Shown here: positions 1 to 64,000 of the stretch, one piece after another
Numbering within the stretch: position 1 is the stretch's first letter
Layout of the letters: each line of letters starts with the position of its first letter
NCBI RefSeq assembly: GCF_044704955.1
Contig: NC_091985.1
Span: forward strand, 41,230,001-41,294,000
Direction: 5' to 3'
DNA: 64,000 nucleotides
Source: Pristiophorus japonicus
Taxonomy: Eukaryota
The notes under the pieces: generated by a model
The model's database searches: none
The model's input: only the letters and a program-made list of their open reading frames with translations
Told to the model about the DNA's origin: nothing
Position numbers and translations under genes: made by a program

Positions 1-2650
1 CAGTCACGGCGATATTCCAGAGAAACATGGAAAGCTTACTGAAGTCGGTCCCGCGCACCGTGGTCTTCCAGGACAACATCTTGGTTACAGGTCAGGACAC
101 AGTCGAGCATCTGCAGAACCTGGAAGAGGTTCTTAGCCAGCTCAACTACATGGAGCTCAGGTTAAAACGCTTAGTGCGTTTTCCTGGCGCCTGAAGTGGA
201 GTTCCTGGGGAGAAGGATCGAGGCGGGCGGCATCAGGCCCACCGATTCGAAGACGGAGGCAATCGAGAACGCACCGAGGCCACAGAACGTGACGGAGCTG
301 CGGTCGTTTCTAGGACTTCTGAACTACTTTGGTAACTTATTACCGAGTCTCAGCACACTGTTAGAACCACTGCACGCCTTACTGTGTAAAGGAGACGAAT
401 GGGTATGAAAATGGTAGAAGCCACGAAAATGTCTTTGTAAAAGCTAGAAAACTGTTATGCTCAAACAAATTGCTTGTGTTGTATGATCCATGTAAGCGTT
501 TGGTACTAGCATGTGATGCGTCGTCATACAGTGTCGGGTGTGTATTGCAACAACAAGCTAATGAATCTGGGAAATTGCAACCGGTTGCTTATGCATCCAG
601 AAGTCTGTCTAAGGTTGAGCAGGCCTACAGCATGATTGGAAAAAAAAGCATTAGCGTGCATTTATGTGGTAAAGAAAATGCATCAATATCTGTTTGGGCT
701 CAAATTTGAATTGAAAACTGACCATGAGCCACTAATATCCCTGTTTTCTGAAAGTAAGGAGATAAATACGAATGCATCGGCCTGCATCCAGAGATGGGCG
801 CTCACGTTGTCCGCATACAACTATGCCATCTGCCGCAGGCCAGGCACAGAAAACTGTGCCGATGTTCTCAGTAGGCTGCCATTGCCCACCACGGGTGGAA
901 ATGGCACAGCCGCAGATTTAGTTATGGTAATGGAAGCATTTGAGAGTGAGCAATCACCCGTTACCGCCCGACAGATTAGAATCTGGACGAGCCAGGACCC
1001 CCTACTGTCCCTAGTAAAAAAAAAATAAAAAAAAACTGTGTGCTCCACGGGAGCTGGTCCAGTGTCCCATTAAAAATGCAGGAAGAGAAAAAGCCGCATC
1101 AGCGGCGCACAGATGAAATGTCTATACAGGCAGACTGCCTTCTGTGGGGTAATCGGGTAGTGGTACCCAAAAAGGGCAGTGATCTCCACAGTACTCACCC
1201 AGGCATTGTAATGATGAAAGCGATAACCAGATCACACGTGTGGTGGCCTGGTATCGATGCGGACTTGGAGTTCTGCGTGCACAAATGTAACACATGTTCA
1301 CAGTTAGCAATGCACCCAGGGAGGCACCACTCAGTTTATGGTCTTGGCTCCAAACTGTGGTCTAGGGTCCATGTCGACTATGCAGGCCCGTTCTTGGGTA
1401 AAATGTTCCTAGTGGTTGTAGATGCGTGCTCCAGGTGGATTGAATGTGAGATAATGTCGGCGAGCACCACTGAAAGCCTGCGGGCCATGTTTGCCACGCA
1501 CGGCCTGCCTGATGTCCTTGTGAGCAACAACCAGCCGTGTTTTACCAGTGTCGAGTTCAAAGTATTCATGACCCGCAATGGGATTAAACATGTAACATCT
1601 GCCCCATTCAAACCAGCATCTAATGGTCAGGCAGAAAGAGCAGTGCAAACAATCAAGCAGAGCTTGAAGAGAATAACTGAAGGCTCACTGCAGACTCGCC
1701 TATCCTGAGTCCTGCTTAGTTACCACACGAGACCCCACTCGCTCACTGGGATCCCACCCCCTGAACTGCTCATGAAAAGGACACTTAAGACAAGGCTCTC
1801 GTTAGCCCACCCATGAACAGGTGGAGAGCAGGCGGCTTCAACAAAGTACATATGGCGCAAATGTGTCATCCGAAATTGAAATGAATGATCCTGTATTTGT
1901 GTTGAACTGTGGACAAGGTCCCAAGTGGTTTCCCGGCATTGTTGTGGCCAAAGGCGTAGGGTGTTTCGGGTCAAACTTTCAAATGGACTCGTCTACAAGA
2001 AACGCTTGGAACAAACCAAACTCAGATTCACGAACTATTCAGAGCAACCCATATTAGAGCCTACCTTTTGTGACTGCCCCCCCCCCCCCCAACACAAACA
2101 CCAGTGGCAACTGACACAGCAGTTGACCACGAAGCAGAACCCATCACCTGCAGCAGCACAGCAGTCACCATACCAGGCAGCCCAACAAGGCCAGCTGCAC
2201 AGCAGCCCAGCGAGGGCCCAACAAAACAACTCACCAAAACCAGCATTTGCATTGAGACGATCAACCAGGGAAAGAACGGCCCCAGATCGACTCACCTTGT
2301 AAATAGGTACACTATTGACTTTTGAGAGGGATGGGGGGGTATGTAAACTTGTAAATACCTTGTGTAACCACCAGAGGGCTCATTCCCTGGAGTCCCAAGG
2401 GATCCCACAATCCCTTGGGAGTACCTGTACTTGAGGAGGCCTCGCAGGCTGGAGAGGCACTGCGAATGAACCATTTATCCCGACTCTGTTTTCTGGTAGT
2501 TAGCCAATCCTCTATCCATACTAATATATTACCCGCAACTCCGTGAACTTTTATCTTGTGCAGCAATCTTTTATGTTGACCTGCAATAAAAGACTAAGGT
2601 CACACTTTGAGCTCACAGTATCTAGTCAGATTCTTTATTCATACATAACA
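1..2650 (+). mobile_element. Gypsy (Mag-clade) LTR retrotransposon, 3' part (RT-RNaseH-IN plus 3' LTR), degenerate
   Basis: Frameshifted ORFs with VVFQDNILV (RT), LACDASSY (RNase H), HPGIVMMK and VHVDYAGPF...ASNGQAER (IN); purine tract ~2324-2339; LTR ~2340-2650 ending in CA, similar to the LTR at 50221-50444. Confidence 0.92.
2463..2577 (-). mobile_element. Short CR1 RT fragment inserted in the Gypsy LTR
   Basis: Reverse complement encodes LHKIKVHGVAGNILVWIEDWL; LTR sequence resumes on both sides. Confidence 0.8.
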
Positions 2651-3922
2651 GAAGTCATGTTTGACAAATTTGCTGGAGTTCTTTGAAGATGTAACGAACA
2701 GGGTGGATAAAGGGGAACCAGTGGATGTGGTGTATTTGGACTTCCAGAAGACATTTGATAAGATGCCTGCACAACATAAAAGATTACTGCACAAGATAAA
2801 AGTTCACGGGGTTGGGGGTAATATATTAGTATGGATAGAGGATTGGCTAACTAACAGAAAACAGAGAGTCGGAATAAATGGTTCATTCTCTGGTTGGCAA
2901 CCAGTAACTAGTGGGGTGCCGCAGGGATCAGTGCTGGGACCTCAACTATTTACAATCTATACTGACGACTTGGAAGAAGGGACTGAGTGTAATGTAGCCA
3001 AGTTTGCTGATGATACAAAGATGGGAGGAAAATCAATGTGTGAGGAGGACATACAAAATCTGCAAAAGCTTCTGGACAGGCTAAGTGAGTGGGCAAAACT
3101 TTGGCAGATGAAGTATAATGTTGGAAAGTGTGAGGTTATGCACTTTGGCAGAAAAAAATCAAAGAGCAAGTCATTATTTAAATGGAGAAAGATTGCAAAG
3201 TGCTGCAGTACAGCGGGACCTGGGGGTACTTGTGCATGAAACACAAAAGGATAGTATGCAGGTACAGCAAGTGATCAGGAAGGCCAATGGTATCTTGGCC
3301 TGTATTGCAAAGGGGATGGAGTATAAAAGCAGGGAAGTCTTGCTAAGCTATACAAGGTATTGGTGAAGTCACACCTGGAATACTGCATGCAGTTTTGGTT
3401 TCCATATTTACAAAAGGATATACTTGCTTTGGAGACAGTTCAGAAAAGGTTCACTAGGTTGATTCCAGGGATGAGGGGGTTGACTTATGAGGAAAGGTTG
3501 AGTCGGTTGGGCCTCTACTCATTGGAATTCAAAAGAATAAGAGGTGATCTTATTGAAACGTATAACATTATGAGGGGGCTTGACAAGGTGGATGCAGAGA
3601 GGATGTTTCCACTGATGGGGGAGACTAGAACTAGAGGGCATAATCTTAGAATAAGGAGCCGCCCATTTAAAACAGAGATGAGGAGAAATTTCTTCTGAGG
3701 GTTGTAAATCTGTGGAATTTGCTGCCTCAGAGAGCTGTGAAAGCTGGGACATAGAATAAATTTAAGACCGAAATAGACAGTTTCTTAAACGATGAGATTA
3801 TGGGGAACGGGCAGGGAAGTGGAGCTGAGTCCTTGATCAGATCAGCCATGATCTTATTGAATGGCGGAGCAAACTCGAAGGGCCGTATGGCCTACTCCTG
3901 TTCTTATTTCTTATGTTCTTAT
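2651..3922 (+). mobile_element. CR1 LINE, 5'-truncated (RT and 3' UTR)
   Basis: TNLLEFFEDV..YLDFQKTFDK..SGVPQGSVLGP..KFADDTK; ends in (ttcttatg)-type tail. Confidence 0.93.
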
Positions 3923-3924
3923 AC

Positions 3925-5560
3925 TTTAGTGCCTCAGTGAGGATTCCATCCACTCCTGATGCCTTGTTCTTGAGCTGATGGATGACCCTTTTCTACCTCA
4001 TGCAGGCTGGGATTTTGCTGAGGTAGTGGTGGGTAGCATGCTACGGGATGGAGTTGAGGGCACTCGTGTCAAAGGCAGAATCTCGATTTAAGGAGATCTT
4101 CAAAGTGCTCCTTCTAGTGGGCCCTGACTGCCTTGGATTTCATGAGTGTCTCCCCGTTCTTGGTCAGCAGTGAGGTGGGGCCTTGGGTGCTTGGGCCGTA
4201 GGTGGACTTGACTGCAAGGAAGAATCCTCGCACGTCATGCCTGTCGGCCAGCTGCTGGATCTCCTGTACTTTCTCCATCCACAATCTATTCTTTAGGTCG
4301 CGTTTTTTTTTGTTGGACCTTGACCTTCAGCCGTCTGTTGAGCTGCTTTGCTGCTCCCAAGTTGGGTTGTTGCTTTAAGTTCAGAAATGCCCTGTGATTT
4401 ATTAGCTCCTGGATCTCCTGGTCATTTTCATCAAACCATTCTTGGTGTTTCCTGGTTGAGTGACCAGTCCACCATAACATTGGTTACGGTGGCCTTGGAG
4501 GGCAGATCAAGCGCTGCGGGCACTCTGCGTCTTGGAGCATCGAGGGTTGGAAGGTTGGCAGTGAGGCACTGGCTGTATAGGGCTCTCTTACCTGGGTCTT
4601 TGCCTCGGCATTAATTTTTCTGCGGCATTGCTTTTGTTGTCCTCGTCGCTTTGGGGCTATATTAATGTTGATGACTGACTGCTGGACGGACGACCACCTA
4701 ATCCAGTCATCGGCTCCTGTCATGGCATGGGTAATGTGCAACTCCTTGCGATCCCTCGCTTGAATGATGACATAGTCGAGCAGGTACCAGTGTTGCCACG
4801 ATTCCTTGTACTTGTCCCTCTGGTGGAACAAGGTGCTAATGATGACAAGGTCGTGTTCTAGGCATTTTGTCAGGAGCAGGTTACCACTGGAGTTGGTTTT
4901 CCCTACTCCCTCTCTGCCGATCACACTTCCCCAGAGGTCCGTGTCCTTACCGACTCTGGCGTTGAAGTCGCCGAGGAGGATCAGTTTTTCCTCCGGGATT
5001 ATGCGAGGCTGGAGTCGAATGCCTCTTTGGCTTCATCTGTTGCGTTGAGTGTTGGGGCGTATGCACTGATGACTATGGCGCACTGGTTCAGGCATAGGGT
5101 GAGCTGGAGAGTCATAAGGCGTTCGCTAATCCCGCAGAGGGAATCTCTGAGGCGGTTGACCAGCTCGTTCTTGATGACGAAACCAACTCTATGGAGGCGA
5201 CGTTCTTCCTCTGGTTTGTCTTTCCAGAAGAAGGTGTAACCTCCACCTTGTTCTTTGAGCTGGCTTTCCCCTGTCCGTCAGGTCTAGCTTAGGGCGGCGA
5301 TGTCGACATCGAAGCGTCTAAGTTCCTGGGCAATGATGTCGGTGTGGCATTCTGGTCAGTCGCTGTTGGGGTTGTCCTTGAGGGTCCTGACGTTCTAGGT
5401 CCCGAACTTCATTTAAAGGGTGGAAGATGCCCGTGCTTGAGTTCTTTTAACATTGTGTAGCCGTTGCACACTGGCTTACCACACTGGCTTAACTAAGCAC
5501 GGTCTTGGTCCAGTGGCAAGAAGGTCCGAGATGACTGGAAACCAAGCTCTGAGCCTCGTT
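3925..5560 (-). mobile_element. RTE (BovB-like) LINE, 5' UTR and APE endonuclease region
   Basis: Minus strand from ~5412 reads MKFGT*NVRTL..IAQELRRFDVDIAALS; also LLGDFNARVG, LLTKCLEHDLVI and HQEWFDEND. Confidence 0.88.
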
Positions 5561-5879
5561 GCCAATGGTGGGATGTGAGCCGTAAGCTTGGCACTGAGCA
5601 GCACATTCAGGAGAAGTGGTGGGAGATCTGAGGTGTGATGAGGGGAGGGATTGAGACTCGCTGGGGGCCCTGCTGCATTTTAGCCTCGAAGGGCCGTGGG
5701 AGAAGACAGAGTGGCCGCTGCCATTACCCGCGCCATGTGCCCGACAGTGGCTCCACTGCTGCTCCTTCAGCTGCTTTTGCCTCTGCAGCTTGGGTCGCCA
5801 GCCGAAAGGATTACGAGGTGATTCGGGTATGGTGAAATTCAATCACAATGTTAAAAGCTGCATTTTTGTGGAGGGACTC

Positions 5880-6290
5880 AATTTTGAAATTCTTATCCTT
5901 ATTTTCAAATCCCTCCATGGTCTCGCACCACCCTATCTCTGTAATCTCCGCCAGTCGCACAATCCCCCCCCCCGCCCCACACTCCCCACCAAGATTTCTG
6001 CGTTCCTCTAATTTTGCCCTCTTGAGCATCCCTGATTATAATTGCTCAAACTTTTTTGGTCGTGTATTCTGTTGCCTAGGCCTGAAGCTCTGGAATTCCC
6101 TGTCTAAACCTCTTCACCTCTGCACCTCTCTTTCCTCCAAGACACTCCTTAAAGCCTACCTCTTTGACCAAGCTTTTGGTCACCAGTCCGAATTTCTCCT
6201 TGTGGTTCGGTGTCAAATCTTTTGTCTCCTAATGAATTGCCTTGGGATGTTTCACTATTTTAAAGGCTCTATATAAATACAAGTTGATCT
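5880..6290 (+). mobile_element. L2 LINE 3' end
   Basis: FEILILIFKSLHGLAPPYL, KLWNSL, KTLLKAYLF; ends ...ctatataaatacaagttg. Confidence 0.8.
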
Positions 6291-9200
6291 TGTACCATTT
6301 CATTTTTATGTCCTCTCCTGATTCTTTCTACCAAAATGCATCACTTTTCTCTGTTAAATTTCATCTGCCACGTGTCTGCCCATTTCACTAGTCCATCTGT
6401 CTTCCTGAAGTCTCACTCTCCTCCTCTCTGTTCACTACACTTCCAAGTTTAGTGTCAAATGAAATTTTGAAATTGTGCTCTGTACATCCATGTCAAAGTC
6501 AATATATATCACGAAAAGCAGTGGTCCTAGAACCAATCCCTGGGTAGCACCACTGTATACCTTCCTCCAGTCCGAAAAATAACCATTCACCACTACTATT
6601 TTGATCCTGTCACTTAGCCAATTTCATATCCAGGCTGCCATTGTCCCTTTTGTTCCATGGGCTTCAATTTTGCTGGCAAGCCTAAAAGAATGCAAGAAAT
6701 AGGAGCAGGAGTAGGCTATTCAGCCCTTTGAGCCTGTTCCGTCATTCAATGAGATCATGGCTGACCTGATCTTGGCCTCAACTCAACTTTCCTGTCTGTT
6801 CCCCATAACCTTTGACTCTTCAATAGATCAATATTCTGTCTATCTCTGCCTTGAATATATTCAATGACCCTGCCTTCACAGCTCTCTGGGGTAGAGAATT
6901 CCAAAGATTCACAACCCTCAGAAGAAATTCCTCCTTATCTCCATCTTAAATGGGTGCCCCCTAGTTGAAGATTCACCCACAAGGGGAAACATCATCTCAG
7001 CATCTACCCTGTCAAGCCACCTCAGAAGCTTATATGTTTCAATAAGATCACCTCATTCTTCTAAACTCCAAAGAGTATAGGTCCAACCTGCTCAACCTTT
7101 CCTCATAAGAAAGCTCCTTCATCCCAAGAATCAACCTATTGAACCTTCTCTGAACTGCATCCAATGCAAGAATATCCCTCCAATAAGGAGACCAAAACTG
7201 TACACAGTACTCCAGGTGTGTCCTCACCAACACCACTCCATCCCCCTTGCAATAAATGCCAACATTCCATTTGCCTTCCGAATTACTTGATGAACCTGAA
7301 TGCTAACTTTTTGTGTTTCATGTATGAGGACACCCAGATCCCTCTGTACTGCAGCATTCTGTAGTGTATCTCCATTTAAATAATATTTTGCTTTTCTATT
7401 CTTCCTACCAAAGTGGATAACCTCACATTTTCCAACATTATACTCCATCTGACAAATTTTTGCTCACTCACTTAACCTGTCTATATCCCTTTGCATACTC
7501 TTTGTCCTCCTCACAATTTGCTTTCCCACCTATCTTTTATATTGTCAGCAAATGTGGCTACAATACACTTGGTCCCTTCATCGAAGTCATTAATATTGTT
7601 AGATTACAACCAATGCATCCACTATCTCTGCAGTCACTTTCTTTAAGACCTTAGGATGCAGGTCATCAGGTCCTGGAGACTTGTCAGCCTTTAGTCCCAT
7701 TAGTTTGCTAAGTACTTTTTCTCTGGTGATTGTTTTAATTTCCTCCCTTCCTTTAGCCCCCTGATTTTCTACTATTATTGGAATGCTTTTAGTGTCATCT
7801 ACTGTGAAGACAGGTTCAAAATCTCTGCCATTTCCTTGTTTCGCATTATTAATTCCCCAGTCTCATCCTCTGAGGGACCAACATTTACTTTAGCTAATGT
7901 CTTCCTTTTTCTATCCTTGTAGAAGCTCTTACTGTCTATTTTTATATTTCTTGCTAGTTTACTCTATTTTCTCCCTGTATTTTTTTAGTCATCTTTTGCT
8001 GGTTTATAAAATGTTCCCCATCTTCTGACCTACCACTAATATTTGCAACATTGTATGCCTTTTCTTTCAATTTGATAGCATCCTTAACTTCCTTTATTAG
8101 CTATGGATCGTTCATCCTTCTCGTAGAATCTTTCTTTCTCACTGGAATATATCTTTGTTGACAATCATGAAATATCTCCTTAAATGTCTGCCACTGCTTT
8201 TCTACCATCTTGCCTTTTAATCTATTTTCCCAGTACACTTTAGCCAACTCTGTCTTATACTTTCGTAATTGCCTTTATTTAGGTTTAAGACACTAGTTTC
8301 AGACCCAAGTTTTTCACCCTCAACCCAAATGTAAAATTCTATAATGTTATGTTCACTCTTCCCTAGAGGATCCTTTACTAAGTGATCATTAATTAATTCT
8401 GTTTCATTACATATTACCAGATCTAAAGTAACTTATTCCTTGGTTGATTCCACAATATATTAAAACACTCTATGAACTCATCCTCAAGACTACCTTTGCC
8501 AATTTGATTTGTCCAATCTATATGAAGATTAAAGTCACCCACGATTATTGCAGTATCTTTCTTACAAGCCCCGATTATTTCTTGATTTATACTCTGTCCT
8601 ACAGTGTAGCTACTGTTAGGGGGCCTGTAGACCATTCCCACCTGTGACGTATTTCCCTTGCTATTTCTTATCTCCACCCAAGCTGATTCTACATATTGAT
8701 CTTCTGAGCCAAGATCATTTCTCACTACTGCACTGATTTCATCCTTTATTAACAGAGCTCCCCTACCTCTCTCTCCTTTCTGCCTATCCTTCCAAAATGT
8801 CAAGTACTCCTGAATATTCAATTCACAGTCTTGGTCACCTTGTAATGGCTATCAGATCATACCCATTTATTTCTATTTGTGCCATCAATTCATCTATCTT
8901 GTTCCGAATCCTTTAATTTTGTGTCTCTACCATTTTGCCCTACTCTGACTCTATTTGCTGATGCACTCTTATGTTTTTACGCTCTGTTTCTTCTTGTCAG
9001 ACTCTGGTTATGTGGCATTTTGTCAAACATCTTTTGGAAATCCATATATACTATGTCAACTGCATTACCCTCATCAACCCTCTCTATTACCTCATCAAAA
9101 AACTTGATCTTTGGTTAAACACGATTTGCCTTTAACAAATCCATACTGTCTTTAATTAATGCACCCCTATCCAAGTGACTGTGTTGATTTTGTCCCTGAT

Positions 9201-9310
9201 TACTGTTTCTAAAAGCCTTCCCCACTACCAAAGTCAAACTGACTGGCCAGTAATTGATGGGTTTATCTTTACTCCCTTTTTGAACAATGGTGTAACATTT
9301 GCAATTCTCC
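6290..9310 (-). mobile_element. Cluster of CR1 LINE fragments (EN and RT)
   Basis: HLEYCVQFWSP, YNVGKCEVIHFG and GMVYRPPNS..IIVGDFNLHIDW on the minus strand; 3' UTR near 6685. Confidence 0.88.
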
Positions 9311-9739
9311 CGCGGAGGGCAATTTCGGTCCCTTTCACTTAAAGGGGAGGGATGCTGCGAGGCAGGCGTTGGACTCACGGGGCCACCAGGGTAGGGTTTT
9401 GGAGGGGTTCGGCCGAGCTAGCGGCCACCATTGTCAGGCCGACTCGGGGTCGGCCGACATTAAAATAAAATGGCGACCACGGCAGTATGCCCTCCCCTTT
9501 AAGGATGGCATGTGGCCCAGCCACTGGCAACTTCCCCGCTATGTGAAGCTGTCGGGGGCACTGACTGGTAGCTGCCACATTCCCAGGGTGGTAAGGGGTC
9601 GGTGCGCTGGGCGGGGTGGAAACACAGGCCGGGGCAATTGCAGATGGGTCAGTCTTGCCGCCTGCTCCCGGGTGGAAAGGCCTTACTGCCCCATTATAGC
9701 TGGTAATGAGCCTTAAAGAAGGGGCAAATCCCCCACCCA

Positions 9740-10079
9740 CCTTATCAATTTTTATCCTACCTCCTCCTTCGCTATGTCTGTGGCAGCATCCTCTTCCTTG
9801 GTGAAGCCAGGTGCAAAGTATTCATTTAGTACCTCAGCTATTCCCTCTGCCTCCATGTGTAAGTCTCCTTTTTAGACCCCAATCAGCCCCACCCTTCCTT
9901 TTACAATTTATATGTCTATGGAAGACTTTTGGATTACCTTTTATGTTGGCTGCCATTCTATACCCCCTCTCAGCCCCTTTTATTTTCTTCTTATATCTAT
10001 ATCTATATATCTACATATCATATCTATATATCATCTATATATATATATAGATGCGCTAGATATAGATATATATAGGCTG

Positions 10080-10128
<49 letters not shown>

Positions 10129-12360
10129 GATATAGATATTATATAGATATATATATTATATTATATAGATATAGATGCACATATCTATAGCATAGAGAGA
10201 TAGAGATAGAATTCATCATCCAGAAAGCTCTGACTTTAGTTGCCCTACCTTTCCCCCTCGTGGGAATGTACCGCGACTGTACCCAAACTATTTTCTCTTT
10301 AAAGGCAGCCCATTGTCCCACCGCAGTTTTGCCTGCCAATCTTTGATTCCAGTTTACCCGGGCTAGATCCGTTCTCATCCCACTGAAATTGGCTTTCCCC
10401 CCCAGTTAAAATTTTTTACTCTGCTTTATTCCCTGTCCTTTTCCACAGCTAAACCTTATATGATCATTGTTCCCTAAATGCTCCCCTACTGACACTTGCT
10501 CCACTTGACCTACCTCATTCCCCAGAACAAGATCCAGCAATGCCTCCTCCCTCGTCTGGCCAGAAACATACTGATCAAGAAATGTCTCCTGCACATATTT
10601 CAGAAATTCTTCCCCTTCTCTGCCATTTACACTATTACGATCCAGTCTCTCTTAGGATAGTTGAAGTCCCCCATTATTACTACTCTACAGTTCATGCATC
10701 TCTCTCATTTCTCTGCAAATTTGCTCATCCATATCTTTCCCACTATTTGGTGGTTAATAGAATACATCCAGTAGTTTAATGGCATCTCTCTTATTTCTTA
10801 ACTCTAGCCATATAGATTCTGTCATTGACCCCTCCAGGACATCCTCCCTCACCACCACGGTAACATTCTCCTTAACCAATACTGCTACACCACCTCCTAT
10901 CTTTCCTGGACACCTTATAACCAGAAATATTTAATACCCAATCCTGCCCTATTTTGATCCAGGCCTCGGTTATTGCCACATCATAGTCTTATGTGGCTAT
11001 TTGTGCCTGCAGCTCACTTACCTTGTTTACGATGCTTTGTGCGCTCACATGCATACACTGTAAACCTATCTTAGACCACCCTGTATTCTTAGTTGGACCC
11101 CATCCTAATACCTTATTATTTATTACTTTAGTGCTTTTTGAGACTCCAAATATTTTGAGCACTTTATTTTCCCTTTCTAATGTTACATCCTTGTGCCCAT
11201 CCCCTGCCAAATTAGTTTAAGCCCTCGCCAACACCACTCGCAAACCTCCCCACGAGGATATTGGTTCTGGCTCTGTTGAGCTGTAACCCATCCGGCCTGT
11301 ACCAGTCCCAATGCCCCAGGAATCTGAAACCTTCCCTCCTGCACCATCTCTCCAGCCACGCATTCATTTGCTCTATCTTCCTATGTCTGTACTCACTCGT
11401 GGCACTGGGAATAATCCAGTGATGACTACCTTTGGAGCTCTTGTTTTTTAATTTTGTTCCTAGCTCCCTAAAATCTACCTGCAGGACCTCCTCTCTTTCT
11501 ATGTCGTTAGTACCAATATGGACCATGACCTCTGGCTGTTCACCCTCTCCCCCCAGAGTGTTCTGCAGCCACTCAGTGATATCTTTAACCCTGTCACCGA
11601 GGAGGCAACATGCCATCCTGTAGTCATGTCTGCGGTCGCAGAAACGCCTGTCTGCTCCCCTAACAATTGAATACTCTCCAGAGGAACCATCGCCCTCGCC
11701 AGTACTCAGAACTGAATACAGGTTGGAGAGCGAGATGCACTAGGGAGACTCCTGCACTATGTACCTGTTCCTCCCTTTCAGTCTGACGGTCTCTCCCTGC
11801 GCACTCATCAGCTGGGTGACCACCTCCTGAAACGTGCTATCCACAAAGCTCTCAGCCTTGCGGATGCACCACAGTGACGCCAGCTGGTGCTCAAGCTCCG
11901 AAACCCAGAGCTCGAGCTCCTCCAGCCGACAACACTTCCTACACATGGTTATCCAGGACATGAGAAGCGTCCTGCATTTCTCACATGGCACAGGATATGC
12001 ATTCCACAGTACTGAGCTGTCCTGCCACACTTTATTTATTCGACTATTAACTAACTTTACATAAACTTAAGACCATGATGTATTTATTTCAAGTTATTAA
12101 TATAATATTGTATTAAATGTTACTAATTTAATATACCATTAAGTTAATCTCCAAGCTCCTGCTTTATCACTAACCAGCTACTTAACCCCTAACTTTGGTA
12201 ATGGTCACGCCATTTTTTTTCCCATCAGTTACCAGCTATCCTGTGACACACTCGTGTTTTTTTTTTAAATCGTTGCTCAGCTCCCTTTGTGCTGCTGCCA
12301 CTGCCTCCACTGCCGGTGCTCCCGTTCAGGTCCGTGCTTTGTCCTGGGCCTTATCCACCT
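9740..12360 (-). mobile_element. CR1 LINE 5' half with ORF1 (zinc finger and SGNH esterase) and endonuclease remnants
   Basis: CRKCCRLEELE; CCLLGDRVKDI..VHIGTND..DGLQLNRAR (esterase-like); LDQYVSGQTREEALLDLVL (EN). Confidence 0.82.
9993..10210. repeat. (TA)n/(TAGATA)n compound microsatellite
   Basis: Directly visible AT-rich dinucleotide and hexanucleotide runs. Confidence 0.95.
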
Positions 12361-15179
12361 CTTCCTTTTTGCTGCCCATGCTCCCACTTAGATCCGTGCT
12401 TTTGAGGAAGAATGGTGGAGAGAAATAAGAGAGAAATTAGTCTCGTGTAAAATATAAGTAAGTTGACATTTTGGAGAGAGGGACTGGAGAGTGATGCAGA
12501 TTCGAGACTGCATTCCTATCTGAATATTCTGTGCTGATACTAGAATGAAGAAAAAAAAAGATTTTAATATAGTTCTGAGAACAGTTGCATCAAACTTTTC
12601 CAAGTGATTTCGATCTGCTTCGAAATCTGAATTTCCACTGCCTGTGGGACTGTGTTAAATTTGCTGGATCCCAGGCATGCCAAATATGAATGAGATTAAG
12701 GAGCAGTATCTGCAGCCCTTTCCCACCCACGCAGAAATGATGAGTTGATTCCTAAAGGTGCTGGAGGTAAATTGGTTTTCCATTGTGATGGAATGTTACT
12801 GTAAGCATTGTTTTTAACTGGAGCTGCTAAAGTTGGTCTCCCAATGGGTTACTATCTGAGCAGGAGCACAGTAGTCTCAAACACATTCCACCAGGACCCC
12901 AGATAATAGTTACATCATCAACATATTTTGAGGAATGCCCTTGTTTGAACATAATGTCCAGATGGCTCTGGTTACATTCATGATGATGTGCCATCAAGGA
13001 AACTGCTCCACATATTGAGAAACTCAGCCTCGAGTTCTCTACTTGTTTTGGTGTATAATCATGCCTTGAAGACTGAGATAAAATTTTTTCTGTAAATTAT
13101 CGTATGTACCCCTTTTTTGGAAGTGGTATTTTTAGAAAGTAGCATGAACATGTGATATGCATGCGCTTACGCACAAATTCAGATTAACATACAATCGTGG
13201 AAGTGTTTGGTAAGCCGTGCAGAGTTGGCCATTTCTGTTGCTGTATCATCACATGTGAAACGTGGCTCAGATTATCCTGTCAAAGCAGCGGTGAGGCTGA
13301 TGCCGCTCACTGTTATTTATGGGCAAGTGCTATAGCAGCTTAAGGGGAGGGACCGATACGTGGTTAAACTCAAAAATCCAAAGGTTGCTGTCCATGTTGC
13401 GCTACTCCGCCATTAGCTTCGCGAAAACAACATCTTGCTGTCTGCCTCACCATTGAAATGCATTGACTGGCGTGAAGTTGCTGTATTTGTGTGGTAGATA
13501 TGAATTAAACTCACCACTGAAAGTTGCATCTTGTCCATTTTGGTCCTTGTACTCTTAACAATGTGATAAGCATTAATTGCTGCCAATCAACCTCTCTGGC
13601 ACTGAATATTAACTATTGCAAGTGTCGGGGTCTCATTCCATCAGCTTTTAATTGTTGGAGATTTAAAAAATGTAAGATGTATTTTTTTTTACTTTGCCTT
13701 TATCTCTTTTTCTCTCTCAATCCAATCTTTTTTCCCCACTCTTTTTATTTCTCTTTCTGTACCAGATTTGTCATTGAATTGACCCACTCTAATTTACAAA
13801 TCCTACTCTGTCCTTGCACTGTTAATTTTACAATCCTTCAATGATTACTTGAGATACACAATTGCTTGCCCTGTTCAATTGGATCCCAGATGTCCTGTTT
13901 CCCTCCCTTTATCAGCTCGCACTTTTAGCAAATTGTCACCCAAAAAATTAAAAAACCTAACTGTGCAAGGGCAAGCTCTCTGGCTCAAAGTATTTTCAAG
14001 GTGATTTGTGTTGTTTTAGATAGTCAATGAACTTTAATGAGCATGAAGTCAGAGGCTCTTTGGTTGACGTGTTAAGCTCTCCTGATGGCTCTGTTATAAA
14101 TGCATCTTTCTGGTGTACCGGTTTGATCCCTATTCTATGCTGAGTCAGCTGGGATGATGAGGGTATTACTGTTGATCTAATGAGGGGATAAAATCAGCTA
14201 GCCTTTCTGCTTCTGACCACTAATTACCAACCACTGCATGAAAGTACATCTGTAGACATGATCAGACATGGTTGCTCTGCTCCTGTAATTGAATAGTGTG
14301 CCAGCACTTGCTGGTTAAGATTGTCCATGATAAGTGGCCACTTAGGTAAGACAGCAGAAGTTGTCTGGCATTCGTGGAACACCATCTATCTCTCTGAGTT
14401 GGTACCTTTATGATGCATGAAAGGAGAGAAAATTGAGGGTTGTGGGGCCAGGGAAAGAATTGGCCGATCCACTTAATCACCTACTGCTGAATTGATATCT
14501 GCACTTTCTAAATTAATCAGCCTTGTTCTCAAAAGCCTCCATTAATTTGCCTTGCTGCAGAGTGAGTTTGGTTTATGGATGTTTCAGCGCTTGAACATCT
14601 GTAATGCATTATTTTACTAAAAAGTTTGTTGATTTATCTAATCAAAAATAAATTACGCATGTTTGTTTACTGATGAATATTGGTGTTCAATGATTAAACA
14701 GATTGTACTGGCATTTGAATTACTCATTTATTTTGATTTCCGGTAGAAATTAAGATTATCCTGTGGGGAATAATCTTGGCATGAATGAGCTCAGCAATAT
14801 GGAGAGCCATGAAGTGAAATTGAGATTGTGTGAAGTGCCTTTTGGAGTACAGCTGCATGCTCGAAGTGGGGAAAAACAAACATTTTTTAAAAGAACAGAA
14901 TGGGGGATAAATGCGTCTTGGGCAGTACAAAGTGAGCGATAGCGAATCCGCACACTTTTTGCACTCCAGCCAATCTTTTATTCCATTAAAGTCAATGGAG
15001 TCAATCGGGTGGAATGTAAAATGGGTTTCCGATTTCCTATCGCCTAATTTTCACTACCGCCCCACCCCCCATGACCCATTTATACGCCATTGGCTGCATT
15101 TGTATTTTATCATTGAAAAAATGTCAGGGAAGTGTTCCTTTTATAAATGACCTCGTATTTTGTAATCGAGTTATACTTG

Positions 15180-16456
15180 ACATGGATTTGTGAAAGGGAA
15201 ATCATGCTTGACAAATCTTCTGGAATTTTTTGAGGATGTTTCCAGTAGAGTGGACAAGGGGGAACCAGTTGATGTGGTGTATTTGGACTTTCAGAAGGCT
15301 TTTGACAAGGTCCCACACAAGAGATTAATATGCAAAGTTAAAGCACATGGGATTGGGGGTAGTGTGCTGACGTGGATTGAGAACTGGTTGGCAGACAGGA
15401 AGCAAAGAGTAGGAGTAAATGGATACTTTTCAGAATGGCAGGCAGTGACTAGTGGGGTACCGCAAGGTTCTGTGCTGGGGCCCCAGCTGTTTACACTGTA
15501 CATTAATGATTTAGACAAGGGGATTAAATGTAGTAACTTCAAATTTGCGGATGACACTAAGTTGGGTGGCTGTGTGAGCTGCGAGGAAGATGCTATGAGG
15601 CTGCAGAGTGACTTGGATAGGTTAGGTGAGTGGGCAAATGCATGGCAGATGAAGTATAATGTGGATAAATGTGAGGTTACCTACTTTGGCGGTAAAAACA
15701 GAGAAAGACTATTATTTGAATGGTGACAGATTAGGAAAAGGGGAGGTGCAAAGAGACCTGGGTGTCATGGTACATCAGCCATTGAAGGTTGGCATGCAGG
15801 TGCAGCAGGCGGTTAAGAAGGCAAATGGCATAGCGAGGGGATTTGAGTACAGGGGCAGGGATGTGTTACTACAGTTGTACAATGCCTTGGTGAGGCCACA
15901 CCTGGGGTATTGTGTACAGTTTTGATCTCCTAACTTGAGGAAGGACATTCTTGCTATTGAGGGAGTGCAACGAAGGTTCACCAGACTGATTCCCGGGATG
16001 GCGGGACTGACATATCAAGAAAGACTGGATCAACTGGGCTTGTATTCACTGGAGTTCAGAAGAATGAGAGGGGATCTCATAGAAACATTTAAAATTTTGA
16101 CTGGTTTTGATAGGTTAGATGCAGGAAGAATGTTCCCAATGTTGGGGAAGTCCAGAACCAAGAGTCACAGTCTTAAGGATAAGGGGTAAGCCATTTAGGA
16201 CCGAGATGAGGAGAAACTTCTTCACCCAGAGACTGGTGAACCTGTGGAATTCTCTACCACAGAAAGTTGTTGAGGCCAATTCACTAAATATATTCAAAAA
16301 GGAGTTAGATGTAGTCCTTACTACTCGGGGGATCAAGGGGTATGGCGAGAAAGCAGGAATGGGGTACTGAAGTTGCATGTTCAGCCATGAACTCATTGAA
16401 TGGCGGTGCAGACTCGAAGGGCCGAATGGCCTATTCCTGCACCTATTTTCTATGTT
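15180..16456 (+). mobile_element. CR1 LINE, 5'-truncated
   Basis: KGKSCLTNLLEFFEDV..GVPQGSVLGP..FADDTKLGG; 3' UTR ending tttctatg. Confidence 0.93.
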
Positions 16457-16816
16457 GACCTTTCAGCTCATAATTACACTTACAGTAACTATGGATGTCC
16501 CTTCCATTTAACAAGGTAATGGTTCTTATTTATAATGGTTAATATATATATATATATATATATATACTCAATTTTGTATCAGTAGCATCATTATTATTTT
16601 TTTATTCCAAAATACACTTTTATTTATATATAATATTTATGCTACTGATACAGAATTGAGTACATCTCTGAATTTATACTGAATGGAATTCATTATACTG
16701 GTTCATACTGAAAAAAAATCAAACTTTTTTGTGACTAAGGGATTAAGCCAATATCTTAGTATTGAAGAAGTCGAACTTTGTTCCAGCATTCTTGCCACCT
16801 CACCATCTCCCCCGGC

Positions 16817-17032
16817 CCCCATTGTGGATACCTGTGGGCTGTAATAACACAACCCTATTGTGGAATCCTGTGGGCTGTAATAACACAACCCCATTGTGGA
16901 TACCTGTGGGCTGTAATAACACAACCCCATTGTGGATACCTGTGGGCTGTAATAACACAACCCCATTGTGGATACCTGTGGGCTGTAATAACACAACCCC
17001 ATTGTGGATACCTGTGGGCTGTAATAACACAA
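16817..17032. repeat. Minisatellite, 6 x 36 bp
   Basis: Unit ccccattgtggatacctgtgggctgtaataacacaa; five identical copies and one variant (second copy). Confidence 0.97.
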
Positions 17033-18189
17033 TTGATGCCAAGCTTTCCTTTTTGTTTCCTATCCCTATCTTGGACTACTTGGTGACAAAAATGCAGTCA
17101 GCTTCTCCCCAGTGATTCTGAGAGATAATCAGCTGCGTGACGTGGCAGTGAATTGGAGAGGAAGGTTTGATCCTTGCTGTGTGCTTGGTTACCCATCTCC
17201 ACAGCAATTGATGCACTTCAGTTGGCTCCAAGCTATGAAGGGAAGAATCAGCCAGAGTTCGTGACCCTGGCTATTACCCTGCTGGGAATATACGTGTCGG
17301 TTAAGGGCATCACCAGAGCCAATTCTGATGCAGTCTATGGTCTAATAGTTTATGCGAATGTTAGTGGACCTCTTTTTTTTTTTTATATATTTTTGTTTTA
17401 AAAAGACAAATTTTGATTATACTCTAAGTTTGAATTCTCAAAAGTGGAATGCTTTCACATATTTGGTGTCATCTTCTGTGATCTGAGATATCAAATGTGG
17501 CTGTTAGTGAAAACCTCAAGTGAAATACAGCAGCACGTTGTGCACCTGACTCTTGTCATGAAATGGCACAATAGTAGAAGGTTATTCTAAATACTGACGA
17601 GCCCTCTGAAATCAGTTACAAAAGTGCCAAAGCTACAAATGAGAATTACTAATTTGTTTTTCTTTGTTCAGGTGCTATTAAGACACCTGTCGGGAACTGT
17701 GATTTGCTTTTATCAGATTACTTTGTCTAACCACAAAGCTAGTCATTTGTTTGTTTTGCACTCAAATAACCAGGAAATACTCTCTCTTTGGTTCTTGATT
17801 TTGTACTGTTTTGAAATGGTAATACATACGCCGCCATTAATATTGAATGTTTTACATTGTGCACTGGCTTCACGTGATTTCCCTTGCTGCACTCTGAAAT
17901 AACATGCTGTACTCAAGTCATGAAAGTGTTCCTGATCATTTGTTGTGGTTAGGGCCTTTCCTTAAAATGATGCTGCATGATTTGTGGTTTCTACAAAAAC
18001 TGAGAAGAAAAATGTCTAAAATAGCAAGTAGTAGATTTTTTTCCCACCACAGAAGGGATTGGGGAAATAGTTACTTTACATGTGCTTTACAAGTATAGTG
18101 TGTTAAGGCAAGTTTTTATTCTAAAACAGGAACCTGAGACTTCAGGCAGTTAAGAGGCTAATGAATTAGTCTTGATGATCCATTTTTTG

Positions 18190-19460
18190 ATAGTGGATAC
18201 AGAGAGAGTGTTTTTGAGGAAGAGCATAACTAGAGTCCATCGATATAAGATAGTCACCAAGAAATCCAATAGGGAATTCAGAAGAAACTTCTTTACCCAA
18301 AAAGTGGAGAGACTGTGGAACTCGCTACCACGGGAGTGGTTGAAGCAAATCGTATAGATGCATTTAAGAGGAGACTGGATAAGCATATGAGGGCAAAGGG
18401 AATTGAGAGTTATGCTGATAGATTTAGATGAGGAAAGACGAGAGAGGATGCTCGAGTGGAGCCTAAACAACGGAGTGGTTTGGCCGAATGGCCTGTTTCT
18501 GTAGCGTATATCCTATGTAATTCCCGGAGACTGTAAATAATAAAGATCAGCCTAGCTTTTGAAACAGGAATAGCAGCTGAGGCAAAATGGCCCCTGGTGA
18601 AACTTGGTGAAAAATTCAGGATTAAAAGGAGGACAGTGATGGACTTCAAGAGGACATAGACAGACTGGTGGAAAGGGTGGGCATGTGGCAGATGAAATTT
18701 AATGCAGAAAAGCACAAAGTGAAACATTTTGATAGGAAGAATGAGGAGAGACAATATAAACTAAAGGGTACAATTCTAAAGTGGATGCATGAACAGAGAA
18801 TGGGGTATATGTGCACAAATCATTGAAAGTGGTAGGGGAGGTTGAGAAAGTGGAATCCTGGGCTTCATAAATAGAGGCATAAGAGTACAAAAGCAAGGAA
18901 CTTATGATGAACCTTTATAAAACAGTGGTTCGGCCTCAACTGGAGTATTGCGTCCAATACTGGGCATCGCACTTTAGGAAGGATGTGAAGGCCTTTGAGA
19001 GGGTGCAGAAAAGATTTACAAGAATGGTTCCAGGGATGAGGGACTTCAGTTATGTGGATAGACTGGAGAAACTAGGGTTGGTCTCCTTGGAGCAGAGAAG
19101 GTTGATGGGAGATTCGATAGAGGTGTTCAAAATCATGAGGGGTCTGGACAGAGTAGATAGAGAGAAACTGTTCCCATTAGCGGAAGAGTTGAGACCCAGA
19201 GGGGACAGATTTAAGGTAATTGGCAGAAGAACCAAAAGCGACATGAGAAAAAACCTTTTTATGCAACGAGTGGTTAGGATCTGGAATTTACTGCCTGAAA
19301 GTGTGGTGGAGGCAGATTCAATTGCGGCTTTCAAAAGGGAATTGGATAAGTACCTGTAGGAAAAAAATTGCAGTGCTACGGGGATAGGTCGGGGGAGAGC
19401 CGACATGGGCTTGACGGGCCAACTGCCGCCCTCCTTTGCTGTAACCATTCTATGATTCTA
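18190..19460 (+). mobile_element. Two older CR1 3' fragments
   Basis: RRNFFTQKVERLWNSLP; LYKTVVRPQLEYCVQYW..RVVRIWNLLP. Confidence 0.85.
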
Positions 19461-21853
19461 GAGTTTGTCAAGCAAGACAAACCCACAGAAGTGGGGTAAC
19501 TTAACAAATTCATTATTTTCGTGTTCTCATATGGAAATAAGCTGCATCAATTGAACAAAATGAATTTGATCCTTACTCTTACTGTGGAATAAATCAGCGG
19601 AATGATTCGCACCATGTCTCACCTCTAGTATTAGCTCTGTCCATCTTCAGAAAGATGGGAAAAATTGGATGTGCAAAAGACATGATGCTTGAAAAGGAAT
19701 AATCCAGAGCTAAGGGGTGAGACTAATTGGGTAGTTCTTTCAAATAACCAGCACAGGCATGATGGGCTGATGAATGTCTGCTTTCTATGCTGTATGATCC
19801 TATGATTTCCTGTTTGGGTCACAAGGGGGGAAATCATTGTTGCACCCCTGTGTCCTGCTATCATAATATTAGGTATATGACAGTGAGAGTCAACTCCAAT
19901 GAAAGTAAGATACTCAGACAATTTACGGAAGTGACTGGCTACCAAACCAGAGAAGCTATCTACAGCAGATCTGAATTTGTAACGGTCAACAGGTAAGCAC
20001 AAACTAGACTGAAAGTGAAGTGTGCAATCTCTATCAATTGAGGTTTCATCACTGGTTGGTCAAAACACAAGACTGAAGTTTTCAACAGAGGATGACCTCC
20101 TGTATCTGCTAGGCTTGCATTGGTTATGATGTACCTAAATGTCAAGTAAATGCTTGAAGTGATTGGAGATCTTGATTCAACGGAGAGGCTGTGGATATAC
20201 CAAAATGAGAATATTATGTAAGCTTTGTGGAACTTAGCCTTGCTTTTTGTTTCCCTTTGGCATGATCATTCTGATCAGTGAAGTAGACATTAGTTTTTCT
20301 CTTGCATGAGTTTACTCTTCTGACCGTAAGTTCCCATACTAGGTGTACACTTTAGGCTTTCACAGTGTATCGAATGCTGCAGTTTTAGCAGCTTGACCAG
20401 CACTTCCTGATACCAATAGGGCAGATTGTCCATCAGGGCAGGAACTGTTTTATCTTGAATTGACAAACAGGATGCAGAATTTTAAGTCTCTCATCCAACG
20501 TAGGGGTAGGCTAGATAACAGTCGGGATAATCTTTTTGCCATCTGATGAGCAGATTAAGCTTTTTGCTGCAGCAGTGTGGGAGTTGTATCTGAGGAGTGT
20601 TGTGCTTGGCTATGTATAAGCATACTATAGTATTTTCTCCCTTTCTGAGAAGTTGTTGAAAAGCTGAGGAGTCTGGCTTGGTTTCATGTTATAAATTGTT
20701 TTCGTGCAAATTACACAACGTTGTTTTATTTTTTGTAGAATTGGGTGAAGAGGCCATGAGGGGTGGATTAGCTTGGATTTAGAAGCAGGAGTTTATTCTT
20801 GTGAAATATACTCCAATTATTTTGAGGAGGTAACCAAGAGTTCAGTTATGTCACCGATCACGCTGACCATATAACTCAAGGGCACAACTTTGAGAGATCC
20901 ATTGGGGGAGGGGAGGCAGGGGGAGACAAACTTGTATCACTTTGGGTTGATCAAGAGTAAAACACCAACGGTATTGAGAGAAGTTTGAAAACATTCATGG
21001 AGCTTGTTGCATTTTGTGGGTATTTCATATACTTAAGTTTTCTTAAATGTTTTGAGTGTTTACTTCTGCCCATGTTCTCCATTCTTTCTTGAAGTTACCA
21101 GCTGAGAGCAGAATTGTACATGTGAATGAGTAGAGTTCTCTCCTGGGTATGGGAGTCTGATTCACAGCCAGGCATATAAACAAGCGACTGACAGTTGTGA
21201 ATTAATGCTGAAAGTATTGATTTGACCAGAGCCATAATTGGCCGGTGTAACTGACTTGAATTTTCAATAGGCATTTGATAAGGTTTAGTATGCCGCTTTA
21301 AATTGGATTAAGGGTCATAAAATTAATAGAAAATTACCTAGTCTAAAAATCCAGTAGAAAGTAGAAGATTGCCATAAATCGATGAGGGTATGTCTGGGAA
21401 CACTAACCGATGGAGTTTTGCATGACTCTCTCCTGAATTCCTAGCTTTTTAGACTTTCTGTTTAAAGGAAAAATATAATTAATATAATCAATAATAACGA
21501 TGACACCAAGCTATGTGGCCTGGTGACTATTGTAGAGGAAGTTGGAAAAATTAAGAATTACGAGCTAAAGAATGATGGAAGAATTTTATGGAATGAGGAA
21601 TGATGGAAGTTTAACTTGGTTAGATGCAATTCACATTAGAACAGGCAACATGGAGATATGTGTACCAAGTGAATGGGTGACCACTGGAAAAGGTGGCAAA
21701 GTTGGAATAGGAAAATGGCTTGGATGCATTTATTGATCATTCACAGCATATACAATCCTGGCTGTATCGAGAGGGCATTTAATGATGTGGAACAGGGTGA
21801 TTAGGGTGTCATTTCTTGGTAAGCCGACATTCAGAATATATCCATTTTGAAAC

Positions 21854-22127
21854 TGTAATGTATGCACCTGTGAGTATGCTCACAGGTTTGTAGAGCTGTT
21901 GCATTGTGAGTGGCTTAGCCAGTCACGTGATGTTCACAAGATTCAATGAAACCCCAGTCAGTTGGGTCTAGGTCATCTCCGATGAGGCATGCAGTTGTGA
22001 GCCTAGTGGATGAACTGGTAATCTGTAGTGTGATTGTTAAAACTTTGTTGATAAACTAACTAGTTCTTAATAGCAATGTGTTGCTATGAATTCTTAAGCA
22101 AAGAACCCATGAAGCAAATACATTACA
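21854..22127. mobile_element. Solo LTR (probably Gypsy)
   Basis: 274 bp bounded by perfect 10-bp inverted termini TGTAATGTAT...ATACATTACA; TSD not convincing. Confidence 0.65.
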
Positions 22128-24583
22128 GTATGCATCTCTAAGATGACATAAGTTTGAATACCAAAATGTAAAAAAAGGATAATGTGGATATAAGCAGTGC
22201 ATTACATTAAACTGTAACCTTCAAACTAGAGGATGGGAACAAGACCAGGAGTAATCCACTCTCGCGTGCGCTCTCCTTCCCACCACCAACCCCCCCCCCC
22301 CCGCCTAACCACAGCCTTTCGAATAAATATGCAGAATAGGTTGCATCAGGACCAGTGAATTGTATATTAATTGATTCATTTGAAAGAAGCTAGGTGAATA
22401 TTTAATAAGGAAGGAATGAAGAGACATGGATGATTCAATTCATCGTGATTTTACTCATTTGGAGCAGATGGTAAATTTGTCATAAGGAATAAAATTGGCC
22501 TGGTAAAGTTTTCATTGTAAAGCTGAGTTGATATGCTGGAGTTTTTACTTGATTACTTTAAGGGTGTTGAGAGAAAGGTCACAAGGAAGTTAAGAGTTTT
22601 ATCTTGGGATATTTACCTCTAGTTACTTGCTTTTCTTGGGATGAGTCCCTGGTCTTGTTTTAAGGAGCAGTAATGATGGCCTGTTGGACTTTTTCTCTTG
22701 TCGTCATGCTGTCCTTACATGCTAAGCTGATCGGGATGAGATCAAAAGGAATGCAACAAAATTTGTCAACAAAATTTGAAAGTGGGTTAAGAGTGAGTGT
22801 AAGACGTGTTTTATACTGCCTTGGTCCATCGTCCCATGTTATTACTTGGAATAGTTTTATTTTGAAACCTATGATGCATATTTGGTGGCGTGGCTTAGCC
22901 TGATCTAGTTCTGTTTTTACCATTTATGTTAACCCCAGGTCTTTAAGTAGTATTGCTGGAGCAATTTTATTCACTTTTTATTTCTTGCCTTACACAATTA
23001 CAAAGAATACACGAATAGCTCTGTGCGATTATATTTTTTAAAGATCGAACCCATTAAATGAACTTCAATGTAATAGACTGGCTGCCAAGGTGACTAATTC
23101 TCAGCTAATATTTGTATAAATTTGCAGGAATGTTGAAGTTTGTGACATTATTTGCAGATTTTTTTTCGTAAAAGTAAAGTATCTCATCAAGATGGAATCT
23201 ACCTTTCTGTCTTGGTAAATGTCCAGTGGAATGACGAAAGTCGGTTCAGCCTTTTTTAATTATTTGACAAAATGGGTGTATCAAAGGAATGCCATTATTG
23301 CAATTAAGGAAAACCTTTGCTCCTTGCAAGCCTTTGTAAGAACATTCATAAAAATCTCAAGCTTTGGACTACTTGTCAATACTCTCATACGTTAGGTGGC
23401 TAATATTTCACTCGTTAGTGCTTGATGGCTGTCGCAGATGTCTCAGCTCTGAGGAAACTTGACCTAAATCATGTCATTAAAACAAATTTGATGAAAGACT
23501 TTATTTAGTGTGGTAAAATAAATGAATCACTAGAGCCTGTCAGTTAATAAAGCATGTCACCTTGCTTTGTAAAGATCAGTCTACCAGTGGAATAAATTTA
23601 AAGGTAGTTAATGCAGCAGTCTGTTTATTTTATCAAGGAGAAATGCCTGTAGTTCTAGAACTTGTTTTACACTGAGGAAGCTTGTGTTCTGAGCTTAAAA
23701 ACGATATAGCATCGATTAACCAGTGTCTAATTTCATTATAAAGCCAATGGAGCCTTTTGACTAATGTAATCGCTGAAGAAAGCTTTATATATTCCAGCAT
23801 TAAAGTTCTTTCACCGATAAAATTGCTGGGACTTCTGTTTGAAAGCCAAAGCCTTCAAACAGTAACAGAATTTACCATCTGTGAAAAGCAAAAACAGAAC
23901 TTGTGATGGCTAGTGAGCTGTTCCTGCAGGATAGCCCCACAGGATTGCACAGTTTCACGAGTTAAAGTACACGTTTCCCTGAAAATGTGCATGTGGTTAA
24001 AACACTTTTTAAAAAAAAAAAAAGTCCAATACTATTTTGAATTTAAAAATAGAGCTTTAAAAATAAAAGATCCCTGCGATATAAAGCCATACGCGAACTT
24101 CATTCAGATAAGCCCGTGTGGCTGATCTGGTAACTGGTGCAGCATGGATGCTCTTTGGAAGCTGGGACTGAGTAGAGGGAGCTTTTCTCTCAAACTAACA
24201 GTGCTAACTCAGCAGAGAGAGTTTGATGTTGACACGAGATGAAAATATTAAATTTTCCAGCACTGTTGTCCTTCAACTTGAAAACAAAAAAAGGAACTGT
24301 GTGCATCATTACATAACTCCCTGTGCCATTGCCACCCCCTGCTGTGATATTGCATGGCAGTTTGTACCATTCTGATGTTACGCAGAGCAACAAAATACTA
24401 TTTAATCAGATCGTTCTTCTCTAGATCTAGAATGCCTAATAGGAGCTATAAAAATTGCTTTGAAATTGGATCAATGTTGCGCAGTGCATTATACTCGATT
24501 CTGAAATTTGTAAATAGGCAGATTCCTACATTCTTCAAGGGTCTGTGGCTGACCAAACTATAAAACAAATAGTCTTCTAGGCT

Positions 24584-24720
24584 AGGGTTCTGATGAAAGG
24601 TCATCAACCTGAAACGTTGACTCTGTTTCTCTCTCTACAGATGCTGCCTGACCTGATCAGTGTTTCCAGCATTTTCTGTTTTTATTTCAGATTCCAGCAT
24701 CCACAGTATTTTGTTTATGT
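24584..24720 (+). mobile_element. Penelope-like short element carrying a minimal hammerhead ribozyme motif
   Basis: agggtt-CTGATGA-a-aggt(catca)acct-GAAACGTT-gactct, followed by a repeat body also present inverted at 34387-34512. Confidence 0.75.
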
Positions 24721-25770
24721 CTTTTTGGCTATTTCCTCACCGTAACTGAAGTCAACTAGGAGCAGGAGCTTTTTGTCAAACAGGATCTTTAGCCTTCTTT
24801 CCCAAGCTAGAAGCTCCTCGTGGCTATGCTGCATCTATGCAATACTTAAAAAAAAATCTGTGTTTAATCCCCTCTTAAGCTGCCTTTGCGCCAATGGGAA
24901 TACTCCCTCTTAAATATCGTTTCCCATTCCTGGCATCATACTGGTGAATCTACCCTGTATGGTGTCTCTGGTTTTAATGTCCTTTCCATAATGCAGTACA
25001 TGATATTCTAACTGTGGCTAACCACTGCCTTTGATCACTGCTACTTTGTTGTTTGACTTTTTTTTATAGAAACCCCAAAATACTATTGACTTTTTTAATG
25101 GCTTTATCTTCCTGCAGTTGCACTTTCAGGGAATTATGGATTTAAGAACTTTAATCATCCACACACTTCAGTCAAAACCCATTCCTCAGTTTTCCCTTCA
25201 ATGTATTCTCTCTCTTTGCTAATTTATGCACCATCCTGTCATATAAAGTGGGATGAGACTGGCTAAATGCAATTCACATAGGACCCTTGCAGTCAATGAA
25301 GTAAATATCCCCATCAGTCTGGGCTCGATTGGAGCTTGGGTTCCAAAGTTGAAAGGTCCATTTGTCAGCCAACGGTACTACCCAGTTCCTGTGCTCTTTT
25401 GTTAATGATTTACAGCAGAGAAAAGGATGGAGGACCAATCTTATTTTGATCATTTATAGGAAAGTAGCTGGTAGTAAAACATCAATGTTGCATTCAGAAC
25501 TCTGCTGAGCTTGTTTCATACATTTAGTGTAATATTTGATGTCTGGAAAAGTTTTTGAGTTCTCATTCCTTTATGAATTTTAATCTTCACTGGACCATCA
25601 GAAGATGGAAAGTATTCCCAGTCCTAATTGTGCTAGTGTATTGTTAAGTAGGCTCAATGGAAAACAACAAACAGATTGCTTTTTAAATAAAAAAAAAAAT
25701 CTTCAATTACTTAAAAATTACGTTCTTTTTATATTTAAAAAGAATCGAATGGGATGATGTGCATTTATGA

Positions 25771-25929
<159 letters not shown>

Positions 25930-28900
25930 TAAAATTATTTGTCACGATTTTCCCGAACCCGTTTACAGCTGTCCGCAATGTGCTACAACTTTAACTGTTA
26001 TCAGTGATGCTACTTTGAAGGTAGGTGGATATGTAATATGCAGGTATGGAATAAGTGCCAGGTTACATTAAAGTGATGAGCATGCACACACGATCAGCCT
26101 CAACAGTAGTAACTTGTATTAATACTTCTGTCATTCATAATTCACCCTGTGCACAGTAAGCATGTAACGTGACTTGTACTGTAAATCCTAAATGAAAAGG
26201 TTGCATTTCAGTACTTAAAATGAATTGCATGTGGATTTAAAATTATAGTTTGTAAATGTCGGTATGTGTCTAGAGAAAAAAGTGGTGCAGATGTATTGAA
26301 CGTGTTCGGTAAGGTTTTGAATGTGTCCTGTAAGGTTTTCATCCCTTGTGAGCAGATCGGCTGCTCTTTGATGCATGTTGGGCAAATATTCATGAAGAGC
26401 AAAGTGGTACCTTAACTCATTAATGTAAACATTTTCTGAACGATAGCACAAAGGTTTACAGCTGCTCCACCCCAAAAAGTGATTCTTCATCTCAATCACG
26501 CTGCTGGAGACACCGAATTGTGAGGAAATACCCCGAGCTACTCTTGTATCATGGTAGTTGAAGTAACAGCAATAGTTACCGTGGCCTACAGACTAACCAA
26601 CTCCTTCAGGAGGGGAATATTGTGTAGAGGGAGAGATTAAACATACAAATAAGGAGACTGATGCATTCCAGTAAAGTTACGAAGAGTAGATGTACCATTC
26701 AGATTAACAGTTACACATGATGGATGTTCTGTAACAAGGCCACAAAGTTATAGGCTTATCTCTCATGTTGACGTCATAACTTGATTATCATTCTCATTCC
26801 TGGAAGAATATCAATCAAGGACACTGGCTGCTGCATTAGGTTAATAAATTAGTCTTTAATTCTGAGCCTGGGTCAGCTAGACTAATTGGATGGAACCTCC
26901 TCTCTGCTAGCTATTGAAGGGCTTTATATGAAAGGCAATCTCCCTCGGAATGCCCAAAGTGAGAAACTAAAATTACACAAGTCCAATAGGGGATAGTCTT
27001 GGGTTGAAATTGAGGGACTGTGTTGATGCAGATGGGTGATGGCTGGTTGTGCTATGCCTGAGTGAGGTGGGAGTGCCAACTTCCCTTCTGTACAAAATTC
27101 ACCCACAAAAAGTGAAGTGATTACAGAGAGCAGCACTAAAATTGCCTTGCATACTTTCTTAGGGGATTGGCCTGGAAGTAGCAATGTTCCTCAAAAAATG
27201 TTGCTTGTGAATTGCTGAATCCTTACTGATCAGACGTGTTTTACAAATTGTCTATAAAATGAAAGCTTGGTGTGTCAGGTAATGAAAATACCCTAGCAGC
27301 AAAAAGATTTTCTTCGCAGTTCTCAACGATGGTTGGGGAGGGGGGCAGAAAATGTGTAGCTCAGCAACATTGTTGAATAGAGATTGTTGCACAGTTTACA
27401 GAGGGTTAAATGATGTGCAACAGTTTGTCTGCTTTCCAATAATGCCCCTCGAGTTAGATGTTGATTTGCGTGAATATTTTCCAATAAATTTTAAGAATTT
27501 AAAAAGAATTAATAGTGATGTTTGTGAATCACATTTAGTCACAGTCTGAGTTCTGTGAAATAGATTTCTGGGGGTTACTAAACTTCTTAAATCAAAAAAA
27601 CCCCGAGTGCTAGTCATATATTACGGCGCCAGCCCTGGCGCCAAGAGGTACTTGGTATTTCTTGTACTGGCAGATGTATTTCAGTTAAGTCAAAGACTGA
27701 AGTCTGAAAACAATGATATGGTCGTTTTCCTCAGTCAAGTACACGAGTCAGTTTGAGTCAATAATGAGAACCAAATGAATAAAGGAGTCAAGCTAACATC
27801 TGTGGGTCTGCTACATATGACACATGTTCACTGCGAGGCTTGCATGATGTGCAATTATATTAACAATGACTTGACATGAAAATCTGTAACTTTGTTTCTA
27901 AATGTACTGCACGTTATTTCTCAGCGGTATGTGTAATCATCAAAGACTTTTATGCTGCCTACGTGTGTTGAAATTTCTTAGCTCTTTCAAGTCCTGATGA
28001 ACGAATGAATGAGCTTCGTGTCTTTTTCATCGAGTGTTCTCTTTTGAGTAAATCTCCTTGGTGGAGCAATGCTGGAGTGATAAACCAAACCGAGGTCAAG
28101 TACTTCGTGAGTAGTCAGGTGTGTAAAGCAGGAGCAAAACCAGTCAAAGCTTGTTACTTCAAACTCGGGGTCTGGTCTGTTGTGCCTCAGCTCCTGTCAA
28201 ATCGCCATTTGATAAAGGCCATCAAATCCTGGTTGTGCTGTTTCTATTCAGCGCAATATTGACATTTTGTGTTACAATGCTCACGGCTCCCAAGCGTGCT
28301 ACATATTAGTATGAATAATTAGAGACTGATCTTAATGAAAGCTGTTTATACTGACAGTACTGTCTCCACATAATATTCTGTTCTCATTCTTTCCTACTCA
28401 TTTTTCGATTGTGTATCAACTGGAATTGGATCAAGGAGATTTTAATGGCACAAAGTGCATCTTGAGTGTGCCAGAACGATTACAGCTTAAGTGCTTTGTT
28501 ATAACAGGGCTAACATTCATTATAAATGGTTCTGTGGGGCCTGCCAAGTGTTTCTTGATCCCCCTCTTTTTTTTTTAAAGTAGGGGCTTATTAGAATAAA
28601 GTTTGCCATCAGTGGTCCGACTCCATGGACCTTGTTCAGGCAGGACTCCACAAAGACTTTGTAATGGGAGGTTTGCAACCCAGGGACTAAAAAAAATCAG
28701 TCCTGAGACATAAGGGACTACCAAAAATTAAGTGCTCTTAAATTTTCTGGTGAACAAACTTAAATCATCGCTTTCACTTTTAAAAAATTGTGATGTGAAA
28801 TTAAAACTTAGTTCCAATGAGGTCAAAGGAGGCCAGTTACTTGACAGACACAGGGATGAAACAGAGCGTTGAAAAAAAGACCTACAAAACAGTTTAACAG

Positions 28901-29290
28901 CAATTTACTATAGAAAAGCAAAATAGTTCTCAAGGATTCAGCTAGTTCAGGAGTAAGCTCCCATACTACTTTAAAAGTTTTAACTAGATAAATGTCTTGT
29001 TAAACTACAATAACTTATAACATTGTCTAGCGGTAAAACATATTAATCTTTTTAAAGTGCTCTCCCTTTAAATTATACAGCGCCACCACTGGCATAGCAG
29101 TGTAATTACAGCAGGTCAAGTTTACATGGGCATCTCCAATTATAAATGTAAGCATAGGAATTTGTAATGGAATATATACAAAGGACAAAAATATTACTTT
29201 AATATGGGGCATGGATTAATTTCCTAGTCCAATCATCTCCCGACAGCTAATGCCACTTCACCTGAAACCCAAGCTTGGCCTTGACTCCTA

Positions 29291-29860
29291 GGGCTAGAAA
29301 TTTGGGTTTCAGCGAAAACTGTATTTTTACTGCAAAATTGCCGTTTTCACTTCGCTCCCAATTTTCGGCCTTTAATTTGCGCAGCGGTAAAAATTGGCAT
29401 TGCACGAGGATTTGCGACGCAAACCGGGAATTTCTGCAACTTTAGTCCGGGGCCGATAGCGCTGCAAGAGAGGTCTGGGGGGGGGGGGGGGAGAGGAGAG
29501 GAAACAACAATAAAAAAAATTGAAAAAAAACAAAACAAAAAAATTCTCATTCACACAATGCTTATCTACTAAATCGCTGAAAAAGGATTTAAAAAATGAA
29601 AATTCTAACTTGCCTTTTCTGCAAGTCTGCAATGCAGATTTTTCCCCGTCGGTATTCTGGGTGCAGAATACGGGTGCGGAGAAAGCCAAATATCGATCAC
29701 AAACGCTATTTCCAGTGTTGCACGTCAGCGCTCCTCTCTCCGGCAGTACGTGGAAGCACCGCCACAAAAAGATCAGCGACGATCCCGTTGACCGGGTTTT
29801 CGCCGCGGAGGGTGAAATGTCGTGAAAAACCCAGTCGCAAAGTCGCTGCATTTCTAGCCC
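29291..29860. mobile_element. Non-autonomous PIF/Harbinger-like DNA transposon
   Basis: TIRs GGGCTAGAAAT...ATTTCTAGCCC flanked by a 3-bp duplication cta/cta. Confidence 0.8.
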
Positions 29861-30092
29861 CTAGTGTACAATGATACAGAAGATTGATTTAATGCCTTAA
29901 AAAAGTCTTGATTTTTACATGTCTTCCCTCTTGACTGCTTTCCTTCATTTTAGTGAGGATGCAAAATCTGGGAAGGGGCAGTCAGGTTCACTGATTACTC
30001 CATGATTACTTTTATAATTATGGTTGAAATCAGCCCTCGGCATCTGTGTCCTAAAGTTTAGTTTAAACGCCGTGTCATCTCATTGTCTTTTA

Positions 30093-30713
30093 GGGGCTGA
30101 TTTCCATCAAGGCCTCCACCCGCCCAAGTAATGCCCAAAGTGCTGCGGATGGCCGCCAAGGTACTGGATAGTACTTTCGGCGAGATATTCGTCGCCGATG
30201 TCCCTCGAAAGTCGGCAGGCAGCAAATGGACGACGTACGCTACCAATCTGGGCGGCAGCGGACGGGAGGTCTCATTCTCGGCGGCAGAGGCGCTTGCCGC
30301 CCAAGTGCCGCCAAGGATGGAGTCTAGGCCCATGGAAGGTCGAAGACCTGAAAAAAAAAATGCAGCAGTAAAAATCAAAAAAACTATTGAAGACCTCCAG
30401 GGGACCCCATGCAGGTAAGTCACTGTGGAAATTTTTTAAAAAAAATGTTCACTTGCCTTTTTTTCGTTGGAGACAGACTAGCCTCCAGCCAGCGGTCCAC
30501 CCCCATTCTGCCGCTGACTCCCGCCTGCAGGAATCTGGGAGCTCGGCGAGCGGGAGGTCAGTTGCGCCACTCGGCCGTCCGCTGACGTGAGCTGGCGGTT
30601 CCCGATGGTTCTCCCCTCCCACCCGCTCCAGGCCACCTTGAAGGTGGCACTGGGTGGATCAAGAAGAACAAAGTCGGCGGCAGCTGACGGTGAGGTGATG
30701 AATTTTGGCTCCA
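30093..30713. mobile_element. GC-rich non-autonomous Harbinger-like element
   Basis: Degenerate termini ggggctgatttc...gaattttggctcc; CpG-rich body against an AT-rich background. Confidence 0.55.
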
Positions 30714-30819
30714 TAATGTGTCTCTTCAAATTCAAGCTGCCATTTTTGTGTTAATAACCAGTGTTTTTATTGGTTCCACTAATGTATAAATGATAATGAG
30801 AATTGTTGTTGCCAATCAA

Positions 30820-31245
30820 TACACAGTGCCTTTCATGACCTTAGGATGTTCCAAGGCAGTAAACAGCCAATTAATTGCTTTTTGAAGTCTGGTCACTGTT
30901 AATCGTGCAGCAGCAAATTTACACATAGCAAGTTCCCACAATCAGCAATGAGATGAATTGCCAATTAAATTTTTATAGTGGTGTTGGTTTAGGATAAATA
31001 TTGGCGAACACCAGGAGAAGGCCCCTGCTCCTCTTCAAATAGTACCATTGGATCTTTTATGTCCACCTGAGAGGGAAGATGGGATCTCTGTTTCATGTCG
31101 CGTCAGAAAGACAGCATCTCCAACAGTATAGCGCTCAGTACTGCACTGGAGTATCAGGCTAGATTATGTGCCCAAGTCTTTGGAGTGGGACTTGAACCTG
31201 CCACCTTCTGACTCATAGGTGAGCATGCAACCCACTGAGGCACAG
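30820..31245 (-). mobile_element. tRNA-derived Deu-domain SINE (SacSINE1-like)
   Basis: Minus-strand tRNA-like head ctcagtgggttgc...ggttcaagtcccactcc (B box), then a Deu-like core with ctgtctttc..ggtggacataaaagatccaatggtactattt. Confidence 0.75.
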
Positions 31246-32243
31246 CTGGCATCTGAAAGAGAAGTTGAACGAAAACGGCTAAATAAAACTAAAGCCTTAC
31301 AGTATAAACAATAACTGATTCCAGGGATAGCAATTCAAAAGTAGCAATCTAATCTTGGGGTTTCAGATGCACTATAACCATAAGCTTGATCTAATAGTTA
31401 GAGGCCCTCTATTAGTTTGCTGTCTTATAATGAGTACCAGATCTACATTATTCAATATTTAACAGGCAGCTACTGCAGGCTTTCACTAGATATATCTTCA
31501 GTATTGAAACACGGAATTAACACCCAATTAGTGTTGTAAAGTGCACAGACTCTAAATTTAATCTCTCGGTCCAAGTGATGTTGACAAACTGAAGCATGTT
31601 GTCTGCTGGATTGTTGATCTGTTGTTTTGTTACTGGGTTCCAACCATCTCGTGTATTCTGGAACATACTAAATATAGAACAGTGTTCAATAATATGTCCA
31701 CTATAAACTCCAGTTTCTGAACATGATTTTAAATTTGTTCCGAGTTCAAATGTGGATACTAGCCCAACAATACCAGAAAGTTGCCGTGTATTAACTATGG
31801 GAGGAAAATCTCAGCAATCTATAAACAGCCATTCCTAATCCTTCTCATACACAGACTGTCATGGAGCAATCTTTGCTCACGCAGGGGAATTCTAGTTGAA
31901 TATAATAATGAGAAACACATTTGCATCAAACTTCCAAGTTAACCACGCAGACCTATTTTAATTGTGTATATATTGGAAAGGCTTTGTAAGGCGGCATGAA
32001 GGACTTGAAGTGAACTATTTTAACCCTCTCTAAGTCTGTTTATTCAGAACCAAAATCCTGATTCACTTAATGCGTTTATTCATCTGATCCATGGGAATCT
32101 ACAACTTGTGGTGGAAATTTCTGCACTAGTGGGCTTATTTTCTTTCGCCCTTCCTAGACGTACACCATGGATAGGATTGCAATTTGGCTAATTGATCTCT
32201 GGAGTGAAGTGTTACCACATTTTGGTTGGTAAAGATAGCTTTC

Positions 32244-32371
32244 NNNNNNNNNNNNNNNNNNNNNNNNNNNNNNNNNNNNNNNNNNNNNNNNNNNNNNNNN
32301 NNNNNNNNNNNNNNNNNNNNNNNNNNNNNNNNNNNNNNNNNNNNNNNNNNNNNNNNNNNNNNNNNNNNNNN
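32244..32371. other. Assembly gap (128 N)
   Basis: Run of N. Confidence 0.99.
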
Positions 32372-33606
32372 CTGCCACAGTTGTCTAGCGAAATGGTAAA
32401 TTGGCTATCAACGGGATGTGTTCAAATGTTAACCAAGGCTAGGCGCTCAATTTTGCCCAAGCCCATTTTCTGGCATATTGCCAGAGTTACGCCCGTTTTT
32501 CTAGGCCAGAAATGTGGCAGAAATATTTTGCCAAAATTTCCCCGTTGTATAATTTAAATTTGGCGCCGTGCAGCAAGTCCAGTCGCCTCGGGAGGGGGGT
32601 GGAGCCTGCTGTCTACGCCGAAAAAATTGATGCCGTACCTTCTGCGCATGCACGGGAAAAAAAGTGATGTTTTTGACGTTATTTCAATGGACGCTCGTGC
32701 GCAGTGCAGCTCTGAGTTGGCAATCGGCCATTTTTAAAGAGCCAGTTGTGTGTGTGTGTGACAATGATGAGTGCTGTGTGAGAGCATTAGAAAAATCAGA
32801 GCTGCAGCAATACAAAAGGACCGAGAATTTCTTGCAGGATGAAGTGGAGGCACTAGTTATTGTGATTGAGACCAAATGGCAGGAACTGGACACCAGCAGA
32901 GATCTGTATGGATGGACCACACCCAGGTCTTGGGACTTCTCTTCTCTCTCTCTCTCTCCCCACACCCCCACCCCCCCCCACCCCCAAAACTCATTGCAAT
33001 ATTGCGCCTAGTGCAGAATCCTTTCGATTGGCACCTCCCGCCCCGGGCTCAGTGCAGCCAGGCCGAGCCCCTGTGTTCGGGCGCAGGGCCGATTCTGACA
33101 GTCGACGCTACGACCCTCTAGCCCTGCTTGATGACATTCAGTGGTGGTGTGTGAGTAAAAAAAAAAAAAATGTTTTTTCATGAAAACTTAATAAATCCAA
33201 GAAATTTCCATGTACTCTATTGAACGATAAAAACAGTTAAACTTTATTATGGATATTTAAAGTGTTCTTGACTCCCTCCAAAAACTTTGAAAAACAATGG
33301 CGTCTTTCTGTGCCGATTTCTCAATGTGCGCTGCTTTCTGTTAACTCACGAGAAGGTTTTTTGGGAGTGGCCAGATACGCCGACCTAGGATTAAAATTTT
33401 TGGGGAAAACTGCAAAAAAATGATGTAAACTGGCGCAGACATGAGGGAACTATGACGTTAAAAAAAAAAACCTAACCTACAAAAATCGTAACTAAAGCAG
33501 TTACGCCGGAGCAGATTCCAGGGGGAAACTTTGAATTAAATACTTATGCCTGAAAAAACAGCGCACATCAAAAAACCGGCGCAAATGACCAAGGAAATTG
33601 AGCCCT
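32372..33606 (+). mobile_element. Harbinger-derived element with Myb/SANT-like ORF remnant
   Basis: KRTENFLQDEVEALVIVIETKWQEL resembles the N-terminus of Harbinger Myb-like proteins; ends ggaaattgagccc (CCC terminus). Confidence 0.55.
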
Positions 33607-34386
33607 TCGTTTCTAACTCTCAACAGGGTCATGAGAGCTCGTGACCCACCACTGAATACACCAATGAAAGTTTGAATTGAATAGTTTAGTGGGAGAAAAT
33701 GAGGGAATGCTTTATCAAAGTACTCCAAATTTATGAAAACAGTTCTTAAAATATCTTTTTAAAGACGGTTACTTGTATGGAGATCCATCTGCTGGACTAA
33801 TCTCTGACAGTGATAAGAGTGGCATCATAGAGCAGCTCAAATCAAAGCCAATACTCTGCCTTCCCAATGAGTCACCAGCCCTAATAGCTCCTTATGTGGC
33901 TCAGTGTCAAATTTTGTTTGATAATGCTCCTCTGAAGTGCCTTGCGACTATGTTAAAGCCATTATATAAATTCAAGTTGCTGTTTCTTGTCGTTGGAGAG
34001 TGTAGCTTAAAGGAGTTTGGCAGTGTCAGTTTGGTTCTCTGGCTGGTCTGAATTCTAGCACCATTGCTTTCAATGGAGCTATTCTGTGACACTCACTGAT
34101 GGGGTTGGAGGGGGGAGCAAGGAGAGATGGATCGACTGGTTCAGTAGAAGTATTTCTTTTTCAAAAGTCAACAATTTTCTTTTGTGGTAGGGAAAAGAGT
34201 AGTTTGAATAAATGTACACCTATACTTTCTTTCCCCTTTTTAAGTTGTCTTATTGGTAATCTACATTGTATCCTAATACCAATAAGGAGGAAAATGAATT
34301 CATTACTGGTATATTCAGTAAAGTTTCTTATTGAGTGACTACTGTCCCCAAATTACAAAAGAACTCCAGACATAAATGTCCTTATA

Positions 34387-34512
34387 CAAAAGCAAAATAC
34401 TGCAGGTGCTGGAATCTGAACTAAAAACAGAAAATGCTGGAAATCTCAGCAGGTCAGGCAGTATCTGTGGAGAGAAAAAGAGTTAATGTTTCAGGTCGAT
34501 GACCCTTCATCC
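34387..34512 (-). mobile_element. Second copy of the Penelope-like short element (5'-truncated hammerhead)
   Basis: Reverse complement gatgaagggtcatcgacctgaaacattaactct...cagatactgcctgacctgctgag. Confidence 0.7.
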
Positions 34513-34549
34513 TTATATCTGTTAGTATATCTCATCTTTCAAACGAGAG

Positions 34550-35067
34550 AAAGCCTCGCCATATTTCCTTGACGTTCAGCAGCACCATCATCGACATGTC
34601 CCCTACTATCAACATCTTGGAATCAATATTGACCAGAAGGTGAACTGAACCAGCCATATCAACACTGTCACTGGGTATTCTGCGATGACTGGCTCACTTC
34701 CTGACCCATCAAAGATTCTCCATGTACAAGACTCGAGTCAGAAGTCTGCTGGATTATTCACTGTTCAGCTGGATGGGCACAACCACAACAACACTTGAAG
34801 CTGGATGCCATCTAGGACAGAATAGTTTGCTTGATCAGTACTCATACCATCTGGTTTCATAATCAGCCCCTTCAAGCACTTTGGCTGAAATCCATATAAT
34901 ACAGAATGCACTGCAGCAACTCACCAGGGTTACTTCAACAGCACTTCCCTCCCTTGCAACCTCAGTCACCAAGAAGGACAAGAGCGTCACCTCCAGGTCA
35001 CGCACCATCCTCACTTGGACATGTATTGCCATTCTTTAACTGTTGTTGGGTCCTGGAATTCCTAACC
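34550..35067 (+). mobile_element. Old CR1-superfamily LINE 3' end, split by the Gypsy insertion (resumes ~40470-40590)
   Basis: Remnants resembling YKTRVRSLLDYSLFSWMG..LDAI; typical 3' UTR aaggcccaccaccact after the Gypsy. Confidence 0.55.
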
Positions 35068-38000
35068 TGTTATGTATTTAACCCCTTGCAACCTGTATCA
35101 CACTACCACCAGAGGGGCCTACCTGTTGGAGAACTGAGGGATCCCAGCATCCCTTGTATACAAGCAGGCCACCCACGAGATACCTGCACTCGAGTCTTAT
35201 TAAAGGAGCTAAGGTCAAACTTACTCATTGCATACAGTACTCAGTTTCATCCTTTATTATGAGTATATCAATTGGCGACGAGGTTACAAATAACCATGCG
35301 AAAATGCAAAGAACAGTTGGTATCCTGGAGAAGTTCTCAGAAGGGGACGATTGGGAGGCCTTTGTGGAGAGACTCGACCAATAATTTGTGACCAACGAGC
35401 TGGAAGGGGACGAGAACGCTGCCAAACGAAGGGCGATCCTCTTTGCTGTCTGTGGGGCAACAACCTATGGCCTCATGAAGAATCTTCTAGCTTCGATAAA
35501 ACCAACAACTAAATCCTATGAAGAATTGTGTACGCTGGTCCGGGAGCACCTGAATCCTAAGGAAAGCGTTTTGATGGCAAGATATCGGTTCTACACATGT
35601 CAACGGTCGGAGGGCCAGGAAGTGGCGAGCTATGTCGCCGAACTTAAGGCGCCTCGCAGGACATTGTGAATTTGAGAGATTCCTAGAATAAATGCTTAGA
35701 GACTTTTTTGTACTGGGCATTGGCCATGAGACAATCCTTCGCAAACTGTTGACTGTTGAAACTCCGAATCTAAGCAAAGCCATAACGATAGCCCAGGCAT
35801 TTATTTTCACTAGCGGCAACGCCAAACAGATTTCACAGAGTAAAGAGGTTTCGGCCAGTACTGTGCACAAAATAACAGCGTTTTCGAGCAGGAATATACA
35901 CGGCAGAACGTACACACCGACTGCTGCTGCACGACCTCAGATGACCCAGAGTCCGCCATCAATCGTTAATGCGAGGCAGTTAACATCTTGTTGGCATTGT
36001 GGAGGTGATCATTGGGCCCATCAATGCAGCTTCAAGCACTATGCATGCAAAGGCTGCAGAACAATGGGACACCTCCAGCGAATGTGCAGGCGAGCTGCAA
36101 ACCACCAAGTTGCAGAGGAAGATCAATCCACTGTGGATCAGGCTGAATTGGAGACTCGTACCGAGGAGGCAGAAGTGTACGGGGTACACGCATTCACCAC
36201 GAAATTTCCACCAATAATGAAATTTAAACTGACCGGAATGCCAGTATCTATGGAACCGGACATGGGTGTGAGTCAGTCCATAATGTGTCAAAAGGCCTTC
36301 GACAGGCTGTGGTGCAACAAGGCACACAGGCCCAAGCTCAGCCCCATTCACACCAAACTAAGGACTTACACCAAGGAACTAATCCCTGTAATTGGCAGTG
36401 CAGAAGTCAAAGTCTTCTATGATGGAGCAGTACATGAACTCCCACTGTGGATCGTGCCAGGGGATGGCCCCACACTGTTTGGCAGAAGCTGGCTGGGAAA
36501 GATCCGCTGGAACTGGGACGACATCCGAGCGCTTTCGTCCGTCGACGACGCCTCATGTGCCCAGGTTCTGAGTAGATTTCCATCGTTGTTCGAGCCAGGC
36601 ATTGGAAGCTTCTCAGGGCGAAAGTGCAGATCCATTTGGTTCCTGGTACGCCACAAGGCACGGGTGGTACCATATATGATGCGTGATAAAGTGGAAATTG
36701 AGTTGGACAGGCTGCAGCGAGAAGGCATCATCGCGCCGGTGGAATTCAATGAGTGGGCCAGTCCGATTGGCACAGTCAGAATTTGTGGACTATAAAGTAA
36801 TGATTAACCGTTTCTCGCTGCAGGACCAATACCCGCTACCCAAGGCAGATGACCTATTTGCGACCCTGGCTGAAGGGAAGACATTCACCAAGTTGGACCT
36901 GACCTCGGCCTACATGACGCAGGAGCTGGAAGAGTATTCGAAAGACCTCACCTGCATCAACACACACAAAGGTCTGTTCATCTATAACAGGTGCCCATTC
37001 GGGATTCGGTCGGCCGCATCAATCTTCCAACGGGACATGGAGAGCCTGCTAAAGTCGGTTCCTCGCACCGTGGTTTTCCAGGACGAACTAGTGGTTACAG
37101 GTCGGGACACCATTGAGCACTTGAAGAATCTGGAAGATGTTCTGTGTTGGTTGGATCGTGTGGGACTCTGGTTAAAACGCTCGGTGTGTTTTCCTGGCGC
37201 CGGACCTCGAGTTCCTGGGAAGAAGAATCGCAGCAGACGGCATCATACCCACCGACGCCAAGACGGAGGCCATCAAGAACGTGCCGAGACCACAGAACGT
37301 GACGGAGCTGCAGTCGTTCCTGGGACTCCTTAACTATTTCGGTAATTTCCTATCTGGGTTAAGCAACCTGCTAGAACCCCTACATGCGCTACCGCGCAAG
37401 GGAGACGACTGGGTATGGGGGAATTCACAAGAAGCTGCCTTTGAGAAAGCCAGAAATCTGTTGTGTTCAAACAAACTGCTTGTCTTGCATAACCCTTGTA
37501 AAAGATTAGTGCTAGCTTGCGATGCATCGTCATATGGGGCCGGGTGTGTGTTACAACAGACTAACGAATCGGGGATTTTGCAACCGGTCGCTTATGCATC
37601 CAGGAGTTTGTCCAAGGCCAAAAGGGCCGACAGCATGATTGAAAAAGAGGCTCTGGTGTGTGTTTACCGGGTAAAAAAAAATGCACCAGTACTTATTTGG
37701 CCTCCAGTTTGAGCTTGAAACTGACCACAAGCCGCTCATATCGCTGTTCTGAGCAAATGTATTAATACCAATGCCTCTGCCCGCATTCAAAGATGGGCGC
37801 TCACGCTGTCAGCATACAACTATATAATCTGCCACAGACCAGGCACACACAACTCATCATCATAGGCAGTCCCTCGGAATCGTGGAGGACCTGCTTCCAC
37901 TCCCAAAGTGAGTTCTTTGATGGCTGAACTGTCCGATACGAGAGCCACAGAACCTGTTATAGGTGGGACAGACATTCGTCGGGGGAAAGAGTCGGTGGGG

Positions 38001-40466
38001 CTGGTTTGCCATGCTCTCCTTCCGCTGCCTGCGCCTGGCCTCTTCATGCTCCTTGCGTTGAGACTCAAAGAGCTCAACGCCCTCCCGGATGGACTTTCTC
38101 CACCTCTGGCGGTCTGCGGCCAGGGTCTCCCAGGTGTCTGGTGATGTCGCACTTTACGAGGGAGGCTTTGAGGGTGTCCTTGTAACGTTTCCTCTGCCCA
38201 TCTTTGGCTCGTTTACCATGAAGGAGTGCCGCATAAAGCATTTGCTTCGGGAGTCTCGTATCTGGCATGCGAACTATGTGGCCTGCCCAGCAAAGCTGGT
38301 CAAGTGTGGTCAGTGCTTCAATACTGGGGATGTTAGCCTGGTCAAGGACCTTGATGTTGGTGCGCCTGGCCTCCCAGGGGATTTGCAGGATCTTGCGGAG
38401 ACATTGTTGATGGTATTTCTCCAGCGACTTGAGGTGTCTTCTGTACATCGTCCATGCCTCAGACCCATACAGGAGGGCGGATATTACTACAGCCCTGTAG
38501 ACCATGAGTTTGGTGGTAGATTTGGGCCTGTCTTCAAACACTTTTCCGCAGGCGGCCGAAGGCTGTGCTGTCGTACTGGAGGCGATGCTGAATCCCCGCA
38601 TCAATGTCTGCCTTTGTTGGTAAGAAGCTCCCGAGGTATGGGAAATGGTCCACGTTGTCCAAGGCCGTGCCGTGGATCTTGATGATTGGAGGGCAGTGTT
38701 GTGCGGCGATGACAGGCTGGTGAAGGACCTTTTGTCTTACGGATGTTAAGCATAAGGCCCATGCTTTCATATGCCTCAGTGAATACATTGGCTATATCCT
38801 GCGCTGATGCTCTCAGTCAGCTACCATTGCCCACCACCGGGGTGGAAATGGCACAGCCTGCGAACTTGTTCATGGTGATGATGCATTCGAAAACCAAGTG
38901 TCACCCATTACAGCCTGCCAGATCAGGACCTGGACCAGCCAGGATCCTTTACTGTCCTTGGTTTAAAAAAAAACTGTGTCCTCCACGGGAGCTGGTTCAG
39001 CGTCCCAGCAGAGATGTAGGAGGCGATTAAGCCGTTCCACAGGCGCAAAGATGAAATGTCCCTGCAGGCGAACTGTCTCTTGTGGGGTAATTGCATGGTC
39101 TTGCCCAAGAAAGGCAGAAACACGTTCATTCATGAACTGCACAGCACCCACTCAGGCATTGTAATGATGAAAGCCATAGCCAGATCCCATGTGTGGTGGC
39201 CCGGAATCGACTCAGATTTAGAGTCATGCGTGTGGCAGTGCAACACTTACTCTCAGCTGAGCAATGCACCCAGAGTGGCACCACTAAGTTTGTGGTCGTG
39301 GCCTTCCAACCGGGCTGAGGATCCACATGGACTATGCAGACCCATTTCGAGGCAAAATGTTCTTGGTTGTCTTGGATACTTAATCAAAATGGATTGAATG
39401 TGCAATAATGTCTGTAAGCACGTCCACGGTCACCATTGAAAGCCTACAAGCCATGTTTGCCACGCATGGTCTGCCTGATGTCCCAGTCAGTGATGAGCCG
39501 TGCTTCACCAGTGCTGAATTCAAGGAATTCATGACCCGCAATGGGATCAAGCACGTCATATCTGTCCCGTTCCAGCCTGCATCCAATGGCCAGGCAGAAC
39601 AGGCAGTTCAGACCATCAAGCCAAGTTTGAAACGCGTGTCGGAAGGCTCCCTGCAGACCCGACTGTCCCGTGTGCTGCTCAGTTACCGCACCAGACCCCA
39701 CTCATTCACCGTGGTTCCCCCAGCCGAGCTGCTCTAGAAAAGGGCACTCAAAACAAGGCTCTCTCTTGTCCACCTTGATCTCCATGATCACGTGGAGGGC
39801 AAGCGGCATCAACAAAGTGTGTACCCTTGACCACGCAAATTTGTCAGGCGAAATTGAGGTCAGTGAACCCTGTGTTTGTACCCAAGTAGGGACATAGTTC
39901 CAAATGGCTCGCCGGCACGGTCATAGCCAAAGAGGGCAGCAGGGTGTTCCAGGTCAAATTGGCCAATGGATTAACGTGCAGAAAACATTTGGACCAAATC
40001 AAATTGTGGTTCACCAACAGCTACAAACAACCCGAAGAAGACGCCACCAACTTTGACCTTCCAACACACACACACACATGGCAACCGACATCATGGTTGA
40101 CCACGAAGCCGAACTCAACATACCCAGCAGCCCAGTGAAGAACTAACCAAGTCACCCACACCCATATTTGTACCGAGCCGATCGACGAAGGAGTGAAAAG
40201 CCCCAAATCGTCTCACCTTGTAAATAAGTGTACTATTAACTTTGAGGGAGTGATGTTATGTATTTAACCCCTTGTAACCTGTATCACACTATCACCAGAG
40301 AGCCTACCTATTGAAGTCCCAAGGGATCCCAGCATCCCTTGGGAGCACTGCATATAAGCAGGCCACCCACAAGGTACCTGCACTCTGGAGTCTTATTAAA
40401 GGAGCTAAGGTCACACTTGCTCATTGTTCACGGTACTCAGTTTCATCCTTTATTATGAGTGTATCA
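35068..40466 (+). mobile_element. Full-length degenerate Gypsy (Mag-clade) element
   Basis: LTRs 35068-35270 and 40254-40466 (TG...CA); perfect 5-bp TSD TAACC; PBS TGGCGACGAGG (tRNA-Ser GCT type) at 35273; gag with two Cys/His knuckle motifs, PR, RT, RH and IN remnants. Confidence 0.95.
37856..38800 (-). mobile_element. RTE LINE 3' fragment nested in the Gypsy pol
   Basis: YRAVVISALLYGSEAWT..WAGHIVRMPDTRLPKQ; (ATG)n tail; Gypsy RPGTxNCADALS codons split around it. Confidence 0.9.
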
Positions 40467-41818
40467 TAACCTATGTCATTGTTGGAGCATCATCAGCAAA
40501 AGGGCTGCAACACTTAAAGGAGAAGGCCCACACCACTTTCTTTGGCATCTAAGGATGGGTAATGCAGCCTTGCCCGTATCACTACATCCTGAGAACATAT
40601 TTAAAAAAATAAAAATGAGGGTAATCAGAAACTCTTGTAAATCTGTGGGAACTTGTAGCATTGCTTCATGTTGCAACAGTTTAAAATGCCTTGTGGGATG
40701 ACTTTCTGTCTTTGTGAAGAAGACAATGCCCAAAACTCAGCTTGACATTGAAGTGGGAGGAGGAGGAATCCTTGTCTACATACAAAGATGCAAAGAATGC
40801 TTCAGCCAGTCCACATTGGTTGGACAGACACGTCCAGGATTGTGACGTTAATAAATGTAGAGTTACCACTGTGAGTCCTAATGGCTGAACTATCAAAAGC
40901 TTTGTTTTTCAAAAACTAGCCAAGTGCATACCTCGGAGCTTGATTAAGAATTATTGGGACGTATCTGAGGTCCTCTGCACACATCCGCCTCTCCCACTCA
41001 CCCCCTCAACACTAAAAACACACGTGTCGTAAACATAAATAAATCTGTAGAATGTTTACATACTGTATTAATAATAAAGCAATTCCTATCAAGAAATTGA
41101 TTAAGGTTGGAGCAGTTTTTCTGCAGTATGGTGAGTTTTACTGTGGGGCCCCATATTTGCCAGGGCCCCAGTAGGCCCATGCATTAATCCACCTTTGCAT
41201 CTTCTGGTTAAAACAATGTTGGATGTTACTCCTAACCAACGTGGTCTATAAGCTATCCTCAGTCATTGTGTGTCTGTTTTATGTTTTGATGGGCAGTTCG
41301 CTCTCCAGTGGCACTGCTGGCTGGGAATAAATGTGACAGCTGCCGGCAATTACTTTCATAGCCTCATGGCATAATGATGAGCTGAAACTCGATGGAGCTT
41401 CAAGCAAGATTTATGTATTTCTGAAATGCTGTTGGAAGAATTCTGATGTATCTTGAAATGACTCATTTTTGTTGGATTCAAAACTTTTTTCTTTTTACAT
41501 AACGGAGTTAAAATACGAACGGAAAATAATGCATCTCTATCTTTATTGTGCTGATCATTGTTTGCTTCTGTATAAAACTTAATCAGTCTGATATGTTGCT
41601 TTAGCTCGAGATATATCATCTGTAAGCGTGATTTTTTCTGCCAAATCGCAATTCCAATGCACATCCCAACAGCACAATGTTCTTTGCTACCCTGTGCTTA
41701 GCTAACCTGGGTATTTAGTATATTGCAAGTTCTGTTTTTAGAAGGTTGCAGCATAGAAGCATGCCATCATTTATCCTGTCAGCCAATATAATCTCACTCT
41801 TTTCTTCTACTCTCCCTT

Positions 41819-44800
41819 TGTTGTGGAATATTTCAAAATACTCTACACAAGTCTGACATCAGGAGTTCAAACAGTCTTCAATCACACGCATGGGGCGACA
41901 ACTTGCTTTCTGTCCTTAGCCAAGTCTCTCCAAATTGATGCAGAAATTTAGATATTTGTACTCAGAAATGATGCATTGTACACTGTCCCCGCCTACTTTC
42001 TAGATTACATCATTAGTCTTCAATTCCTGTTTAGTACCAGATGTTCACCTTAGTTTTGATAACAGACAGTAGACAGTTGCAGTCAGTGTTATATAACACT
42101 TAAACAGTCACTTTATAAACTGTTGTAGTCAGCAGTTAATCTGACCTATGACACACATTGTTGCAATTGATTTATTACTGGCAGTTGGGGTCAGCAGATT
42201 TAGCTTAATCACATTTCGCTTTATCTTGTTTAGCCTTTGATATGTCCTTACTATACAGTTTAAATGCACACGAGGCTCATACTTGAGAGAAGGTCACTCA
42301 GTGACCAGTTACCTTTATTACCCAGACCTCAAGAGGCAGATGGTGGGTGGAGCTTTCACTTTTAGACCGGAAAGTGCAGGTTAGGAGTGTCTCCCACAAG
42401 TTCGCCCCCTGTGGTCAGTGTTCTCAAGGTGTACAACTTAGGTCAGCTTATACATGGGTTACAATTACAATTGAATACATGACATCACCTCCCTCCCCCC
42501 CCCCCCCAAAGTCTTATTGGGATCACAGGTTAAGTCTCTCTGGTGGTTTACGCTCCCTTATAGAGCGCCTGAGTTGGGGTTCCGGTTGTTGGGTGCTGGT
42601 CTGAGTGTCTGCTGTTTGTGGTGCCTCAGGCCTGTCCAGGCTGCCCACAGTGACTGGGCTCTCCTCAACTAGGTTCCGGTGTTCGGTCACTTGTGCTGGA
42701 GTAAACTCTACGTCGCGTTCTTTCTCTGCTTCTTCTATGGGGTTGCTGAACCTCCTTTTAGTTTCATCTGCGTGTTTGCGGTAGATTTGTCCATTGGTAA
42801 GTTTAACTACCAAAACCCTATTCCCCTCTTTGGCAATCACAGTGCCTGCGAGCTATTTGGGCCCTGCAGCGTAATTAAGGACAAAAACAGGGTCATTGAC
42901 ATCAATACATCGCGCCTTCGCATTCCTGTCATGGCAGTCACATTGCGACCGACGCCTGCTCTCAACAATTTCTTTCATAGTGGGGTGTATAAGGGATAAC
43001 CTGGTTTTGAGCGTCCTTTTCATTAGCAGCTCTGCGGGTGGAACCCCTGTGAGCGAGTGTGGTCGGGATCTATTGGCCAACAGGAGGCATGATAAGCGGC
43101 TTTGTAGGGAACCCCCTTGGATTCTGAGCATCCCATGTATGATTAACTGCACTGCTCGTTCCGCCTGGCTGTTTGAGGCCAGCTTGAACGGTGCCGTTCT
43201 GACATGGTTGATTCCATTGCCTGCCATGAAGTCCTGGAATTCAGTGCTTGTGAAGCACGGGCTATTGTTGCTGACCAAGACGTCCGGTAGACCATGGGCG
43301 GCGAACATTGCCTGTAGACTTTCTACCGTGGCAGAGAATGTGCTTGAATTTAAAATGGCACATTCAATCCATTTGGAGTAGGCGTCTACTACAACCAAAA
43401 GCATTTTTTTCCATGAAAGGACCTGCGTATTCCACATGGATGCGTGACCATGGCTTGGCGGGCCAGGACTAGGGGCTAAGGGGGGCTTCCATGGGTGCGT
43501 TGCCCAGCTGAGCACCTGCGAACACACGGTTCCAGGTCTGCATCTATCTCTGGCCACCAAACATGTGACCTGGCAATTGCCTTCTTCATGACAATGCCTG
43601 GGTGCTCATTGTGAAGTTCTCTGATAAACACCTCTCTGCCCTTCTGGGACATGACTACTCTGTTTCCCCACAGTAGGCAATTGGCCTGAATCGAGAGTTC
43701 ATCCTTGCGCCTATGAAATGGTTTAAACTCCCCAGGGCATGCCCCGTACGTGGCTGCCCAGTCCCCATTCAGGACACATTTCTTAACTAAAGACAGTAGC
43801 GGGTCTTTATTTGTCCAGACTTTAATCTGACGGGCTGTCACAGGTGAGCCTTCGCTTTCGAAAGCTTCAACAGCCATGACCATCTCAGCATCATGCTCAG
43901 TTGCCCCCTCAGTGGTGGCTAGTGGGAGCCTGCTGAGTGCATCGGCGCAGTTTTCAGTGCCCGGTCTGTGCCAAATTGTGAAGTCATAGGCGGCTAACGT
44001 AAGTGTCCACCTCCTGTATGCGGGCCGATGCATTCGCAGTTATGGCCTTGTTGTTGGCCAAAAGGGACGTTAGGAGTTTGTGATCTGTCTCCAGCTCAAA
44101 TTTCCTGCCAAACAGGTACTGGTGCATTTTTTTTACTGCATATACACATTCTAGCGCTTCCTTTTCTACCATCCCATAGCCCCTTTCCGCCTGGGACAGA
44201 CTTCTGGAGGCATAAGCTACCGGCTGTAACTGACCATTGGCATTCACATGCTGCAACACACACCCGACCCCATAGGACGACGCATCGCACGTTAAAACTA
44301 GTTTCTTACACTGGTCATATAACGTTAACAGTTTGTTGGAGCAGAACAAATTTTGTACTCTATCAAAAGCCCTTTCCTGGCTGTCCCCCCAGACCCATTT
44401 GTGACCTTTGTGTAGGAGCACGTGTAGCGGCTCTAACAGCGTGCTCAATTTGGGAAGAAAGTTACCAAAATAGTTCAGGAGCCCCAGGAACGAACGCAGC
44501 TCCGTCGTGTTACGGGGTCTGGGTGCTCTCTGGATCGCTTCCATTTTGGACGCCATGGGTCTGATCCCCTCTGCTGCTACCCTCCTCCCCAGGAATTTTA
44601 CCTCTGGAGCTAAGAAGACACACTTCACCTTTTTCAGTCGCAGCCCTACCTGGTCCAGTCTGTGTAGCACCTCCTCCAGGTTGTGGAGGTGTTCTTCAGT
44701 ATCGCGACCCGTGATGAGGATGTCGTCTTGAAAAACCACCGTCCTTGGAATCGACTTGAGGAGGCTTTCCATATTTCGCTGAAAGATCACGGCGGCCGAA

Positions 44801-46990
44801 TGGACATCTGTTATACTCAAACAACCCCTTGTGTGTCGTGATGGTGGTCAGCTTCTTCAACTCACTTGCCAGCTTCTGGGTCATGTAAGCTGAGGTCAGG
44901 TCCAATTTTGAGAAAAGTTTGCCACCGGATAGCGTCGCAAAGAGGTCCTCCACTCTCGGTCTTGGAGTGACACCCGATTGATGGTGGCCTTGTAATCGCC
45001 ACATATCCTGACCGACCCATCCACCTTGAGCACTGGCACAATCGGGCTCGCCCAGTCATTGAATTCGGCTGACGAGATGATGCCTTCCCTCAGCAGACGG
45101 TCCAATTCGCATTCTATCTTTTCCCACATCATGTACGGCACCGCTCTGGCCTTGTGGTGTACTGGCCTGGTGTCTGGGTTTATGTGAATCACTACCTTGG
45201 TCCCCATGAAAGTGCCGATGCCGGTTTGAAATAATGTCAAATTTGCCCAGGACCTGTGCGCATGATACAGAAGAAATTGCATTGACATCGCCGCATTTCA
45301 AGTTCATGATAGCAAGCCAATTCCTCAGTGTGGGACCGTCCCCTGGGACAATCCAGAGTGGCAACCTGTTCTCCGAATCTTTGTGGGTCACGACTACCAT
45401 GGCGCTGCCTAGCACCGGAATGATCTCCTTTGTATATGTCCGTAGCAGTGCGTCAATCGGCAATAATTTTGGCCTCCTGTCCTTGGACACCCACAACCTT
45501 TTGAACTGTTTGATACTCCATCAGGGACTGGCTGGCCCCCGTGTCCAGCTCTATTAATACTGGGATGCCATTGAGGAGCACTTTCATCATTATCGGTGGT
45601 GTCCTGGTATATGAACTGTATATGTGCTCCATATGAACTCGCTGAACTTCAGCTTCCAGCGATTTCCCCCAGTATTCATTTGGCCTCGAAGGGCTTACAT
45701 CGGGCCCGTTCTCCTCATACATCAACCTGGCTGCAGGCTTCCTGCACATACGCGCCAAGTGACCGCTGACGTTGCAGTTTCTGCAGGTATATTGCTGATA
45801 CTTGCAAGCTCTGGCTGGGTGTTTGCCTCCACACCTCCAGCAAGAGCTGGAGGCCCCATTGTTGGAAACAAAAGGTCCATCACTAGTCGATCGTCTCTGA
45901 CTGTCTCTGTAGCTGTCCTTAAGCGCACCATTAATAGATGTTGATGGCCCCATTACTGGCAGCATTGTCCATTGCGATGGCATGAATCGCCGTTCAGCTA
46001 GCCATTGTCTCTGTTGAATTCCCCTTTTGGGTTCGACTGCATGCTGGGGCATGTCCGATTGCCCTTGTCTGCCGAGAGAACTGTGTGTCGTGTTAACAAT
46101 GTTGACTCCCGCATTTGAGCCAAGAGTTTTGCTATAAATCATTCTGGTCTCTTCCTCCCCTGAGAGAATTGTCTGGGCTTTCAGAGCTGCCGCTCCCAAG
46201 GTCAAGTCTTTGGTCTCTATCAGTTTCCTGAAAACCCCAGCGTGCCCGATGCCCTCAATAAAAAAAAAAGTCTTGCAGCATCTCCGCTCTGCATGCATAT
46301 GGGAACTTAGATAGCGTTGGCAGTCGCCGGAGATCTGCCACGAAGTCTCGCTATGTGCATACTGCTCACCGGTTTAAGGTGTTCCCCAATCAACTTACTG
46401 AGCTCTTCGAACGTCTTGTCCGCCGGCTTCTCTGGCGCTAGAAGGTCCTTCATCAGGGTGTACGATCTGGATCCACAAACCGTCAGGAGATGAGCCCTGC
46501 TTTTGTCGGCCGAATCCTGTCCCAACCATTCATTAGTGATAAAACTTTGCTGTCATCTCTCAACAAAGTCGTCCCAATCGTCCCCAGCACAGTACCTCTC
46601 TATCGTGCTGCTAGTGGCCATGCTCGCGTGGTTTAACTCCCAGTTTCTCGTCGCCAATGATATGTCCTTACTATACAGTATAAATGCACAAGGCCCATAC
46701 TTGAGAGAAGGTCACTCTGTGACCAGTTACCTTTATTACCAAGACCTCAAGAGGCAGATGGTGGGCGGAGCTTCCCCTTTTACACTGGAAAGTCCAGGTT
46801 AGAAGTGTCTCCCACAAGTTCGCCCCCTGTGGTCAGTGTTCTCAAGGTGTACAACTTAGGTCAGCTTATACATGGGTTACAATGACAATTGAATACATGA
46901 CAGCATGGTCTATCGTTTTACCACTCAAACTGTTGTCGAAGATATCCTTGGTTTTCCTGCCACATAAGCTATTCCCAGGTTCCCCTTTCA
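41819..46990 (-). repeat. ERV 3' LTR (41819-42237 plus 46903-46990), split by a Gypsy insertion
   Basis: Colinear with 57876-58362 once 42238-46902 is removed; minus strand begins TGAAAGGGG and ends CCACAACA. Confidence 0.92.
42238..46902 (-). mobile_element. Full-length degenerate Gypsy (Mag-clade) element inserted in the ERV 3' LTR
   Basis: LTRs 42238-42484 and 46658-46902; PBS TGGCGACGAG; PPT; TSD gcctt/gcatg versus GCCTG in the intact 5' LTR; gag CWRCGGKH and CRNCNVSGH, PR LDTGA, RT VVFQDD, IN. Confidence 0.95.
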
Positions 46991-47010
46991 GTCCCCCCTT
47001 TTGGCCCTTT
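46991..47010 (-). promoter_or_regulatory. ERV polypurine tract
   Basis: AAAGGGCCAAAAGGGGGGAC immediately before the LTR start TGAAAG. Confidence 0.88.
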
Positions 47011-47159
47011 GCTATTATCGGCCCAAGATCGCCACTAAGGTCACCGCTAATAAGTCCTGATAGTCTGGATCATTGTCTGTCTGTAAATGTTCTCATACAT
47101 GGCTCTCTGTAGGTCAGCCTTTGTGGCCTATGCCAACCTTTTGGTTCTTAATCGCCTGC

Positions 47160-49272
47160 ATTTATGAGAGCAGCTTGCTATCGGGTACAGAGTGATTAAT
47201 AACTGTAGGGACACTTCTTATCCAGGGATGTATCCGGACATTGATGCCCAGTCCCATACCATGGGGGAGTGCCCAACGTTTTGATTTCTTCCCCAGTTTT
47301 CCTGATTTCTTCTTGTGCTGGTGGTATTGCTTCACCATTTTCTCCAGTTTTTCTGCTAACTGGGTTAGGTGTTTGGGGAGTTTTGGTATTTCGAGTCCCT
47401 CGGGAATTAGGTATTCCCGCAGCTCCCCTCTTATCCTCTCTGGCATTGAGACCCACCCGTTGTCTTTTATATATTGCTATCAGATGTTGATGTCCGACAG
47501 TTGTTGGTGTTTTTGGGCAGAAACAGAAGCTTGCATTGTTATTCCGGCATACAAGAAGTCTGTAGATATACTGTTTTTCACTTGTAGTCATACAGTATTT
47601 CCGTGCCCTGGTATGCAGCATGGGACCTTTCCTTGGTGCAGCTGGTCTAGATTATCCCGGAGTGACCAGTTACCCATGCCCCCATAGGCGTGACATAGCA
47701 TTTTGTTTTTAATTTTTTTGATTCGCTCTGTTGGCATCTATTAGACAATTGGTGGTCTTCGCATGTGCCTCGAGAATGTGACTTATTCCCAACAGGGTTT
47801 TTACTGTGTTTGTCCCCAGCTGGCCTCTCTTTTGAGACTTGATATTTGTTTGTGTTAGCACCCGCTTGAGTTTGTCACTTAACTTTCCTAGTTCTTGGTC
47901 CACTGCCTCGATATCTAGTGAAGTTCCTGTGTTAAACACGGTCCCCACATCCCCCAGTGTGCTTCTTTTCCTTCTACTGTACATGGTCCATGTCTCTGAG
48001 CCATACAGGAGGGTGGGTATTACCACAGCCCTGTAGACCATGAACTTGGTGACAGTTTTAAGGGTCTGGTCCTCAAACACACTTTTCCTCAGGCAGCCGA
48101 AGGCTGCATTGGAGGTGGTGTTGAATATCGTCAATGTCAGCTCTTGTTGATAAGATGCACCAACATTAGCGTCCTCAACCAGGCCAACATCCCCAGCATT
48201 GAAGCACTGACCACACTTGATCAGTTCCACTGGGCAGATCACATTGTTCGCATGCCAGACCCAAGACTCCCAAAGCAAGCGCTCTACTCGAACTCCTTCA
48301 CGGCAAACGAGCCAAAGGTGGGCAGAGGAAATGTTACAAGGACACCCTCAAAGCCTCCTTGGTAAAATGCAACATCCCCACTGACACCTGGGAGTCCCTG
48401 GCCAAAGACCGCCCTAAGTGGAGGAAGTGCATCCCGGAGGGTGCTGAGCATCTCGAGTCTCGTCGCCGAGAGCATGCAGAAATCAAGTGCAGGCAGCGGA
48501 ACGAGCATGCGGCAAGCCAGTCCCACCCACCCCTTCCCTCAACGACTATCTGTCCCATGTGTGACAGGGACTGTGGTTCTCGTATTGGACTGTTCAGCCA
48601 CCTAAGGACTTATGTTAAGAGTGGAAGCAAGTCTTCCTCGATTCAGAGGGACTGCCTATGATAATGATTTCCTTCAACCCCACTTCCTTTTGCCTTTCCT
48701 ACTACGAGTCCCTGATCTTTGGGCAGCTCAATCTATTATTTTTTATCAGTGTTTTATATAGCTGTTGCGTTTGTGGACTACACAGTGAGGGGAGATAGCC
48801 CCATGCCAAATTCAATACCACAGGCATGAGCTCATGGCATACATTATCATACAATATTCTCTGATTGTCCACTAATACCAGTCCACCTTTGGGACTTGGG
48901 GTTGTCTCCGGACAATCCCAGGGTTTTGGTGTCATCCTAGTGGTTGTTGCGGGTTCTGTTTGCAGGATACATCTGCCACCACTGGGAATTGTCAGCCACA
49001 GCGAATGATGAACACTCCCTTTCCTGCCAGTCAGCCTTATTTGTGAATGTTTCGTTCGAGACCCAACAGATCACCATGGAACAATTGGGCTCAGGAATAA
49101 TGCAGGATTACCCTTTCTCGTTCTCCTGGCTGTTGGGTAGGATTGTTGTCCGTCCGTCTTCACACTTTACGCGCACGGGTGCCCCTGTGCTCGCATGGAG
49201 TATCCCGTTGGCGCATGTCACTCCATCCTCTGTATTATATCGGATCGCACCCCCCACCGGTGGTTATTTTAC
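47160..49272 (-). pseudogene. env: ERV env remnant (class I fusion protein, loki/F-like), interrupted by RTE
   Basis: Cys-rich N-terminal part with NxS/T sites; PKGGLVLVDNQRILYDNV..PVVLNL; basic cleavage site (x)RKR|STLGDVGTVFNTGTSL; heptad DIEAVDQELGKLSDKLKRVL; LRDNLDQLHQGKVP; second heptad LTQLAEKLEKMVKQY..PPWY. Confidence 0.75.
47975..48667. mobile_element. RTE 3' fragment with 5' inversion, inserted at the env cleavage site
   Basis: 47975-~48150 minus strand (LLYGSETWTMYS) and ~48155-48667 plus strand (NIPSIEAL..RLPKQ; atgataatga tail); TSD tttccttc at 47967-47974 and 48668-48675. Confidence 0.88.
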
Positions 49273-49310
49273 CTGCGGGAAGATAGTATGGTCTTGGTCG
49301 TCTCCAAGGG

Positions 49311-50220
49311 TTAGTTGCCATTACTACTATATCTCTTAAGCTGGGTCCAGTGTTTCCACCGTCCCTTTCCATTCATATCTATGCATGCATACATATTGCT
49401 TGTCGGTATGATTTTGTGGGGTCCAGTCCACCGCGGGGCAAACCCTGGTTGCCCTGGCAATGCTTGGATCATCACTGAGTCCCCTACCTTCAGTAGGGGT
49501 TCGATTGTTTCCACCATTTTGTTTCCCTGATCTCGAATAGTCTGATGGTCCCTTACCTCCTGTCACAGAGCTTTAAGCTGTTCATCGAATATTTTAACAA
49601 TTTTTGATTCGATCCCTGATTGGCCCTAATTCTGCGCTTCCCGTGGAGGTTCCTTCAGGTAGGCATATTGCCAGTCATTAACTCATACAGGGTCTTCCGG
49701 TTGGGTGTTGCACATAGGCGCATTAATATACATGGTAATACACCTGATCATGATTTTCCCGTTTCTGTGATAGCTTTGGCTTTTGCTGTTTTAAGAGTTC
49801 GGTTCATATGTTTAACCATTCCTGAGCTTTGTTGGTTATATGGTATGCGAAATCGTTGTTGGATACCTAATAATTTACAGGCCTCTTTCAATACCTTTCC
49901 TGTAAAGTGGATTCCCTGATCGGAGCCTATTTGCAAAGGAACCTCCCCCCCCACCCACAATCTTGGGATAATTTTATATGCAAATATTTGGGCTACCATT
50001 CTAGCGGAGCAATCTCTTGTGGGGTATGCCTCTACCCACCATGTGAATTGGTCTATTATTACCAGGCGGTACGTTTGGTAACGGTCCCGTAAAATCTATT
50101 TGGAGATTCTCCCATAGTCCCTTCGGTCCAGGTTGATGTGTCATTTGGATCCTTTCGGTCATCCGGGATTATGTTGGGCGCATATGATGCAGCGTTGGCA
50201 ATGTTTAGCCACGTCCCTAC
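49311..50220 (-). pseudogene. pol: ERV integrase remnant
   Basis: Across frameshifts: CQRCIICAQHNPG, WENLQIDFTGPLP, LVIIDQFTWWVEAYPT, SDQGIHFTG, IPYNQQSSGMVKHMNRTLK, and C-terminal LKVGDSVMI..PRWTGPHKI..WKHWTQLK. Confidence 0.9.
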
Positions 50221-53003
50221 TGTAGTATATGGAGAATGAGTCAGACTGAACACTGTGAGCTCAAAGTAAAGTGTGACCTTGGTCTTTTATTGCAGGTCTC
50301 CAGAGTGCCTCTCCAAGAGTGCCTCTCCAACCTGTGAAGCCTCTATATACCTGTGCTCCCAAGGGATTATGGGATCCCTTGGGACTCCAGGGGATGAGCC
50401 CTCTGGTGGCTGTACAGAGTAAATGCAAGTATACATATATAACAACACTTTTTTTTTCCCCCGTCTCCTCCCCCCCCCCCCCCCCCAAAGTCAATAATGT
50501 AACTATTTACAATATGAGTCGACCTGGGGCCCTTCTTGCCCTGGTTGATCGCCCCGGTGTGAAAGCTGGTGTTGTTTAATCATTTGTTGGGCCCTCGCTG
50601 GCCTGCTGTGCAGCTGGCCTTGCTGGGCTGCCTGGTGTGTTGGGCCCTGCAGGGCTGCTGTGGATGATGGGTCCTGCTTTGTGATCAACCGTGGTGCCGG
50701 TTGCCACTGGTGTGTATGTTGGGGGAATCAAAAAAGGTAGGGTCCAAGGTGGGTTGCTCAGGATAGTCTGTAAATCTGAGTTTGATTTGGTCCAAGTGTT
50801 TCTGATGAATGAGTCCATTTGAAAGTTTGACTCGAAACACCCTGCTCCCCTCTTTGACCACGACAGTGCCGGGAAGTCACTTGGGGCCTTGTCCATAATT
50901 TAATACAAATACAGGATCATTGATTTCAATCTCACGTTTGCGCTATCGTGGTATGCACTTTGTTGAAGCTGCCTGCTCTCTACCTGTTCATGTAGATCAG
51001 GATGAACTAACGAGAGCCTTGTCTTAAGTGCTCTTTTCATGAGCAGTTCAGCAGGTGGGATCCCAGTGAGTGAGTGGGGTCTCGTGCGGTAGCTAAGCAG
51101 GACTCTGGATAGGTGAGTCTGCAGTGAGCCTTCAGTTACCCTCTGCAAGCCTTGCTTGATGGTTTGCACTGCTCTCTCTGCCAGACCATTGGACACTGGT
51201 TTAAATGGGGCAGATGTGACCTTTGAGATCCCGTTGTGGGTCATGAATTCTTTGAACTCAGCACCGGTGAAACATGGCCCGTTGTCGCTCACCAGGACAT
51301 CGGGTAAGCCGTGTGTGGCAAACATGGCCCACAGGCTTTCAGTGGTGGCAGCGGACGTGCTAGCCGACATTATCTCACATTCAATCCACTTGGAGTACGC
51401 GTCTACAACCACAAGGAACATTTTACCCAAGAATGGATCTGCATAGTCAACGTGTACCCTAGATCACGGTTTGGAGGGCCACGACCATAAACTTAGCGGC
51501 GCCTCCCTAGGTACATTGTTTAACTGCGAGCATGTATTACATCTGTTAACGCAGGACTCTAAGTCTGCGTCAATACCGGGCCACCACACGTGGGATCTGG
51601 CTATCGCTTTCATCATTACGATGTCTGGGTGGGTACTGTGGAGGTCATTGATGAAGGTGTCTCTGCCCTCCTTGTGGATCATTACTCGATTACCCCACAG
51701 AAGGCAGTTTGCCTGTAGATACATTTCAGCTTTGTGCCGCTGGAACGGCTTTATTCTCTCCCTGCATTTCCACTGGGACACTGGACCAGCTCCCGTGAAG
51801 CACACAGCTTTTGACTAGGGCTAATAAGAGGTCCTAGCTTGTCCAGGTTTTGATCTGCCGGGCAGTGACGGATGATTGCTCACTCTCAAATGCTTCCATA
51901 ACCATGGCTAAATCTGCGGGCTGTGCCATTTCCACCCCCGTGGTGGGCAATGGCAGCCTGCTGAGAGCATTGACGCAGTTTTCTGTGCCTGGCCTGTGGC
52001 GTAGTTGTAGGCGGACAACATGAGCACCCATCTCTGGCTGCGGGCCGATGCGTTGGTATTTATCCCTTCACTCTCGGAAAACGGGGATATGTGGCTTATA
52101 GTCAGTTTCCAATTTGAATTTGAGCCCAAAAAGGTATTGATGCATTTTCTTTAACCCATAAACACACGCTAACGTTTCTTTTTCAATCATGCTGTAGGCG
52201 GTCTCAGCCTTGGACAGACTCCTGGATGCATAAGCAAGCAACCGGTTTTAGTTTCCCGAAATCATTAGCTTGTTGCAATACATAACCGACGCCATATGAC
52301 GATGCATCACATGCTAGTACCAAACGCTTACATGGATCGTACAACACAAGCAATTTGTTTGAGCATAACAATTTTTTTGCTTTTACAAAGGCATTTTCTT
52401 GGCTTTTGCTCCAAACCCATTCACCCCCTTTTCGTAGTAAGACATACAGTGGTTCTAGCAGTGCGCTGAGACCTGGTAAGGGGTTACCAAAGTAGTTCAA
52501 GAGTCCCAGAAACGACCGCAACTCCGTTACGTTCTGTGGCCTCGGTGCGTTCTCGATTGTCTCCGTCTTTGCGTTGGTGGGCCTGAGGCCATCCGCCGCA
52601 ATCCTCCTTCCCAAAAAACTCCACTTCAGGCGCCAGGAAAACACACTGAGCGTTTTAACCTGAGCCCCACGTGGTTGAGTCGACTAAGAACCTCCTCCAG
52701 GTTCTGCAGATGATTTGCTGTGTTCCGGCCTGTGACCAAGATGTCGTCCTGGAAGACCACAGTGTGCAGGACCGACTTCAGTAAACTTTCCATGTTTCTC
52801 TGGAATATCGCTGCCGCTGATTGGATTCCAAACGGGCACCTGTTATAAACAAAAAGACCTTTGTGCATGTTGATGCAGGTGAGGGCCTTCGATGATTCCT
52901 CCAGTTCCTATGTCAAGTCAGATCCAGATTCGTGAACGTCTGGCGCGAGGAAAGAGGTCGTCAGCTTTTGGTAGTGGGTATTGGTCCTGCAGGGAGAAAT
53001 GAT
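50221..53003 (-). mobile_element. Gypsy (Mag-clade) 3' half nested in the ERV pol
   Basis: 3' LTR 50221-50444 plus IN, RH and RT (VVFQDDILV); gag, PR and 5' LTR missing. Confidence 0.92.
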
Positions 53004-54363
53004 TGGCCTAACATCTGTTGTTGGGAAAATGCTGGAGTCCATTATTAAGAAGGCGGGACATTTGGAAAAGCATAATTCAATCAAGCAGAGTCAACATGGT
53101 TTTATGAAAGGGAAATCATGTTTGAAAAATTTGTTGTAGTTCTTTGAGGATGTAATGAGCAGGGTGGATAAGGGGGAACCAGTGGATGTGGTGTATTTGG
53201 ATTTTCAGAAGGCATTCGATAAGGTGCAACATGAAAGATTACTGCACAAGATAAAAGTTCACAGGGTAGGATAGAGGATTGGCTAACTAACAGAAAACAG
53301 AGTCGGAATAAATGGGTCATTTTCCTGTTGGTAAACAGTGACGAGTGGGGTGCCGCAGAGATCGGTGCTGGGTCCTCAACTATTTACAATCTCTATTAAT
53401 GACTTGGATGAAGGGACTGAGTGTAATGTAGCCAAGTTTGCTGATACAAAGATGGGTGGGAGAGCAAATTGTGAGGAGGGCACACAAAATCTGCAAAAGG
53501 ATATAAACAGGCGAAGTGAGTGGGCAAAAATTTGGCACATGGAGTATAATGTTGGAAAGTGTGAGGTTATCCACTTTGGCAGAAAAAATAGAAAAGCAAA
53601 TTATAATTCAATAGGAGAAAAATTGCAAAGTGCTGCAGTACAGGGGGACCTGGGGGTCCTTGTGCATGAAACACAAAAAGTCAGCATGCAGGTACAGCAA
53701 GTAATCAGGAAGGCAAATGGAATGTTGGCCTTTACTGCAAGGGGGATAGAGTAGAAAAGCAGAGAAGTCCTGCTACAATTGTACAGGAGATTGGTGATGC
53801 CACACCTAGAGTACCGCGTACAGTTTTGGTCTCCGTATTTAAGGAAGGATATACTTGCATTGGATGCTGTTCAGAGAAGGATCACTCGGTTGATTCCGGA
53901 GATGAGGGGTTGGCTTATGAAGATAGGTTGAGTAGGTTGGGCCCATACACATTGGAGTTCAGAAGAATGAAAGGTGATCTTATTGAAACATGTAAGATAA
54001 TGAGGGGCTTGACAAGGTGGATACAGAGAGGATATTTCCATTCATAGGGGAAACTAAAACTAGTGGACATTGTCTCAGAATAAGGGGCCACCCATTTAAA
54101 ACTGAGATGATGAGGAATTTCTTCTCTGAGGGTTGTAAATCTGTGGAATTCGCTGCCCCAGGGAGCTGTGGAGACTGGGTCATTGAATATATTTAAGGCG
54201 GAGATATACAGATTTTTGAGCAATGAGAGAATAAAGGGTTATGGGGAGCAGGTAGGGAAGTGGAACTGAATCCATGATCAGATCAGTCATGATCTTATTG
54301 AATGGTGGAGCAGGCTTGAGAGGCCAAACGGCCTACTCCTGGTCCTATTTCTTAGGTTATGTT
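53004..54363 (+). mobile_element. CR1 LINE 3' part
   Basis: SGVPQRSVLGP..KFADTK..; 3' UTR tail. Confidence 0.92.
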
Positions 54364-54399
54364 CTCCCAAGCGGCCCTTCCTCTGGGGGCCGATTCTAC

Positions 54400-55800
54400 C
54401 TATTTCTTAGTCAACGACTTTACCAACTGCAGCAGTTGTTCCTTATTGAAGGTTTCTACAGGGATATCTCATCGATTGGTGCATACCTGTCCTGTGACCC
54501 TTGCCCTTCACTGCCTCCTCCCCATGCCCAGCAGCCCTTTGCCTCATGTCCCATTTTATTGCAGTTTCTGCACTGCAATCTTCCCCTATCTTTCCGTGGT
54601 GCCCTACAGTCTTGCCGGCGGTGTCCTGGCTTATTGCAGTTAAAACCTAACTCTGGGCTGTCTCCAGCTCCCACATATTCTTTTCCTTCTTTTGGTGGTC
54701 GCCTTTGGTTGCCTACTTCAGTGGCCCATCGCATTAGTTAGTCATAACCTTGCATGGTGACGAAGCCGGTTTTAAGAATAACTTGGTGCGTGCTGCTGAG
54801 CCCATTTTAAAAGATTTTTAGAAAGGCTGCATTATCTCGGATGAGACCCGCCACTATATCCGAGTGTGCCTGAAAGCTGGTGTATTTCCTTTCACCATAG
54901 TCGTGTGCAGATTCACCTTTATTTTGGGTCACTTCCATTATCAATCCTCAATTTATAGGGACTATTCCCATTATGCGTGTTACTTTGGCTCTGAATAGCG
55001 TGTATTCGGCCTCACATTGTGCCAACGTGGGTGCTACATCTGCGCTCCAGGTTCCATCCTGGAACCGTTGGCCCAACTGTTACCACATACTTTCCGGAAT
55101 TTTTGCCCATACCAGCTTCCACATCTCAGTTATGTAGAGTGGCAGATACGCATTTCTCTTTTTTTTTAACAAAATTTGGCATTACTCTGTCTAGCTTTTA
55201 TTTTTGGGAGTAATAGCAACTTCAACTTGTTGCCCGGGAGAATGGTACATCTGTAGTCCGGATTACATCCAGTCCTGCTGCCACTAGCGGGACAGCATTT
55301 GGTTGGGTAGGTGTTCCTGGGATGAATTCCAATTTAATAGGAGCTAGTGAGAATGGTTTGCCATAGTAGGGTTGTGCATCCCACCCATGATCCCTGTCAT
55401 AATCTGCTGCCTCTTCCTAAATTTACCCAGTCTATGGGTCCGTCATCGTCATTGTCTGTCATGTCTGGTGCTGTCGGCACCGTTGGTGACTGTGATACAG
55501 TCACGCTTGCGCATGGTTTCCTAACTTTTGCTTAGCTTTTTTTGCGACCGCCTCGTTAACATTTTTGCTTAATTCATAATATGGTTGAGTTACCATTAGG
55601 CATGCCTTTTCTCCCTGATGTTTCTTCTCATCTTCCAACCACTTATTTTCCTTGGCGGGAATTGCACTGGGATCCCATTTATTTTTCAACATCTTTACTA
55701 TAATCTATTTATTCCTATCTGCTAAATACTTGTTCAGGGATCCCTCAGGTCCACACTCCAAGTCGTCATCTCCCTTGGTTTTGTTGTCAGCAGTATCTCT
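54400..55800 (-). pseudogene. gag: ERV gag remnant
   Basis: VPTAPD (55466-55477); MHR-like IN*GLIMEVTQNKGESAHDYGERK (~54888-54960); knuckles (G)FNCNKPGHRRQDC and CRNCNKMGHEAKGC; terminal ..KSLTKK-TAG. Confidence 0.85.
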
Positions 55801-55980
55801 CCTTTCAAGCTTTTACCGAGTGAGATGGATACTTGCAATTTATACCGACTTTATATGTTAAATCGCAATGTTCTTAACATATACTCTATGCTACCGATTC
55901 AATCCAGATAACACAAAATTACAAAAGTCATTTTACCTGGGGTAGTTAGTCGTAGACTGTGTGTAGTCTCGTTCAGACTT

Positions 55981-57722
55981 ATAATGGGGAACAAAGAAAT
56001 GGCAGACCAATTGAACAAGTACTTCGGTTCTGTCTTCACAAAGGAAGACACAAATAACCTTCGGGATGTACTAGGGGACCGAGGGTCTAGTGAGAAGGAG
56101 GAACTGAAGGATATCCTTAGGCTGGAAATTGACGGGATTGAAGGCCGATAAATCCTAGGGCCTGATCGTCTACATCCCAGAGTACTTAAGGAAGTGGCCC
56201 AAGAAATAGTAGATGCATTGATAATTTTCCAGCAGTTTATCGACTCTGGATCGGTTCCCATGGACTGGAGGGTTGCTAATGTAACACCACTTTTTAAAAA
56301 AGGAGGGAGAGAGAAAATGGGTAATTATAGACCGGTTAGCCTGATATCATTAGTGGGGAAAATGTTGGAATCAATCATTAATGATGAAATAGCAGCTCAT
56401 TTGGAAAGCAGTGATAGGATTGGTCCAAGTCAGCATAGATTTATGAAAGGGAAATCCTGCTTGACAAATCTTCTGGATTTTTTTGAGGATGTAACTAGTA
56501 GAGTGGACAAGGGAGAACCAATGGATGTGGTGTATTTGGACTTTCAAAAGGCTTTTGACAAGGTCCCACACAAGAGATTGGTGTGCAAAATCAAAGCACA
56601 TGGTATTGGGGGTAATGTACTGACGTGGATAGAGAACTGGTTGGCAGACAGGAAGCAGAGAGTCAGGGTAAACGGGTCCTTTTCAGAATGGCAGGCAATG
56701 ACTAGTGGAGTGCCGCAGGGCTCAGTGCTGGGACCCCAGCTATTTACAATATATATTAATGATTTAGATGATGGAATTGAGTGCAATATCTCCAAGTTTG
56801 TAGATGACACTAAACTGGGTGGCGGTGTGAGCTGTGAGGAGGACGCTAAGAGGCTGCAGGGTGACTTGAACAGGTTAGGTGAGTGGGCAAATGCATGGCA
56901 GATGCATTATAATGTGGATAAATGTGAGGTTATCCATTTTGGGGGCAAAAACACGAAGGCAGAATATTATCTGGATGGCGGCAGATTAGGAAAAGGGGAG
57001 TACAGTGAGACCTGGGGGTCATGGTCCATCAGTCACTGAAAGTGGGCATGCAGGTACAGCAGGCGGTGAAGAAGGCAAAAATGGTATGTTGGCCTTCATA
57101 GCTAGGGGATTTGAATACAGGAGCATGGAGGTCTTACTGCAGTTGTTCAGGGCCTTGGTGAGGCCTCACCTGGAATATTGTGTTCAGTTTTGGTCTCCTA
57201 ATCTGAGGAAGGACATTCTTGCTATTGAGGGAGTGCAGCAAAGGTTCACCAGACTGATTCCAGGGATGGCTGGGCTGTTATATGAGGAGAGACTGGATCA
57301 ACTGGGCCTTTATTCACTGGAGTTTAGAAGGATGAGAGGGGATCTCATAGAAACGTATAAGATTCTGACGGGACTGGACAGGTTAGATGCAGGAAGAATG
57401 TTCCCGATGTTGGGGAAGTCCAGAACCAGGGGACATAGTCTTAGGATAAGAGGTAGGCCATTTAGGACTGAGATGAGGAGAAACTTCTTCACTCAGAGTT
57501 GTTAACCGATGGAATTCCCTACCGCAGAGAGTTGTTGATGCCAGTTCATTGGATATATTCAAGAGGGAGTTAGATATGGCCCTTATGGCTCAGGGGATCA
57601 AGGGGTATGGAGAGAAAGCAGGAAAGGGTGACTGAGGGAATGATCAGCCATGATCTTATTGAATGGCGGTGCAGGTTCGAAGGGCCAAATGGCCTACTCC
57701 ATCTATTTTCTATGTTTCTATG
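55981..57722 (+). mobile_element. CR1 LINE inserted in the ERV leader
   Basis: 281-aa RT ORF at 56194-57039; tail tttctatgtttctatg; flanking gactt repeat. Confidence 0.93.
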
Positions 57723-57855
57723 ACTTGCAGGATTGGATCTCTCAGACCGCTGACACCATGCACACTTCTACTTGTCTTATTTGTGCGTGGTAATTGAAAA
57801 CGTGCTCACCCATTTTGACGTGTTTCCATCTGCCAGTGTCTGCCGTCCACTTGAA

Positions 57856-57873
57856 ATCCTGCCGACGATGCCA
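57856..57873 (-). promoter_or_regulatory. ERV primer-binding site, tRNA-Ser
   Basis: TGGCATCGTCGGCAGGAT, 16/18 match to the complement of the recalled vertebrate tRNA-Ser(AGA/TGA) 3' end ATCCTGCCGACTACGCCA; 2 nt from the LTR end. Confidence 0.88.
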
Positions 57874-57875
57874 AT

Positions 57876-58362
57876 TGTTGTGGAATATTTTAAAAATACA
57901 CTACACAAGTCTGACATCGAGAGTTCTACCTGTCTGTAATCGCATGTGTGGGGAGACAACTTGCTTTTTGTCCTTAGCCAAGTCTCTCCAAATTGATACA
58001 GAAAGTTAGAGATATTTATACTCCAATGACACATTGTCCAATGTCCCTGCCTACTTTCTAGATTACATCATTAGTCTTAATTCCTGTTTACTACCAGCTG
58101 TTCACCTTGGTTTCAATATCAGACAGTAAGCAGTTGCAGTCAGCATTACATAACACTTAGTTAGTTGTGGTCGGCAGTTAATCTGACTTATGACACACAT
58201 TGCTGTAACTGATTTACTACTGGCAGTTGAGGTCAGCAGATTTAGCTTAATCACATTTTGCTTTATTTTGTTTAGCCTGGTCTATTGTTTTACCACTCAA
58301 GCTGCAATCCAAGATATCCTTGGTTTTCCTGCCACATAAGCTGGTCCCAGGTTCCCCTTTCA
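57876..58362 (-). repeat. ERV 5' LTR (487 bp)
   Basis: TG...CA termini; TATAAATA at 58020-58013 with upstream ATTGG motifs; homologous to the split 3' LTR. Confidence 0.92.
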
Positions 58363-58559
58363 TCCTTACTCTTTAATATTCCTCTTTTTCCATGCAATGA
58401 ATTTCCTATTTAAAAAGGAAATACAGACTCTGCTCCAATGGGAGTTTGTAGTAGATAATTTCACATTACAACAGCCCTCTGAATAAATGTATCTTAATTT
58501 TCTCTCTCAATTCGGTGATTATTTTGAACTTTTTGCCCTATCACCAATAATAATTCTTC

Positions 58560-59715
58560 ATAAGAACATAAGAAAATAAGGAAATAAGAGCAGGAATAGG
58601 CCATACGGCCCCTCGAGCCTGCTCCGCCATTCAATAAGATCATGGTGGAGCTGATCATGGAGTCGGATCAATTTCCCTGCCCGCTCCCCATATCCCCTTA
58701 TCGTTTAAGAAACTGTCTATTTTTATCTTAAATTTATTTATTGTCCCAGCTTCCACAGCTCTCTGGGGCAGTGAATTCCACAGATTTACAACCCTCAGAA
58801 GAAATTTCTCCTCATCTCAGTTCTAAATAGGCGGCCCCTTATTCTAAGATTATTCCCTCTAGTGCTAGTCTCCCCCACCAGTGGAAACATCCTCTCTGCA
58901 TCCACCTTGTTAAGCCCCCTCATAATCTTGTACGTTTCGATAAGATCACCTCTCATTTTCTGAATTCTAACGAGTAGAAGCCCAACCTACTCAACCTTTC
59001 CTCATAAATCAACTCCCTCATCCCCAGAATCAACCTAGTGAACCTTCTCTGAACTGCCTCCAAAGCAAGCATATCCTTTTATAAATATGGAAACCAAAAC
59101 TGCACGCAGTATTCCAGGTGTGGCCTCACCAATACCCTGTACAGCTGTAACAAGACTTCCCTGCTTTTATACTCCATCCCCTTTGCAATAAAGGCCAAGA
59201 TTCCATTGGCCTTCCTGATCTCTTGCTGTACCCGCATACTATCCTTTTGTGTTTCATGCACAAGTACCCACAGGTCCGGCTGTACTGCAGCACTTAGCAA
59301 TCTTTCTCCATTTAAATAATAACTTGCTCTTTGATTCTTTCTGCCAAAGTGCATGACCTCACACTTTCCAACATTTTACTTCATCTGCCAAATGTTTGCC
59401 CACTCACTTAGCCTGTCTATGTCCTTTTGCAGCTTTTTTATGTCCTCCTCACACATTACTTTTCCTCCCATCTTTGTATCATCAGCAAACTTGGCTATGT
59501 TACACTCAGTCCCTTCCAAGTCGTTAATATAGATTGTAAATAGTTGGGGTTCCAGCACTGATCCCTGTGGCACCCTACTCGTTACTGATTGCCAACCAGA
59601 GAATGAACCATTATATCCCTACTCTGTTTTCTGTTTGTTAGCCAATCTTCTACCCATAAAAATATATTACCCCCAGCCCCGTGAACTTTTATCTTGTGCA
59701 GTAACCTTTTGTGTC
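58560..59715 (-). mobile_element. CR1 LINE 3' part
   Basis: PQGSVLEPQLF..FADDTKMGG; HLEYCVQFW; (cataagaa) tail. Confidence 0.92.
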
Positions 59716-62700
59716 ATTCATTCATAGGCAGTCCCTCGAACGAGGATGACTTGCTTCCACGAGTTCACAGGTGTTTCGATGAAGGACCCAACTTTCCAGC
59801 CCTGAAATCCAATTGAGGGGGATGGAAGATGCCTGTGCGTGAATTTTTTTAATGTGTGGTAACCGTTGCACATCAGCCACCACACGGTCTTGAAAGAGTT
59901 AGGTCTTGGTCCAGTGGCAAGGATTAACCAGGACGACTGGAGAACTGCTCTGCTTTTGGGGAAGGGTTAAACTAATATGGCAGGGGGATGGGAAGCTATG
60001 CAGGGAGACAGAGGAAGTAAAATAGGGGCAGAAGCAAAAGATAGAAAGAAGAAAAGTAAAAATGAAGAGCAGAGAAACACAAGGCAAAAATCAAAAAGGG
60101 CCACATTGCAGCAAAATTCTAAAAGAGCAAAGTGTGTTAAAAAGACAAACCTGAAGGCTCGGTGCCTCAATGCGAGGAGTATTCGTAATAAGGTGGATGA
60201 ATTAACTGCACAGGCAGCAATTAATGAATATGATGTCATTGGCATCACGGAGACCAGGGTGACCAAGGCTGGGAATTCAACATCCAGGGGTATTCAACAT
60301 TTAGGAAGGATAGACAGAAAGGAAAAGGAGGTGGGGTAGCGTTGCTGGTTAAAGAGGAAATTAATGCAATAGTAAGGAAGAACATTAGCTTGGATGATGT
60401 GGAATCTGTATGGGTGGAGCTGCGGCAAACCAATGGGCAGAAAATGCTAGTGGGAGTTGTGTACAGACCACCAAACAGTAGTAGTGAGGTTGGAGACAGC
60501 ATCAAACAAGAAATTAGGGATGCGTGCAATAAAGGTATGGCAGTTATCATGGGCGAATTTAATATACATATAGATTGGGCTAACCAAACTGGTAGCAATA
60601 TGATGGAAGAGGATTTCCTGGAATGTATTAGGGATGGTTTTCTGGACCAATATGTTCAGGAACCAACTAGAGGGCTGGCCATCCTAGTCTGGGTGATGTG
60701 CATTGAGAAAGGACTAATTAGCAATCTTGTGCGAAGCCCCTTGGTGAAGAGTGACCATAATATGGTAGAATTCCTTATTAAGATGGAGAGTGACAGTTAA
60801 TTCAGAGATTGGGTCCTGAACTTAAGGAAAGATAACTTTGATGGTATGAGACGTGAATTGGCTAGAATAGACTGGCGAATGATACTTAAAGGGTTGATGG
60901 TGGATCGGCAATGGCAAACATTTAAAGATCACATGGATGAACTTCAACAATTGTACATCCCTGTCTGGAGTAAAAATGAAACTGGGAAGGTGGCTCTCAA
61001 CTGTGGCTAACCAGGGAAATTAAGGATAGTGTTAAATCCAAGGAAGAGGCATATAAATTGGCCAGAAAAAGCAGCAAACCTGAGGACTGGGAGAAATTTA
61101 GAATTCAGCAGAGGAGGACTAAGGTTTAATTAGGAGGGGGAAAATAGAGTATGAGACGAAACTTGCCGGGAACATAAAAACTGACTGCAAAAGCTTCTAT
61201 AGATACGTGAAGAGAAAAAGATTAGTGAAGACAAGCGTAGGTCCCTTGCAGTGAGAATAGGTGAATTTATATTGAAAAACAAAGAAATGGTGGACCAGTT
61301 AAACACATACTTCGGTTCTGTCTTCACGAAGGAAGACACAAATAACATTCCGGAAGTACTAGGGGACCGAGGGTCTAGTGAGAAGGAGGAGCTGAAGGAA
61401 ATCCTTATTAGTCGGGAAATTGTGTTAGGGAAATTGATGGGATTGAAGGCCGATAAATCCCCAGAGCCTGATAGTCTACATCCCAGAGTACTTAAGGAAG
61501 TGGCCCTAGAAATAGTGGATGCATTGGTGATAATTTTCCAGCAGTCTATCGACTCTGGGATCAGTTCCTATGGACTGGAGGGTTGCTAATGTGTAACCAC
61601 TTTTTAAAAAAGGAGGGAGAGAGAAAATGGGTAATTATAGACTGGTTAGCCTGACATCAGTAGTGGGGAAAATGTTGGAATCTATTATTAAAGATGAAAT
61701 AACAGCGCATTTGGAAAGCAGTGAAAGGGAAATCATGCTTGACAAATCTTCTGGAATTTTTTGAGGATGTAACTAGTAGAGTGGACAAGGGAGAACCAGT
61801 GGATGTGGTGTATTTGGACTTTCAAAAGGCTTTTGACAAGGACCCACACAAGATATTGGTGTGCAAAATTAAAGCAAATGGTATTGGGGGTAATGTATTG
61901 ACGTGGATAGAGAACTGGTTGGCAGACAAGAAGCAGAGAGTGAGGGTAAATGGGTCCTTTTCAGAATGGCAGACAGTGACTAGTGACTGCCGCAGGGCTC
62001 AGTGCTGGGACCCCAGCTGTTTACAATATATATTAATGATTTAGTATATATTAAGGAATTGAGTGTAATATCTCCAAGTTTGCAGACGACACTAAATTGG
62101 GTAGCGTTGTGAGCTGCGAGGAGGACGCTAAGAGGCTGCAGGGTGACTTGGACAGGTTTGGCGAATGGGCAAATGCATGGCAGATACAATATAATGTGGA
62201 TAAAAGTGAGGTTATCCACCTTGGGGGCAAAAACACGAAGGCAGAATATTATCTGAATGGTGGCAGATTAGGAAAAGAGGAGGTGCAACAAGACCTGGGT
62301 GTCATGGTACATCAGTCATTGAAAGTTGGCATACAGTTACAGCAGGCGGTGAAGAAGGCAAATGGTATGTTGGCCTTCATAGCTAGGGATTTTGAGTATA
62401 GGAGCAGTGAGGTCTTACTGCAGTTGTACAGGGCCTCACCTGTAATATTGTGTTTAGTTTTGGACTCTTAATCTGAGGAAGGACGTTCTTGCTATTGAGG
62501 GAGTGCAGCGAAGGTTCACCAGACTGATTCCCGGGATGGCAGGACTGACATATGAGGAGAGACTGGATCGACTGGGCCTGTATTCACGAGTTTAGAAGGA
62601 TGAGAGGGGATCTCCTAGAAACATATAAAATTCTGACGGGACTGGACAGGTTAGATGCAGGAAGAATGTTCCCAATGTTGGGGAAGTCCAGAACCAGGGG

Positions 62701-63350
62701 ACACAGTCTAAGGATAAGGGGTAAGCCATTTAGGACTGAGATGAGGAGAAACTTCTTCACTCAGAGAGTTGTTAACCTGTGGAATTCCCGATCGCAGAGT
62801 GTTGTTGATGCCAGTTTGTTGGATATATTCAAGAGGGAGTTAGATGTGGCCCTTATGGCTAAAGGGATTTAGGGGTACGGAGAGAAAGCAGGAAAGGGGT
62901 ACTGAGGTAAAAGATCAGCCATGATCTTATTGAATGAGTGGTGCAGGCTCGAAGGGCCGAATGGCCTACTCCTGCACCTATTTTCTATGTCTATGTTTCT
63001 GTGGACCTAGCGCGCATGCACATCGCAGTGTTGGCTGCCCCGTGCTGCCCCTGGGCCCTCGGCTCTTCTGGGCCCCCTACCCTCATCTGTCACACTTAGG
63101 TCACAATCTTTCACCGCTCCTCCGCCATAAACATTCACTGCATCTCGCCACAAACACTCGCTGCTCATCCACCCCGGTCTTCCCACTCATTTGTACTTGG
63201 ACCCTGCCGATGTTCCTGCCCACACTCCAAAACAGCGACCGGGGTTTTGATGACGTTAGCCAGTCGCCCATCTCAAAATCCTTGGAGCAGCTCGCGCTGG
63301 AGGTTGAAATGGTATGCTGCTCCAGCTCTTTTATAGCCTGACCTGCGGAG
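59716..63350 (-). mobile_element. Bipartite RTE-derived non-autonomous element, split by the CR1 at 59955-62998
   Basis: RTE 3' end (cataggcagtccctcg..gacttgcttccac) joined directly to sequence matching the RTE 5' UTR at 5380-5560; GC-rich continuation after 63000 is inferred. Confidence 0.6.
59955..62998 (+). mobile_element. CR1 LINE ORF2 (EN and RT), long degenerate copy
   Basis: CLNARSIRNKVDEL..IGITET; VYRPPNS; SDHNMVEF; RT motifs; 3' UTR. Confidence 0.94.
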
Positions 63351-63518
63351 CTGTTCTCTCGCAGGTTGGGGGCCCACAATGTTAGTAAACATACACCAGA
63401 CTGAGCGATATGATTGCGGCTCCTCTGATCCACACTGGAGATTATTAGTGTGGACAGCCAATTCTAAGGGGATCTAAAACAGAAAGTAAAGATACACAAC
63501 TCTGAACATCATCCTATC

Positions 63519-63732
63519 TGATACACTCCTAATTAAGGATGAAACTGAGTACTGTGTACAATGAGCAAGTGTGACCTTGGCTCCTTTAATAAGACTCCAG
63601 AGTGCAGGTGCTTCGTGGGTGGCCTGCTTATATACCGTGCTCCCAAGGGATGCTGGGATCCCTTGGGACTCCAACAGGTAGGCCCTCTGGTGGTAGTGTG
63701 ATATAGGCTGCAAGGGGTTAAAATACATAACA
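63519..63732 (-). mobile_element. Solo LTR of the same Gypsy family as 35068-40466
   Basis: Reverse complement matches LTR 40254-40466; TSD ctatc/ctatt. Confidence 0.92.
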
Positions 63733-63934
63733 CTATTCTTGGATGAACTTTCATATTTTGTAAAGAAATAAAACACTGATTCATTTAATATCAACATTAT
63801 AAGCATTGAATCCATGGATTCCCAAGCACGAATCAGTATCAAATTCCTTTGTCCAGCAACTAGGATGGCAGATTAAAATCAATCCAGAATATTGCTAGAT
63901 GCTATTGTTCCCAGTTTCTTGCTCGTATGGATGA

Positions 63935-64000
63935 TATAAGAACATAAGAAATAGGAGTAGGAGTAGCCCCTATAGCCTGCTCTGCCATTTAATACGATCA
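63935..64000 (-). mobile_element. CR1 3' tail (runs off the window)
   Basis: ataagaacataagaaataggag... Confidence 0.7.

Follow-up and report, generated by a model that had tools for sequence, protein, structure and literature searches.

The window analysed here, a stretch of 64,000 nucleotides, contains on its minus strand, between positions 41819 and 58362, a decayed endogenous retrovirus with LTRs, a tRNA-Ser PBS, gag, integrase, env, a PPT and a TSD. Very likely it represents a defunct germ-line insertion from a family that belongs among the canonical retroviruses, forms a shark-only clade, likely falls within the basal snakehead retrovirus (SnRV)/class III grade and likely carries an F-type Env. 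The provirus itself is most likely inactive today.

Structure of the provirus

The features of the provirus, of the elements nested in it and of the host gene are as follows.

25807..25893, plus strand: host formin FH2 exon (Pfam E 3e-4)
41814..41818, minus strand: TSD, 3' side, paired with 58363-58367
41819..42237, minus strand: remainder of the 3' LTR (84%, 422 columns, E 3e-127, to 57875-58278)
42238..46902, minus strand: full-length Gypsy (Mag-like) element in the 3' LTR, own LTRs 94% identical (K2P 0.054)
46903..46990, minus strand: first 88 nt of the 3' LTR (90% over 89 nt to 58274-58362)
46991..47010, minus strand: PPT, same motif in siblings L012, L015 and L017
47011..47974, minus strand: env 3' part, with RKR cleavage site, helical repeat, Cys-rich stretch and membrane anchor
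47975..48667, mixed strands: LINE fragment in env with an internal inversion, 76-81% to 37851-38631 in both orientations
48668..49330, minus strand: env 5' part, a subfamily-specific head followed by the start of the shared core
49326..50220, minus strand: integrase with stops and frameshifts, most of the zinc-binding domain gone
50221..54363, mixed strands: two insertions where PR/RT/RH should be
50221-~53000, minus strand: half of a Gypsy (Mag-like) element, within that block
~53003-54363, plus strand: LINE fragment, within the same block
54400..55770, minus strand: remnant of gag with two zinc knuckles near 54530-54650 and a TAG stop at 54402-54400
55981..57722, plus strand: LINE fragment in the leader (RVT_1 E 1e-32)
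57856..57873, minus strand: PBS, tRNA-Ser(AGA), complement of the host tRNA 3' end
57876..58362, minus strand: 5' LTR (TG...CA), matching both 3' LTR pieces
58363..58367, minus strand: TSD, 5' side, 4/5 bases identical to 41814-41818

The first-pass annotation had reconstructed a minus-strand provirus with this order of parts and with PR, RT and RH lost, a structure borne out by the LTR match, the PBS, the TSD and a sibling elsewhere in the genome whose layout is identical, pol included. The two LTRs are 84-90% identical (K2P about 0.12), and the 5' LTR matches other loci of the genome at 79-89% identity besides itself (40 of 138 first-look candidates scored). The 5-bp TSD proposed earlier reads AAGGA/AAGGG on the minus strand (tcctt/ccctt on the plus strand) and is identical at four of its five bases, as is that of a sibling provirus, while a young relative has an exact 5-bp target repeat. 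In the PBS, also called as tRNA-Ser from the start, 16 of 18 positions are complementary to the 3' end of the host tRNA-Ser(AGA), and 17 of 18 to that of a genomic variant.

The gag region resembles the Gag of a relative (44%, E 7e-49). Both zinc knuckles reported earlier were located, the first of them without its first Cys, and the amber stop is in place, with the opening codons of pro behind it in the same frame, in agreement with the sibling frame. The integrase matches Pfam rve (E 1e-8) and is 58% identical to P0022; all three motifs by which it had been recognised as retroviral occur, but the first lies in a different frame from the other two. PR, RT and RH are missing from this copy, the gap coinciding with the insertion block at 50221-54363, and in sibling L011/L012 ca. 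3.06 kb of pol lie between the end points of the window gag and IN pieces. The env pieces match the family Env (E 6e-11 to 7e-10), lack ca. 150 codons near 47610 and abut the PPT, leaving no space for a 3' ORF. Members of the family are abundant in the host genome, some of them young. The host is likely a shark, given that the nearest named homologues are shark proteins. No member was confirmed in viral and metagenome contigs.

The four interrupting intervals hold five younger elements, the number of nested insertions initially proposed. We take the leader LINE fragment (55981..57722) to be CR1-like and that in env (47975..48667) to be RTE-like. Relative to the host formin gene the provirus is antisense; it occupies an intron downstream of the exon at 25807-25893 and is bracketed by this exon and a second FH2 exon located 118 kb beyond the window end. 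The intron had been described as apparently one of FMN2: formin FH2 exons indeed occur on both sides, with FMN2 a presumed choice over other formins.

In the ancestor of this copy, reverse transcription would have been primed by tRNA-Ser, Pol would have been produced via readthrough of the amber stop and the integrase would have cut with a 5-bp stagger, while Env may have been cleaved at RxKR, with the freed peptide and helical repeats fusing membranes as in paramyxovirus F. The window copy would then have integrated antisense in the formin intron, diverged and acquired its five later insertions, and PR/RT/RH were perhaps lost in one deletion that also took half of an inserted Gypsy. It is a mere fossil that contributes little past its family.

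Position of the family among retroviruses

Because the window has no RT, the RT evidence was drawn from siblings with pol. The first RT tree comprised 64 rows, namely 54 proteins hand-picked from 331, 9 of 12 sibling loci and one Gypsy insert; 16 of these rows were removed for a mixture-model RT tree, and the IN tree lost one row that had no IN match. Loki rows in the RT trees were picked by the motifs of the published alignment and by host; verified rows for foamy viruses, alpha/beta/delta retroviruses or lentiviruses were absent from the RT and IN trees alike.

In the first RT tree, all 11 loki rows formed a single clade (100/99), the canonical retrovirus side was supported at 99/95, and the family grouped with Mustelus and Heterodontus proteins (100/90). 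The corresponding values in the mixture-model tree were 99/98, 100/99 and, for the shark clade, 94/99. The IN tree joined the window's own fragment with the siblings and a Mustelus protein (100/97), with loki separate at 100/98 (the tree had no row for CGIN1, near which loki IN is placed). The integrase had been described as unlike that of the neighbouring Gypsy element, and the RT trees place the family outside Gypsy; the siblings have a dual RH (tether plus RNase H) rather than the single RH of Ty3/Gypsy, and their RT does not fall among metaviruses. The poor fit with gamma- and epsilon-type elements was likewise confirmed, since the class I clade (100/99) leaves the family outside in both RT trees and joining the family to epsilon rows was rejected (AU test, p-AU 2e-7).

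The same data overturn the earlier suggestion that the element is a lokiretrovirus: this assignment fails because loki form their own clade in the RT trees and the family lies inside the canonical retroviruses. Joining the two was rejected (p-AU 0.0003), in keeping with the IN tree, and the RT motif is PQG in the family vs PFG in 24/24 published loki RT rows. Zinc knuckles occur in 0/55 loki proteins, and a loki Pol query of the host genome gave matches of only 33-35% (49 scored, stricter first look). The dual RNase H of the siblings would suit a chondrichthyan lokiretrovirus but is common to all retroviruses, and even with an Env nearer to that of loki than to that of SnRV (see below) such a reading is hardly credible; RT, IN, motifs and Gag together rule out membership. 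In the part of PMC7947760 available, five chondrichthyan genomes of the loki screen are not marked positive, and its supplement, as far as it could be matched with six PBS 10-mers (a weak check, as line breaks may hide matches), showed no Ser-type PBS after an LTR. Like the family, lokiretroviruses as described there have a tether next to RNase H and an Env in which an RxKR site is combined with a helical repeat and an anchor, F-like in loki and likely so here; they differ in RT/IN position and in PFG, the family having instead PQG, knuckles and the amber stop.

The amber stop and knuckles, previously counted as loki traits, point to SnRV instead. SnRV also has gag-TAG-pol in one frame, shares a knuckle-plus-WAxGGG motif with the family (z 14.8), has the same canonical RT motifs and has an Env likewise without CX6CC/ISD. 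Sibling RT is 42% identical to that of SnRV (236 bits), and joining the family to SnRV was not rejected (p-AU 0.27), a grouping that was recovered in neither of the free RT trees nor in the IN tree. Differences are a single zinc knuckle in SnRV vs two in the family, an Env of 1134 aa vs about 740 aa, a 3' accessory ORF for which the family has no room, and the PBS sequence, the SnRV primer being tRNA-Arg and not Ser. The PBS type and 3' ORF are SnRV's own traits and are not known as clade-defining. The SnRV clade, or clade Huo, is treated in PMC12193657 and PMC6001957 (both in part), and SnRV-related ERVs with env have already been published, in the sections of PMC4422223 at hand, as CmiERV lineage I of the elephant shark, a chimaera.

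The Ser PBS and 5-bp TSD, also initially taken for loki traits, are described for class III XtERV-S in the portion of PMC8278194 consulted, XtERV-S/ERV-L sharing with the family a tRNA-Ser(AGA/TGA) PBS, a 5-bp TSD and a non-class-I Pol. The same portion gives XtERV-S a dUTPase region as well as a TM of gamma type (ISD, CX6CC). In the family neither was seen, and sibling pol frames gave no dUTPase match.

Membership of the foamy-like viruses is very unlikely. Among PDB entries the integrase matches PFV IN best (132 bits), an F core occurs in foamy Env, and a shark foamy-like row, the only one included and labelled by its motifs, stood near the family in one RT tree, but this placement is unsupported (84/8) and gone in the mixture-model tree, and in the PDB comparison the RT is closer to MLV (216 vs 178 bits). 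Gag-pol organisation and RT affinity of foamy viruses are unlike those of the family, which has CCHC knuckles and an in-frame gag-stop-pol, neither of them known as a foamy trait: foamy Gag is not known to carry CCHC, and foamy Pol is made separately from Gag.

Nature of the envelope protein

The family Env has an RxKR site and a C-terminal anchor, with neither CX6CC nor ISD found, and is likely, judging from its sequence, an F-type class I fusion protein of the measles-virus/paramyxovirus F kind. The F-like appearance noted at first holds as a weak but non-random likeness to F proteins and to the Env of loki. Aligned with one loki Env, the family Env scored 89 vs 40+/-5 for shuffles (z 10.1), a score reached by 0/300 shuffles, as was that of the Env profile against loki Env; identity is only about 22%. 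The loki Env aligned to the shark Env itself matches PF00523 (E 0.007), and the Atlas neighbours of the Env are F0/Baculo_F clusters at 0.91-0.92 with a low 'recognition' value. A second shark Env gave z 3.6 against loki (3/300 shuffles). Against SnRV Env the family Env gave z 1.2-2.6, SnRV Env being colinear past its cleavage site (1/300 shuffles) and without gamma motifs. Hhalign of the shark Env with loki and SnRV Env gave a probability of about 2% (E 0.02-0.03), and the peptide after the cleavage site is less hydrophobic in the shark Env than in loki.

Such likeness could also stem from coiled-coil composition in an Env that is not F-like, which we consider improbable. The domain scoring highest in the profile comparison with loki Env is indeed the helical region that follows the cleavage site, and fold support is absent: AlphaFold models of a natural family Env (pLDDT 36 alone, 31 with an 11-row alignment) were unusable, Foldseek with the single-sequence model returned 0 matches at E<=0.001 from a model too poor to inform, and Pfam and PDB sequence searches with the shark Env gave no relevant match, solved foamy Env included. 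However, another loki Env is matched separately, in the beta/Cys-rich part (profile 231-324, 0/300 shuffles), and a 227-column colinear alignment to loki Env extends into the Cys-rich domain. The Env head differs between subfamilies in the host genome; no Pfam Ig match was obtained for the head of the young family or of SnRV, and that of the window subfamily aligned to 0/5 targets (best probability 3%). An Ig-like Env head finds no support in these results.

An F-like Env is not specific to loki, since foamy Env shares the paramyxo/pneumovirus F core (PMC11468914, in part).

Origin of env

Pol and Env affinities of the family conflict, which would be expected of a recombinant in which a canonical (SnRV/class III-grade) gag-pol had acquired an env captured from loki or another F-bearing virus. 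Exchange of env is on record for anamniote ERVs and for XtERV-S, and the Env head varies among subfamilies. On the other hand, the colinear SnRV Env and the foamy F core are consistent with old inheritance of env, and the low identity between shark and loki Env also speaks against capture. We regard recombination as rather unlikely; it would be compatible with the placement among canonical retroviruses preferred here and bears on env origin alone.

In the literature searched (Repbase, Dfam and most subscription papers lay outside its scope), no shark ERV with a canonical Pol was described as carrying an F-type Env. Tentatively, sharks may carry an undescribed deep canonical retrovirus lineage with an F-type Env, the SnRV Env being of the same type. 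If so, together with loki and foamy Env, the F-type fusogen would be ancestral for retroviruses, and gamma- and beta-type Envs would have replaced it later (Wang and Han's scenario 3). In the part of their paper available, Wang and Han left four scenarios for retroviral env origin standing, because an F-like Env was then known in loki alone. Screens with gamma- or beta-type Env queries (10.1101/2021.11.23.469661) would overlook the family. With a canonical-Pol lineage that has an F-type Env, and with the hints from SnRV, env origin becomes testable by structure-based Env trees.

Structure and present state of the provirus

The window, G000:C9:41,230,001-41,294,000 in a 5.9-Gb genome, contains a real fossil provirus on the minus strand, the LTRs of which were delimited by repeat comparison within the window:

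58362-57876, minus strand, 5' LTR, a 487-nt TG...CA repeat
46990-46903, minus strand, 3' LTR piece, 90% identity to the 5' LTR
42237-41819, minus strand, 3' LTR piece, 84% identity to the 5' LTR

The two 3' LTR pieces are separated by a Gypsy element with LTRs of its own. An 18-nt primer site starts two bases past the 5' LTR and matches the end of the host tRNA-Ser(AGA) at 16 positions. Next comes gag, which is decayed, has two knuckles and ends in TAG; an integrase (IN) fragment, an env split in two and a purine tract also present in siblings follow. Five later elements occupy four intervals of the provirus. Mapping of LTRs, primer site, genes and insertions bears out the coordinates of the first-pass annotation, and the IN fragment matches Pfam rve (E 1e-8). 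At the 5-bp target duplication proposed there, the flanks are alike at 4/5 bases (4/5 in a sibling, 5/5 in a young relative). As for the formin intron, the provirus does lie between two formin FH2 exons of opposite strand; the host gene is putatively FMN2. Genome-wide, tRNA-Ser 3'-end matches number 1,053, with large tandem arrays at G000:C23 (ca. 14-20.5 Mb, spacing ca. 1.95 kb).

The pol gap begins ca. ten codons past the gag stop and ends at the LTR of a Gypsy element of which one half is gone as well, so that a single later deletion likely took both. LTR divergence (K2P 0.126 for one piece, 0.109 for the other) exceeds that of the nested Gypsy LTRs (0.054), the order expected. Using the substitution rates of PMC4422223 (2.2e-9 and 2.2e-10 per site per year), our own arithmetic gives roughly 28 or 280 My, and the age is therefore poorly bounded. 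Since every gene is broken and the enzymes are lost, this copy is most likely inert today; it is unremarkable in itself and the interest lies in its family.

Other repeats of the window include further Mag-like Gypsy copies at 9-2461 and 35692-40400 (66-81% to both provirus-nested copies), the latter broken by a LINE piece, a LINE fragment within env (47975-48667) in two orientations relative to a copy at 37851-38631, and a 36-nt tandem repeat at 16781-17068.

Siblings and a young sister family

The genome-wide LTR search that had been advised for more complete siblings scored 40 among 138 candidates, and a search with the window IN DNA gave at least 46 matches (40/869 candidates scored). A sibling with the full layout was found (L011/L012): both LTRs, leader, gag, IN and env are 80-89% identical to the window copy, and a pol stretch of ca. 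3.06 kb is present. Its pro continues in frame past the TAG, and sibling reading frames encode protease, RT, tether, RNase H and integrase. Among named proteins, the closest belong to Mustelus, Heterodontus and Chiloscyllium, and the six Env matches were all from sharks (8,000 candidates scored).

A young sister family (L024, L028-L039, L045/L046), with ca. 65% DNA identity to the window family in IN, is abundant: all 149 scored matches, from 17,505 first-look candidates, showed 95-100% protein identity. One copy has an LTR K2P of 0.007 and an exact 5-bp duplication, and one (L041/L042) lies inside a satellite array that repeats every ca. 47 nt.

Phylogenetic placement

The provirus had been tentatively assigned to the lokiretroviruses, which are defined by RT position, an IN near CGIN1 and an F-like Env (PMC7947760); none of the five chondrichthyan genomes in that paper's table is marked positive. 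RT trees (LG+G4, 64 rows; mixture model, 48 rows) represented the family by siblings, as the window copy has no RT, together with loki proteins picked by their PFG signature, WEHV1 and feline gamma proteins picked by name, and snakehead retrovirus (SnRV) from a 10,688-nt record. In both, which held no verified foamy or class II rows, loki came out as a single clade next to the canonical retroviruses; within these, neither tree fixing their basal order, the family was placed with shark proteins and outside class I. Forcing the family with loki cost 68.5 log units (p-AU 0.0003), with epsilon rows 125.7 (p-AU 2e-7) and with SnRV 10.7 (p-AU 0.27), and the window's own IN fragment joined its siblings apart from loki. 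The RT motif is PFG in 24/24 loki rows versus PQG in SnRV, class I and the family, and the best scored matches of a loki Pol query in this genome reached only 33-35% identity (a lower bound). The misfit with gamma/epsilon elements noted at first is thus upheld, and lokiretrovirus identity is rejected.

Nor do the knuckles, amber stop, Ser primer site and duplication, once read as loki signs, point there. The CCHC knuckle occurs in 0/55 loki-signature proteins, whereas SnRV has the same gag-TAG-pol frame and its last knuckle carries a nearly identical motif (z 14.8), and a Ser primer site with a 5-bp duplication is reported for class III XtERV-S (PMC8278194). The provirus is best read as a basal canonical ERV, likely with an F-type envelope. 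SnRV-related ERVs with env are already published for elephant shark (PMC4422223), and clade Huo was found across all vertebrate groups (PMC6001957).

Of the proposed mechanism, the layout, the tRNA used as primer, the length of the target duplication, the gag-stop-pol frame and the position in the trees were observed. By retroviral biology, Pol would be made via amber read-through, Env would be cut at a furin-type site and fuse membranes by a six-helix bundle, and spread would occur through reinfection or retrotransposition.

Envelope

Two shark Envs were compared, a natural reading frame of 739 aa from the young family, to which the window env pieces match at 29-44%, and a Mustelus protein. 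Each combines an RxKR site with a hydrophobic stretch or head at the N-terminus, an extended amphipathic segment, a region rich in Cys and a C-terminal anchor; the gamma-type motifs CX6CC and ISD were found in neither. Shuffle tests gave z 10.1 and 3.6 against a loki Env (its own PF00523 match at E 0.007) and z 1.2 and 2.6 against SnRV Env, and the Env profile score was reached by 0/300 and 0/300 shuffles for two loki Envs and 1/300 for SnRV Env. Alignments by hhalign were colinear with probabilities only near 2%, and Atlas neighbours were F0 and baculovirus-F clusters (0.87-0.88 in one run; 0.91-0.92 with low recognition in another). From the loki-Env scores, the profile and these neighbours, the shark family Env is likely F-type, in keeping with the earlier F-like claim; Pfam, PDB, AlphaFold and Foldseek added no support for an F fold.

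F-like Envs are published for loki (PMC7947760) and, on structural grounds, for foamy viruses (PMC11468914); a 2026 preprint still sets canonical retroviruses against loki on this character, and an anamniote survey was queried with gamma- and beta-type Envs (10.1101/2021.11.23.469661). No account of a canonical-Pol ERV with F-type Env in sharks was found in the literature searched, repeat databases lying outside that search.

Between subfamilies the Env core aligns but the head (window 48950-49250 versus the env N-terminus of L037, a young-family copy) does not, and the window-subfamily head may be a swapped or fast-evolving attachment domain. An Ig-like nature of the head found no support in this subfamily. 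SnRV Env (L040:6131-9535) also lacks CX6CC and ISD and aligns weakly with shark Env past its last cleavage site, and may thus be F-type too. In P0008, a bullfrog ERV-derived protein, residues 1214-1291, directly past the integrase at the expected env start, show a weak Ig-domain match (E 0.012).
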